A DNA stretch of 63,530 bases, counting the filler. It is 5 parts of 5 records of this genome, joined end to end, with 100 filler letters (N's around TTAATTAATTAA, not from the genome) between each part and the next. Parts side by side here need not be neighbours in the genome. Positions count along the whole stretch, not along the records: positions 15,669 to 31,535 come from SRR20825019_2473; 4 more parts are not named here. One strand, given 5' to 3'. The first letter of the stretch is position 1; the number at the start of each line of letters is the position of its first letter. The notes under the pieces were generated by a model that was given only the letters and a program-made list of their open reading frames with translations, ran no database searches and was not told the DNA's origin. This document shows positions 1 through 63,530 of this stretch, piece after piece. The translations under genes were made by a program, and so were the position numbers.

Positions 1-1
1 C

Positions 2-1387
2 AGCCTGCCCTGCATGCCGGCGCGGCGCGAGATCATGAGCGGCCGCAAGGACTTTCTGTGGCGACCCTGGGGACCGATGGAGGTGTTCGACCTGCAACTT
101 CCCGAACTGATGGGCAAGGGCGGCTACCGCACCGCCGTCGTCACGGATCATTATCATTACTGGGAAGAGCAGGCGAACGGCTATATCGAAACCTTCAATT
201 CGATGGAGTTCGTGCGCGGCCACGAAATGGACCCGTGGAAGTCATACGACAGCAATGAACCGCTTCCCGCCTGGGCGGCCCGCATCGCCGAATATCGCGG
301 CCAGGATGCTGCGCGCCAATACTATGCCAATGTGAAGGATTTCAACGGCGAGGAAGATTACTTCCCGGCCAAGGTCTTCCGCGGCGCAGCCGACTGGCTG
401 GACAACAACGCCAAAAAAGGAAAATTCTTCCTGCACGTCGAAAGCTTCGACGTCCACGAGCCCTTCGATGCCCCCGAGCCCTACGCGTCGCTCTATACCG
501 ACGATGCGGGCAAGCGCGACCGCTACAACATCTGGCCACCCTACCAGAACTACGAAAACCTCACGAAGTTCATGGCCCAGACCTCCGATGAGGAACTCGA
601 ATTCCTGCGCTCGCAATATGAGGCGAAGATCACCATGGTCGACCGCTGGCTCGGCCATCTGCTCGACAAACTCGATGAATTGTCGCTCTGGGACGACACG
701 GTGATCATCCTGACCACCGACCACGGCCACGATCTCGGCGCGCGCGGCGTATTCGGCAAGCAGTATCCGCACTACGACAGCCACGCCAATATTCCTCTTA
801 TAATCTATCACCCGACGCTGTCCGCCGGCGGAAAGCGCCAGAAGGGGCTCAGCCAGACGGTCGACCTCTTTTCCACCGTGCTCGAAGCCGGCAATGTCGA
901 AATCCCGGAAAACACCCGCCACAGCCGCTCGCTGATGCCGGCCGCCGGCGGTGACGAGACGGCGCGCGATGTGCTTCTCTACGGCACGTTCGGCCAGGGC
1001 GTGTGCGTGACGGACGGCCAGTATACGCTGTTCAAATCGCCGGCCGCGCAGGCAAACACCCCGCTCAACGTCTATTCGACCTATCTCGCCAAGACCATGC
1101 TGGTCGATAACGGCACACCGGAACGCGCCCGCGAGATGCCGCGCAAACCGCTCGCCTCCGGTTATTTCGACCAAACCGTCGACCTGCCGATGTGGCAATA
1201 TCCAATGCCCGTCGATCTGCGAACCACCGAGAATTTCCTCTTCAACCGCAAGAAAGATCCCGGTCAGAGCGAAAACCTCTGGGACGCCAACCCGGAGCAG
1301 CGCGAACGCATGCTGGCTCTCGTCCGGACGGCCATGAAGGAGGAAGGCGCTCCGGCCGAACAATTCGTCCGGCTGGATCTGGCATAG
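2..1387 (+). CDS. Cys-type sulfatase, 5'-truncated at the window edge
   Basis: Frame is open from base 2 (SLPCMPARR), giving the CxPxR formylglycine motif; also FDVHEPFD and ILTTDHG metal-binding motifs. Confidence 0.88.
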   Translation, partial: SLPCMPARREIMSGRKDFLWRPWGPMEVFDLQLPELMGKGGYRTAVVTDHYHYWEEQANGYIETFNSMEFVRGHEMDPWKSYDSNEPLPAWAARIAEYRGQDAARQYYANVKDFNGEEDYFPAKVFRGAADWLDNNAKKGKFFLHVESFDVHEPFDAPEPYASLYTDDAGKRDRYNIWPPYQNYENLTKFMAQTSDEELEFLRSQYEAKITMVDRWLGHLLDKLDELSLWDDTVIILTTDHGHDLGARGVFGKQYPHYDSHANIPLIIYHPTLSAGGKRQKGLSQTVDLFSTVLEAGNVEIPENTRHSRSLMPAAGGDETARDVLLYGTFGQGVCVTDGQYTLFKSPAAQANTPLNVYSTYLAKTMLVDNGTPERAREMPRKPLASGYFDQTVDLPMWQYPMPVDLRTTENFLFNRKKDPGQSENLWDANPEQRERMLALVRTAMKEEGAPAEQFVRLDLA

Positions 1388-1398
1388 CCGCGGACAAC

Positions 1399-1435
1399 CC
1401 GCCCCTTTGACTGCCGTTGGCGGCAAAGCGGGCGG
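1399..1435. terminator. GC-rich hairpin between convergent genes, possible bidirectional terminator
   Basis: ccgcccctttg...caaagcgggcgg outer stem enclosing tgccg-ttgg-cggca; no clear U tract. Confidence 0.4.
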
Positions 1436-1497
1436 CAAAGGGGGGTGGCATCGATCCGGGCATCTGCCGCTCTCTCCTTGTTGCCGGCAGCGGTTGC

Positions 1498-2532
1498 TCA
1501 GTTTCCGTTTGAAAGACTCATCATCACCTTCATCGCACATGTCCGATCCGAGGCCGCGTCGAACGCATCGATAAAATCATCGGACGCGAACCGGTGCGTC
1601 ACGAGATTGCCGAAAACACCGGCATTGCCGGCAAGCATTTCGAGGGCATCGTCAAATTCGCTGCCGAACCGCCAGCAGCCTCTGAAGTCAATCTCGCGAC
1701 TGACGACCAGAGACAGTGGAGCCGGCACAGACCCGTGCGCAAAAATTCCGACTTGAGCCACGATGCCGCCCCGGCGTGCTCGCGCCATCGCGGCGGACAG
1801 GCCATCGGGCACGCCGGTCGCCTCGAAAACGATATCGAACGCGCCTTCCGGGGCCGTGCGAGTGATGTTCCACGTTTCATCCGCGCCCACACGCCTCGCC
1901 AGGGTCAGGGGAAAGTCGCTGATATCGACGGCGGCGATCCGGGCGGCGCCCTTCAGCCTCAGCGCGGCAACGAGCAGCGCGCCGATCGGCCCGGCGCCCA
2001 TGACCAGCACCGCGCGACCGGCGACGTCGCCGGCCCGCGCGATGGCGTGAAGGGCAACCGCCAGCGGCTCGGTCAGCGCAGCAATGTCGAGCGGCAGTCC
2101 TTCGGGCACCCGCCGAAGCTGCGTCGCCTCTATCGTCAGGAAACGCCGGAAACCGCCATCGCAATGAGGCATGCGCGCAGCACTCCCCAGAAAGCGCACG
2201 TCCTCGCAAAGCTGCTCCCGGCCGGACAGGCACCCATGACATTGGCCGCAGACCCGTGCCGGATGCACCACGACGGCATCGCCCACGGCAAAACCGCGAA
2301 TATCCTGCGCTGTCTCGCAGACACGGCCTGAAAGCTCGTGGCCAAGGACCATTGGCTGACGGAGTTTTGCCACGCCGGATCCGCCGTGACGATAGAAATG
2401 GAGATCGGAGCCGCAAATCCCGCCCCAGGCCATCTCGAGCCTGACCTCACCCGCACCGAGAGGCACGAGATCGCGCGTCTCCGCGCGGAGATCTTTCGCG
2501 GCATGAACCACGATTGCACGGTCTTTCAGCAT
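1498..2532 (-). CDS. Zn-dependent medium-chain dehydrogenase, L-idonate 5-dehydrogenase-like
   Basis: GICGSDLH, LGHE, CGQCHGC..C Zn cluster, GSAARMPH, GAGPIG; start set at MLKDRAIVVH (alternative 2601). Confidence 0.82.
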   Translation of the reverse strand: MLKDRAIVVHAAKDLRAETRDLVPLGAGEVRLEMAWGGICGSDLHFYRHGGSGVAKLRQPMVLGHELSGRVCETAQDIRGFAVGDAVVVHPARVCGQCHGCLSGREQLCEDVRFLGSAARMPHCDGGFRRFLTIEATQLRRVPEGLPLDIAALTEPLAVALHAIARAGDVAGRAVLVMGAGPIGALLVAALRLKGAARIAAVDISDFPLTLARRVGADETWNITRTAPEGAFDIVFEATGVPDGLSAAMARARRGGIVAQVGIFAHGSVPAPLSLVVSREIDFRGCWRFGSEFDDALEMLAGNAGVFGNLVTHRFASDDFIDAFDAASDRTCAMKVMMSLSNGN

Positions 2533-2590
2533 AGCAGGGCCCGCATGATTGTCCTGCGGCCCCCTGATCCGAGGCAAACCGTCGTCGGCG

Positions 2591-3514
2591 TCAGACCCCA
2601 TGACGTTGCCTGACCAGCGTCACATGTTCCCTGATGCCATCGGCAAGCTCGTAATCCGGTTGCCAGCCGATATCCGCGCGCGCCTTGCTGTCATCATAGG
2701 AGGAGGCATAGGGCTGGGTTGTCCGGGCGCTTTCTTCGAAGGTTACACGCGCTTCCGGGAAGAGCTGCATGGCAATCGTCATCGCCTCCCGGATACTGTG
2801 CACGCTCCCCATGATGTTATAGCTGATTTCTGGCTGTTCCTCCCGCTCAAGGAGCAACATCAGCGCCTTGACCGCGTCCCTGACATAGAGCCAGTCGCCG
2901 CGCTCCTCGGGGTTGGCAATGACAAGCGGCTCGTTTCTGGCGATCCTGTCGAGCAGCAGCGACGAATATTCGGCCGTGATCCCGGTGCTCCTGCCCGGCC
3001 CGTAAACCCACGGGAAACGGACAGCGCCGCAGCTCAGCCCGTGGATCCGGCGATACCATTCAATCAGATGCTCGCAAGCCAGCTTGGTCTGTCCGTAGAC
3101 GGTGCGCGGCAGCCGCTCGGCGTCGTTGCGCACCGGTTCCTGCAGCCCCTGGCCAAAAACCGATCCGGCGCTCGTCATCACGAAGCGCTTCAGCCCGTAG
3201 GCAAGTCCGGCATCCAGCAGGGTTGCGGTCGACATGAAGTTGACGCGGTAGCCGAGCAGCGGGTTGGCCTCGCACGGCCCGGCAAGCACCGATGCCAGAT
3301 GTACGATCTTTTCGGGGCGGACGATGCCCATCAGCTTCTGAATATCCGCTTCGCGACCGAGATCGGTCTGGAGATAGCGAACATTGGAGAGCTTTGCGAT
3401 CCATTCCGGCGCCGGCATGCGATCGGTGGCGGCGACGTCGTAGCCCCGCTCGAGCAAAACCGGAATCAGATAGGAGCCGATAAAGCCAGTCGCTCCGGTC
3501 ACCAGTACAGTCAT
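2591..3514 (-). CDS. NAD-dependent epimerase/dehydratase (extended SDR)
   Basis: VTGATGFIG, HLAS, YGQTK (YxxxK), VYGPG; GAGGAGG RBS before ATG 3514. Confidence 0.88.
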   Translation of the reverse strand: MTVLVTGATGFIGSYLIPVLLERGYDVAATDRMPAPEWIAKLSNVRYLQTDLGREADIQKLMGIVRPEKIVHLASVLAGPCEANPLLGYRVNFMSTATLLDAGLAYGLKRFVMTSAGSVFGQGLQEPVRNDAERLPRTVYGQTKLACEHLIEWYRRIHGLSCGAVRFPWVYGPGRSTGITAEYSSLLLDRIARNEPLVIANPEERGDWLYVRDAVKALMLLLEREEQPEISYNIMGSVHSIREAMTIAMQLFPEARVTFEESARTTQPYASSYDDSKARADIGWQPDYELADGIREHVTLVRQRHGV

Positions 3515-3525
3515 GTTTTTCCTCC

Positions 3526-4293
3526 TCAGGAAGACGCGATATGAAATCCACCGCCGCCCGCATTGATATGTGCGCCGGTCACGAAAGACGCAGCCGGCGA
3601 GCTGAGCCACAGGACGATCTCCGCGATCTCCTCCGGCTGTCCTATCCGCTTCATCGGGATAGAAGCCTCCACCGATTTCTTGAGAGCAGCATCGTGTTCC
3701 AGATTGGCGGTCATCTTCGTCGCGATCATGCCGGGCCTTACGCTGTTGACGCGAATGCCCTGGTCCGCGACCTCGCGCGCGAAGCCCGTTGTGAAGACGT
3801 CCACCGCGCCTTTCGAGGCGGCATAGACGCTCGCGCCGGGACGACCGCCGATGGTCGCCGCCATCGATGAAATATTGACGATCGAACCGCCCTGCCCGCC
3901 GGTTGCAGTCGACATGTGGCCGACAGCCTCGCGGCAGCAGAGCATCAGGCCGACGACATTCACCGCCATCACCCGAGATATGTTTTCGCAATCGAGCGCG
4001 CTGACCGGCGCGTTGTAGGCGATGCCGGCCGAGTTCATCAGCACCGTGACGGGGCCGAACCGGTCGGCCACTTTTTTGAACGCATCGACAATATCGCCCT
4101 CGCTGGTGACATCGGCGGCCACCACCTGCGCCTCTCCGCCTTTCGCGGCGATCTCCTCCAGAAGCGCCGAGGCTTCGTTGCTGCCCGAAGGACGCACCAT
4201 CAGGCTCACGGCGTAGCCGCGCGCCGCCGCCATGCGCGCCGTGGCGGAACCGATGCCGCCGCCGGCGCCGGTAATGAGAATATGTCCGGCCAT
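3526..4293 (-). CDS. Classical short-chain dehydrogenase/reductase
   Basis: ITGAGGGIG, NSAG, VNISS, YAASK, IRVNSVRPG; GGGAGG RBS. Confidence 0.9.
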   Translation of the reverse strand: MAGHILITGAGGGIGSATARMAAARGYAVSLMVRPSGSNEASALLEEIAAKGGEAQVVAADVTSEGDIVDAFKKVADRFGPVTVLMNSAGIAYNAPVSALDCENISRVMAVNVVGLMLCCREAVGHMSTATGGQGGSIVNISSMAATIGGRPGASVYAASKGAVDVFTTGFAREVADQGIRVNSVRPGMIATKMTANLEHDAALKKSVEASIPMKRIGQPEEIAEIVLWLSSPAASFVTGAHINAGGGGFHIASS

Positions 4294-4321
4294 CGATCTG
4301 TCCTCCCTTGTTTCATCCTGC

Positions 4322-5044
4322 CTATGCGGCCGTATATCCGCCATCGACGGGGATCGTGACGCCCGTGATCATGCGCGACGCCGAAGATGCCAGAAACACC
4401 GCCGTACCGCAGAGTTCGTCTGGATCGGCCCAGTCGCCGCCCTTCGGCAATCTGGTCAGGACTTTCTGGCGGATCTCCGGGTCGGCCCGGCCACGCTCGG
4501 TCATCGGCGTCCGGATCCAGCCGGGCGCGATCGCGTTGACCCGGATGCCATCCACCGCAAAGGAAAGCGCCAGCGATTTCGTCAGCGACACCACGCCCGC
4601 CTTTGCTGCCGCATAGGCCGGAATATGCGGCGCGCCGTAATAGGAAAACATCGAGGCGATATTGATGATCGCGCCGCCGCGCGCGGCAAGTCCGGCGCGA
4701 TAGGCATTGGCAAGCCTCAGCGCACCGGTCAGATGAACGTCGAGCACCGCGTTGAAACCATCAGGCTGCATCTCCCGTTCGCGCTCGATCTGCCCGGCGC
4801 AGTGGATCAGCGTATCGATCGCGCCGGTTCGTTCGGCAAGACCGTCCACATCGGCATCATTCGTGAGGTCCACGGCTTCGTATCGGCAGCCCTTGGGCGG
4901 GGCGCGATCAGGCGCTCGACCGGTGACGATGACCTCGGCGCCATGGCGGACAAAACCCTCCGCCAGCGCCGAACCGATGCCGCCAAGGCCGCCCGTGATC
5001 AGAACGCGCTTGCCCTCAACCGAAAAATCCCAGTTCGCCGACAT
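4322..5044 (-). CDS. Classical short-chain dehydrogenase/reductase
   Basis: ITGGLGGIG, INIAS, YAAAK, IRVNAIAPG, VDGG; ATG overlaps the sulfatase stop (TGATG). Confidence 0.9.
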   Translation of the reverse strand: MSANWDFSVEGKRVLITGGLGGIGSALAEGFVRHGAEVIVTGRAPDRAPPKGCRYEAVDLTNDADVDGLAERTGAIDTLIHCAGQIEREREMQPDGFNAVLDVHLTGALRLANAYRAGLAARGGAIINIASMFSYYGAPHIPAYAAAKAGVVSLTKSLALSFAVDGIRVNAIAPGWIRTPMTERGRADPEIRQKVLTRLPKGGDWADPDELCGTAVFLASSASRMITGVTIPVDGGYTAA

Positions 5045-6474
5045 CAGCATGCCACCCTTCCGAGCCAACCCTGCGCGGCCAAACCGCTTTCGATGCGCCA
5101 TTCCAGCAGCCGCGCGGTCAGTTGCCGGCGCATGTCGGCATGGTTCGCATCGTCCCAGAGGTTGATGCATTCGTCCGGATCGTCCTCGAGATTGAAGAGC
5201 TGCCCTTCCGTCGTTCCGGAAATGTGCACCAGCTTCCACGGCCCGGTCCGGATCATGGTGAAGAACGCCGCATTGCTCTGGATCATGTCGCGCGCCAGCT
5301 CGGCGAAGACCTCGGTCCGGAGCGGCGCTTCGGTTTCACCCCGGGTGCATGGCGCGAGCGATATGCCCTCCATCCATGAAACGGGAGCAAGGCCTGCAAA
5401 TTCCAGCACGGTCGGCCCGAGATCCATGAGCGAGACGAGATCGTCGATGCGGGTTCCGCCGGGACGGCGGGGATCATGGATGATCGCCGGAACACGCACG
5501 GAATGTTCGTACATCGTCCATTTCTGGCTATGGCCGTGGTCGTTGAGACAATCGCCATGGTCGGAGGTGAAGATGATGATCGTGTTGTCAGCCACGCCGC
5601 GTTGTTCCAGCGCTGCCCTGATCTCCCCCATGATGCCGTCGATCATCGAGACATTGGCGTAGTAATGCGCACGCTGCCGCTTCGTCTGTTCATCGGTCGG
5701 ATGCGCGAGGTGGCGCACCGCGTCGTGATCGTCGCGGATATGGTTTGCCTGCAACTCCTGCAGCGCCCTTGGTTGCGCCTCGATATCCGAGGGAATGGGC
5801 GTGGGCAGGTCGCGATCGAGATAGGGTTCCAGATCCTCCGGCGCGGGATCGTAGGGCGGATGCGGCCCGGGCAGGCCGACCTGAAGGAAGAACGGCTTTG
5901 TCCCGTTCCATTCCTTCAGCCAGCGGCAGGCGAGCCGGCCGGTGAAGACGTCCGGATGCAGGTCCCGGTCGAGCTCCCATGAAAATGCGCCGAGCGCGGT
6001 CGCGTAATCCTGCCGGCGGCGGTAGCTGCGGCGGTCGGGCTTCTCGACGCCGCGCGCCATCAGCGCCTTGTCCCAGTTATCAAGGAAGAACGGCAGGTTC
6101 GGATGAGCCCGGTCCTTGTTCTCGACGACATGGCGTTCATGAAAGCCGAACGGCGCCTCGAAGGGATGGGTATGCATCTTTCCGACATTGCAGCAGTGAT
6201 AGCCGGCCGCCGCCAGGTCGCTGACCCAGGTCGAGGGCCAGACCTCGTCATTGCGCAGCACGCCGGAATTGTGCGGATAGAGCCCGGTGAACAGGCTTGC
6301 CCGCGAGGGCGCGCAGCATGGCGAGGTCACATACATGTTCGAAAACGCCGTCCCCTCTTCCACCAGCGCGTCGAGATTGGGCGTATCCATGTAAGGAAAA
6401 CCCATGGCGCGGATCGTGTCGTGCCTTTGCTGGTCGGTGATGACGAAAACGATATTGGGACGGGTATCGGTCAT
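5044..6474 (-). CDS. Cys-type sulfatase, no signal peptide
   Basis: PNIVFVITDQQR, CAPSRASLFTG, GKMH, PHPPY, FTSDHG. Confidence 0.93.
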   Translation of the reverse strand: MTDTRPNIVFVITDQQRHDTIRAMGFPYMDTPNLDALVEEGTAFSNMYVTSPCCAPSRASLFTGLYPHNSGVLRNDEVWPSTWVSDLAAAGYHCCNVGKMHTHPFEAPFGFHERHVVENKDRAHPNLPFFLDNWDKALMARGVEKPDRRSYRRRQDYATALGAFSWELDRDLHPDVFTGRLACRWLKEWNGTKPFFLQVGLPGPHPPYDPAPEDLEPYLDRDLPTPIPSDIEAQPRALQELQANHIRDDHDAVRHLAHPTDEQTKRQRAHYYANVSMIDGIMGEIRAALEQRGVADNTIIIFTSDHGDCLNDHGHSQKWTMYEHSVRVPAIIHDPRRPGGTRIDDLVSLMDLGPTVLEFAGLAPVSWMEGISLAPCTRGETEAPLRTEVFAELARDMIQSNAAFFTMIRTGPWKLVHISGTTEGQLFNLEDDPDECINLWDDANHADMRRQLTARLLEWRIESGLAAQGWLGRVAC

Positions 6475-7988
6475 GAATGGGTCTCACGTGTCGAAGTGGA
6501 AAGCTTGCGGCGTGCGCGGCGGCGCAGCAGCGCCTGCACGATCGGCGTGAAAAGTACGAGAACCAGAAGCGCCAGAATGATCTGCGAGGCCGGCCGGTGC
6601 AGGAAGAATCCGACCCAGTCGCCGCCGGTGACCAGCGACGTCATCCTCAGTTCCTCCTCGAAGGTCGACCCCAGCACGTAGCCGATGATCAGCGGCGCAA
6701 GCGGGATCGCCGCCAGGCGAAGCGCGTAGCCGATCAGGCCGAAGGCGAAGAACACCCAGAGGTCGAACATGTAACGCTGCACCATGAACACGCCGAGCAC
6801 GCTGAACATGCCGACGGCAGCGATGAGATAGGGTTTGGGCACGGCCAGCGTGCGGATCAGGGCGCGCAGCATGACCAGCGCGATCGGCAACAGCAGCAAT
6901 GCGCCGAGCAGAAAGGCCGCCAGAACGCCATAGACGATCTCGGGATGCTGCTGGAATAGCTGCGGTCCCGGTGTCAGCCCCTGGATCAGGAACCCGCCCA
7001 TCAGCGCTGCGACGACCGGATCGCCCGGAATGCCGATCGCAAGCATCGGCAGAAGCGCTCCGCCGGTCGTTGCGCTGTTGGCGGATTCCGAGGCCACGAC
7101 GCCATCGTCCGCGCCCTGCCCGAACTTTTCCGGCTCATCGGAGAAGTCGCGGGAGACACGATAGGCGATATAGGCGGAGGCATCGCCGCCGATCCCGGGA
7201 ATGGCGCCGATGAAGATGCCGAGCGCGCTGGAGCGGAGCCAATTCGTCCAGCGGCCGAGGAAGTTTCGCAGGACGCCGTTGCGCAACTGAAGGCGCACGC
7301 GGCCTGCCTTCAGATGTTCGCCTTCGGCCACCTGGGTCAGAAGCTCGGAGACCGCGAACAAACCCATCAGCAGGGCAACGAGGTTGAACCCGCCATCGAG
7401 GCTGCCGAGGCCCATCGTCATGCGCGGCAGGCCGAGGATCGGGTCCGTTCCGATCGCCGCGGCCGACAGGCCGAGCGCTGCCGCCAGCAGACCCCGCGGC
7501 AGGGATTTTCCGGTCAGCGAGGCAACGGTCGACAGGCCGAGCGCCGCCAGCAGCATCGTCTCCATCGGGCCGAAATTGGCTGCAGCGGCGGCGAGATAGG
7601 GCGACAGCAGGATCAGCAGGACCGCGCTGATAAGAGCGCCTGCAAACGACGACAGCGTGGCAAGCACCAGCGCGTCGGAAACGCGGCCGGCGCGGGCCAT
7701 GGGAAAGCCGTCCAGCAGCGTCGCCGCGGCCATCGGTGTGCCCGGAACGCCGATCATGATCGCAGTGACCGCGCCTCCGAAATTGCCGCCCTGATAGATG
7801 CCCATCAGCAGGGCGATCGAAGGGACCGGATCCATGTAGAAGGTAAACGGAATCGCAAGCGCGATGCCGAGCAATGGCCCCATCCCCGGCAGGACGCCGA
7901 AGATTATGCCCACGCCAATGCCGACGATGATGGCCAGAAGAAGCGACAGAACGCCGGCGAGATCGAGCGCCGAAAGCAGGGTATCCAT
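6471..7988 (-). CDS. tctA: Tripartite tricarboxylate transporter, large permease subunit
   Basis: GVLPGMG, GGAVTAIMIGVPGTP, DGFPMA, ESANSA, GIPGD, GLTPGP motifs; hydrophobic. Confidence 0.92.
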   Translation of the reverse strand: MDTLLSALDLAGVLSLLLAIIVGIGVGIIFGVLPGMGPLLGIALAIPFTFYMDPVPSIALLMGIYQGGNFGGAVTAIMIGVPGTPMAAATLLDGFPMARAGRVSDALVLATLSSFAGALISAVLLILLSPYLAAAAANFGPMETMLLAALGLSTVASLTGKSLPRGLLAAALGLSAAAIGTDPILGLPRMTMGLGSLDGGFNLVALLMGLFAVSELLTQVAEGEHLKAGRVRLQLRNGVLRNFLGRWTNWLRSSALGIFIGAIPGIGGDASAYIAYRVSRDFSDEPEKFGQGADDGVVASESANSATTGGALLPMLAIGIPGDPVVAALMGGFLIQGLTPGPQLFQQHPEIVYGVLAAFLLGALLLLPIALVMLRALIRTLAVPKPYLIAAVGMFSVLGVFMVQRYMFDLWVFFAFGLIGYALRLAAIPLAPLIIGYVLGSTFEEELRMTSLVTGGDWVGFFLHRPASQIILALLVLVLFTPIVQALLRRRARRKLSTSTRETHS

Positions 7989-7993
7989 GTCCT

Positions 7994-8527
7994 TCAGCCT
8001 CCGATCAGGGCGGTGAGAAACCGCCCGAAGGGCAGGTGAATGTCGAAGACGATCCGCACCAGCCAGTAAAGGGCCAGCGAGAACACCACCGGAAAGCCGA
8101 CGATCGAAAGCGGCCTGCGCGCGCCGCCGGCAACCATCAGCGCGGCGCCGAAAAGCGTGGTCGAGGCGATATAGCCAAACCGCGGAAACGCCAGAAGATA
8201 GAAAAACAGCGCCGCGACGACGCCGACAATGCGCCCCCATGGCAAGGCTTCATCAGGCCGGCCGCGTGCGGAAATCAGCCGCGTCGCGGGGCGGACGATA
8301 ACGGCGACCGCCAGAACCATCAGACCCACGCCCAGCCATGTCGGGTATTGCTTGGCATCGATGCCGCCCGACAGCGATGCGATGGGATTGTCCTCCATCG
8401 CCGCGATATCCAGAACCATCCAGAGGCCGAGAATGAAGGATCCTGCTCCGACGACGATGGCGGCAAGGTCTTGCGACCGGGTTGCCGTTTCCCGTTGCGG
8501 AGCCTGAAAGGTTTCGTCGTTGGACAT
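7994..8527 (-). CDS. tctB: Tripartite tricarboxylate transporter, small subunit
   Basis: 177 aa, 4-5 TM helices, YP, FGY and LPFG motifs, located between tctC and tctA. Confidence 0.85.
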   Translation of the reverse strand: MSNDETFQAPQRETATRSQDLAAIVVGAGSFILGLWMVLDIAAMEDNPIASLSGGIDAKQYPTWLGVGLMVLAVAVIVRPATRLISARGRPDEALPWGRIVGVVAALFFYLLAFPRFGYIASTTLFGAALMVAGGARRPLSIVGFPVVFSLALYWLVRIVFDIHLPFGRFLTALIGG

Positions 8528-8593
8528 CGGGAGAACCTCAGGTCTGAAAGGAAAACGCGCCGCCGGCCAATGTTATGGAGCGGCGCGAAACGC

Positions 8594-9574
8594 TCAATTT
8601 TTCTTCAGGTTTTCCAGTGCCGGCGCCAGCCGGTCGAGCGAAACCTGCCAGAGATCCTGAAACGCATCCGGCTCCATGTACTGGACGGTGAACCCGCCTT
8701 CGAACATCTTCTTCTTGAAGGGCTCGGAATTGATGACCTCGCGGAACACATCCTGAAGCTTCTTCAAGCGTTCCGGATCCGTGCCCTCGGGCGCGACCAG
8801 CCCCGACCAGCCGGCGGTCGCAGCACCCCAGTCAAGGTCGTAGCCCTGTTCCTTTGCCGTCGGAATTCCGGGTTCGATCGGTGAGCGCTCTTCGGTGAAG
8901 ATCGCGAGCGTCTTGATCTTGTCGCCGTAGATCTTCACCGCGCCGAGCGCGCCGGTCGTGAAGTCGAGAGAGCCGTCGAACAGGCCCTGAATATTCGAGG
9001 TCTCGCAACCATCCGCCGGGATCGGCTGATATCTGGTGATCTCGGCCACTTCGAGGAACCGCCGCATCACCACATGCGGAAGGCTGACCGCCGGGCAGAC
9101 GCCAACTCTCAGGACACCGTCCTGGGCTTTTGCCCATTCAACGAATTCATCAACGTTGTTTGCGGGGTGATCGGCGGCCACCGTCAAGGTGAAGGGGTTC
9201 ACCCACATCAGCCCGATCGGGTCGAAGCCCATCGGATCGAAGCCGATTCGCGGCTCGAACGTCGGCACCATGATCTGGGTGGCAACCCACGAATTGCCGA
9301 TCGTGTAGCCATCGGGATCGGCCTCGGAAAGCGCAAGCATCGCCTTGGCGCCGCCGCCGCCGGCGATGTTCTGCACCGCGATCGGCTGCCCCAGTTTCTG
9401 GGCAGCGAACTCGGCAACGATGCGCGCGGTGATATCCCCCGACGTACCGGCCTCCCAGGGCTCGATCATCGTGATCGGGCGCGTCGGAAAGCCCTGTGCC
9501 ATGGCTGCGCCGGCGAAAGCGGCGAACGAAAGCGCGACGCCCGCAACGCGGGCCAGTGATTTGGAAATCATCAT
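8594..9574 (-). CDS. tctC: Tripartite tricarboxylate transporter substrate-binding protein (TctC/Bug family)
   Basis: Signal peptide, FPTRPITMIEPW, NIAGGGG, PDGYTI, PTAKEQG, GLVAPEGT; GGAGGAG RBS. Confidence 0.9.
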   Translation of the reverse strand: MMISKSLARVAGVALSFAAFAGAAMAQGFPTRPITMIEPWEAGTSGDITARIVAEFAAQKLGQPIAVQNIAGGGGAKAMLALSEADPDGYTIGNSWVATQIMVPTFEPRIGFDPMGFDPIGLMWVNPFTLTVAADHPANNVDEFVEWAKAQDGVLRVGVCPAVSLPHVVMRRFLEVAEITRYQPIPADGCETSNIQGLFDGSLDFTTGALGAVKIYGDKIKTLAIFTEERSPIEPGIPTAKEQGYDLDWGAATAGWSGLVAPEGTDPERLKKLQDVFREVINSEPFKKKMFEGGFTVQYMEPDAFQDLWQVSLDRLAPALENLKKN

Positions 9575-9669
9575 TTCTCCTCCCTTGGATTTGACAAAGG
9601 CTAAAGAGAGGTCTTCATTAATGCAAATAATTAACAACGCATTCGTCATGCATTTTGGTAATCGAAAAC

Positions 9670-10569
9670 ATGAACCTGCAAAACCTGCGCTACCTTCTTT
9701 CCATAGCCGAAACCGGGTCGATGACCCGTTCGGCAGAGCAGTTGAACATGACCCAGCCGGCACTGAGCCGCGGGCTTGCCGCGCTCGAGGACGAACTGGG
9801 AGCCCAATTATTTGTGAGACTTCCGAAGGCCATGCGGCTCAACGTATTCGGGCGCGTCATGGTGCGCAGGGCGCAAGGTATTTTCCGGCAACTGGAAGAT
9901 GCCCAGCACGAAATCCGGCACCTGCAGGAACATGAGGAGACGGAGCTTTCCGTGGGTTCTGGCCCGATCTGGCTGACCGGTCTGCTGCCGCGCGCGATCA
10001 ACCTGACCACGCGGGATTTGCCCGGCGTCTCGATCAGCGTGATCGGCGGTTTCGAGCGCCAGCTTGCCGAACTGGTCCGGCGCGGACAGGTCGCCTTCAT
10101 CCTCACCGAGCTAACCGACGACCCGGAATTTTCCGATCTCCATTCGGAGCCGCTCGCTTCCGCGCGATACGCCGTGGTCGCGCGCCGGGGGCACCCGCTG
10201 GAGCGGGCGGGAACGCTGGAGCTTCCGGAGCTGCTCGGGTTTCCATGGGTCATGCCCGACAAGGCCGTCAACGCCCAGAAGCGGCTCGACGGGCTGTTTC
10301 AAACCGAGGGCCTGAGCCCGCCCGTCGCCCGAATTCGCTCAACCTCCAACGGTTTCATCACCACCTATCTGGAACAGTCCGACGCCCTCACCTTCGCCGT
10401 CACGCCAATCCTGCGGGGCCATTCCAGCTTAACCGAACTGCCGCTGTCCCGGGCGCTGCCCAAACGGACCACAGGCATCCAGCGCCTGCGCGACGACTGG
10501 CTCAGCCCGGCCGCCGAGAAAATGCTCGATCATTTGCGGAACCTGACGCGACAGGAGGATGAATTCTAG
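9670..10569 (+). CDS. LysR-family transcriptional regulator, divergent from tctC
   Basis: HTH GSMTRSAEQLNMTQPALSRGLAALEDELGAQLFVR; 299 aa. Confidence 0.93.
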   Translation: MNLQNLRYLLSIAETGSMTRSAEQLNMTQPALSRGLAALEDELGAQLFVRLPKAMRLNVFGRVMVRRAQGIFRQLEDAQHEIRHLQEHEETELSVGSGPIWLTGLLPRAINLTTRDLPGVSISVIGGFERQLAELVRRGQVAFILTELTDDPEFSDLHSEPLASARYAVVARRGHPLERAGTLELPELLGFPWVMPDKAVNAQKRLDGLFQTEGLSPPVARIRSTSNGFITTYLEQSDALTFAVTPILRGHSSLTELPLSRALPKRTTGIQRLRDDWLSPAAEKMLDHLRNLTRQEDEF

Positions 10570-10721
10570 CGCATCGGCGACGCTCAAAACGCTCCACAGG
10601 AGGCAATCGCTCCCTTCGCGATCGGGATCGCGGTGTTTCATCTGCTTTCGGTCTGATCACGCAATACCCGGCGGTACAGGAAGGTCCGTTTCGCATCCCA
10701 TGGGGAATCCAACCCAACTGT

Positions 10722-11015
10722 TCAGACTTTGGCGAACGTAAAGTATTTGTGCAAAAAACAGCTCGTGACGGTGGGACTCAAGACGCCGACGACATGAGCG
10801 ACCGTTTCGGCGTACGACACGAAGCCGAAGTGTGGAAACACATAATCTGCAAGACCGACACTGATAAGCCATATCTGCGCAAGAGCCACCATATTGACAA
10901 GGCCGAACCGGATATACTCCCGGCTGACATGCCTGCCGGAACTCTCGAATGCGAACATGCGCATCAACACATAGGCAGTCGTCATGCCGATGCGGTTGAC
11001 GAACAGGGCGACTGG
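10722..11015 (-). pseudogene. GtrA-family membrane protein remnant, N-terminus missing
   Basis: IGMTTAYVLMRMFAF...RFGLVN...HKYFTF is the C-terminal part of GtrA-type proteins; in-frame stop shortly upstream and no first TM helix. Confidence 0.6.
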
Positions 11016-11193
11016 GCATGGCCAAACAGCGGGTGCAATTCAGTCAGCATAGTGTATGTTCCGCTGCGTCGTCACCGGCTGGACTGGTCGCGGATGACGA
11101 CGAAACATGGATTTACCAGTGTCTCGAATTTCACAATGATTGCGGTCGATTTTTCCGGAAAGTCGATTAATCACAAGCAATTAAAGAGAAAAA

Positions 11194-12315
11194 ATGGCGA
11201 AAACGGCTTTGATAACCGGCATTACCGGTCAGGATGGTTCCTATCTGACGGAATTCCTTCTGGAAAAGGGCTATGAGGTTCACGGCATCAAGCGCCGCGC
11301 TTCGTCGTTCAACACGCAGCGCATTGATCACCTCTACGAGGATCCCCAGGCCTCCAATGCGCAGCTTAAATTGCACTATGGCGACCTGTCGGACACCTCG
11401 AACCTGACCCGCATCATCCGCGATACCGAGCCGGACGAGGTCTATAACCTCGGCGCGCAATCGCATGTCGCGGTCTCCTTCGAGGCGCCGGAATATACCG
11501 CCGATGTCGACGCGATCGGCACGCTGCGCCTGCTGGAGGCAATCCGCTTTCTCGGACTGGAGAACAAGACGCGGTTCTACCAGGCGTCCACGTCGGAGCT
11601 TTACGGCCTCGTGCAGGAAACCCCGCAGCGCGAGACGACGCCGTTTTATCCGCGTTCGCCCTATGCCGCCGCCAAGCTCTACGCCTACTGGATCACGGTC
11701 AACTATCGCGAGGCCTACGGCATGTATGCCTGCAACGGTATCCTGTTCAACCATGAGAGCCCGCGCCGCGGCGAAACCTTCGTGACCCGCAAGATCACGC
11801 GCGGCCTTGCCAACATCGCGCTCGGCCTCGAGCCCTGCCTTTATATGGGCAATATCAGCTCTCTGCGCGACTGGGGCCATGCCAAGGATTATATCAGGAT
11901 GCAGTGGATGATGCTGCAGCAGGAAAGCCCGGAGGACTACGTGATCGCCACCGGTAAGCAGTATTCCGTGCGCGACTTCATCACCTGGGCGGCATCCGAT
12001 CTCGGCATCACACTCGCCTTTTCGGGCTCCGGCGTCGAAGAAGTCGGCACGGTGGAAGCCGTGATCGGCGATCTGGCGCCCAATGTGAAACCGGGCGATG
12101 TAATCGTGAAGATCGATCCGCGTTACTTCCGCCCCGCCGAAGTCGACACGCTGCTCGGCGATCCGACCAAGGCGAAAGAAAAGCTCGGCTGGGTGCCGGA
12201 GATCAGCGCGCGCGACATGTGCCGGGAAATGGTGGTCGAGGATCACAAGGCCGCGCGGCGCCATGCGCTGCTGAAGGCGCACGGCCTCGACCTACCGGTA
12301 AGCCTCGAAGGCTGA
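11194..12315 (+). CDS. gmd: GDP-mannose 4,6-dehydratase
   Basis: [55 protein letters not shown]. Confidence 0.98.
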
Positions 12316-12453
12316 ACGCGCGTCCCGGAACATCACGCGATCAATCGGTATCGCCCGATGTTATGGATTTTTTGTTTTGGCGCGTCGGGTTGACGACAAA
12401 CCGGATTCCACCCTTTCGCCCGACGCCCCAATTTCGAAACGGAAGAGAGTTTC

Positions 12454-13407
12454 ATGGCCTTCGATATCGCGGGAAAGACAGTCTGGGTTGCCGGCCATCG
12501 CGGCATGGTGGGTTCCGCCATTGTCCGCCGTCTGGAGCGCGAAAACTGCGAGGTGATCACCGCCGGGCGCGACACGGTCGACCTGAAGCGGCAAGCCGAG
12601 GTCGAGGCCTTTGTCCGCGACGCCAAACCCGATGCGGTGGTGATGGCAGCGGCAAAAGTCGGCGGGATTCTCGCCAACGACACCTATCCGGCTGATTTTC
12701 TCTACGACAACCTTATGATCGAGGCGAACATTTTCGAGGCCGCTCATCAGAGCGGCGTCGACCGTTTCCTGTTCCTCGGCTCATCCTGCATCTACCCGAA
12801 ACTGGCCGAGCAGCCGATCCGCGAGAGCGCGCTTCTGACCGGTCCGCTGGAGCCGACCAATGAATGGTATGCGATCGCCAAGATTGCCGGCATCAAGCTC
12901 GCCCAGGCCTATCGCAAGCAGTTCGGTCATGACTACATCTCGGCGATGCCGACAAATCTCTATGGCCCGGGCGACAACTACGACCTGAATTCGAGCCATG
13001 TGATGCCGGCGCTGATCCGCAAGGCCCATGAGGCCAAGGCTTCCGGCGCGAAGGAAGTGGTGGTGTGGGGCACCGGCACGCCGCTGCGCGAGTTCCTCCA
13101 TGCCGATGATTGCGCCGATGCGCTGGTCTTCCTATTGAAGAATTACTCCGGCGACGAGCACGTCAATGTCGGCTCCGGCACGGATATCTCGATCCTGGAC
13201 CTCACAAAGCTGGTCTGCAAGGTGGTCGGCTTCGAGGGCGAAATCGTCCATGACCTGTCAAAGCCGGACGGCACTCCACGCAAGCTGATGAGCGCCGACA
13301 CGCTCAGCGCCATGGGCTGGACGCCGAAGATCGACCTCGAAGACGGTATCCGCGATGCTTATGACGCCTTTCTCGCGGGGGATTTTTCCGCGCGCGCGCT
13401 CGGATAG
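12454..13407 (+). CDS. fcl: GDP-L-fucose synthase
   Basis: VAGHRGMVGSA, AAAKVGGI, LGSSCIYPK, LEPTNEWYAIAK, MPTNLYGP, KPDGTPRK. Confidence 0.97.
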   Translation: MAFDIAGKTVWVAGHRGMVGSAIVRRLERENCEVITAGRDTVDLKRQAEVEAFVRDAKPDAVVMAAAKVGGILANDTYPADFLYDNLMIEANIFEAAHQSGVDRFLFLGSSCIYPKLAEQPIRESALLTGPLEPTNEWYAIAKIAGIKLAQAYRKQFGHDYISAMPTNLYGPGDNYDLNSSHVMPALIRKAHEAKASGAKEVVVWGTGTPLREFLHADDCADALVFLLKNYSGDEHVNVGSGTDISILDLTKLVCKVVGFEGEIVHDLSKPDGTPRKLMSADTLSAMGWTPKIDLEDGIRDAYDAFLAGDFSARALG

Positions 13408-13449
13408 GAAACGCCGCCCGCCAGTGCAATGCGCTCCCTGTGTTCGCAC

Positions 13450-15231
13450 TCACATCGGGAAAAAGAGGCTGATGGCGAAAACGGACGTGAAGCCGACGAT
13501 GATATTCATCGGAATGCCCATCTTGAGGAAATCGCTGAACCGGTAATTGCCGGCTCCATAAACGAGCGTATTCGTCTGGTAGCCGATCGGCGTCGCGAAG
13601 CTTGCGCTGGCGGAAAACATGACGGCGACGACAAAGGGGCGCGGATCAAGACCGAGTTGGTTGGCGAGCGTTATCACGATCGGCGTGTAGACCACCGCAA
13701 CAGCGTTGTTGGTGACGGTTTCCGTCAGAATCGATCCGACGAAATAGACGGCCAGCAGCATGAGCACGGGCGAAAGGTTTTCCAACCACGGCTTCAGCAT
13801 ATTGACGACCAGTTCGACGGCGCCGCTGTTCTCCAGCCCGGAACCGACGATCAGCATGGCGAAAATCAGAACCAGAATCGATCCGTCGATGGTCCGCCAT
13901 GCCTCGTCACTGTCGATGCAGCGAAGCGCGAGAATAACCGCGACGCCCAGAAGCGCAAGGATGCCGATGGGCATGACGTTGAAAGCGGCAAGCGTGACGA
14001 TGCCGACCAGGGTCAGGACAGCGATCGGGGCCTGGCGTCGCCGATAGGCGCGGCCGCCAGGTTCGGTGACAGACACGACATCGCCGACCCTCGAAAGATC
14101 GCTGAACCCTTCGGCGGTGCCTTCGAGAAGCAGCTTGTCGGCCGGACGCAACTGAACATTGGGCAAGTCCGGCCCGGCCACATGACTGGCGCGGTAGGCG
14201 CCGAGGACGCGCATGCCGAGGCGCCTTCCAAGCGCCAGATCCGCGATCCTGGCGCCGGAGCTTCTGCGTGACGGGGATACAATGACCTCGGCCACGCGCA
14301 ATTCGGCATCAGGTTCCAGAACGAACGATCGCCGCAAGCCGACCTGCAACTCCGATTGCTCTTCAAAGGTCAGGAGTTCGGAGGTCGGCGCAATGATTAT
14401 CACCGCATCTCCCTGCTGGAGGACGTATTCGGGCAATCCGCTTCTTTCGATCGTGGTCCCGCGCCTGATGCCTGTGACGCGGATACCGGAGCGCTGAAAA
14501 TCGTTGACGTCGGAAAGCGCTTTGCCGATGCCGGCATAGTCGGACAGAATGGTGATCTCGGACAGAAAGGGGGTCTCTTCATTGTCGACGTTCTGGTCGG
14601 AATCCCGGTGCGGCAGCAGGAATTTTCCGAGCACGAAAACCGAGACGCCGCCCACCACCGCCGAAATGATGCCGACCGGCGCGATCTCGAAAATGGAAAA
14701 CGGTTCGAGACCGTTCTGCTGCGCGACCCCGGCCACCAGAAGATTGGTAGACGTACCGATCAATGTGCAGGTCCCGCCGAGAATTGCCGTGTAGGAAAGC
14801 GGTATCAGCAAACGGGTGGGCGCCATGCTCAGGCTGGCCGCAAGGCGCACCACGACCGGAATAAGCACGAGAACAACCGGCGTGCTGTTCATGAAAGCGG
14901 ACGCCGATGCCGCGACGACGATGAAGATCGCTATCGCAAGGACCGGACGGGATTTGGCCTTTTCCACGATGAAGCCGGCGAGTGCATCCAGCACCCCCGT
15001 CCGCAGCAGAGCGCCGGAAACCACGAACATAGCGCCGATCGTGATTGGCGCGGAGCTGGAAAATACCGCCATCACATCATCCGTAGGCACAAGTCCCAGG
15101 ACAATGAACAGCGCAGCACCGATAACCGCAGTAATGTCCGGTGGATATTTTTCGATGGTGAAGGCGACGAAGAGAAGCGCGAGAAGCACCAGTGCCACGA
15201 TCGCTGGAGAAACGCCGACGAACTCGATCAT
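13450..15231 (-). CDS. SLC13/CitMHS-family permease with central TrkA-C domains
   Basis: SAFMNSTPVV, GGTCTLIGTSTNL, TETVTNNA, FATPIGYQTN, GNYRFSDF. Confidence 0.9.
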   Translation of the reverse strand: MIEFVGVSPAIVALVLLALLFVAFTIEKYPPDITAVIGAALFIVLGLVPTDDVMAVFSSSAPITIGAMFVVSGALLRTGVLDALAGFIVEKAKSRPVLAIAIFIVVAASASAFMNSTPVVLVLIPVVVRLAASLSMAPTRLLIPLSYTAILGGTCTLIGTSTNLLVAGVAQQNGLEPFSIFEIAPVGIISAVVGGVSVFVLGKFLLPHRDSDQNVDNEETPFLSEITILSDYAGIGKALSDVNDFQRSGIRVTGIRRGTTIERSGLPEYVLQQGDAVIIIAPTSELLTFEEQSELQVGLRRSFVLEPDAELRVAEVIVSPSRRSSGARIADLALGRRLGMRVLGAYRASHVAGPDLPNVQLRPADKLLLEGTAEGFSDLSRVGDVVSVTEPGGRAYRRRQAPIAVLTLVGIVTLAAFNVMPIGILALLGVAVILALRCIDSDEAWRTIDGSILVLIFAMLIVGSGLENSGAVELVVNMLKPWLENLSPVLMLLAVYFVGSILTETVTNNAVAVVYTPIVITLANQLGLDPRPFVVAVMFSASASFATPIGYQTNTLVYGAGNYRFSDFLKMGIPMNIIVGFTSVFAISLFFPM

Positions 15232-15520
15232 GATTTTCCGTTCTGCTGTCCGGCATGAGCGCAAATGCCGATATTCATGTCATCGTCTCCCAGGTTACGA
15301 CGAACTCAGAAGCGAGCAAACCACCCGATGCGCTTTCCGTGGCGCATTTTGCGGTTGCCTGCCGGCATGCTGCATACGCGCGTCACAGGATCGTGGCCCG
15401 ACGGGGTAGCATGGCTTCTGTACGGGTTGGGACTGCGTGACATCTCGCAAAATAAAGTCACAAAAACGCTCGCAGGAAAAGTGATAACGTCCTGCAGCCC
15501 AATGATTTAATTGAGGAAAA

Positions 15521-15568
15521 TGGTGGGTGATGTAGGGTTCGAACCTACGACCCGCTGATTAAGAGTCA
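15521..15568 (-). tRNA. tRNA-Lys(CTT), 3' part, cut by the contig end
   Basis: Reverse complement TGACTCTTAATCAGCGGGTCGTAGGTTCGAACCCTACATCACCCACCA: anticodon CTT, GGTTCGA T-loop, CCA end. Confidence 0.92.
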
Positions 15569-15668
15569 NNNNNNNNNNNNNNNNNNNNNNNNNNNNNNNN
15601 NNNNNNNNNNNNTTAATTAATTAANNNNNNNNNNNNNNNNNNNNNNNNNNNNNNNNNNNNNNNNNNNN
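15569..15668. other. Artificial contig spacer
   Basis: N44-TTAATTAATTAA-N44 (stops in all six frames). Confidence 0.98.
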
Positions 15669-16711
15669 AAGGGGGAAGGTATCGTACCGATTTTCACCCG
15701 CCGCCGTGGCGGGGGCGCGGCCGGGCGGGCCGGCCGGGGCCGGCGGCGGCCGCCGCCGCGCCCGCCTCGGCGCCGCGCGGCCGCGCCGGCCCGCGCCGGC
15801 GCGCAGCCGTCCCCGGGCAGCCGTGGCGGAAGGCTTCGCCGGTCCCGCCCCCGCAGGAGGAGGGCGGCTGGGTGCCCGGCCTGGGCCACTGGCATGCACC
15901 ACGGGAGGCTCTACCCGGCTGCTCAAGTGGGCCAGCCACACGGCCACGGTGACCGGGCTGTCTTATCTGCCGGTAGGAGTCCGACCGCCTTTCTCAACGC
16001 GAACTGCCGCCGTTCGGGCCGGCCGGTGTCACTGGCACCATTGGCACTCCCAGTCTCACTGACTGCCTTACTAAGCGCCGCACTACTGAGCCTTGTTGTA
16101 GGGGGGCGGAGGAGGTCTGGTCAGTACCGGTCCCGCGAACGACTCCGAACCAATACATCATTGACACCGGTTATGGGTTCGACTTCGCGTTGTCCCGACT
16201 GATCGTTGAACCAACCAACCGGCCCGCGAGCGGCGCCGCCCGGGGCCCGGCCGCGCGTCTGGGGCCGCCCCCGACTGCCAGTCAACCCGGAACGGCCCTG
16301 GAACGACACTGACACTTGAGGCATGCCACTCCGAACGGCGGTGTCGGCAGACTCACCAGGGCTCGCTTGAGCCGGCCCGACCGGGCCCGACCACGGCAGA
16401 GCAACGCGGACCCGACAGGTGACCAGACGCCCGCGGGCAGTTTCGAACCAACAAATTGCTGACCGGACCGCTGCCCCACTCGTCACACGGCCACATGAGA
16501 TCTCTACTGGAGGGAGTCAGCACTATGTGCGGGTGGCGGCGATGGGTAAAAGCTGCCAGCTGACTGGGAGCGACGCGACAGGCCCAAAGGCAATGTGGCG
16601 GCAAGTGGGCCATCCTCCTCCCTCGACGCACACTGCGCAACCCTTCTTCCGCTCCATATAAACCAGGAATGGACGGAGAGAAACTATGTTACGCTTAACT
16701 CCGCTCAATTC

Positions 16712-18040
16712 ATGGCTCACAAGGCCATACGCAGACTGAGAACGGTCTCATCCTCCACAGAGAAAAGACTAAATGACTGTGGTATCCGCACCCTAAAGGT
16801 TTGGGCGTACCTTGGCGTTGTCGAGTGAGCACTGACAGTGCGTTGTGCAGGACCTGTTACGCTACAACGAGTTCGAACTCCTTGGGATGGTGAATCTTCC
16901 TCCGGAGGAGTTATCGTGGTGTGTCAAGGCGGCTTCCAAAGTAGCTGCCCCAAAGCCAAGAACCGTATGGCCGCCTACCCACCCCCACGCGGACACTATG
17001 CTGACGCCCCTCTAGGCCCTTGAGTTATCGAAGCAGAGTCAACCCACCGTGTCAACAAGGATCGCGGAGCTAGACAGAGCGCTGCATGGAGGTATCCCAA
17101 GCGGGTCGATCACCGAGGTCGTGGGACCAGCAGGGGCAGGGAAAACCCAGTTCTGCATGACACTCACCTGCAACTCGGTTCTGGACTCTGAAGATGGGTC
17201 GGCCATCTATATTGACACAGAGGGCTCTTTCAGTCCACAGCGGTGCTTGCAGATGTTGACAGCAATGGTGGAGAGGGCGGACGGATCTGCCAATGACGAC
17301 CGTATCATTAAGAAGATGGCCGCAGTGCACTATTATCGCGTGGAGTCTTCGGAGGAGCTGGTGCGAAAGCTGGAGAATCTGGAGAGCGTAATCATTGACA
17401 ACAACGTGAGGCTGCTGGTGGTAGACTCAGTAGCCACACACGTGCGCCGGGAGTTTGATAGGTCAATGTTGTTGAGGAGACAGGTGTGTTGGTACATGTT
17501 TGCCAAGTGCAGCTCGGCGCTGACGTGATAAATTTGATAGGAGTTGTTGACATCGGTGGCGTCCAACCTCAAGTATCTCACGGAGACGTTTCAAATCCCA
17601 TGCGTAGTCACCAACCAGGTCACGTCTGCAGGATTCGGGGAGGGAGGTAAGGTCCATGTTTATAAATATTGTACAGGGTGCCTTAATCAAGTCACCCAGC
17701 CGAAGGATTTGTCACTGCTGCCTTGGGTAATACTTGGTCCCACTGTGTCAACAATCGCATCGCCTTGGAATGCAGATCCATATGTCGCCTGGCCACATTG
17801 GCAAAGAGCCCTATCGCCCAAGTGTGCTCGTACCGATACAAGATCACGAATGCCGGTGTGGAGGAAGATCTTCAGGGTGGGACAGCCATCGTCGAGCAGG
17901 AGCACAACTTCTGGTCCAGTCGGCTCCGAGAACACATCGAAGCAGTCGAAGAGGAGGAGGCCGCAGGGAATGCAAATGACGAGGACCGATGCAACGACAT
18001 CATTCCAGCTATGGGCAGCCAGTTGGTCGTACCCAACTAG
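16712..18040 (+). CDS. RAD51B: DNA repair recombinase paralog RAD51B, 5 exons, ~371 aa
   Basis: GT-AG introns 16799-16850, 16965-17015, 17484-17540, 17647-17699 join one frame; LDRALHGG, Walker A GPAGAGKT, Walker B LLVVDS, VVTNQV, AALGNTWSHCVN, AKSP. Confidence 0.85.
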
Positions 18041-18054
18041 GTGCAGCGTCGTCG

Positions 18055-20856
18055 TCAAATGTACCCATCGGATGCTCCGGGCGGCGGTGCAGGTGTGGCA
18101 TAGGTGTCCACTTGTTTGTTGTCCTCCTTCACAAGTAGCTTCACCCCGTGTCTCATCTTCCTCCTGAACTCTTCCTGGCCCATCTTGGATGCCTTCTCGC
18201 CATCTACCCCGCAGGTCTCTAACATTCGTTTCCACGAAGGCCCTTGGTCGATGCTTTTGTTTTGACCGCGTTCCGTCGATCTCATCAAGTGTTCGCACGG
18301 GTCTTGTGGGTTGTGGACATGGGCCAGCGAGATCATTCGGTAGGTTCCACTGCTAAGTGAAAACCCTTGCTTCGTCCAAAATCCGTACTCTGTATGTGTG
18401 CTATTGAGAAGGGCATCTCCACTTTGGTTTTCAGTAGGGGCGGATGGACACTCGTCTGGGGAGGCGTTGTCGGCGCTGACAGGTGCAATCGAAAGGCCCG
18501 ACGCAACGTCCACAGCGACTCTAAGAATTCCTTCCGGTGGCTTTTGTCCGTCAATAACTTGGAAAGGCGAGCCATCAGCAGTTCGGAATTGCGCTTGTGG
18601 TATCGCAAACAGGAACGCTCGTGCGGGTTCGTTCCGTTCGGAAGGCACCCATTTCATGTCGATCCAGAGGGCCCCCCTTTCTGACGCCGACTTGGCCAGC
18701 CTCCGCATCATTGCATGCTCCACCCCTCGGTGAAGCACTCTGCAGCTCATAAGAAAGTGAGCCACTACCATGGCATCCGCACCATGTGAAGTCTGCGGTT
18801 CTGTGACTAGGAGGCCTACATGACCATAGTGTCCGAATCGATCAGTAACTGACACCGTAAATATTTCGCCTCCACCTTCTTGGATGGCGCGTAGCTCACT
18901 CTCAGAGTAAACGTGCTTGTTAGAATTGAATTGATTCGTCCTCTGGGTCAACTGCGCCGACCTAGCCAGTGTAGAATGGTTCATCGGCGAAATATCGATG
19001 CATAGGTTGATGCTTGCCAAAAAGGCATCGAAAGAAGCAGATCCATCCAACATCCGCTGTCTCTCTGCGTTGGCTTTGTACATTTCGGTCCTTGTTAAGT
19101 CCTCCTTGGTCGGTGCATGTTTGCCCAGTTCCCTATCAAATACCCAGTGGCTTTCCAGAAAACGCCCGAACACGATTGGTTGTTCTGGGAGCTGAATGAC
19201 TGTTACCATGGGCAACACACCTGCCACCTCAGCACACTCGACAGGATTATCATCAATGAAAACGAAAGAATCCAGCCCTAAATTCAGCTCTTTCGACATC
19301 GCCTTGATGCTCTTGGATTTCTGGTCCCAATTAATGCGATAGGTTACTATATGCCTCATCTTCAAAACCATGTCCCCGACCCTCTCCTCAAATACATTCA
19401 ATACATCGCTTTAGAGCACATCAGCACATTGCAGGAGAAACGTTTACACACATCATACCGTTCAATATTGCGAGATGAAAGGCAAACCAGCATCCCGAGA
19501 TCAACCTGTGCTGCGAGAAACCTTTGTAGATCCGTAAATCCTCTACTGATGTCTATTCCTTGAACTCCGAGCTCGCCCACTGCACCTTTCCAGAGAGTGT
19601 TATCACAATCCACCACGATAACCTTCTTAGGATTAGGTCGAACGCGGTGGGCCATTCGCAGCGTGAACAGCGCCATGCTTGCCAAAAATTTCGATGTGTA
19701 CGGGCTGTGTGCCATTCGATTGGCCTTCTCGTCATGAATGCTATGCAAGGTGCGCCCCGACAATAAACTGCAGGATGGGATGGGATACACATTCGTCATC
19801 CCAGACAGTTGGGAACACAACTGCGATTCAAAGTGAGAATGAAGCCTCTTCACAAGGCTACAATCCGCAAATATTGGAGATGGTGGGCAGACCACGACGA
19901 TGTGAGGGCTTGACGCAAATGACGAGGCCGCGGCCGCGGCGTGTACTACACGATTGAGTGCATCAAGCATAATGTTATGATCGAATTTGGCTGCAAGTAC
20001 AGGATTTTTCAGGATCCACAAAGCGGGAGTCACATCTGAACTTACCAATACCATCCATTCCAGGCGAGTACATGACCTCAGGGTGAGGGTATATAAGATC
20101 TTCTAACCGGATGAAACTGAATGAGCAGTCACCCTTCCCGCCCGGAGTCGTGTTCTCCAATGAGCCTAACACCGCACCATAAGGCTGCCATACAGCCACA
20201 CATGGCATGCCCATCAGGGTGCAGAGCTTGTCAAAGGGGCCCTGCATGTCCTCCGCAAAGGAGCACGATATGTGTATTTCGATATCCGCTAAGGATTCTG
20301 AAGAACCGCCAGGCTGCAAAGACTTCGGCTCAAACAAGGTAGACACCCTTGACATCAAAATTTCATTTCTATTTTCGAGTTCGACGAAACTGCAGCATTC
20401 CTCAAACCTGTAGCCGCGAACTGCTTCGAGGGGCTCCGCCTTCGCGAAACCAACTTGTGGCTCCACACTTTCGAGCCACTTTTCAGAAGCCTTTTTCCGA
20501 GCTGAAAGAGCTTCTGCCACCGCCTCTTTCTCCAGGCTCGATGCACTTGGAGTGGGCACCGGTGCAGGGGCACGAACTATTCCAGTTGCCCGAAACACGC
20601 GACCAGCATGCGTACTGGCCACATCAACGTTCTCATTCAAATGAAAATAAACCCAGTCGCCCTTGTTGATACTACTAGGGCAGAACTGCACCTCACCTGC
20701 TTCGAAGCGTATGTTCTGTCCCCCATTCTTTGCAACTATTGTTGTATCACAAGGCGAAATAAAGCCCCAACCTTTCTTGGAAACCCATTTTTGGACCTTG
20801 CCCAACTCGGAACCAGCGCCCCCTTCATCACTTGAACCGTCTTTAGACCTGTCCAT
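18055..20856 (-). CDS. FkbH-family HAD-IIIC/GNAT-like protein with N-terminal cold-shock-like domain, 3 exons, ~898 aa
   Basis: Introns 20045-19991 and 19458-19409 fuse three ORFs; KVIVVDCDNTLWKG, RINWDQKS, FIDDNPVEC, QRTNQFN, DRFGHYG, FLMSCRVLHRGVE; N-terminal GKVQKW..KKGWGFI. Confidence 0.85.
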
Positions 20857-21872
20857 CAGAGCAGCTCATCATAGTGTGCACTTCTATGAGAAAGAGTGCT
20901 TGCAGTCATATCTGAACTGCGAGATGCGTTTTCCCTCCTGAGGGTGACGACCCTGATAACCACGTCCAAGGCACGTGTCCGCGCACATGAAAAAAGTAAC
21001 TCGCTTCGCGGATACGCTAACCGGCATAGGAGTGTGCTGGCTCCCGTTGTCGGTTCAAACAGCCTCCCTCTGGCTCTGGCATGGGGGCCCGCCGGGCCCG
21101 CTGACTCAGGCGCCCCGTCGGCGCCACATCAAGTGAGCCGGAGAGGTTGCCCGGCGGGGACCCCGGCAGCGTGCGGGGGTCGCACCGGGCGGGCCACGGC
21201 GACAGCCACGGCTTGCCGCCCCCGCCCCCTCCCCCAGCCTAGGCCATGTCGTGGCCGCTCCCCGCGCCCGTGTCCCTCCCGTCCCGCGGCCGGGGCGGCC
21301 CTGGGGCGGGCGGGCCCTAGCCATCATAGTTATATTTTTAGACTCACTTTGCCCACGCCCCAGGCGTTAAAATCTCCCAGGAGTCGAGATTGCTCTGGGG
21401 CTCATCGCCGTCAGATTTCGCTTGATTTCATTCATGATTCATTCAAGTTCGGGGGTCCGCGCCCGCGGCCGCACTCACCGGCAGCCGGCTACCGTACCCC
21501 GCTGACCCACCACACGCCGGCTCCCCGTCGTGGCGACACACTCAGTGATGAGAGTCCGATTGTAGCCCACCGATTGTCAGGTCGTAAGGCAGGCCGGGGT
21601 CGCGGGCGCGGCGCGGGCGACGCGCACCTCCATCCTCTCCGGCCCGAGGTGGAGTCCGGCCTGACCATCAAAGAGCCTTTCACTCGGGCCAATCACCTAT
21701 GTCGCCCCATCTATCGCCGTGGCTTCATTCAAGCACGCAGGTATGCTGGAAAGCCAGTGAGGTAGCTTTGATTCGCACGGCCGGAAACTTACACACCCTT
21801 GTCAGAATTTCAGGATATGAATATGAACTTTGGACTACATGCTAGAATAAAACAACTGCAACTTTCGCAGTC

Positions 21873-24800
21873 ATGTCTGTTAGATTTGCTTCCACCAGCA
21901 ATCGGGAGCTGGAGGAAAAGATGTAAGATCTTCTTCCAGTATCTTAGCGCAGCTTGTTCGTTAACACATTTGCAGAAAGCTCACGAAGGAGGAGGTTTAT
22001 TTGTATAAAATAGGAGAGGTCAGCGGAGATCCCGATTCTTTCGAAAGGAAAGAGACGGACTTAGAGATAATGGAAGAAGAGCACCAACGCAGGGTGGCTG
22101 AGGGTATTGATATTGAAACAGAAAAGTCTTCCAGTAACAGCGGGAGTAGCAGCAGTGGAAGTTCATCAAGCAGCTCTGATTCATCGTCAGATGATGACTC
22201 GACTAGCTCTGGTGAGGAGAACGAAGAGCGTGGTGAAAAGCAAGAACAGACTGAAGAGGAGCGGGTACCTGGGGAGCACGATCAGGTGCGCGAGGGAAAT
22301 AGTCCTGACCTCAATAGTGGGGCGTCCAGCGTCCACAATAGCCCATCGAGATCTTCGAATCCTCCTGTTGAGGGCACTTTGGAGCTTGTGGAAAGGCCAA
22401 CAACATCGAAGTCTCTTGGGGTTACTTTCGCGGGTGCCGAGACTGTCACGTATGAGTTGAGGTCGGAGGAAGTATCGCCTAGGGAGGAGCAGGAATACGT
22501 GCACAATCCACTGACAAAAGAAGCGCTCGCGGCAAGGGCAATGTCCCCTGGCAATCAATTGTCGAGGGCTTCGTATGAACTTGGCAGACCCGAGACCCCA
22601 GAAAGCGAGTGGACTGCATCCATCATTGAACCTATTCGCCGGCGTGTTTCCACTACCTTCACCGAGGCCAACATCCCAGAGGAGGGAATAGACTTGGAAG
22701 AGACAGCCGAGTTCCAATATGACGGGAACGATGATCTATCGCGCCAAAGAGGACCTTTCTCCCCTCCCCGCAAGGGTAGAGGTATTGACGGGTCATTTTG
22801 GACTGGAGACGATAGAACCGAAACCCCGGAGAGTCAGTGGACTGCGTCGGAACTAGATGGGCCAGCGGTGGGACCGTCTCGTGCCCATTTGAGGAGCGCT
22901 GGAGCTGACAGCTCTACTTTCAATGATGGACTCCCGGATGTCGAGGCAGCCTCACCTATCCCGTCCCACCATGAAACCGTATCCAGTGTGGGCCCACAGG
23001 TGATTCCAATCGCGCCAAGAAAAGGACGTGGAATAGACGGATCATTTTGGACGGGAGATGACAGGACAGAAACCCCTGAGAGTCAGTGGACTCCGTCTGA
23101 GCTTGACAATTATTCGAAAAGCGGCTCGAGGATCAATACCAGCAATACTGGAGCTGTGTCGGGTCAGCTTCCTGATGCCGCGGCGAAGAACGCTAGCTTT
23201 GAAGTAGATTTTGGAGACCTCTTCCAAGCCAATGTTCAATCAGCACAAGAGCCCACCAAATCCCAACAATCGGATCCTGATGGAATAGTTGGTGCTCGCG
23301 CCGAAGACGAAGACGAGGAATTATCACCACGTTCGCGGCAAATGAGACAATCTCTAGTAGTTATTCGAAGGTCTTCAGAAGCTGTACTAACAAAGGAAAA
23401 CGAAGAAACTTGGAAGGAGATCCATGGCGATCCCGGGGAGGAGGAGGAGGAAGACACACCGTATCCGTTAAGTATTCAGCCCGTTAAGGAACGCAAAATA
23501 GTCCCAGAAGTTCCAGTTGCGGATTTTTCTTCTCTTGATAATCCCACCGATCGATCGGATGTCGCGACTGAGCCAGTGAATCATGTCAACGTAGATCCTC
23601 AAGTACTGTATGATCATGTAATCGAAGTTGAAGACAAAAGTGGAAGAGAGTATCTGGAAATTCAAAGGGCGAAGGAGCAAAAGAAGATGGAGGAGAAGCT
23701 GCATGTGTTGCAAGACTTGAAGGGGAAAGGGGTGAAGATAGACGAACTCGGTGCTGAGGAAGAAATCCTTGTCGAGACATTGGGAGAATCGAAGGAAGAA
23801 GTGACAATGATAAGAACCGAAGGAGATCTTGATGAATGGGTAGATGCTACTGTAGATGAAGGTCACGACAATTCTAAAGAGCAAGATGAGATCCAATCCA
23901 CTGCAGGAAATGAAATTGAAGGAGAGGGAGATGGCGAGGGAGCAACTGCTAATAGCGAGGAAACAGATCGTAATGCTGAAGAGCTAAGGTTCCTCTTCAA
24001 GCAGTCCGTGAAAAAAGTTGCACTCATGAATGTGTTCCGTGGAGGTCGAAAGGACAAGAAAGGAAATGAAATAGAGAGCGCAACCGGGCCACGTCTCTTG
24101 AGACCCACATCATACAAGAAATCAAGCATGGATTTGGCTAAAGAGGTCGCAGAAGAAGCTAAGAAGCCTCGCCTCAGGGGACGTCTAGGATCTCTATTCT
24201 ATCTCAATGAAGGAAAGTACAACGTTTCAGGGAAAATCGAAGAAGAAAAGGAAGACAGCAGTGATGATGATGATAACGAATATGAGAAGTACGTAAGGAC
24301 TGTACGGCGCAGGAGTCAGGCATCTGTTATTCGGGAAAGTAAGTGAGGTGGCACGAAACGTTGTATCATATATCTGACAGTCAGTATAGAAATGATGCAG
24401 GAGACATCCCAGCTTCTATCTCAGGAGAAAGAGAAACTGGACATAGTGCAGAACAATACTATTAGTGTTCAGATCAAGGCTGATAGGGAGAGGGATAAGA
24501 AATTGGGGGGTTACATTGACACCGAAATTAACGGGGCAACTGCTGATCGACCGAATACTGTGTACAAGGCAGGGATTTCAGACGAAAATTTTGCAAAAAC
24601 TGCAAAAGAGCGCGATGTGAAAAGAAGAAAACAAAGGAGAAAGGAGAAGGCTGAGCTTCGAAGGGAGAGGAGGAGACGGAAGCAAGAAATCCTCTCCTAT
24701 TCTCCAGAAGATGTTCCGCCATGGTTGCCACTAAGAATTGAGGAACTTGAAAATATGAGCGATGACTCCGATGTTTCTTCTGATGTTGAAATTGATCCTG

Positions 24801-27679
24801 ATGACCCAATCAGAGATGTACATATGGAATCGCTTCCATGGGGCGAAAGGGCGTCCTCCACCCTTTGGGATGCACTTTCCAAAGTAATAACCCAAACCAA
24901 AGCGAAGGTTGATGTTCAACAGATGTTCCTCCATGAATTCGGAGAAGATGAAATTGCTGAAATATATTATCATATCATTGAAGCGAAGTGGGAAAAGGAC
25001 AGGAAAAATGCAATGAATGAAGACTTGGAGAAGACATCTTCCAAGAAAATGAACAGACTCGACAAACTGTTGAAGAAGTCGAAGAAAACATCGCAGGCCA
25101 CAATGAAAAGCACAAACAGCTTTTCGAAGAAAGGAAGCATGCTGATGTCAAAAGCTTCAGTGGCATCGATGACCTCTGATATTGATGATGATTTTGTGGA
25201 GGACACCGTTGATCAGAGAAGGATTAAGATGGTGCACGCTGTACTTCAAACCATGCGTATGATGTATCACAACCGGGCAGGAACGAAAAATAAGAGTTGG
25301 AACTTCAGGGTATTAAAGCCAGGCGAGCTTGCTGCCCACAATACTGCAGCTATCAAAGTACAGGTATGGCATGAACAAAGCGTGAATATTGCAGTATATT
25401 AACTCCTCAAAATTTCCTCTTAGCGAATATATCGGGGCCACATCGTCAGATTGAAGTATAAGAAAATCTTGGCTTTTGACAAGGAAACATCATACTGGAA
25501 AGCTGCTCGAACGATTCAGAGAGTGATCATGGGGCATTGGGGCCGTCGATATGTTAGGTTGGTGCACAACTTCTACATGTCGAGGACGTATGAGATTGCG
25601 GCAATCATTATTCAGAATGCCTATCGGACACACTCGTCTATCAGGTTCTACAAGTACTGGCTAATGGACATCAAGTTCGAAAGGCTGTACAGTGCTATTG
25701 CAGTGTTGAAGAAAAGGCATCGAGTACGGCGATTTGTAAAGCGCCAGAAACTACGGGAGATTGATGAGGAATGGGAGAAGTTAGAGGAACTGGCTACGGT
25801 CATCCAAGCTGGCTACCGAATGCACATGCAAAGAAGAAGGTACAAGCAGCTGTTAGCAATTAGAGAAAGAGAGTGGCATGAAAATACTCTAAGGAGGAGA
25901 GTGGAACATTGGAGGATTACCTGGTTCCAGAGGAGATATCGTGCTCTCATCCAGTATCGACGGAATGCGCGCGAGGAAGCACGACTTGTCATGAAGAGGG
26001 AGAGGGGAGATGCGGTAAATGCGATATGGCGAAAATATCGTAACTACAGGCAAAGGTGCATTCTGTTGAACCTGAAACACGAGATGCGTGTACAGGCAGC
26101 TCGAAAGATACAGAGTTGCTACAGGAATCATCTTGGTTTGAAGAAGAGAAAAATCTTCATTCGATATTGTGAAGGTATCCGATTTACGAGGGCATGCAAG
26201 GTGCTGTACACTGTGGTCAGAAGTCATATTCTCCGAAAATCGTTCCGCAACATTCTCACGATTAGGAAGAATATTGCCATTACTCAGGTCCAGAAGGTGT
26301 GGAGGGGCCATTTCATTCGTATGTCGTTGAAAAAGAGAATGGCTAGAAGGGAAATGCGGTTTTATCGACGTAGGGCAAATGCCATCAAGGCCCTTTTCAT
26401 GTATTTCATAGCACTACGACGGGAATTGAGGCCGCAAAAACCAAGTCTGCTGAAGACTTGGGGTGTATCGATGTACACTGGTACCAGAATGAAGTATGCA
26501 GCAGAAATATCTCTCGACAACATGGACACCCCGCGCGCACAAGCCCGCCAAAAGGTTGAGAAGGATACCCCCATAAGGAATGTCGGGTACCTCACTGGGC
26601 AGCGGCGATCACAGCGTACCCTGTCACACGGCAAAACAAGGATCGACGTGCCCCCTGGCAAGTTTAAGTTGGGCGTGATCCAAAAGTATCATAATTCAAA
26701 TGAAACCCGCAAGCCCGCGAAGATGACATCGCACCTAATGGTAAGCTCGTCACAAGCATCTCCACCACTAGTCCAGCCCGAAAACACATCGTGGTTTGTT
26801 GGGGAGCCAAAGATCCCTGCAAGCTTAGTTGACATCAATGATATTCGTGTCAAGAAAAAGAAGGATGAAGACGCACTGCTTCTTCAATGGTCAAAGAAGC
26901 AGTTTGAGGAGGAGCGGAAACGCCTATATCGATACAAAATCAAGGCCGCCCAGTCGATCCGACCAAAGCTACGCGATGAAACGAGCATTCAAGTATCCGT
27001 TCTTAGCACTGCGCTTCCACAATGGGAGGACATATATGCAAAGCCCAGGATTGGAGGTCCCGTGGAAGGCTCAGGGCAAAAGGTCACATCATCAGAGTCA
27101 GGATTTCAAAATCTTGTCCTTCCGGCAAAAGTTGAAAGCGAAATTCAAGAGCTTGTGTCCAATGATCTTGACATCACACACGAACTGAAGCCCACGTTCC
27201 TTAGGAAGACGGCAGTTTCCATAGCCGATGAAAAAGAGCGTATCAAGTACATCGAAAATAGGTTCCAGCACCGCCACAAACGCCTTATGAAGAAACGCCA
27301 CAAGAAGGTGTCACAAACCATGCAATCCATGACTGAAGATTCAGTCCTGAAAGGAAACTCCCTCTTCGATCAAATTCAGCCTGATCACTCCCGCCGCTCC
27401 AAGGAGCACTATAACAGAAGGGAGACGAACTACGTCTACGACATGTCACAAATGGCACCTCGACCAATCCTTCAAGGTGTGTCCCAGGCAGTCATCGACA
27501 GGTCGTGGTCTGGACCTATTGGCGGACATATGGAAGATATCGTCAAGAAACCATATAGCAACGCCTCTGTTACTGCCTATGATGGCAGGGTCTCGATAAC
27601 ACCTGATGGCCCCAAACCAATTCGGCCAAAGCACATTGAGTCTCCTCAGGGAGGAGGCACCTATCCAAGCTTGGCTTAG
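21873..27679 (+). CDS. Large protein (~1880 aa) with acidic low-complexity N-half and multiple IQ calmodulin-binding motifs, 4 exons
   Basis: Introns 21923-21975, 24339-24389, 25364-25423 join the ORFs in frame; VQRIYRGH, IQRVIMGH, IQNAYR, IQAGYR, IQSCYR, VQKVWRGH. Confidence 0.8.
22766..23107 (+). repeat. Two copies of a 31-codon intragenic repeat (22766-22858, 23015-23107)
   Basis: PRKGRGIDGSFWTGDDRTETPESQWT[A/P]SELD twice, 30/31 aa identical. Confidence 0.95.
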
Positions 27680-27772
27680 AGGCGCTTTAAAGAAAGTGCG
27701 ATTGTACTAAATATAGCAGCGACATGGTCTCTGGCTACTAGAGAGGCTTTCACTATTTATCGACGAGAAGGT

Positions 27773-28112
27773 TTATTTCCAACCTTTCGTTTCATAGTAA
27801 TAGCAGCTGCCATCCTCATCCCAAGCAAATAATACATCCCACCCGCACTTACAGGTTATTTTGTCATGGCCATATGAGTTTCCGTTCATACGGCATCCCT
27901 CAGTCACAGACTCACTTTTCACCTTCTTATTCTGGCAGCGAGGGCACTTTTTTTCTAGATGATATGCCTTTTTTTCTTCTTCCGTGGAAGAGTATGTCAA
28001 CTTACTAAGGAAGCCATGGCTGTCAGCAAAGCCTACAAATATATACCAGAACTTACTGCTTAGCGTTTTGGCTTGCATATCCATAACCGCCGTTCTGAGC
28101 CGTGAAGTCCAT
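27773..28112 (-). CDS. Small Cys-rich, possibly zinc-ribbon protein, 2 exons, ~95 aa
   Basis: ATG 28112, 52-nt intron 28056-28005 (GTAAGT..CTGAC..CTTAG) joins in frame; CPRC...CKCG. Confidence 0.62.
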
Positions 28113-28945
28113 TTCGGTTGTTGTATTCTCTTGCTCAATATATCAGTCTGTCTACTGGTTCATGTGTAGTTCCTGTCCTGGTTGTGGGGTCATATCATGC
28201 AGGTACCCACTTCCTACTGTGATGGCGTTGTTATGTTGACTTCAATAAAAGTAGTCACTTGGCAATTTGGGGCGGGCCGGTCGGGCACAGCCCCTCCCCT
28301 GAACTCGGCCTCCTTCGAGTCAGTGCCCGCGCCGGACGGGCGCACCGGCACCAGGCGGGCTGCGGTGACACCCGACAGGCGCGGGAGCCCGGCAGCCTGA
28401 AGGCCGGCCGGCCCCGCGTGCCGTCCTGTCTCGGCCGGGCCGGGTGACCGCGCCGGTCCGGCGGAGGCTCAGGCTCGCCACCACGGGGCCGGCGGGCCGG
28501 CCCCTGAGCCCGACTCATCAGTGCCGCTACTCAGCTGGCCGCGGCAGGCCGCATGCATTCTCATCAATTATAGTCGTTATATACCTTGTTTTCGTTATAG
28601 GTAGATGCGTAACACATTTGAAGACGCCCCATTGGCGGTGACGCGCATGGTGCCGGCCGGGTGACCTACGAGCTTGCGGGGGTCCCGCGGGGTCACTGCC
28701 GGGCTGGTCCTCGCCGCTGCGCGGCGCCGCCTACTGAGTGCCCGGCTGGTGACGGCCACGCCACGCCTGCCACTTGGCCCCGGCGGAGTGTGGGTGGGAG
28801 CCGGGGCCCGGTGTGGATGCCTTACCCGTGTTTCAGCTACTGGCCCACCCATCAGCCCGGACCTGCTGACATAAATATATACTTGTGAGGGCATCCGTAG
28901 GTTAGGGAGATAGTGTTTGGGTTTGTGTCGGTGATAGCTTTCACC

Positions 28946-31288
28946 ATGTCGTTTTCGAGGCGGCACCTCATGGTGGTGCTGGCTGCTGCGATTGTAGTGT
29001 CGGTGGAAGCGACCCGGCTGCGAGCACTAGAGCCCGCTGGGGTATTTGAAGTTGACGATGGTGTGAATACTGACAACATCGATTCAACTGTGAACACAGA
29101 CCCGGCAGGGAGTGGCAACACTGGTGCAGCATCGTCTGCAACGGTTGTCGATACTGCGTCGGCATCCGCACCAGAAGTTTCTGATAAACCGTCAGACTCG
29201 GTGAGCGTGCCTACAACGTCGACCACCGACGATCCAAAGGTCACGGAAGCTCCAGAGCAGCAAGATCAAAAAGGCGAGGAGCAGCCCTTGAAGGAGTTTG
29301 TGTTGGATGGGACAACCACAGATGCAGGAAACCAAACGATTGTGAACTCTACCACACTTGCGGCAGATGTCCCCAGTGTGATACCTTGTATAGGGTGCAA
29401 AATGGTCAACGTTTCTTTGGGGCCATTCCATTGCAAGAACAAGTGTGCCCTGCGGAGCCAGGAGGCGCAAAAAGCCTGTGACGATGCCAGTGAAGATAAG
29501 CCGAGGCACTTGATCTTCCATGACTGCCCCAATAACTGTGGGGGCCATGGCGAGTGCAAGATGTACTTCTTCCATTCGGACACCGGTGGTGGTTGGGACC
29601 TGCTTCCGAGTAATGATGAAAAATCTTGTGATATGAAGTATAAGACGCAGCGGGAGTATGACCGTGTATATCACTACTGTGAGTGCCAGCTGGGGTCATA
29701 TGGCCCAGACTGTTCTGCACAAATGCCCCTGAAGAACAGAACCCACACTCCAGTCAAGATTGAGCCCTACTACCTGCGCAGGAGAGCAGCTCAGGTGAAG
29801 GCCAAGTACGGGGAGGCACAGGAGTCAGTGCCCACCTGTTCGAGTCATGGTGTCTGGGTTCCTACCAAATCTGGGATTGGGTTGGGGGCATGCGTCTGCA
29901 ACCATGGGTGGGATGGTCCCCTCTGTGAGACCCGCGCTTGCCCGAATAATTGTCACGGGAACGGGGTGTGTATCAAAGGGGAGTGCATATGCAACAAGGG
30001 TTTTATGGGGCTGGATTGCTCAAGTGGCCAGTGCCCTGACGAATGCTCAGGCCATGGCCAGTGCTTTGTTGGAAAATGTCTCTGTGAAAAAGGCTTCGAG
30101 CCACCGAATTGCAGGGCGCCAGCAGAGGCGGCAATGGATGAGATTCCACATCCATCCGTGGCCGACATGATGGAGAAGATCGACGGCTACAGTAGCGAGC
30201 CGATAGACTGGGAGATATTGAATAAGACACTTACTCCAGGAATCTCTCCCCATGAACAAGTGAGGACTACCCAGGTGAAGAAGGACACCAGCGTGGATGG
30301 GAATGACTATGATGAATTGGTGAAGAATGTGGATGTTGATAATCGACCTGTTGTGGTTAAGGAAGACTGGGCACCCTTCGCGTCCACAGAGGGTGGAAAG
30401 CAGTCCAATTCAGGATGCCACACGAACTATTACAAGAACCTTGGGCCCCTGGGGCAAATTGGACACGAGTGTAGTGGTCATGGTACTTGTGTCAGCAAGG
30501 TCAATGACGGAGTGGGAACACCGCGTCAAGTGTATCGTCATTGTCAGTGCTTCAATGGTTGGGAAGGCGACCAGTGTCAAACAGGTTCTGGGCCGATCGT
30601 TAAGGAGGAAGACGTTGAGGTCCCTGAGTCATCGGCCAATGCTACGAATGTCTGGGGGAGCCACTCAGCAATCCCCAATCTAGAGATGCCCCTCTCAAAT
30701 GGGACAGATTGCAAGGATAACTGTACCAGCCTTGGAGTCTGCTTGGCTCGGGAGGTGGATGGCAACAGGCAGTCTGAGGGGTACTGTTACTGCATTCCTG
30801 GATACAGTGGGGTTGCATGTGAGCTGGAATGCCCTGGGAAGTGTTCTGGGCATGGGAGGTGCTCATACGATCCCAGTGTGGATCGCCCCCTCGCCACATG
30901 CGACTGCGACATACCTTTCTCCGGTGCTGACTGTGCGATATATGGTGTCAATGATACTGACGTCCATATTTCTCAAGTGGTCGAGAGCGAGGCAGACGCA
31001 GCGAGTGCTGTCAATGACACCCGCAACAATCCGGATCCAACACTGGGTGTTGTGGGGGTGCCAGAAGTCGTCGATCTGCCCAGCCTTCCGGATCACATGA
31101 AGCTAGAGGTGAAGCCATCTCCGTTAGTTGGAGAGAATCGAAAGGAGGGGGACATGGAGGATGATCAGGATCTGGCGAAGTTGTCAGGACCAGACGGTAT
31201 ACAACAAACTACTCCAGAGGCTCGGCGGGCGGACCCACCTCCGCCAGAATCCACGAAACGTCATGAAGGCACTCCCCAAGCGGAATAA
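28946..31288 (+). CDS. Secreted EGF-like (tenascin-type) repeat protein, single exon
   Basis: Signal peptide MSFSRRHLMVVLAAAIVVSVEA; repeats such as CPNNCHGNGVCIKGECICNKGFMGLDCS and CPDECSGHGQC. Confidence 0.85.
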   Translation: MSFSRRHLMVVLAAAIVVSVEATRLRALEPAGVFEVDDGVNTDNIDSTVNTDPAGSGNTGAASSATVVDTASASAPEVSDKPSDSVSVPTTSTTDDPKVTEAPEQQDQKGEEQPLKEFVLDGTTTDAGNQTIVNSTTLAADVPSVIPCIGCKMVNVSLGPFHCKNKCALRSQEAQKACDDASEDKPRHLIFHDCPNNCGGHGECKMYFFHSDTGGGWDLLPSNDEKSCDMKYKTQREYDRVYHYCECQLGSYGPDCSAQMPLKNRTHTPVKIEPYYLRRRAAQVKAKYGEAQESVPTCSSHGVWVPTKSGIGLGACVCNHGWDGPLCETRACPNNCHGNGVCIKGECICNKGFMGLDCSSGQCPDECSGHGQCFVGKCLCEKGFEPPNCRAPAEAAMDEIPHPSVADMMEKIDGYSSEPIDWEILNKTLTPGISPHEQVRTTQVKKDTSVDGNDYDELVKNVDVDNRPVVVKEDWAPFASTEGGKQSNSGCHTNYYKNLGPLGQIGHECSGHGTCVSKVNDGVGTPRQVYRHCQCFNGWEGDQCQTGSGPIVKEEDVEVPESSANATNVWGSHSAIPNLEMPLSNGTDCKDNCTSLGVCLAREVDGNRQSEGYCYCIPGYSGVACELECPGKCSGHGRCSYDPSVDRPLATCDCDIPFSGADCAIYGVNDTDVHISQVVESEADAASAVNDTRNNPDPTLGVVGVPEVVDLPSLPDHMKLEVKPSPLVGENRKEGDMEDDQDLAKLSGPDGIQQTTPEARRADPPPPESTKRHEGTPQAE

Positions 31289-31509
31289 ACACTTCAGTCC
31301 TTTCTAGCAAACTTGCTTTATTGATTGAACTTGCCGCGATATTCATATTACCAAATCATTCGAGACAATGCCGCAGAAAAGCATATTCTCTCGCAGAACT
31401 CCAGCTGTCATTGGCGCGCCATGAGCGCCGAGCCAGCAGAAGAATCACAGCAGGGGTGCGAGCGGCCAGACAGAGCTTACTGTTGGGTGCCGTCCTTCTT
31501 CTCACCATC

Positions 31510-31535
31510 CTGCTGCTGCTGCTGCTGCTGCTGCT
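31510..31535. repeat. (CTG)8+ microsatellite at the contig end, possible poly-Gln on the minus strand
   Basis: ctgctgctg run up to the gap; minus frame reads QQQQQQQQDGEKKDG. Confidence 0.85.
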
Positions 31536-31635
31536 NNNNNNNNNNNNNNNNNNNNNNNNNNNNNNNNNNNNNNNNNNNNTTAATTAATTAANNNNNNNNN
31601 NNNNNNNNNNNNNNNNNNNNNNNNNNNNNNNNNNN
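31536..31635. other. Artificial contig spacer
   Basis: N44-TTAATTAATTAA-N44. Confidence 0.98.
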
Positions 31636-32067
31636 GTCGCACTTCTGAACGTAGAGATAATACATCACGTCAGATAGCGAGGCCTGGCCACCCTGCACAA
31701 TGGCGCGCTCTTCCTTCTCGAGGAGGTGGTTTTTGATCTTATCCAGGGAGTCCAGGCTCCCCCACTGGCTCGTGATATACACAGCCCTCAGCAGCCAGTC
31801 CTTGACTACGCCTGTCTTCTCCGCAGCTTCGTCCACCGCAGCCTGGATTTCCTCGGCTGTGACGAACGCAAGGCGCTGGTAAAACGCGTCGTCCGCAGAG
31901 CCGCTGTTGTCGTGGGAGCCATACAGCTCGCCTTCCGCAATGGTTGTGTCTTCAAAGGAAACCATCTTGTTCGGGACGTGTCCGACACTATGCGCACCCC
32001 CGAGGGCACACCCCGCCAAGGCCAGCACCACCACCACTCCCAACACCGGCCTGGCGGTCTTGGACAT
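31636..32067 (-). CDS. Putative secreted protein of unknown function, 3'-truncated
   Basis: ATG followed by hydrophobic signal peptide (VLGVVVVLALAGCALG); open to the contig end. Confidence 0.6.
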
Positions 32068-33013
32068 GGCGCCTTGTCTTTCGGTCTTGTCAACTGCCGG
32101 TGGCCACATTTCCGCCGCTGTAAATGTAGTTAGTCAAAGGGACGGACCGCAGCAGCCGCTGCCGCCGGCGAGGCAGTCGGGGAGAGAGGGCGGCCGTGGC
32201 CAGCACAGGTGCCCGTTCCGGGGAGGTACGACGGAGAGGCAAGCCATGCGTCCCTTCCCGTTGTGGTCGTGACCGCCCGGGACGGCCGGGGCAGATTCAA
32301 GTGTAGGGTTTAGAATAGCGAGATCGATTCGTTATATCCGAAGACATGAATGCCGTGTCGCACCATCGGCGCATCGATTCGGACCGCACCCGCACGGGCA
32401 GGCGGTGCCGTTCCGGTTCAGGGCGGGACGGATCGTACCGTAGGACGCCCGGACCGGACGCGGCCCGAGGCACTCCGGTACAGGGCGGCTCCGCTTCGCG
32501 GGCAAGTCACGGAAGCGTTCCGTTTGTCGAGGCCGTCAGGACCCGCCGCCCCCGGGCGCCCCCGGGGCCACCGGGGGACCGGGTGAGTGCCGGCGGCCGG
32601 CCACCGCCCGCGCACGGCCGCCCCTGACCCCTGCATGGCTGAGTGCCGACCGGCGCCGCCCCCGGCGGGGCCCCGGCGGGGCTCACTGGCGCGCTGACCC
32701 ACGAGGCGCCTACGGCCGGGCCGTGGGATACGGTCATCAGCCGGTCTGAAGCTGGTTGTTGGCTCTCAGAGGTCGTGCTGATGGACTCGCAGGCAACGTA
32801 CCGCTTGGGTTGACGCTGCGCCTCACACCATGCCGTTGTGCAACAATCAGCAAGCGCACTAGACGACGTATATAACCATGGCCCTGTCGCCACCTGGGGG
32901 GCTAGGCACGCAGGTGACTCCGCGGCGAGTCACTTGAGCCGTCCGCCAGATAGTCGAGTCGCCAGACGACCTAACGCTCACTTATAGTCTTGGTTGAGCT
33001 TGGCACCACTGAA

Positions 33014-36000
33014 ATGGGACAGTATGTGATTAGAGTGGGTTTTGCACTACCCGCGGTCGCGGCGCTGGTGATGGTGCTGTGTGGCGGAGCGGCTGCCAGC
33101 ACTCCTCCGCCGTTTGGGATTGCTCGTGTATACAATATCACAACGCCAGGGTACGTTGAACGCCCACTGTTTGTTGTGTAGTTTGACGGATGGGCTGGCG
33201 GGTTCGGATTGCAAACCTGCCTGTTGAGGGTGGTAGGGTTAGTGCCTCATGTGCGCATGTACTGACACTCGTTCAACTAGGACACCCTTTGGGATATATG
33301 GGCCTGACCAGAAGCTGGCGGAACGGGTCAATGGGATGGCTGTGGATGATGTTTACGGTGACGTATACATCACCTTCAACGCGGAAGACATCGCACTTGA
33401 TACACTGAATGACTACAGCTCCACTATTTATAATCCTAATCTGGCTGAACAAATAGATTCTATGGCGTATGTGGCGTGCTTTACAAAAGATGGGGACCTC
33501 CGGTGGATACGATCGCCATTCTACGCACATCCTTACGTAGCGGAACTCGACCAGTCATGGGGACCGGAAGCTAACAGCTGGGGGCCGCTTGTGTTCTCTG
33601 CAATTCCTCTCAAGCACTGGAGCTCAGGACGAACTGTTACGAGCGGGGCGGTGGCAGTGGCTCCCGGGGGAGGGGCTGTAGTGACAATCTTTTCGTACAA
33701 TCGGAACAGTTTCTCAGCGCTGGTCAAGATCGACCGCGATGGGGCGACTGTCCAGGGTATAGGGGAGATGTCCCACCAGGTGTATCCTTCGAGTTCTTCC
33801 ACGATCCAGTACGTGCCATCTGAACATGTCTATCTTGTGACGAGATTGCAGGGAGGGAACGTAGGCAAGCCCCGCTTCCGGGGCTGTTTTGTGGCCACTT
33901 ACGACGCTGACACGCTGGAACCAAAGGCGTGTTTCACGAACAAGACGATCACAAATCCCCAGCAGTACCCTCCATACACCAAGGCATATGGTGCGACAAC
34001 GGATCAGAGTGGTCATGTCTACTTTGTTTGGAGTATGTTTTTGAGTTGGGACACACAATCCACTAATACTTTCGCGTAGATGAGTATTATTATTCAGCGG
34101 GGCCGATCCCGTGGTCTCAGTATCGACGCGTTCTCTTTACGAAAGCTTTAATCTCCAACTTTGACGTGGTGTTGGCCGAGCGCTCCGATTTTAATGCCGA
34201 GAGTCAATTCATGCCTAAAGATCTGAGATATCTGAACTCCACCGGGGAAATCCTTGGCGTTGCTACGAATGGCGAAATGAGTACAATATCTAACAAGGCA
34301 AGCCGCTTCAGCGGATCAACCTCACTCTCACCGGCGGTCGGCAATTCGGAGATGAAGCTGTTCACCATTCACAACACTACCCTGGAGTATGTAAGGCACG
34401 CCAGTTATGGGACCCGGCAGGGCGACCATGGGATGTCCATGGCGGTGGACCACACGGAAACGTAAGTGGCCCAGCTGCGGGCGTCGCCGGCCTACTGTGA
34501 CCGTTTCATTCACGATTGTGTATGCGTCCTGCTAGCTTGGTAGATTGTGGTTATTGTGGCGGGGTGGCGCAGTAACAGTAGCTGCCAAGCGAAAGGTCAA
34601 GTGTCTGTCGCAACTCACTGAATACGTAATTTGTAGGTATGTGTACCTTGCCGGGGCAACTGCTGGCACCATGGCACCAAAGCGAAGGGGGGACATGGAT
34701 CTGGTCTTGCTTCAGGTAATGTTTGATGACGAACTGCCGTCTTTGTACTTTGACTTATCACCCGTGCCCCCACTCAGATTCTCATCTCCGATTTCAGCGT
34801 TGTTCGCAAGTGGCAAGGTGGATCGACAGGTTTTGATGTGTTGCGATGGGTCCACGTTTCTCCAGTGCACGGGGTCTACGTTGCCGGATATGTCGAGAAA
34901 CATCCAAGTGGATGGTCGGACTCTCCTGTGAGTACAGTATAGCATACTTGCAGTGATGAGCGTCAGCTGCGTATTGCGTTGGTGCAGCACAGCTGACTCG
35001 TGTTGTTCCTTTTCAATTACAGCTGAAAGCAACATTCATGCCATTCTTGTCTCGCGTCTACCTTGGAGAATGCCCAGCGGTAAGAATACGTGATTTCGCA
35101 TTAGCATTGGCACGAGCGCTCTGACGGTGATTTTTCTGATATTAGGGATCGGGCCGAGCCGGATTCCCAGCGTGGTGAGCCGAAGTGAATGTGACGCGTT
35201 GAGAAATTGAATTCTAATATTCTATAATGTTCAGCATGGCTTGCGAGGGTGGAAGTACGTTAAGTTCGGCCATGGGATGCGGTCCGCTCACTACAATTTC
35301 TGTTTCATGCATATAGCTTTCAGCGCTTTGCCAGACTCAAATGATTGTAGCGATTGCGGTGCAGGTTACTCAACGGGAGGTAATTCTTCGACAGTGTGTG
35401 AGGCTTGGTGAGTCAAGTTCCATATTTGTCACTCCTCCTGCTCTGATGCTGCGGTACCATTCCAGCCCAATAGGGACATACTCTCCTTCAGCAAGAACTC
35501 CACACTGCCTCCCGTGCCCTCCAGGGATGTCCTCGGATAGAATTGCCCAGGTGAGCCGGACTGATCTTGGGCCCGGAGTGGTTTGTCCTGGGATTTCTAA
35601 GAATCTGCAGACCTCATGTGTGGCATGTGGAGCTGGTTCGTACATCGGAAGTGCTGGACAGGCAAGGTGTATTCTCTGTGCATTCTCTCACTACCAGGAC
35701 CTGGACGGCCAGAGCAGCTGCTTGGTAAGGAACTCGTTGTGATACTGATTGCGTGGAGGAGCGTTTCCGGATCCCTGGACTAGGCACGGAGGCTGTGGAT
35801 CGAACATCAGTGTTTTGGCCCGTACGTTGGATTGACCTCATCTAACTGTGGGGGTTTGTCTTTTTCAGAAATGCCCTCGCGGCTCAAGCACAGACTTTTT
35901 GGGTGCCTCCAGCGTTCAAGGATGCACATGTGCTGACGGTGAATATGGAAGACCGACGGATCAAAATAATCCGACCAACTGCCAAGGTAGGTTGGTATAG

Positions 36001-38270
36001 CCTTGGAAAGTAGTTGATCTGATACCCTCCTCAGCATGCCCCGGAAACACTCAGTGCCCACGGGGATCCATGATTCCCTCGCCCGATGAGGTATACCCAT
36101 ATACAGGGGTGTCTCCTAGTAGAGATCTACAGGTTGTACTAATCTTCACATACGACAGGGATACTGGCTGTCCGCATCAGCACCAGATGTGGTCCGACAA
36201 TGCTCCCCGCGGAAGGCCTGTCCTGAGGGTTCTGTGGACAGCTGTGGATCTGGGTAAGTGGCTGAGGAATATGCATGGAGCATGGCAGCGTATTGATCAA
36301 TCCGCAATACAGCTATGAAGGCGAGGCGTGCGCAGAGGTACGAGCCAGCATATATCTGAGCCTTTCGTGAGACGTTGCTGAAAGATTGGTCCGACTGCAG
36401 TGTGCCAATGGCTACTTCCGGGCAAACTCCGAGTGTGCCAAGTGTGCTTTGCCAATGCTGCCTACCTGGGCGAGTGCACTAGTACTCGCAATATGTTTTG
36501 CCTTCATATTCGTCATCCTGGGCGGCGGCATGCTGCTTCTCCCAATCCTGGCCATATGCGAACGCCGATCAAGGACTGGAAGGTAAGTACACGGAGAGCT
36601 GCAAGGATTATTGCTGCGGTGATATTGCCCGGCATATTACCCGGCGCTTGCTCGGTCGATCATTTCCTGACGCAGTTCATCATATACAGACGTGCTGGGG
36701 CATCGAGCGTGTCCAAGGCCATGCACCTCTCCGCAGCATTCGTCCGCTTCTGTCAGCTCTGCATGGTTTCTCTCACCATCCCCGTCGAGTGGCCAGTCAC
36801 GCTCAAGTGGTTTCATGCGTCGTTCTCCCTTGTCAACCTCGATTTGGAAACGGTTTTTCAAGCCGAGTGTATATTTGGAAAGGCCATTGTGAATCCCACG
36901 TCGATTCTCTGGGCAAAGGTGGCACTGGTACTTTTAGGAGTGGTGATGCTCGCTTCTTTGTTCATAATGGCATTTCTACTCCGCTGCTTCTCTTCCCTGC
37001 GAGACCCCGCGGACCGCACGCTACTTGGCACCCTCCGCGGAACTATGTCCATACTATCTTTGCTATGTGAGTGAGGGAGTTTGTAGCCCGGCAGATTGAT
37101 GTATACCGAGCTAACTCTATCGTGAAATCCGCAGATTTGGTCATGCACGGAGCCAGCGTCAACGTGTTCACATGCTTTGAAAAATCTGCCGGAGAGCTAT
37201 TCCTGGTATCAGATCCAACCATACAGTGCTACGTCACAGATGGCCCGTGGATTCGGATGGTGCCGGGTGCCATTATCTGCTTCATGATATTCAGCGTTGG
37301 TACCCCTGTCATGTTCATGCTGGTCATTCGCCATGCGTACAGGCGCAGGCACAACCCAGGTTTGACGGTGAAGCTACATTTCCTGTGGCAGCATTACAAT
37401 CCTGAGACGTATTGGTGGGAGATTGCCATGATGGTCCACAAGTTTTGCCTCGGTATCAGCTTGCCGGTCACTTCGGTGTCGCCTTACGATGCACTGAATC
37501 TGGTTGTTCTTATCAATGTTACCTATGTCATGATGTTCATATGGCGACGACCGTTCGCTCGCTCTGTTGATGACAACATCGAATACATGATCAGCATCAT
37601 AGGTGAGGACTCGTCCACGACCACACGAAAATTGCGTTACTGAGATTGATGGGTTGCAGTGATGATGCTGAGCTTAGCCGGGATGGTATTCAGTGCCAAG
37701 GAAGGAAACGGGAGTGCGGTAGGAGCAAGGGTTATTGAGGTACGTGGTAATATGCGGATGAGATTGGCGCTGTGCATCTCACCTACTGTTGATGGTGATT
37801 AGTCCCTGGTCTCACTATTGGTGGTGGTTGTACTCTGCTATATACTGTTTGCAATTCTCTTGGAACTTCTAGGCATTATCCCCGCTAGGATCAAGGCTTG
37901 GAGTGTGTGTTGTCCGTTGATGAGAGCGCAGACATATTTAAGGCGAATTGTCGACAAACGCCTGGCCCCGGTCAAGGTGAACACCGGAGCCCGTATTAGT
38001 GCATCACTTCAAACAAGGTTCCATGGTGCTTCAGTGGGTGGATTGCGGGAGCATATCTGCACCAAGTTGGATCGGTGCTTGGACAAGCAGGGAGTTGAGG
38101 TCATCAAGAATTTGGATGTCGCAAGCCTGTGCCCTGCTGACCAGGCTGCCATCCATATCTGTGCGGCATACGCTCGGCGCAGCTGTTTGCCGGGTCAAGC
38201 CAGCAGTTTGCCGGGACAAGCCAACAAGGCACCAGCCGAGGCATTGCAAGAAGAGAATCCGTTCAAATGA
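33014..38270 (+). CDS. Multi-exon surface receptor-like protein: signal peptide, propeller-like ectodomain, Cys-rich (GCC2/GCC3-like) repeats, multipass TM domain
   Basis: Frame-checked introns 33151-33280 and 34033-34079; CLPCPPG, CVACGAGSY, CANGYFR; FTC..SDPTIQCY..GPW, FLWQHY..YWWE. Full exon map not resolved. Confidence 0.7.
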
Positions 38271-38451
38271 TACAATACGGAGCGCGAGCTTTAGAATGCG
38301 CATGCCAGCCGTGTCAGTGTATGCTGCGTAACAGAGGCTGCCCCACAGCCTGCATTGTCTGTGTTCGGGTCATACTCCATCGATACGAAGTCTAGAAACG
38401 CATGGAGGACGCCGGGCATATTTTTACTTGTTGATTGATGTACAAGCAATA

Positions 38452-41400
38452 TTATCCCTTCGGTCGGAAAAGCGGTGGGGGCATAGCAGCGACCTTTGGT
38501 CGTCCAGGTGGAGGGGGAACCTTTTGGTGATGTGCCGAGACTTGCTTGACTGTTGATTGTCCTGATTGAGTAGGATGTGGACGAGGCACCCCTGCAGGAG
38601 GCGGCGGAATGACCACTGGAGTCGATGGACTAGGCCCGGTAGGAGCGGGCGAGGTGGTTGCGGATGGGGGTGCCACAGGTGTGCCACCTTCGCAGTTCTT
38701 GGTAACGGAGTCCTCGCTCACTTTCATGAGAGTCTCGCCGTTATCCATGACGTGCCCCTTATCCATGGCCAGGCTGCCCGGTCCCTCTGCCTCTTCAGAT
38801 GTGCAAGACGATTGTGCCCTGGCCTTGAGTGGCATCTGCGCAGAGTCGGAAGTCGTTGGGCCTGCAGTGCTTTTTGTTGCACATATGGCATTGGTGGCGA
38901 TAAGATAGTCGACGCATGCTGCCAGATGAGGCGCCATGAGCTTACTCCTGTCATCGTGTACATCGTCGCCTAGGCTGTTGGCCAGTGTTGTCAGTGTAGA
39001 ATGAATTGCTGCTTGCGATTTGAGGTGTGCCCCCACAAGTTCGTCCTTGAATGAATCCCACATCTGTCTTGTGTTGAAGCCGCGGTATTGATCTCCCATC
39101 ACATCATCTATCCTTGCCATTCGGGCTCGATTTACCTTTGACCTAGCTGCCCCCTTGCTGCATGGTATATATAGCCTTATTCCCGCTGTGCGAGCCAATA
39201 GCAACACGGCATTGAGCATCACATATCCCACTAGGCCGCCTGCGAGTAACTCCACGAATTTGTGCCCGATATCCGACAGCTGCCCATTGGCAAATATCAG
39301 ACCAACAACAGCAAGTATGAAGGAGCTCAGTGCAAGAGATATCTCAAACGCATCCACCGCGTCATCATCGAACGGCTGGAAGGAGAGAATTACGATCAGG
39401 GACACTAGCATAAGGAACACTATGAACGCCATCGCATCCAGGGGAGACAGGACAACCAGAGGATAGGCCATGACAATCGAGAACTTTTGGAGGTACTCCA
39501 CCAATCCCCAGTACCAAAACTTCTTCTCGTACGAAGCCCACAAGAATGACATGTCCGTGTATAGTGCGGGATTTCTCAGGCGGCTGCGCCGGCTGACCAG
39601 AAGGATCAAGGCGAAAACTGCGGGAAAGCCCAATGAGCCGAGCATGAACATGAACACCACTGATGGCAGCATATGCATCCAGGGGCCGTCCGAATAGCAC
39701 TCCACGGTTGGATCGGATGCCATATAATACCGCCCTCCTGACCGCTCGGCGCATGAGAAGTGATCCATGGCCTTGCTGTGAACATAAATGTACTATGCAT
39801 ATGGAGTGAGACAGCGTTATAGAAGAAGCAATGACGGGATAAGAGAAAGAGAGGAACTTACACTAATGTTCAGGTACAACACCAGGTATGACATTGATCT
39901 ACCGAAGCACTGCCGCAGCATCCTCTCGCACACTTGGCCGCGATTGCCCAGTGATTTCAGAGGCACAAGGCAGCGGAGGATATGGGACACCACGGCCATC
40001 CCTCCTAGGACCAGACCAACTCCAAGGGCCAGACCTCCTCCGGTATAGAGGGAAACGGTGGAGTTCCACCACGACAGAGGGCTGAAGCAAGGCAGCTGCA
40101 AAAGTTGGTCTATATTGAGCGACCCAAGACTGATCACGCCCGTGAATAGCCCGAACGATGCCGGCCATCCCACCGGCATGTACAAGACAACACCGTGCAT
40201 CTGTATCATCCGGGTGAGACGCGGCACAGTCTTAACCAGTGCCTTAATCCACGACCGACGCAGAAGCCTATCCACAGAGCGCTGGCACAGGACGATAATG
40301 ACACAACATATCCCCGCAATCAGACCAACAATAACCACTAAGCCTATGATGATCCACAGCACCCATCCCGGCACGTTGCATTTGCTGCACTGGGTTCCAC
40401 TTCTGTAGGACCCACCTGCACACTACATGGGGGTTACAATGGTGAACGATCGACACTGGGAGAATGGTGCCCGGACGGGCAGGCATCCATTCGTAAGCGG
40501 ACACTGCCGAAGTCCTTACCTCGGAGCAGGCCTCGCCATCATAGCCCTCGGCACACACGTCCGTATCTCCTCCCGGGCAGGCGCTTTTCGGAGTGCATTT
40601 CTTTGCCGTATCCATATCATCACTGCTGATCCAGTACCTGCAATAATCTCAGACCACACGCGCCATCCCAGAATATAAGCATTACCCCGCGTCAGGTTTC
40701 GGACGTTCAGAACCCTGCGGACAATCAGCATTTGAGGGACAAGGTTTGCATTCCTCTACGGTAGAGAAATATCAGCGCAACATGGCTTCAGGGTCGGTCG
40801 GTCACGCCATACCGAACATTGCCGGCCGGCCATAAGACCCCTTGCTGCACAAACACATGGCCAAGCTGTTGGACCCAGGCGCCTGTGTTGTCACCTACAT
40901 AGCCGCGGTTAGACACCCCTTCAAGTCTGGGTGAAGCGTAATGGGAGGGCTTCTGCATGCCAAAATGATCGGGGGAGGGAAGGGAGGAGGCGCTACTGCT
41001 TAGGTGGGCAGCGGAGGAGGCATGCACGTTTCTTACCATATCGCCCCCAGGACACACTTTGCACTGAGCCTGGCCGCTACTATCTGTATAAAAACCCTTC
41101 GTACAAGCTGTACACTGTACGGATGTCATTTATCGCAGAAGCAGAGACAAAGAGAGGGCATCCCACCTTTTCGGAACCGACTCCGGCGGTGTAGCTCCCC
41201 GATGTGCAGGGTTGACACACAGACTTTCCACTGGCAGCTATTGATTGAACGAGTATAATGAGAACACGAGATGACAGGCTGCGTACGCGCGGCCTGGGTT
41301 CGACCATGCCTACCTTGAAAGAACCCAATTGAGCATGGGGTGCAACTCAAAGTTCCAATAGACCCTGAATAGGACCCGGGTGCGCTGGCGGTCAAAGCGG

Positions 41401-44376
41401 CATTACTAAGGAGGACTCTCTCGCAAAGGGCGCACTCGGACTCACCATGCATGGCATAAGGTCGCATTAGGTGTTCGTGATTCCTCGCCCTGAATGCGTT
41501 AACGTACGCCATGTTAGCGTTCGTCCCTCCGCGCCATCCGCTCATGCAAAATTCATCGGAACTTACCGCTGCACAGGGCAGACACCGGATAGACCCTGAC
41601 TTAGCGGCATAGCCATTCGGACACGGCCAACATGATCCAAGCATGCCTATAGAGAAGATTTTCCCCATCAGCAAGCCCAAGCCAGGACTGGAATGGCGGA
41701 GGCTCTCACCCATATGTCCGCCATTGCACTGGCCCATTTCCACTTTCGAAATGAAGGCCACGGATCGATCCGAGTACAGCGGATCCTGCAGGGCGGCTAC
41801 AGCTGTAGCGTCAGAGCCCGGCAGTGAGGAGTTGGTGACACCGATTACAACCAAGCCGGCTGAATGACATTGAAAGGCACGCGGTCAGTATCAGCATTGT
41901 TCCGTGCGTCGAAAGTTTGCATACTTTTGTCTGATAGATGGATGTCGAGATATTCGGAGTTCGTTCTGCCGGCGTAATGCTGTGCGATTAAGGACCCGTC
42001 GCTCTTTGAAATGAGGTATAAGACCTGCGGATGTGACCTGCATCAGAACAACTCATTGGACCTGAATTGGAGAACTCGATCGTGCGCAGGAACCCGGGCC
42101 CGTGGTCGGAATCGAATGTTTCATCAGACTCACCGCCTCTCTGGTGGTATCGCTGTACTCGACCGTGCCAACCGCAAACAAGGGAGAGCCTTCAAACGAT
42201 GCCATTCTAGTAAGTTGCAAATGATTGAGTCCGGTGGGACGGCATAGCCACCGCGACCAGATGATATCTCCGGTGACCTTATTCAATGTACTAAGCAACT
42301 GCACAGGGCGTCCCGGGTCAGGATCATGATGAGCGCCTGCGTCACGCAACCTGCCGCCCCTTACCGAGCATTGCCGACGGGAAGGTGCATTATGTACCAG
42401 TCCCGGGTGAGGTTGAAGCTCTTTAGGGGCTATATTCGGCCATCCGTAATCCCGTTTTTGATCGGAAAGCACGAATACGACTTCCCCTCTGCGCATTGAT
42501 GAATGGCATGAGCTGTCCATGTTTGCACATGCAGCCACAGACGGTACAATGCTCCACCCACCTTTCGGTATAGATATCCTCTGGACGGACCTCCCCTGAC
42601 CCCGGCACTCCATACTTACGAATCCACTGTTGTGCCCCGAACGCATTCAATTTGACGACCATCTGCACAAATACGCACTGATCAGCCCCATGTGCCGCTG
42701 CCGAAGACCCAGCGATCGAGCTTACAAAATTCCTTCTGTTGTATTTATGCAAGGTGACGTCGCCACCAATATGTGCCGCGGGCTCGTGGTATAGGTAGAG
42801 ATGATAACCACTATAGGATAGATCAGTCATTAGGGTCGGATACTCTCTTTACCGGCCTCAGATGAACCGCGGATACCGGGCACCGATCTCACCCCCGGGA
42901 ACACACACCCGCACCATCCCAAATAAAGAGGCTTAGAAGTGCCTTTCCTCGATCGACCCGTATATATCAGCGCAATATATATATATAAGCACACACCTGT
43001 CGTCTTCTAAGTCTAGTGCAATGCCGAGACCCTCGGACACCCCAGGTTGTCCCATCATGGTGTCGTTGGTCCAGTCGTATGATATTCCGAATGTGACCGG
43101 GTCTATTCTCATGGCACTGCTTCCACGACTCCTTGGATTTGCGACAAGGGCAAGCTTGTTGGTAGCCGCAGATAAGGTCATATCTCTGCAAACCCATTGA
43201 GACGTGTGGATCCTAGGAGAAAATCCATCAGCAACCCTCCCATAGCCTCACTGGTATACCACATAGCCACAACTCGCATCTTTCGGCCCGTGACTCACAA
43301 GCCACACCACCATCCCCAATAGCAAAACCCCATATCACACCTGACCCCCAAGATCTGATCGTTTCCTGAATCGTCGTACCGCATGATGCGGAACTGGCCC
43401 GGGTTACTGCTCTGGGTGATAGGGTTAGGCGTCAAGCTAGAACAGTAGCCGTCATGAAGGCAAACGCTTGAAGACATCGAGGGTAACAGCACCAATATAC
43501 GTACACGGTTTTTGGTTTCTTACCTGGACACTGAACAAGCTGAATGGTGTGGCGGCGTCCTCCAATATCAATAATCCCCCCGTTTGGGGTTGGAGCACCA
43601 TCCCATCAGAATCTCGCACGAAGCTCTGTGATACCCCTAGTGCGGGCGGACACACGCCGAGGTCAAGTCCAGTCGCCCAATCCAAGATGTTGTTCCAGGC
43701 ATTACGTGCCCACTGTGAACGTTGCATGGTGATGTGAGCATGACCCAATTCAGCGCGTGCCTTCTTGGAGTTACACCGCATCCGCCAACCCACCTGAACA
43801 GCCCCGGTCCCATTCACCATGGCGACCCACCCTCGGGAAACGTGATAATCCCCGCAAGGGGCCTTTCCGTGGTTTGGAAGGGATACATCAAATGAGAGAC
43901 CGTGCGCAAATCTGTCGTCAGTGAGCAGGGAACCATTCGATTGTAAAAAAAGAAGAAAAAGGAAAAAAACTTGCTTGGAATCGAACCCGGCCGCGCTATA
44001 AGACACTGACATGACGAGAGCACTTACACCGCGGCATCGGAGTCCCTGACTCTGACATGAGAAGGCATCACGCTGCCGTTCAACGCCTTTATGGGAAGAT
44101 AGGCCACCCAGCTTGGCTGCATGTGTTGATGTGAATGGAGTCACGGCCACAAGGTTGACAAAACCACGGAATCAAGATTACAAGGTTGAGCAGTGGGTTA
44201 GCCCAGTCAGACTATGGCAGCAGTGCCGCACTCACCCCAACAGGAGAAATTGGTTCGGCGGCGACGGTGACCTGAGAGAGGATAGCGGTCAGGGTGACGA
44301 TCAAAGGCAATAGCAGCCCTCTCTGTCTGTGCCCCATGCAACCGCAGCCTCCGGTCACACCGTTCATTCCACCCAT
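38452..44376 (-). CDS. Paralogous multi-exon Cys-rich multipass receptor-like protein with Pro-rich tail
   Basis: Signal peptide then GTGAGT donor; CWPCPNG, CTPCSIG, CTACTKGFY, CAEGYDGEACSE; FSC..SDPTVECY.DGPW, FLWASY..FWYW. Start (44376 or 44337) and exons approximate. Confidence 0.7.
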
Positions 44377-45590
44377 GGCCCTATACAGAGTCTGCAGCAC
44401 GTCGGCCACGCGGCTTCTGCCGGGGCGCCCGAGTCAGTAGCGATATGACAGCTATGACAGCGGGCCCGAGTATCGATCAGCGCGCGGCGGGCCGGGTGTC
44501 AGGTTAGTAAAGTAGGGTCAGCCGTGACTCAGCCACACGAGTGTGGCCGAGTTATTTCATAGGCACTGGCCCCGGTTCTGTTGGGCAGTCACCGGCACGG
44601 TCGCGGGGAGTTCGACCGGCCTGGCCGCAGTACGCCGCTGACGCTCCATCCAGTCAAGTTGCAAGGGCCAGATCGGCAGCCCGCGGTCCGGTGGCCGGCG
44701 GCCCGGACCGGGCGTACCGTGAATTAACCCCACGTCAACCATCCGGCCGGGCCAGCCGCTCAGCACGGCCCGGGTCGCCGGCGGCCGGCCGCCGGGGGCC
44801 GGGGCCGCGCCAGTACGGTCACGTGAGCCGGTGCCGGCGGGCCAACTCACTGTGATTGCGCGCGGGGCCCGGCCAAGTTAGAAAACAACGTTCGCCCGAG
44901 GCGCGGCCAGGCCGGGTGACTACCCAACATGGTTGGCAATGACGGCCTGCTTGGACCGAGGCCGGGCGGGTCAGTCCCCGTTGGCCGGAGCCGGCCGGGT
45001 GACTCAGCTTGAGGCCGTGGTCACCGTTGGACGGCACTGTGGACTTTGAGAGTCACGTCAGCGTTGATCGGTGCTGCCACTGATGAGGCAGGGAGCCGGC
45101 GGCCCGCTCGGAGTGCCTCCAGCTTCCCCGCGTTTGTTGAGTGCCAGCGGAGCGACCACGGGGTGGTCGCGGCCGGGCCGCGACGCCGCCCGGACCACGG
45201 GGCCTGGAATGAACTGAATCGGACCGTATGTGAATCAAACGGAATCCGGCCGGCATTCTTGAATGACGAGAGGGTACGGCAGGAGGCTGACTGCAGTACG
45301 CTGGGAGCGGCGGGCCGGGCGCGGCCGAGAGCATTCAGGGTCCGCTCGACTCCAGTACAGCATCTGTTCGGTTCAAACAAGGCTCTCACCGAATGCCTAC
45401 TCGAGGAATCGGAGGAGCTGGGCCGGTCTGTGGAAGTGAATTGGAAAGATCACAGATTCGCCAAATCCGACTTTGGCTCCAATTACGTGAAACTGGTTAG
45501 TGCGCCGTGCCCGACACTCAACTGAACTCTACTAGCTTATATTACATTTATTGCCTGTCATCTAAGGCACTGCTATTGCAGTCTTGATTC

Positions 45591-46707
45591 TTACAGCACA
45601 ATAGGCGAGCTGGGTCCACCGGTGGTCTTGTCGGCTTGGAGGTCAATCTTGTAGTCAGTAATGAACAGATGCCTATATGTCTGGAGGTCCTCCTGAAGTT
45701 TGGAGTCTTTGGACGACAAACCACAGAGGATGAGGAGGCAGCTCCAGACAATGGTGATGTCCATGTAGAGCAAATCGTACAACCACTCGTAAAGGTTGGG
45801 GAGGAACTGCGCCGCCTCGAAGTTGAGCAGCGATAAGATGAAACCAAACGTGAACAGCACATACATAAGCACCGAGTATATCGGCGCCACCACCGGGATC
45901 AGAACCCAAATCTTCCACCCAAATGTAGACCTGTAGAGCTGGACTGCCTCCATGTGGTGTTCCAACTCTTCAAACAGGTGCCATAAATATATCTTGGCCA
46001 TTACGGGGAACCTTTGGCCGATCGTCCTGAACAGCTCGAACAGCTCTGGGACGCTTTGATCATAGTAAAACTTGTTCTCGTGAATACAGACTATGGTACA
46101 GACGACGGTTGGGATGAAACGCGCCATTATATTGGTTGAGACCTTGAAGAAACTTTTGACAAACCGCAAAGCATACTTGTTCACAGGACTTGTCAGATTC
46201 GCTTCGAAGCGATTATTATAGATAACGTGAACTCCAGAGTGGACGCGTTCCTGGGGCGTCAGGCAGTAACCAGGGTTCGCCTTAGGTGTGTCACCACTAT
46301 CCTTGCTGTAGAGCTCATCCACGAAGATCACCGTGCTCTCATAAGGCACAATGAAGTAACTCATCACAAGCCACATCATATCTCTATAGCGGCCCATGCC
46401 AGCAGCCTGCTCGGGGGTGCGACAAGTCACCTTGCGAACGGTTCCGATGGGCATGGTGGCGGGGGTGGTAGTTAGATAAGACAAGCGGTCCCATGCGACC
46501 GAGCCGAGGATGGAGAGATAGACAATGGCAACCAGTGCAGTGACGAGGCTGGCGGCCGTAGTGACGTCAGTGTTGAGGAGGATGGCCATGTTGGCGTGGA
46601 TCCAGTCGCCTTGGACCACGTATGACCACAGAGCATATGACAGAATCATGATGAAGTGACTCGCCTGATAAGAGAACGATATATTGCCGTGGCCGGATGA
46701 TATATAC
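45591..46707 (-). CDS. Ferritin-like predicted metal-dependent hydrolase (PF10118-like) with N-terminal hydrophobic segments; 5' exons probably off-contig
   Basis: QERVHSGVHVIYN, IHE, LWHLFEELEHH motifs; frame stays open upstream of ATG 46649 to a CCCCAG acceptor-like site near 46708. Confidence 0.6.
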
Positions 46708-46733
46708 CTGGGGCCGCAGGCGGGGGGGGGGGG

Positions 46734-46833
46734 NNNNNNNNNNNNNNNNNNNNNNNNNNNNNNNNNNNNNNNNNNNNTTAATTAATTAANNNNNNNNNNN
46801 NNNNNNNNNNNNNNNNNNNNNNNNNNNNNNNNN
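46734..46833. other. Artificial contig spacer
   Basis: N44-TTAATTAATTAA-N44. Confidence 0.98.
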
Positions 46834-47313
46834 GATGCAGAAGGTGCAGCGATGGTCGCAGCCCTGCTGGACCTGGACGATGGCCCGGGCGCGTCCTTCG
46901 AGACCGGCCACCAGATGGGGCGCGGTCTCCTTCACGCTCATGATGTCGTTCACGAGGATCTTGGCTTCACCCGGAGCGTTCCAGGTCTCGGCCTTGAGCT
47001 TTTCCTCATTGCCGACCACCCGGCTGACCTCGTCCATCGCGGCATAGGCATCCGGGTTGATCTGCGCGGCGCAGCCGGTGACCACGATCTCGGCCTCCGG
47101 ATTGGCGCGGCGGGCCTTGCGGATCGCCTGCCGGGCCTGACGCTCGGCTTCCTTGGTGACGGCACAGGTATTGATCACGACAACATCCTCTCGCCCGGCA
47201 CGGACGAGATGGTCGCGGATCACCTCGGATTCATACGCGTTTAGCCGGCAGCCGAAAGTCTCGACCGGCTTGGCCTTTTCGCGTCCATCCGAATTGTCGT
47301 CAGTCATGGTCAT
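46834..47313 (-). CDS. mtaB: tRNA t6A37 methylthiotransferase, 3'-truncated
   Basis: TFGCRLNAYESE, INTCAVT, VTGCAAQ, VQQGCDHRCTFC; directly downstream of dapF. Confidence 0.92.
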
Positions 47314-47397
47314 GGGCGGAGAAATGGCCGGAATCGGCGCGAAATGCAAGTGTGGCGGGCTCTTGGGAGCCATGCACGCACGGCATGGTCCGGCGCC

Positions 47398-48228
47398 TCA
47401 GGTCAACTGATCGAGGTCGAGCGTGCCGCGGAAGCTGGTGGCGACCGGCCCGGTCATCAGCACATGGCCATCCTCGCGCCACTCGATGGTGAGGGTACCG
47501 CCGTCCAGTTCCACATCCGCCTTGCGTCCGGTCAGGCCCTTGCGCGCGGCAGCTACCAACACCGCGCAGGCGCCTGATCCGCAGGCCTCGGTGATGCCCG
47601 CGCCGCGTTCCCAGACACGCATGCGGATCAGTTCCGGCCCGCGAATCTCGGCAAATTCGATATTGGCCCGGTCCGGGAAAATCGGGTGCAGCTCCAGTTT
47701 CGGGCCGACCTCGGTGAGCTTCACCGCATCCACGTCATCGACAAAGAAGACGGCATGCGGGTTGCCCATATTGACGCAGCAGGCGCCGGAATAGGGTGCG
47801 TCCGGGATGTCGACGGAGAGCGTGTCTGTTTCCACCGATAGCGGGATGGCAGCGGCATCAAGCCGCGCCGGACCCATATCGACGCGCACGCGGCCGCCCT
47901 CGACCCGCTCGCAGACCAGCGTGCCCGCAACCGTTTCGAGATCGATCCGGTTCTTGCCGAATTCGTCCATCACCAGACCCGCGACGCAGCGTGTGCCGTT
48001 GCCGCAGGCGCCGGCCTCGCTGCCATCCGGATTATGGATGCGCATGAAGGCGTCGCCGCCGTTCTTCGGTGCCTCGATGGTCAGGAACTGGTCATAGCCG
48101 ACACCGCGCCGACGGTCGCCGACGGCGCGATAATCCGCAACCGCGAGGGCCGGGCCGGGAAGGCGGCCGTCGAGCACGACGAAATCGTTGCCGAGGCCAT
48201 GCATCTTGAGGAATTCGATCTGTCTCAT
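47398..48228 (-). CDS. dapF: Diaminopimelate epimerase
   Basis: FLKMHGLGNDF, CGNGTRC, NMGNPH, RVWERGAG.T.ACGSGA. Confidence 0.97.
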   Translation of the reverse strand: MRQIEFLKMHGLGNDFVVLDGRLPGPALAVADYRAVGDRRRGVGYDQFLTIEAPKNGGDAFMRIHNPDGSEAGACGNGTRCVAGLVMDEFGKNRIDLETVAGTLVCERVEGGRVRVDMGPARLDAAAIPLSVETDTLSVDIPDAPYSGACCVNMGNPHAVFFVDDVDAVKLTEVGPKLELHPIFPDRANIEFAEIRGPELIRMRVWERGAGITEACGSGACAVLVAAARKGLTGRKADVELDGGTLTIEWREDGHVLMTGPVATSFRGTLDLDQLT

Positions 48229-48317
48229 GCGGGCATATATATCCTCTGTTTCCGGCAGTTCCAATATGCCGTTTCCCCCGCTACCGTGAGCGCGAAATTT
48301 ACGCTGGGGAGCGAAAC

Positions 48318-49388
48318 ATGATTACCGTCGCGCATGAGGCACTGGAAAACCTGGTCACGGAAATGATCGGACGGGCCGGGAGCAATCCGGAAGAAGCGCG
48401 GCAGGTGGCGCATAATCTGGTGGAAGCCAACCTGCTCGGCCATGACAGCCATGGCGTCGGGCTGACGGCGCAATATATGCGTCACGCCAAGGCCGGGACA
48501 TTGACGGTCAACGGCCATGTCAGTCTGGTGTCGGACAATGGCGCCTATCTGCTGCTCGACGGCAACATGGCGTACGGTCAGGTGACTGGCGGGGAAGCCA
48601 TGCAGCTCGGGCTCGACCGGGCGCGGACAGCGGGCGTCGCCATCGTCGGCCTGCGCAATTCACACCATCTGGGACGCATAGGGGCCTGGGGTGAGATCTG
48701 TGCCAGGGCCGGCTTTATCTCTATCCATTTCGTCAATGTGGTCGGCCATCGCCCGATCGTAGCCCCCTGGGGCGGGGCCGAGGCGCGCTATTCCACCAAC
48801 CCCTACTGCACGGCGGTTCCGGCGACGGACAAGAACCCGATGTTCGTGCTCGACATGGCGACCAGCCGGGTTGCCCTTGGCAAGGTCCGGGTTGCCTACA
48901 ATGCGGGCAAGGAAGTCGTCGAGGGGGCGCTGATCGATCATAAGGGACTGCCGACCCGCAACGCGGCGGTCATGTACGAGCAGCCGACCGGCGCGCTGCA
49001 GGCCTTCGGCGAGCACAAGGGCTACGGTCTTGCCCTGCTCGGTGAGATCCTCGGCGCCGCTTTGCTCGGCGGCCCTGTTACCGATCCAGCCCAACAGGGG
49101 CGCGAGACGATCTGCAATTCAATGCTGACAGTGATTGTTGATCCGAAGGGCTTCGGCCGGGATATTCCCTTCGCGGACGCCATCGATTCCATGCTCGCCT
49201 ATGTCACCAGTGCTCGTCCGGGCGAGGGTGTGGACAAGGTGCGGGTACCGGGCGAGCCGGAACGCGAGACCGGCGCAGACCGCCGGGCCAACGGCGTTCC
49301 GGTCGATCCGGGCACCTGGGCCCTGCTGGTCGAAGCCGGTGTCGAGGCAGGTATGGACCGGCATGATTTCGACGGGATCGCGAGGTAA
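48318..49388 (+). CDS. Ldh_2 family malate/lactate/ureidoglycolate dehydrogenase (YbiC/HcxB-like)
   Basis: GHDSHG, NSHHLGRIG, TNP, LDMATS, HKGYGL, PGEPE. Confidence 0.9.
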   Translation: MITVAHEALENLVTEMIGRAGSNPEEARQVAHNLVEANLLGHDSHGVGLTAQYMRHAKAGTLTVNGHVSLVSDNGAYLLLDGNMAYGQVTGGEAMQLGLDRARTAGVAIVGLRNSHHLGRIGAWGEICARAGFISIHFVNVVGHRPIVAPWGGAEARYSTNPYCTAVPATDKNPMFVLDMATSRVALGKVRVAYNAGKEVVEGALIDHKGLPTRNAAVMYEQPTGALQAFGEHKGYGLALLGEILGAALLGGPVTDPAQQGRETICNSMLTVIVDPKGFGRDIPFADAIDSMLAYVTSARPGEGVDKVRVPGEPERETGADRRANGVPVDPGTWALLVEAGVEAGMDRHDFDGIAR

Positions 49389-49421
49389 GCGAACGGATGA
49401 TGGTTTCTTGCCAAGGGAAGC

Positions 49422-50267
49422 GTGGCGAATGAGGCTGGTGGGCTGATGTCCGGAATTCCTGACGACGTCACGCGGGATTTCGGACATTGCGTGTCATTGG
49501 CCCGGAGCGGGAACTATGCCGAAGCGCTCCCGCTTCTCAACCACGCCGTTTCCCTCGGCATATTCCCACTCGCCGAAAAGATCCGCGACTTTGTACTGTT
49601 CCGGTTGAATGACAATTCCCTGGCGGCGGTGCGCCACCTGGATGAAACGGTCACTTTCCGTGTCAGGGACCGGAATCTCGGCATGGATATCTTCCATGCC
49701 GCGGGCCAGTTCTTCGAGCTCGACGAGCTGGAATATTGCCGCGCTCAGGTCAAGCCTGGTGGCGTCATCGTCGATATCGGAGCGAATGTTGGAAATCATT
49801 CCGTCTTTTTCGGCAAGTTCCTCAACCCCTCGCGCCTAGTCCCGATAGAGCCAAACCCCGAGGCTCTGCCGTTTCTGAAGGAGAATCTCGCGCTCAACGA
49901 AATCACCGCCGATGAGTGCGGCTATGGCGTCGCAATCGGCAGGACTTATGGACAGGCCGGAATTGAGAACATCAAGGGAGACCTCGTCGGCGGCCGCTTG
50001 ACTCGAGGGGCGAGCATACCCGTTGTTGCTCTCGATACGTTAATGGAGGGGGCGGTAGACTTTCTGAAGATCGATGTGGAGGGCATGGAATTCGAGGTCT
50101 TGCGGGGTGCGCAGCAGATTATAGACCGGTCCCGACCCTTGATTCTTATTGAGGTTCACGACAGGCAGGCCGCGGCATTGAAGGAAGCGTGCGGCGAGCT
50201 GAATTACCGGATCGAAAAGGAATTCGCTGGCTATAAGTACAAGAATTACTTCCTGAAGCCGATCTGA
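49422..50267 (+). CDS. FkbM-family SAM methyltransferase
   Basis: VDIGANVGNHS, IEPNP, DFLKIDVEGMEFEVLRGA; start uncertain. Confidence 0.88.
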   Translation: MANEAGGLMSGIPDDVTRDFGHCVSLARSGNYAEALPLLNHAVSLGIFPLAEKIRDFVLFRLNDNSLAAVRHLDETVTFRVRDRNLGMDIFHAAGQFFELDELEYCRAQVKPGGVIVDIGANVGNHSVFFGKFLNPSRLVPIEPNPEALPFLKENLALNEITADECGYGVAIGRTYGQAGIENIKGDLVGGRLTRGASIPVVALDTLMEGAVDFLKIDVEGMEFEVLRGAQQIIDRSRPLILIEVHDRQAAALKEACGELNYRIEKEFAGYKYKNYFLKPI

Positions 50268-50337
50268 CCGGAGCCTGGAGTGGCTAGCCGCCCGCGGATG
50301 GCTCCTAGTCCATCTGCAGGTGCAGTTGGCGAATGCC

Positions 50338-50748
50338 TCAGAGCTGGGCTCTGAGCCGCCGACCGAGCTCCAGCCGCTTCTGTTCTTCTTCGGCATCTGT
50401 GTTCCAGCGGATGATCACATCGTCATCTTTCCATCGCGGCTTGATGTGCAGATGAAAATGTAAGACGTCCTGTCCGGCTGCTGATCCGTTGGACTGAACC
50501 AGGTTGATGCCGTCGCACTTGCAGACCTCGCGCAGGGCGTTCGATATCGCTACAGCCTCGCGCATGACATGGCCGGCATTTTCCGGATCGAGTGAGAACA
50601 CGTCCGGGATATGCGCTTTGGGAACAACCAGCGGATGGCCTTCCAAAGACAGGAAGACGATGACGTTCTCATTCTGCTTGATGATGTGCGCGGCCGCTTT
50701 TCCAGAGATGATGTCGCAAAAAATGCAGTTTTCCCGGGTGTGCGTCAT
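50338..50748 (-). CDS. HIT-family nucleotide hydrolase
   Basis: CIFCDI, GHPLVVPKAH, NGSAAGQDVLHFHLHI histidine triad. Confidence 0.92.
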   Translation of the reverse strand: MTHTRENCIFCDIISGKAAAHIIKQNENVIVFLSLEGHPLVVPKAHIPDVFSLDPENAGHVMREAVAISNALREVCKCDGINLVQSNGSAAGQDVLHFHLHIKPRWKDDDVIIRWNTDAEEEQKRLELGRRLRAQL

Positions 50749-50753
50749 GGCGT

Positions 50754-51971
50754 TTAGCCGCCTCCGAACGGTTTCCCGGCCACCTCGAACGGCTCCTGAC
50801 TCATTTGCAGATGCAGCTCGCTTCCCTCATAGGGATGCGCCAGAGCCACCTCCTCGTTTAGTTCGACCCCGAGGCCCGGCGCTTTCGGCGGGATGACATA
50901 GCCTTCTTCCCAGCCCATTGGCGTCTTCAGGATGTCGGCGTGGAAGCCGTCCCATTTGCGGATGCTTTCCAGCACCAGGAAGTTCGGTGTGCAGGTGGCG
51001 AGCTGGACATTGGCGGCGCCGACCACCGGGCCGCAATAGAGGTGCGGGGCGATCTGGGCGTAGAAGGCCTCGGCCATGCCGGCGATCTTCTTGCCTTCGA
51101 GGATGCCGCCGACGCGACCCAGATTCATCTGGATGATGGAGGCGGCGCCGGTCTCCAGCACGCGCTTGAACTCCCATTTGGTGGTCAGCCGCTCGCCGGT
51201 GGCAATCGGGATCGAGGTCGCCTCGGCCACTTTTGCCATCTCTTCGGGCATGTCCGGCGGGGTGGGCTCCTCGAACCAGAGCGGGTCATACGGCTCCAGC
51301 CGCCGGGCGAGACGCTTGGCGCCGGAGGCGGTGAACTGGCCGTGGGTGCCGAACAACAGATCGGCCTTGTCGCCGACGGCCTCCCGGATCAGCCGGCAGA
51401 ATTTTTCCGAGCGGTCGAGGATCTCCATGTCCGGCTGATGCCCGCCGAACGCGGTATAGGGCCCGGCCGGGTCGAATTTCAACGCGGTGAAGCCTTCGGC
51501 GACACAAGCCACTGCGGCCTCGGCGCTTTTCTCTGGACTGTTATAGAAGGTGGCCGGATCGTCTTCGGGGCGCGGATAGAGATAGGTGTAGGTCCGTAGT
51601 CGCTCGTTCACCTGTCCGCCGAGCAATTCGTAGACCGGCTTGTTCGCGGCCTTGCCGACGATGTCCCAGCAGGCCATTTCCAGTGCGCTGACCACACCCA
51701 TCATCGACGGGTCCGGGCGCTGGCTGAAGCCGGAGCCGTGGGCCCGGCGCCAAAACCGCTCGATATGGTGCGGGTCCCGGCCTTCGAGATAGCGGGCGAA
51801 CACATCCTCGACCATGGCGACGATGGTCTTCGGCCCGAAACTGGCGGCATAGACCTCGCCGACGCCTTCGATGCCGCAGGCCGTCCGCAGCTTCAGGAAC
51901 AGGAAATAGCGGCCGCCGAAGCCAGGCGGGGGATTGCCGACGATGAAGGTCTTCAGGCTTTCCAGTTTCAT
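50754..51971 (-). CDS. Mandelate racemase/muconate-lactonizing enolase-superfamily enzyme (acid-sugar dehydratase-like)
   Basis: EMACWDIVGK..PVYELLGG, KFD, WFEEP, ATGERL, APH, PGLG; start MKLESLK (the 52691 extension is spurious). Confidence 0.9.
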   Translation of the reverse strand: MKLESLKTFIVGNPPPGFGGRYFLFLKLRTACGIEGVGEVYAASFGPKTIVAMVEDVFARYLEGRDPHHIERFWRRAHGSGFSQRPDPSMMGVVSALEMACWDIVGKAANKPVYELLGGQVNERLRTYTYLYPRPEDDPATFYNSPEKSAEAAVACVAEGFTALKFDPAGPYTAFGGHQPDMEILDRSEKFCRLIREAVGDKADLLFGTHGQFTASGAKRLARRLEPYDPLWFEEPTPPDMPEEMAKVAEATSIPIATGERLTTKWEFKRVLETGAASIIQMNLGRVGGILEGKKIAGMAEAFYAQIAPHLYCGPVVGAANVQLATCTPNFLVLESIRKWDGFHADILKTPMGWEEGYVIPPKAPGLGVELNEEVALAHPYEGSELHLQMSQEPFEVAGKPFGGG

Positions 51972-52135
51972 ATGGGCGAACTCCGTCACGCTTCTTTCGT
52001 CAATCCGGCTCATCCGGCGGCAGGGCCACGCTAAGAGTCCGGGCCGCGTGAGGCTAATGAAAAAACGACAGAATGACGGCTCTTGTGTCCGGATCGGGCG
52101 AGCCTCGTCTCTGACCGTAAGGAACGCGGGAATAC

Positions 52136-52164
52136 TTGACTCGGCAGGCGGGCGCTCATATGTT
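52136..52164 (+). promoter_or_regulatory. Putative sigma70 promoter of the ffh operon
   Basis: TTGACT-N17-TATGTT upstream of the structured leader. Confidence 0.55.
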
Positions 52165-52186
52165 CCGGCGCTCTCGGCAAAAATCA

Positions 52187-52243
52187 GTGCGCTGAGACCT
52201 TCACGGGTTCCGTCCGTCCTCGAGTGTTCGAGCACGGGCGCGC
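52187..52243 (+). ncRNA. Structured leader upstream of ffh, candidate alphaproteobacterial ffh RNA motif
   Basis: gtgcgc/gcgcgc closing stem, inner acc/ggt and ccgt..ctcga-gtgt-tcgag..acgg hairpins, then a U-rich tract; matching position. Confidence 0.5.
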
Positions 52244-52302
52244 TTTTGTTTTGCGTCTCGCTCATCTGATGCAACCGGGAAAGAATTGGAGCTAACGGAC
52301 AC

Positions 52303-53766
52303 ATGTTCGACAGTTTGCAAAACCGGCTCGGCGACGTCTTCGATCGCCTCAAGAAACGCGGCGCGCTCAAGGAAGCGGACGTGACCGCGGCGCTGCGCGA
52401 AGTGCGCGTGGCCCTGCTTGAGGCCGATGTCGCGCTGCCGGTGGTCAAGGAATTCGTCGACAAGGTGCGCGAGCGCGCCATCGGCCAGGAAGTCATCAAG
52501 TCGGTGTCTCCGGGCCAGCAGGTCATCAAGATCGTCCACGACAATCTCGTGGAGATGCTCGGCACCGATGCCAGCGGCATCAATCTGAACGCCGTTCCGC
52601 CGGTGCCGATCCTGATGGTCGGCCTGCAGGGCGGCGGTAAAACCACCAGCACAGCCAAACTGGCCCGGCGCCTGAAGGAACGGGACCGCAAGAAGGTCCT
52701 GATGGCCTCGCTCGATATCTACCGCCCGGCGGCCCGCGAACAGCTTCGCGTGCTGGGTGAGCAGATCGATGTGGCGACGCTGCCGATCTCCGAGAACGAA
52801 ACACCTGTTTCGATTGCGAAACGGGCGATGACTGCCGGCAAGCTGCAAGGCTTCGATGTGGTCATGCTGGATACCGCCGGCCGGCTCTCCATCGATGAGT
52901 CGATGATGGACGAGGTGATCCAGGTCCGCGATGCGGTGAAGCCGGTCGAGACCCTTCTCGTCGCCGATGCCATGACCGGTCAGGATGCCGTCACCACGGC
53001 GCGGAACTTCAATGAGCGGGTCGGTCTGACCGGTATCGTGCTCACCCGGATGGATGGCGATGCGCGCGGTGGGGCGGCTCTCTCCATGCGGGCCGTCACC
53101 GGCGTGCCGATCAAGGCTGTCGGTGTTGGCGAGCGCGCGGATGCGCTGGAAGATTTCCATCCGGAACGTGTCGCCGGCCGGATTCTCGGCATGGGCGACG
53201 TGGTCAGCCTGGTCGAGAAGGCTGCCGAGACCATCGAGGTCGAGGAAGCCGAACGCATCGCCAAGAAGATGCAGAAGGGCGCCTTCGATCTTGAAGACAT
53301 GCTGTCGCAGCTTCGTCAGGTGAAGAAGATGGGCGGCCTCGGTGGCGTCATGTCCATGCTTCCGGGCATGGGCAAGCTGCAGAAACAGATGGCCGGCGCC
53401 AATATGGACGACAGCGTCATCAAGAAACAGGAAGCGATCATCCTCTCCATGACCAAGGTGGAGCGGAAGAACGTGAAACTGATGAATGCCTCGCGCCGCC
53501 GCCGTATCGCGGCTGGTTCCGGGACCAGCGTTCAGGAAGTGAATAAGCTCCTGAAGCAGCACCAGGACATGACGCGGGTGATGAAACAGATGGGCAAGAA
53601 GGGCGGCATGAAGGGCCTCGGGGCACTTCTCGGCGGCGGGGGCGGCATGCCAGGCATGCCATCGCCCGGCCAGATGCCCGGTCAAATACCGCCAGGTCTT
53701 GGCGGTCAGGGAATGCCGAAGCTTCCGGGAGGCATGCTGCCGCCCGGTTTCCCCGGCAAAAAGTAA
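52303..53766 (+). CDS. ffh: Signal recognition particle protein
   Basis: ALLEADV, GLQGGGKTT, DTAGR, DGDARGG, RILGMGD, Met-rich M domain, SRRRRIAAGSG. Confidence 0.98.
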   Translation: MFDSLQNRLGDVFDRLKKRGALKEADVTAALREVRVALLEADVALPVVKEFVDKVRERAIGQEVIKSVSPGQQVIKIVHDNLVEMLGTDASGINLNAVPPVPILMVGLQGGGKTTSTAKLARRLKERDRKKVLMASLDIYRPAAREQLRVLGEQIDVATLPISENETPVSIAKRAMTAGKLQGFDVVMLDTAGRLSIDESMMDEVIQVRDAVKPVETLLVADAMTGQDAVTTARNFNERVGLTGIVLTRMDGDARGGAALSMRAVTGVPIKAVGVGERADALEDFHPERVAGRILGMGDVVSLVEKAAETIEVEEAERIAKKMQKGAFDLEDMLSQLRQVKKMGGLGGVMSMLPGMGKLQKQMAGANMDDSVIKKQEAIILSMTKVERKNVKLMNASRRRRIAAGSGTSVQEVNKLLKQHQDMTRVMKQMGKKGGMKGLGALLGGGGGMPGMPSPGQMPGQIPPGLGGQGMPKLPGGMLPPGFPGKK

Positions 53767-53812
53767 TCGAACACACGTGAAAAGCTAAGAGCGTTACTGA
53801 AAGGAATAATCA

Positions 53813-54262
53813 ATGTCACTTCGCATTCGTCTGTCGCGCGGCGGCGCCAAGAAGCGCCCGTTCTACCGCATCGTTGTCGCCGAGGGCACGTCCCCGCGCG
53901 ATGGCCTCTTCATCGAGCGTCTGGGCACGTACAACCCGATGCTGCCGAAGGGTCACGAAGCACGTCTGGTGGTCAAGGAAGACCGCATCAAGCATTGGAT
54001 GTCCGTTGGCGCCAAGCCGACCGACCGTGTCCACAAGATGCTGGCCAGCATCGAGCTGCTTGAGAAATTCGAATATCGCGATCAGCCGAAGAAATCCGCT
54101 CCGGGCCGCAAGCGCCAGGAACGTGAGGAAGAAGAAGCCCAGAAGGCTGCTGACGCTGCCGAAGCTGCTGCCGCCGAGGCCGCCGCTGCTGCTGAAGCCG
54201 CTGCTGCCGCAGCCGAGGCTCCGGCCGAGGAAGCTCCGGCTGAGGAAAAGTCCGAGGGTTAA
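53813..54262 (+). CDS. rpsP: 30S ribosomal protein S16 with Ala/Glu-rich tail
   Basis: [29 protein letters not shown]. Confidence 0.97.
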
Positions 54263-54268
54263 GACCTT

Positions 54269-54811
54269 ATGGCCGAGCCGGTCACACTCGGCGTCATCGT
54301 CGGCGTACATGGGGTGCGAGGTCTGGTCCGGGTGAAGAGTTTCACCGAGGATCCGGACAATATCACTGCCTATGGCCCGCTGAAGGACGCCGCCGGGAAG
54401 AGCTACGAGCTTGAGGTGACCGGCCGGGCAAAGGGCGTGCTGCTGGTGCGCATTGCCGGTATCCGAGACCGGAATGAAGCCGAGGCCCTGAAGGGCACCG
54501 AGCTTCAGATCGACCGGGATCGGCTGCCGGAAGCGGACGAGGACGAGTTCTATCACGCGGACCTGATCGGCCTTCGGGCGGACTTGGTCGCGGGGGAATG
54601 TCTCGGGCAGGTGGTCGCGGTGCAGAATTTCGGCGCCGGTGACCTTCTGGAAATCCGGCTCGACGGTAGCCGCAAAACGGTACTGGTGCCGTTCAACGGT
54701 GAGGTGGTGCCGGAAATCGATCTCGATGCAGGCCGATTGGTGGTCGATCCGCCGGCAGGCCTGCTTGAGGATGACGAGCCCGGTGCCGAAGGCTCTGGTG
54801 ATGAGCGCTGA
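54269..54811 (+). CDS. rimM: Ribosome maturation factor RimM
   Basis: [36 protein letters not shown]; operon position. Confidence 0.96.
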
Positions 54812-55514
54812 GGACGGCGTGCCCTGGCAGGCGACCGTGCTCAGTCTGTTCCCGGAAATGTTCCCGGGGCCGCTGGGCCACTCGATTGCCGACAAGGCCC
54901 GGAAGTCCGGGCTTTGGAGCCTGAAATCTCTGGACATCAGGGATTTTGCACGCGATAAGCACCGCTCCGTAGACGAAACCCCTTTCGGGGGCGGCTCCGG
55001 AATGGTGATGCGGCCCAATGTGGTCGACGCGGCTCTGGCCTCTGTCGACGACATGCCGGGGCGGCGGATTTATCTCAGCCCGCGCGGTGCCCGGTTCGAC
55101 CAGGTGATGGCGCGGGAGCTTGCGGCAGAACCCGGTGTGGTACTGCTTTGCGGGCGTTACGAAGGCCTTGACCAGCGGGTGATCGATGCCCGTGGCCTGG
55201 AAGAGGTCAGTCTTGGGGATTTCGTGCTTTCGGGCGGCGAGATCCCGGCCCTGGCGCTGCTGGATGCCTGCATCCGCCTGCTGCCGGGCGTACTCGGAGC
55301 GGCGGAAACGCTGGACGAGGAAAGTTTTGAAGAGGGGCTGCTTGAGTATCCCCACTATACGCATCCTCGGGAATGGAACGGTGTGTCCGTCCCCGAGATC
55401 CTGCTTTCCGGCCACCACGCCAAGATCCGATCCTGGCGGCGGGAACAGTCGGAAGAGATCACGCGGCAGCGCCGGCCCGATCTTTGGGCCCGTTATCGCG
55501 GATCGGAAGAGTGA
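54801..55514 (+). CDS. trmD: tRNA (guanine-N1)-methyltransferase
   Basis: [44 protein letters not shown]. Confidence 0.97.
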
Positions 55515-55683
55515 GCGGCATGGACGGTCTGGCTGTCCGGATCTCGCTCGAACGGTAGCGGCACGCCGCTCCTCTGCGGTCCGGTAACCGGGCACGCAAG
55601 AGCCGTGTGTTTTATAGAAGAAGCCGGTATTCACCGGTCCCTGGATGGACCGGTCGCCACTGGCGCGTATTGGAGAATGAAGA

Positions 55684-56064
55684 ATGAATATCGTTCAACA
55701 GATCGAAAAAGAGCAGGTTGAAAAGCTCTCTTCCGAACGTCCGGTTCCGGAATTCGGCCCCGGTGACACCGTGCGTGTCAACGTGCGTGTCGTCGAAGGC
55801 ACCCGCGAGCGTGTCCAGGCCTATGAAGGCGTCTGCATCGCGCGCAAGAATGACGGCCTGAACTCCGCTTTCACCGTCCGCAAGATCTCCTATGGCGAAG
55901 GCGTCGAGCGCGTGTTTCCGCTCTACTCCCCGCGTCTGGACAGCATTGAGGTGGTTCGCCGCGGTAAAGTGCGCCGCGCGAAGCTCTACTATCTGCGCGG
56001 CCGTCGCGGTAAATCGGCGCGTATCGCCGAGAAGAACACCTGGACCAAGAACAAGTCTGCTTAA
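55684..56064 (+). CDS. rplS: 50S ribosomal protein L19
   Basis: [38 protein letters not shown]. Confidence 0.98.
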
Positions 56065-56089
56065 GCATTGGTCTCATATTGAATTCCGG

Positions 56090-56121
56090 ACGGGAGCGCC
56101 TTGGCGCTCCCGTTTGCGTTT
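56090..56121 (+). terminator. Rho-independent terminator after rplS
   Basis: acgggagcgcc-tt-ggcgctcccgt inverted repeat followed by ttgcgttt. Confidence 0.78.
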
Positions 56122-56126
56122 GAGGG

Positions 56127-56885
56127 TCAGCTGAACAGCGTCCCGCATCCAATCACGGCCAGCAGCAGATAGGCGATGCGGCGGAAAGTCTGTTCGCTCG
56201 CCTTGTAGAACAACCTTCCGCCAAGCCAGATGCCGCCCACATAGAAGGGGGCGAGCACGGCGCCGAGCAGCATGCGCTCGGGTGTGAGCACACCGAACCA
56301 GAAATAGCTGGCAACCACGAAGACGAAGCCTATCTGGAAAAACGCGGTGATGTTGGCCCGCACCGCCGCCGGGGCATAGGGGCCGGAGAGCAGATAGAAG
56401 ATGATCGGTGGCCCGCCCAGCCCGGTCGATCCGTTCAGGAAGCCGGCGACGGCGCCAACCGCGACATCAATGCCGAGCCGGCGGGAAATCGTGTGCCGGT
56501 ATCCGCTCGCCAGCAGCACAACCAGAAGCAGGACGATGCCGGAAATCAGCCGCCGCAGCAGGTCCTGATCGATGCTCACCAGAATCCAGGTGCCGAGCGG
56601 CAGGGCGATGATACCGCCGAGCGCCATGGGGGCCGCCTGTTTCCAGTCCGCCTCCCGGCGCGACATGCGCAGAAGCTGGATCTGTGCCGGCATCTCCATC
56701 GTCGTCAGGCAGGCAAGGGCGGTTTGCGGCCCGAACAGCAGGCTCAGCAAGGGGATCGAGATCATGGCCGCGCCAAACCCGGAAAAGCCGCGAACCAGAC
56801 CGGCCAGACCAACCGCAACGGCGCCGAAACCGAGCTGCCAGAGGCTGGCCGCTTCCAATATGGAAGTAATCGAGTTCAGATCCAT
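56127..56885 (-). CDS. Sulfite exporter TauE/SafE-family membrane protein
   Basis: AGLVRGFSGFG, GLGGPP repeat, multiple TM helices. Confidence 0.88.
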   Translation of the reverse strand: MDLNSITSILEAASLWQLGFGAVAVGLAGLVRGFSGFGAAMISIPLLSLLFGPQTALACLTTMEMPAQIQLLRMSRREADWKQAAPMALGGIIALPLGTWILVSIDQDLLRRLISGIVLLLVVLLASGYRHTISRRLGIDVAVGAVAGFLNGSTGLGGPPIIFYLLSGPYAPAAVRANITAFFQIGFVFVVASYFWFGVLTPERMLLGAVLAPFYVGGIWLGGRLFYKASEQTFRRIAYLLLAVIGCGTLFS

Positions 56886-57085
56886 TCGGGATTGGCCTTT
56901 ATCGGTTTGATTATTTCTAAAAAGCCCGGATTTACCGCAAGATTCAGCTTTTGTCGCCGGGGGCGACTCGGTATGCTCCGGTCCCCGTCGTGAGTGACGA
57001 GAGATATGGTGCCGCAGTACCCGGAGGGCGTTTGCCCTCAAATAAACCGGGGCCGCGCAGAGAGACGAGAGGAAGCATAGCAGCG

Positions 57086-58075
<990 letters not shown>

Positions 58076-58175
58076 NNNNNNNNNNNNNNNNNNNNNNNNN
58101 NNNNNNNNNNNNNNNNNNNTTAATTAATTAANNNNNNNNNNNNNNNNNNNNNNNNNNNNNNNNNNNNNNNNNNNN
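58076..58175. other. Artificial contig spacer
   Basis: N44-TTAATTAATTAA-N44. Confidence 0.98.
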
Positions 58176-58841
58176 GCGAACGTGGTCGAAACCGGCCTTT
58201 TTCATGTCGTCGTGAATGGTTTTGATGATGGTGTTGGTGTGCAGCAGCGGCGATTCGCTTTGCTGGACGATGATGCCACCGTCGCGCAGGGCGATCATGC
58301 AGTCGCGATAGAAGTCCAGGGCGAACAGACCTTCGGCGGGACCGACCGGATCGGTGCTGTCGATGATAATGACGTCGAGACTTCCGGGCACCGCATCACG
58401 TATCCATTGGATACCATCGCCAAAGAAGAAGTTGGCGCGTGGATCAGTGTTGGATTCGCATAGCTCGGGGAAGTACTGTTCCGAGAGGCGAGTGACGCGT
58501 TCGTCGATTTCCACCTGCCAGGCCTCTTCCACACCGGGGTGCTTGAGGACTTCTTTCAGGGTTCCACAATCACCACCGCCAACAATGACCACTTTCTTCG
58601 GGTCTTTATGGGTAAACAGGGCCGGATGAGTCATCATTTCATGATAGAGGAAGTTGTCTCTGGTGGTCAGCATCACGCAGCCATCGAGCACCATCAGGTT
58701 GCCGAAGGTTTCGGTTTCCCAGATTTCCAGTTTCTGGAACTCGGTTTGTTCTTCGTGCAGCTTTTTCTTTACCTGCAGGGAAAAGGCGGTTCCCTGGTCC
58801 TGGAATACTTCGGTAAACCAGCCATCGTTCAGTGCAGTCAT
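58176..58841 (-). CDS. speE: Polyamine aminopropyltransferase (spermidine synthase), 3'-truncated
   Basis: LDG, YHEM, IVGGGDCG, VEID, IIDSTDPVGPA. Confidence 0.95.
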
Positions 58842-59039
58842 GTCGTGTCTCCGGATGTGCGCGTTGAGCCTGTTCGTATTGAGGCTATTGTAGGTGCGTA
58901 ACCAGCACACCTAAAGGACTATCATTACCCCCGGGCCGTGTTTTTCGGGTGTTGTTCTTTTAGCGGGGCGGTGGAATCCATACAATGAGCGCCATAGGCC
59001 GGCCCGTTGCCGGCTGCGGACTCAGCACAGGAAAGCCCC

Positions 59040-60950
59040 ATGAGCGAACCAACCCTCAGCGCCGCCCACAAGGTGTACAACATCGCCCACTGGAGCGATG
59101 GCTATATCGATGTAAATGCCCGTGGCGAGGTACTGATAAGACCCGACCGGGGGCACAGCGGCGAGGACATCAACCTGCCCGACCTTACCCGCTCCCTGGT
59201 CAGTGAGGGGGTTCAGCTTCCGGTGTTAATCCGTTTTACCGATATTCTCCATGATCGGGTCAACAAACTGTGTGGCGCGTTTAACAAGGTCGCTCGCGAA
59301 CACGGCTACCAGGGAGGCTACACCGCCGTCTACCCGATCAAGGTCAACCAGCAGCGCCGGGTGGTTGAGGAACTGCTCTGCGCCGAACCGGCCGCCAGCG
59401 ACAACCAGATTGGCCTCGAAGCCGGCAGCAAGCCAGAGTTAATGGCGGTTCTGGCACTGTCGCGCCAGCAGGAGTCGGTGATTGTCTGCAATGGCTACAA
59501 GGACCGCGAATATATCCGGCTGGCGCTGATCGGGCAGAAACTGGGGCACCGGGTGTTCATTGTGGTTGAAAAACAGTCCGAGTTGCCGCTCATCCTCGAG
59601 GAAGCGCGCCGTCTGGGAGTGACTCCGCTGATTGGTGTGCGCGCACGGCTGGCCACCATCGGCAAAGGCAACTGGCAGAACACCGGCGGTGAGAAGTCGA
59701 AATTCGGCCTGTCCGCAAGCCAGGTACTGGATGTGGTCGAAACCCTGCGCCGTGCCGAGGCCCTGGAATCCCTTCAGTTGCTGCATTTTCACCTGGGGTC
59801 GCAGATAGCCAATATCCGAGACATCCAGACCGGACTGCGCGAGTGTGCCCGTTTCTACAGTGAATTGCGCCACATGGGGGTACCGGTAGGCACGGTCGAT
59901 ATTGGCGGCGGGCTCGGTGTGGACTACGAGGGCACCCGTTCACGCAGCAGTTGTTCGATGAATTACAGCGTACACGAATACGCTTACAACGTGATTCATA
60001 TCCTGCAATCGGAGTGCGATCGGGCGGGCATCCCCCATCCCAACCTGATCAGTGAATCCGGCCGTGCGCTGACGGCTCACCACTCGGTACTTGTGACCAA
60101 TGTGATTGACCGGGAGATACCCGACAAGCGTCCGCCTGAACAACCGGTCAGTGATGCCCCGGCACCGCTGCAGGATTTGTGGCGCGACCTGGAGAGCCTG
60201 CGGGATGAGGCATCGCGCCGTTCCCTGGCTGAGATCTACCACGACGTGCTCCACGCCATGGCGGATGTCCACACCCAGTTTGCCCACGGCCTGTTGTCAC
60301 TGGCGGACCGCGCACGGGCGGAAACGCTCTACACCACCTGCTGCCGGGCTCTGAGAAAACAGCTGAACTCCGCGAATCGCGCGCACCGGGAGATCATTGA
60401 CGAGCTCAATGAAAAACTGGCGGAGAAGCTCTTCGTGAATTTTTCGTTGTTCCAGTCACTGCCGGACGTGTGGGGTATTGATCAGATCTTCCCGATCATG
60501 CCTGTGAACGGACTGAATCGCCCCCTCACCCGTCGTGCGGTCATCCAGGATATTACCTGTGACTCCGACGGGCGAATTGACCGGTACGTGGACGGCCAGG
60601 GCATCGAAACCACCTTCCCGCTGCCTGAAGAGGCGCCGGAAGAACCCATGCTGATGGGCTTTTTCATGACCGGTGCCTATCAAGAGATCCTCGGTGACAT
60701 GCACAACCTGTTCGGCGACACTCATTCGGTGGATGTGCGACGCAATCCCGGCGGCGGCCATACCGTCAGTGAGCCAATCCATGGCGATACCGTGGCCAAG
60801 GTGCTGCAGTATGTGAACTTCGAACCCACTGCCCTGCTTCGGGCCTATCAGCAGAAATTTGCCGCCAGCGGATTGCCGGAAGACATACAGACGAGCCTGC
60901 TGGAAGAACTGGAGAATGGCCTGGGCGGCTATACCTACCTGGAAGAGTAA
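59040..60950 (+). CDS. speA: Biosynthetic arginine decarboxylase
   Basis: VYPIKVNQ (PLP Lys), GLEAGSKPEL, HFHLGSQ, DIGGGLGVDY, ESGRA, TCDSDG. Confidence 0.97.
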   Translation: MSEPTLSAAHKVYNIAHWSDGYIDVNARGEVLIRPDRGHSGEDINLPDLTRSLVSEGVQLPVLIRFTDILHDRVNKLCGAFNKVAREHGYQGGYTAVYPIKVNQQRRVVEELLCAEPAASDNQIGLEAGSKPELMAVLALSRQQESVIVCNGYKDREYIRLALIGQKLGHRVFIVVEKQSELPLILEEARRLGVTPLIGVRARLATIGKGNWQNTGGEKSKFGLSASQVLDVVETLRRAEALESLQLLHFHLGSQIANIRDIQTGLRECARFYSELRHMGVPVGTVDIGGGLGVDYEGTRSRSSCSMNYSVHEYAYNVIHILQSECDRAGIPHPNLISESGRALTAHHSVLVTNVIDREIPDKRPPEQPVSDAPAPLQDLWRDLESLRDEASRRSLAEIYHDVLHAMADVHTQFAHGLLSLADRARAETLYTTCCRALRKQLNSANRAHREIIDELNEKLAEKLFVNFSLFQSLPDVWGIDQIFPIMPVNGLNRPLTRRAVIQDITCDSDGRIDRYVDGQGIETTFPLPEEAPEEPMLMGFFMTGAYQEILGDMHNLFGDTHSVDVRRNPGGGHTVSEPIHGDTVAKVLQYVNFEPTALLRAYQQKFAASGLPEDIQTSLLEELENGLGGYTYLEE

Positions 60951-60956
60951 CCCGGA

Positions 60957-61988
60957 TCAGACCCTGCTTGCGCGCCAGGCTGAGGGTGACAGACCCTCCC
61001 ACTTGCGGAAGGCACGGCCGAAATTCGACGGGTCGCTATACCCCAGGCGATAGGCAATGTCATCGATCCCGAGGTCGGTGCGCCGAAGCAGCTCCAGGGA
61101 GCGCCGGTGGCGGATGTCATCAAGGATGCCCTGAAATTTCGCGCCTTCGGCACTGAGCTGACGGCGCAGCGTCCTGGGTGACACACCCAGTTGCGCCGCC
61201 ACGGAATCAATACCCGGAAGCCGGCCATCCCGTACCGATTCCAGCAACCGCCCCACACGCTCGGGAATCGATGTGGTCGCCTCCAGCGATCGCATTTCCT
61301 CCTGGCATTGCGCTTCCGCTACCCGACGCGCCACAGGATTGGACAGGGAAATTGGCAGTTCCAGAAACTCCTTGCGAAAACGGAGCTGATTGGCGCCGGC
61401 GTCAAACCGGATACGATTGCCGAACAGGGATTCATAGGCCTGGGCATACTCCGGTGGCGGATAATTCAGTCGACAACTTCCACCATCAAGCAGGCGGCGT
61501 CCGAACAGGAGCAAGTTCACATCCATAAGCGAGGCCAGCACTACTTCTGCATTGAACCGATGCAGATCATCCAGGGCGTGCACGATATCGAGTTGCAGCA
61601 CAGCGTCGCTGCCCTCGGTAAAGAAACTCAGATTCATATACACGAACCGGATACGGAAATACTTGATCAGCACCGTAAGAGCCTGGCCAATGTTGTCACA
61701 GCTGATGGCGGCCTGTGACAGGGAACCATGGGTAGTGAACTTCAGGCGCTTGCCATATTCCAGCCCCAGGGCCGGATCGTGACTCAATGCCAATGCCGAG
61801 CGACAAAGACTACTGAACTGGTCCACGGTGATGAAGTTGTCGGGGTGCCCCAACATGGCCGGACGAATATCGGCCGAGCGCAGCAACTCGGGACGCGCAG
61901 CACCCTTCTCTTCCGCCAACTGGCAAAGGATATCGGCGTAGTGGGCGCGAATAACGGGCAGATTGCCGGTCTTTCCGGGAGCATTCAT
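60957..61988 (-). CDS. AraC-family transcriptional regulator (~343 aa)
   Basis: C-terminal VAAQLGVSPRTLRRQL...IAYRLGYSDPSNFGRAFRKWEGLSP. Confidence 0.92.
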   Translation of the reverse strand: MNAPGKTGNLPVIRAHYADILCQLAEEKGAARPELLRSADIRPAMLGHPDNFITVDQFSSLCRSALALSHDPALGLEYGKRLKFTTHGSLSQAAISCDNIGQALTVLIKYFRIRFVYMNLSFFTEGSDAVLQLDIVHALDDLHRFNAEVVLASLMDVNLLLFGRRLLDGGSCRLNYPPPEYAQAYESLFGNRIRFDAGANQLRFRKEFLELPISLSNPVARRVAEAQCQEEMRSLEATTSIPERVGRLLESVRDGRLPGIDSVAAQLGVSPRTLRRQLSAEGAKFQGILDDIRHRRSLELLRRTDLGIDDIAYRLGYSDPSNFGRAFRKWEGLSPSAWRASRV

Positions 61989-62120
61989 GTTGGCCAAGCG
62001 TTCCTGAATAAATACCTGCAAAAGATTAGCCGTGATGATAGCGGTCGGCAATCTCCCTGCAGACGACACCGAGCGGCGGAGAAGCCAGCCAGTACAAGTG
62101 GGGAAAAAATACCGCCCAAC

Positions 62121-62146
62121 AGATCCGTCTGCCCATCGCCCCCGTA
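62121..62146 (+). promoter_or_regulatory. Candidate autoregulatory RpoE (ECF11-type) promoter
   Basis: AGATCC-N16-CGTA resembles the TGATCC/CGTA consensus of RpoE-ChrR systems. Confidence 0.5.
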
Positions 62147-62231
62147 AATATCGTGACTGACAAACCCGGGGCGAGTGCATAGAATGATGAACACAACAAT
62201 GCCAAATCATGCGACTGTCAAGGAGCGTCCG

Positions 62232-62831
62232 GTGTCCACACTGGATCAGAAGCCAGCACGAGCCGAGGGCCGCAAGGACCCCTGGAGCCAATTGCTGGAG
62301 AAAGTGGGAAAGAACCAGGATCGGCAGGCCTACCACGCTTTGTTCGAGCACTTTGGTCCCCAGATCAAGTATTACGCCATGGCCAATGGCATGGCGAGTC
62401 ACGCCGAGGAGCTGGTACAGGAGGTTTTCGTATCGATCTGGCGGCGCTCCTGCTTGTACGACTGGAGGAAGGCAGCCGCGTCGACCTGGATTTTCACCAT
62501 CGCCCGTAACCAACGCATTGATATGCTGCGCAAGATGAAGCGCACGAGTGCGGAGATGCCGGTTGAAACGGAAGATCTGTGGCAAATTCCCGGCGAAAAC
62601 GAAGACGAGCCGGTTACGTCGCTGCACCGCCTGATGTCTGAACGTCGCGTGCGAGAGTCCCTCAGCCACCTGCCGGAAGAACAGATTACAGTAATCGCCA
62701 AGGTCTACATGGAAAGCAAGTCACACCAGATGGTGGCGGACGAGCTCAACATACCGCTAGGTACCGTAAAAAGCCGGGTACGCCTGGCGCTGAACAAACT
62801 GAAAGTGATTTTGCAGGACCAGAACGTATGA
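62232..62831 (+). CDS. rpoE: ECF sigma factor RpoE of the RpoE-ChrR type
   Basis: AEELVQEVF, STWIFTIARN, IPLGTVKSRVRLA; GTG start after AAGGAG (upstream ATGs possible); ATGA-coupled to chrR. Confidence 0.9.
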   Translation: MSTLDQKPARAEGRKDPWSQLLEKVGKNQDRQAYHALFEHFGPQIKYYAMANGMASHAEELVQEVFVSIWRRSCLYDWRKAAASTWIFTIARNQRIDMLRKMKRTSAEMPVETEDLWQIPGENEDEPVTSLHRLMSERRVRESLSHLPEEQITVIAKVYMESKSHQMVADELNIPLGTVKSRVRLALNKLKVILQDQNV

Positions 62832-63472
62832 CACGGCACCATCCAGACACACTTACCCTGATGGAATTCAGTGCGGGCAACCTCAGTGAGCCCCACGCAC
62901 TGTGCATTCGTCTCCATCTGGACCAGTGCCCCCATTGTCGCAGCCGTGTGGATACGCTCGACAGCCTGGGGGCCGTCATGATGGAAAGTCAGCCCCAGGT
63001 CGGTGTTTCATCGGACATGTTTGACGCTATCCTGTCACGCATAGACAGCGAGCCTGACATGACGGAGACCTACATCAGTACACAAGCCAAGCGCATGAGC
63101 CCTCTTCAAAAGTTGTTGGGCGACGATCTCAACTCGCTGCCCTGGAAACGTCAGCTCGGCGATGTCAGTGTGCTGGATATCAGCGAACGGTTTCCCGGCC
63201 AGAGCGAGCAGGTGGTGCTTCAGAAACTGGCCGCCGGTGGGAAGGCACCCGCGCATACCCACAGAGGGAGTGAAACCACGATAGTTCTTCAGGGTGCATT
63301 CTCAGACCAGAAAGGTGTGTTCAACCAGTGGGACTTCGTGGTACTCAATCAGGAAGACGAGCACAAACCTGTGGCGGTTGGCTGCGAAGACTGCATCACC
63401 CTGTCGGTGCTCAGCGCACCGGTTAAATTAACCGGCACGTTCACTCGCTTATTGAACCCCTTTATACGCTGA
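62828..63472 (+). CDS. chrR: Anti-sigma factor ChrR
   Basis: HHP, HxxxCxxC (HLDQCPHC) zinc motif, cupin HTHRGSE..LQG..H.P. Confidence 0.93.
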   Translation: MTRHHPDTLTLMEFSAGNLSEPHALCIRLHLDQCPHCRSRVDTLDSLGAVMMESQPQVGVSSDMFDAILSRIDSEPDMTETYISTQAKRMSPLQKLLGDDLNSLPWKRQLGDVSVLDISERFPGQSEQVVLQKLAAGGKAPAHTHRGSETTIVLQGAFSDQKGVFNQWDFVVLNQEDEHKPVAVGCEDCITLSVLSAPVKLTGTFTRLLNPFIR

Positions 63473-63500
63473 GGCGGATGGACCGGAAACTGTACCGGCC

Positions 63501-63530
63501 TGGCCGAAGCCTTGGCCGAAGCCTTGGCCG
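63501..63530 (+). repeat. 12-bp tandem repeat TGGCCGAAGCCT, 2.5 copies, cut by the window end
   Basis: Copies start at 63501, 63513 and 63525. Confidence 0.85.

Follow-up and report, generated by a model that had tools for sequence, protein, structure and literature searches.

A spliced and expressed eukaryotic FkbH gene with a predicted cold-shock-like N-terminal domain and without a carrier protein domain

Our analysis of a 63,530-nucleotide stretch of DNA (the whole of it hereafter called the window) shows that the three-exon gene on its minus strand between positions 20856 and 18055 is an expressed nuclear eukaryotic gene, both transcribed and spliced. It codes for a protein of 898 amino acids containing an FkbH module that is complete by the NCBIfam model, made of an N-terminal domain, a HAD-IIIC phosphatase with its DxDxT motif and a C-terminal Cys domain. 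Upstream of this module, residues 17–95 are predicted to form a divergent five-stranded barrel of cold-shock type. Trees and shared motifs place the protein in what seems to be a small, undescribed and eukaryote-only FkbH clade, whose sampled bacterial relatives are loaders fused to a carrier domain and partly also to a thioesterase.

The window consists of five contigs joined by spacers. Three of the five contigs are bacterial, and one of these carries a TctA gene with 98% protein and 94% DNA identity to Martelella mediterranea. The gene studied here lies on a contig of its own, bounded by spacers (15669–31535), and what we say about its neighbourhood applies to these 15.9 kb. Its neighbours are those named in a preliminary description of this DNA, namely a convergent gene of the Rad51 family (PF08423, 76.6 bits), with its stop at 18040, and an ORF with an IQ motif (25424–27676; PF00612, 22.8 bits). 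No carrier, PKS or NRPS gene was found on this contig, and the absence of PKS/NRPS neighbours claimed in that description holds within this limit only. Rfam and tRNA scans of the whole window gave 0 matches each.

All features of the gene given below are on the minus strand. Translation begins at the ATG at 20856–20854 and ends at the TGA at 18055–18057, both read from the sequence; the joined coding sequence of 2697 nt yields the 898 residues without internal stops. Exon 1 (20046–20856) codes for residues 1–270 and the first base of codon 271, exon 2 (19459–19990) for residues 271–448, with the codons at both of its ends split, and exon 3 (18058–19408) for residues 448–898, all three being supported by sequence and transcript contigs. 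Intron 1 (19991–20045; 55 nt, GTAAGT..TTGCAG) is in phase 1, and intron 2 (19409–19458; 50 nt, GTATGA..TAAAG), within the HAD domain, is in phase 2. Contigs of two public runs, X1 and X2, skip exactly these two intervals, which have CT..AC ends on the plus strand, and a single contig of 3136 nt spans 20881 to 17658 with both introns gone. The adjacent Rad51-family gene has likewise lost two GT..AG introns in X1 and X2. Both come from one sample of one study, with a library type that is not on record; we take them as cDNA because introns are removed and contig ends are adaptor-like. The 5′ UTR (20857–20881) is delimited by such an end, where the cDNA contig stops at 20881 with loose letters that we take to resemble a template-switching oligo. 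Over this region, a short upstream ORF (ATG at 20872 to TAA at 20843) overlaps the start codon of the gene. The 3′ UTR measures at least 397 nt (17658–18054), since the second X1 contig is unbroken from 19408 to 17658, and overlaps the final exons of the Rad51-family gene in antisense. The coding sequences of the contigs and the window differ at eight sites, five synonymous and three with a replacement; none of the latter lies in residues 391–745, where 0 replacements accompany 4 synonymous differences, very small numbers. The preliminary description had joined three fragments through two canonical introns into one frame of about 898 residues and had called the gene eukaryotic; its model proved exact, and the introns and cDNA-like contigs bear out the eukaryotic assignment.

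The FkbH identity of the protein and the integrity of its DCDNT, DDNP and Cys motifs, also proposed in that description, are upheld by profiles and alignments. The NCBIfam FkbH model TIGR01686 recognizes exon 3 alone with 210.6 bits (profile positions 62–317 of 323; cut-off 146.65) and exon 2 with 43.1 bits (positions 3–56), the match continuing over intron 2 from profile position 56 to 62. Since the intron divides the domain between two exons, the pieces stay under the TIGR01681 cut-off of 35.75, at 32.4 and 24.6 bits. The FkbH-family N-terminal domain (residues ~190–390; 19632–20289, split by intron 1) holds the clade motif RLEDLIYPHPEV and is colinear with the first ~200 amino acids of bacterial homologues. 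It is followed by the core (residues ~391–745; 18517–19631, split by intron 2), which unites the HAD-IIIC phosphatase and the C-terminal Cys-bearing domain. HAD motif I, DCDNT (residues 398–402; 19596–19610), contains the presumed nucleophile Asp398, and further along the chain come SRNIERDVLNVFEER at residue 443, FIDDNP at 498–503 and FLMSCR at 666. The codon of Cys670, within FLMSCRVLHRGVEH, occupies 18742–18744; in the alignments, this residue falls in the column of the bacterial SCRVLGRGVEH motif where Cys is invariant, and it matches the Cys of LLLSCRVLGRGVEH in 60 bacterial rows as well as in all full-length clade members. We take the conserved Cys of the C-terminal half of FkbH proteins to be the acyl-enzyme site, following the OzmB/Tmn16 literature. 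Invariant bacterial columns are matched in the alignment by DCDNT, SRN, the Lys of INWDQK, DDNP, RTNQFN and SCRVLHRGVEH, and every catalytic motif examined is retained in all full-length clade members.

The resemblance of the N-terminus to a cold-shock OB fold, noticed from the outset, is corroborated for residues 17–95 (20572–20808) by phmmer, AF2 and Foldseek. Against 1.84 billion representatives, phmmer returned eight matches at E ≤ 1e-3 (2.5e-6 to 9e-4): six multi-CSD proteins with four to six PF00313 stretches each (112–197 bits), the fragment P0245, and P0243, a protein with the same layout as ours. AF2 modelled the region with a pLDDT of 82.8 and strands at residues 17–25, 30–35, 49–52, 68–75 and 88–95, from an alignment in which six of nine rows were true CSD proteins, a bias toward the CSD fold; a single-sequence model of exon 1 was uninformative (pLDDT 34.5). 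Foldseek found 25 PDB matches at E ≤ 1e-3, with target-normalised TM-scores up to 0.86, and among the matches listed all but one are titled cold-shock protein or domain. Pfam PF00313 did not match the window protein at E ≤ 1, the NCBIfam CspC model reached 13 bits (E 0.077), and the PDB sequence search gave CspC at E 0.46. When longer proteins were sought with exon 1 by word matching, 3654 candidates came up, none at E ≤ 0.01, P0243 being found later by a HMMER scan. In cold-shock domains, RNP1 reads K-G-F/Y-G-F-I and RNP2 reads V-F-V-H-F. The window protein, with GKVQKW at residue 19, has an RNP1-like KGWGFI at residue 28 and is the only one of the three CSD-FkbH sequences to keep the RNP1 aromatic, replaced by Cys in P0243 (LSCGFI) and P0245 (RACGFI). 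At the RNP2 positions they read N-I-R-F-E, N-Y-R-V-D and N-F-H-V-S, respectively, the aromatic/His positions being replaced in all three (R/F/E, R/V/D and H/V/S). Across the trio, then, the canonical binding face varies. The linker that follows (residues 96–189; 20290–20571) has a VRG[YF] motif in common with P0243 and P0245.

At the other end of the protein, the C-terminal extension (residues 746–898; 18058–18516) has neither a PP-binding domain nor a thioesterase according to Pfam, HMM and hhalign, in agreement with the preliminary description, which had seen no carrier motif. Pfam gave nothing at E ≤ 10 on the last 201 amino acids, an HMM of 60 bacterial carrier regions scored −1.5 bits on the tail (reached by 122 of 1000 shuffles), and hhalign of seven eukaryotic tails against the bacterial carrier alignment returned a probability of 0.4%. 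BLAST and MAFFT had set WKRML..GVD..G..RHGVKL on the start of the bacterial PP-binding domain, where Glu takes the place of the Ser, and for a linker HMM 325 of 1000 shuffles did as well or better; a decayed carrier in the tail was rejected on the Pfam, carrier HMM, linker HMM and hhalign statistics. The thioesterase PF00975 is absent and the protein ends at residue 898, further 3′ exons being excluded because the stop lies 14 nt from that of the convergent Rad51-family gene. The extension ends in a conserved module of about 60 amino acids (residues ~840–898; 18058–18234), overlooked in the preliminary description, which consists of RRKxRHxVK, then PPPGxxDxYI and the stop. This module is shared with the metagenomic clade members L026 and L030 (BLASTP 1.4e-12 and 8e-14), and its HMM score of 40.0 bits was reached by none of 1000 shuffles.

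Domestication of a bacterial enzyme in a single protist, as proposed initially, does not stand: the same layout occurs in Ichthyophonus hoferi, and the core groups with six further distinct metagenome sequences, whose contigs are eukaryote-like (support 99/97). The I. hoferi protein, P0243 (Ihof_evm13s33, EukProt EP00124; 640 amino acids), bears a gene-model name only, without a functional one. Like the window protein, it has a CSD-like domain, the VRG linker, an FkbH N-terminal domain with RLEDL..PHPEL, a HAD domain with DCDNT and DDNPVEC, and TDRFGHYG; it scores 199.3 bits on TIGR01686, aligns colinearly with exon 1 at 26% identity (E 2e-15) and reaches 49% identity over 202 amino acids of exon 3. 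It differs in reading LSCGFI for KGWGFI, and since its model stops before the Cys motif, comparisons of Cys and tail are made with the other members. A metagenome search by the VTDRFGHYG pattern found nine loci, seven of which (six distinct sequences, the seventh a near-copy) share the motifs HPE[LVI], GHYG and L[HQ]RGVE. Five tested clade loci scored 193.9–230.3 bits on TIGR01686, and four of the seven lie beside genes that are of eukaryotic type or compatible with a eukaryote (ArfGap, EF-hand, TPR-GT41 and enolase). A metagenome scan with the N-terminal alignment gave 182 pattern matches, 0 of them confirmed, and an ESM Atlas search with exon 3 retrieved bacterial HAD-IIIC-like clusters only.

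Phylogeny against bacterial FkbH proteins recovers this eukaryotic clade with an SH-aLRT of 98 in a quick 43-row tree, and with 99/97 in a careful tree of 26 rows. There the window protein, P0243 and the metagenome sequences stay together in 100% of 200 bootstrap trees, and bacterial FkbH-carrier(-thioesterase) loaders stand next to them. The clade leans partly on shared indels, motifs and tail, because the window protein is closer in identity to bacterial proteins (up to 51%) than to metagenomic clade members (33–36%) and unequal amino-acid make-up was flagged for several clade rows. The clade is drawn from contigs that differ widely in base composition (GC 0.29–0.69). The trees are unrooted and do not give the direction of transfer; a bacterial origin is plausible given that the FkbH family is overwhelmingly bacterial. 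The CSD is present in the window organism, I. hoferi and the fragment P0245, and absent from six clade members with complete N-termini, that of L026 being cut by the contig end. As P0243 groups in the careful tree with L026/L030 (92/70) and not with the window protein, the domain may have been gained once and then lost, or else the tree may be poorly resolved. Basic stretches recur in the tails of the clade (RRKxRHxVK in three sequences, the RKRRRKQEK type in five), and the KNEPA that follows the Cys domain in bacteria varies to RNEPA, RNALA and RNSPS, which may go along with a changed acceptor.

What would such an enzyme do? The reading that we favour, tentatively, as quite possible, is that it forms a glyceryl-S-Cys intermediate from 1,3-bisphosphoglycerate and passes its glyceryl group on in trans, most likely to a carrier protein, with the OB fold as an accessory. 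The enzyme would take 1,3-bisphosphoglycerate, remove the 3-phosphate via the HAD aspartate Asp398, keep the glycerate as a thioester on Cys670, and pass the glyceryl group to an acceptor encoded elsewhere. The likeliest acceptor would be a separate carrier protein or domain, charged on its phosphopantetheine arm as happens with stand-alone bacterial FkbH enzymes, a family precedent that suggests this step. The basic tail could dock such an acidic carrier, and the OB fold would act as an accessory targeting or regulatory module. An enzyme that loads carriers would not be expected to have a CSD or a basic tail, and this counts against the reading, as do the variation of KNEPA in the clade and the lack of a carrier, PKS or NRPS gene on the 15.9-kb contig.

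In a second reading, the main idea of the preliminary description, the glyceryl-S-Cys would be formed as above and the acceptor would instead be RNA, an RNP protein, another macromolecule or a small molecule, to which the CSD-like domain and the basic tail would target the enzyme. We consider this unlikely, although several observations favour it: the whole eukaryotic clade is devoid of carrier and thioesterase and keeps its Lys/Arg-rich C-terminal stretch, KNEPA varies in it while being invariant in carrier-linked bacterial proteins, and three members add a fold of CSD type, relatives of which bind single-stranded nucleic acid, with KGWGFI intact in the window protein. However, the RNP2 positions are replaced in the trio and the RNP1 aromatic is Cys in two of its members, and the CSD is missing from the six clade members with complete N-termini. 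We know of no FkbH enzyme that acylates anything but a carrier thiol. In agreement with this, the acceptors described for FkbH in the relevant parts of two papers (PMC7489565, PMC8949500) are carriers only. Rather improbable, in our view, is that there is no macromolecular acceptor at all, the glyceryl-enzyme being hydrolysed or the HAD phosphatase working alone, in a regulated bypass from 1,3-bisphosphoglycerate to glycerate or 3-phosphoglycerate with the extra domains as regulators. The intact HAD motifs, the thioesterase at the end of the closest bacterial layout and, in a single case, the enolase gene adjoining the clade member L026 would fit such a bypass. By contrast, the Cys motif and the whole C-terminal domain, needless for a plain phosphatase, are kept across the clade, the thioesterase itself is absent, and the ATP-yielding step of glycolysis would presumably be wasted. 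We find it very improbable that the protein is catalytically dead or repurposed, its fold kept as a metabolite sensor or scaffold: the lack of an identifiable partner and the unusual added domains are all that speaks for this, against catalytic motifs retained in all full-length clade members and the excess, in very small numbers, of synonymous differences over replacements in residues 391–745. Finally, a bacterial contaminant gene or mis-joined assembly taken as eukaryotic, suggested by the mixed window with its three bacterial contigs and Martelella mediterranea-like TctA gene, is refuted by the removal of both GT..AG introns in cDNA-like contigs and contradicted by the placing of the gene on a separate contig with spacers at both ends, by its convergence with a Rad51-family gene that is itself spliced, and by the orthologue of the same layout in the I. 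hoferi protein set.

The literature that we found treats FkbH enzymes as bacterial natural-product tools that load glycerate on carrier proteins. To this picture our work adds an expressed, intron-bearing eukaryotic FkbH gene, a putatively eukaryote-only clade around it, with one member in an ichthyosporean, one of the unicellular relatives of animals, and two additions, a predicted cold-shock-like fold and a conserved basic tail where bacteria have the carrier and thioesterase, neither of them present in any characterised FkbH. If, as we favour, a carrier in trans is the acceptor, the clade would point to glycerate-primed polyketide or peptide chemistry of protists that is as yet unexplored; with any other acceptor, it would represent a novel type of acyl-transfer enzyme supplied straight from glycolysis. 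That the clade as a whole glycerylates a non-carrier target (RNA, an RNA-bound protein or another nucleophile) from 1,3-bisphosphoglycerate, with the basic module and, in one lineage, the CSD for targeting, is a doubtful conjecture that, if true, would reveal a new metabolism-coupled modification of macromolecules in unicellular eukaryotes, including a relative of animals. In either reading, the protein is defined and testable, with one Cys, one Asp and two removable domains.

Our literature search, supplementary files being outside its scope, brought up no publication that deals with a eukaryotic FkbH enzyme or a CSD-FkbH fusion; the one eukaryotic mention is in a Cannabis association study, which names an “fkbH-like protein” gene in passing (PMC7596533). 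Among solved structures, the PDB sequence search retrieved a sole relative, BF1531 of Bacteroides fragilis (3slr), which aligns with the HAD-IIIC part (E 1.9e-12, exon 3 query residues 8–85) and spans no more than the end of the HAD domain, with none for the Cys-bearing domain or the tail. The N-terminus shares the five-stranded barrel of cold-shock proteins (CspA/CspB/CspC, YB-1, UNR, CRHSP-24 and the multi-CSD proteins P0241, P0242, P0244 and P0246–P0248), from which it departs by two insertions, one of 3 residues separating strands 2 and 3 and one of 8 residues separating strands 4 and 5, and by being joined to an enzyme. The closest bacterial proteins are FkbH/PP-binding/thioesterase proteins of ~990 amino acids (such as P0001 and P0113), labelled “FkbH-like protein” or “HAD-IIIC family phosphatase”, a form on which we found no paper. 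Their identity to the window protein reaches 51% over the FkbH part; colinearity extends from the N-domain through the whole of the Cys domain, and every catalytic motif is shared. Unlike the window protein, they carry a PP-binding domain (50–52 bits) and a thioesterase (71–83 bits) after the FkbH part, PF00550 and PF00975 being present in 114 of the 120 best long matches, which are bacterial, and they have neither its 190-residue CSD-plus-linker part nor the introns of its gene. In the vioprolide and cystomanamide NRPS or PKS-NRPS systems, according to the part of PMC8949500 that deals with them, FkbH domains load and dephosphorylate 1,3-bisphosphoglycerate and pass glycerate onto a T domain. 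Unlike the window protein, such domains form part of megasynthases that have the carrier in cis, and some of the best matches are indeed NRPS proteins with condensation domains (P0029, P0051, P0074). The stand-alone FkbH-like glyceryl-ACP synthases, which also include OzmB and Tmn16, share with the window protein, by description, the family, the presumed chemistry from 1,3-bisphosphoglycerate to a glyceryl thioester and the lack of a fused carrier. For the FkbH of FK520 and for Mad7/Mad14 of tetromadurin, the relevant part of PMC7489565 gives a separately encoded ACP as the partner. These enzymes are encoded in biosynthetic operons beside their ACP, whereas no such neighbour accompanies the window gene within its 15.9-kb contig, and the gene product adds a CSD-like domain and a basic tail; nevertheless, because they use separate ACPs, the absence of a fused carrier is in itself not unusual for this family.

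In the region, read on both strands, the gene coding for the fusion lies on the minus strand and runs from an ATG at 20856 to a TGA at 18057-18055. Its three exons (20856-20046, 19990-19459 and 19408-18058) are separated by a phase 1 intron of 55 nt (20045-19991, GTAAGT..TTGCAG) and a phase 2 intron of 50 nt (19458-19409, GTATGA..TAAAG). Joined by script, they give a CDS of 2697 nt and a protein of 898 aa with no internal stops, in agreement with the preliminary description, which had proposed three ORF pieces linked by two introns into a frame of ~898 aa. The motifs listed there were all recovered at the expected places in the spliced product, starting at residues 19 (GKVQKW), 28 (KGWGFI), 398 (DCDNT), 443 (SRNIERDVLNVFEER), 498 (FIDDNP) and 666 (FLMSCR). 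Upstream, at 20843-20872 on the minus strand, a pair of adjacent ATGs starts a short ORF of nine codons, out of frame and overlapping the main start codon; the pair is just ~9 nt away from the 5' end mapped by cDNA.

Transcript information came from two public runs of one sample, of unrecorded library type, which share 71-80% of the sampled words of the region and whose contigs were compared with positions 17000-22000. These contigs omit exactly 19409-19458 and 19991-20045, with ends CT..AC on the plus strand, that is, GT..AG for the FkbH gene, and a single contig of 3136 nt spans 20881-17658 with both introns absent. Two GT..AG introns of the plus-strand neighbor (17482-17538 and 17645-17697) are also missing. 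The same adaptor-like loose letters, presumably similar to a template-switching oligo, occur at the contig ends at 20881 and 17190. Because of the removed introns and these adaptor-like ends, we read both runs as cDNA; the two junctions, for which a check had been requested, are supported by cDNA-like contigs from one sample, as is a single CSD-FkbH transcript combining the cold-shock-like domain (CSD) and the FkbH module. The contigs differ from the genomic sequence by 10 single bases, eight of them in the CDS (five synonymous and three replacements, K126N, G231A and N831D, numbers too small for a formal test), and none of the three replacements falls within residues 391-745. The 3' UTR (17658-18054) overlaps, in antisense, the final exons of the convergent Rad51-family gene, and one unstranded contig of the second run, X2 (record 3, 17016-18979), fuses the two transcripts.

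Four artificial spacers (44 N, TTAATTAATTAA, 44 N) at 15569-15668, 31536-31635, 46734-46833 and 58076-58175 separate five distinct contigs, and adjacency across them is therefore meaningless. Three contigs (1-15568, 46834-58075 and 58176-63530) carry uninterrupted bacterial-type genes, including sulfatases, TctA/TctC with a divergent LysR regulator, GDP-mannose dehydratase, CitMHS-TrkA_C, DAP epimerase, Ldh_2, an MR_MLE enzyme, TauE, a biosynthetic arginine decarboxylase and an AraC regulator. Positions 4008-10570 of the first contig show 94% DNA identity to Martelella mediterranea (98% in protein for TctA). The assembly contains a eukaryote and at least one marine alphaproteobacterium; the bacterial contigs leave the FkbH finding intact, and statements about neighbors are limited to the contig 15669-31535. 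That contig also bears an ORF of 795 aa (28901-31285) with teneurin-type EGF repeats (PF23106, 97.6 bits; PF25024, 88.8 bits). Very GC-rich intergenic stretches occur on it and on the contig 31636-46733 (15650-16550, 21000-21330 and 44400-45200), with a GC content of 0.63-0.77 in the two that were profiled, 21000-21330 being judged by eye from the sequence, against ~0.50-0.55 in coding parts. On the first contig, which is bacterial, the last positions (15520-15568) resemble a tRNA gene of which the contig end has left only the 3' half; ARAGORN detected no complete tRNA gene in the window.

None of the Pfam models matches the FkbH part of the protein. The NCBIfam FkbH model TIGR01686 matches exon 3 with 210.6 bits (profile positions 62-317; cut-off 146.65) and exon 2 with 43.1 bits (positions 3-56), and the second splice makes the match continuous. 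Word-based searches retrieved 2397 longer relatives and 4636 of similar length, at most 51% identical to the window protein. By hand count among the best 120 of the 2397 longer matches, 114 combine PP-binding with thioesterase domains; these bacterial proteins of ~990 aa have the layout FkbH-carrier-thioesterase. In an alignment with 60 such proteins, residues ~190 to ~745 are colinear, a stretch that takes in the family N-terminal domain, the HAD motifs DCDNT, SRN, the Lys of INWDQK and DDNP, as well as RTNQFN, DRFGHYG and the Cys motif SCRVLHRGVEH. The proposed FkbH identity, with intact HAD and Cys motifs, is thereby upheld.

The cold-shock OB-like N-terminus suggested from the sequence alone also found support. 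Residues 1-190, compared with 1.84 billion representatives using HMMER, gave eight matches at E<=1e-3. Six of them are multi-CSD proteins, each with four to six repeats by Pfam; the other two are P0243, a protein predicted in Ichthyophonus hoferi (EukProt), and P0245, a fragment of 205 aa. AF2 predicted five strands (pLDDT 82.8) from a nine-row alignment whose composition is biased toward the cold-shock fold, the underlying sequence matches being significant independently, and Foldseek with this model retrieved cold-shock proteins with target-normalised TM-scores of up to 0.86. The predicted fold is that of cold-shock proteins. In contrast with the CSD repeats, the window protein, P0243 and P0245 have insertions between strands 2 and 3 and strands 4 and 5, and substitutions at the RNP2-type aromatic and His positions; among the three, only the window protein retains the RNP1 aromatic. 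W24, P35, N44, N48, H83 and R86 are invariant in this trio. Canonical nucleic-acid binding by the domain is doubtful.

The same architecture occurs in P0243, with which exon 1 is colinear across CSD, linker and N-domain (E 2e-15; core identity 49%), the P0243 gene model ending upstream of the Cys motif. The pattern VTDRFGHYG matched nine metagenome loci, two of bacterial type (L028 and L032). The other seven (L024-L027 and L029-L031) have uninterrupted FkbH ORFs with four features also present in the window protein and P0243: HPE[LVI] after R.ED, W.PYG, an insertion after FD, and L[HQ]RGVE. The five that were scanned score 193.9-230.3 bits with TIGR01686. The neighboring genes on four of their contigs code for ArfGap, EF-hand and TPR-GT41 proteins and for an N-terminally extended enolase, and we infer that the contigs are eukaryotic. 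In L026, the FkbH gene adjoins that enolase gene (1011-2537 and 2652-5039; extension of ~67 aa), a single case in which a predicted user of a glycolytic intermediate lies beside a glycolytic enzyme. The L027 and L031 contigs have a GC content of 0.29-0.31 and Asn-rich insertions. The phylogeny called for against bacterial FkbH proteins placed the eukaryote-type sequences in one clade, both in a quick tree (43 rows, 11 eukaryote-type and 32 bacterial matches drawn at random; SH-aLRT 98) and in a careful one (26 rows, with 16 bacterial rows hand-picked to span clades and L031, a near-copy of L027, left out; 99/97). These results are limited by long branches, uneven composition, the lack of a proper root and poor resolution within the clade. 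An earlier tree with the window protein and P0243 as sole eukaryote-type rows joined the two at 99. The window gene is not a one-off. The CSD is an extra that part of the clade carries; it is missing in six members with complete N-termini. L030 (77-2989) has a different N-terminal extension of ~230 aa, without cold-shock motif, in which ..EWAVRGLL.. is reminiscent of the VRG[YF] motif in the trio's linker.

The last 201 aa of the window protein have no Pfam match at E<=10. A faint BLAST and MAFFT likeness between the tail and the beginning of the bacterial carrier domain was considered as a possible relic and ruled out by a bacterial carrier-region HMM, tail shuffles and profile-profile comparison; the absence of a carrier domain noted initially thus stands. 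No further exons are possible downstream, because the FkbH stop is only 14 nt from that of the convergent Rad51-family gene. L026 and L030 have the same C-terminus as the window protein (..RRKxRHxVKxLV..PPPGxxDxYI, then stop), with tail-only BLASTP values of 1.4e-12 and 8e-14. An HMM built from these two tails scored the window tail at 40.0 bits, whereas the best of 1000 shuffles reached 7.1. C-termini in the other subclade (L024, L025, L027, L029 and L031, without N-terminal extension) have Lys/Arg-rich stretches followed by W(R/K)xKN. Such ends (e.g., RKRRRKQEK..WRLKNG) resemble nuclear-localisation or nucleic-acid-binding segments.

The observation of a CSD-FkbH gene is confirmed. Our literature search yielded no paper dealing with FkbH enzymes of eukaryotes or with a CSD-FkbH fusion, apart from a Cannabis study in which an ‘fkbH-like’ gene is mentioned in passing (PMC7596533). 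FkbH domains are described as putting glycerate on NRPS T domains (PMC8949500). Because all motifs are intact, our best inference is that the window protein would run the same first half-reaction as known FkbH enzymes, from 1,3-bisphosphoglycerate to glyceryl-S-Cys. For the acceptor, family precedent leads us to rank first, tentatively and at slightly less than an even chance, a carrier in trans. A non-carrier acceptor, toward which the added domains would target the enzyme, comes second and is rather unlikely; hydrolysis only, in third place, is less probable still. A dead enzyme, fourth, is very improbable, and an artefact, last, has a negligible claim. In the bacterial proteins of ~990 aa, a carrier and a thioesterase follow FkbH. 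The window protein has neither, and, with basic tails in both subclades, the eukaryote-type clade appears to have swapped this pair of domains for a conserved basic extension.
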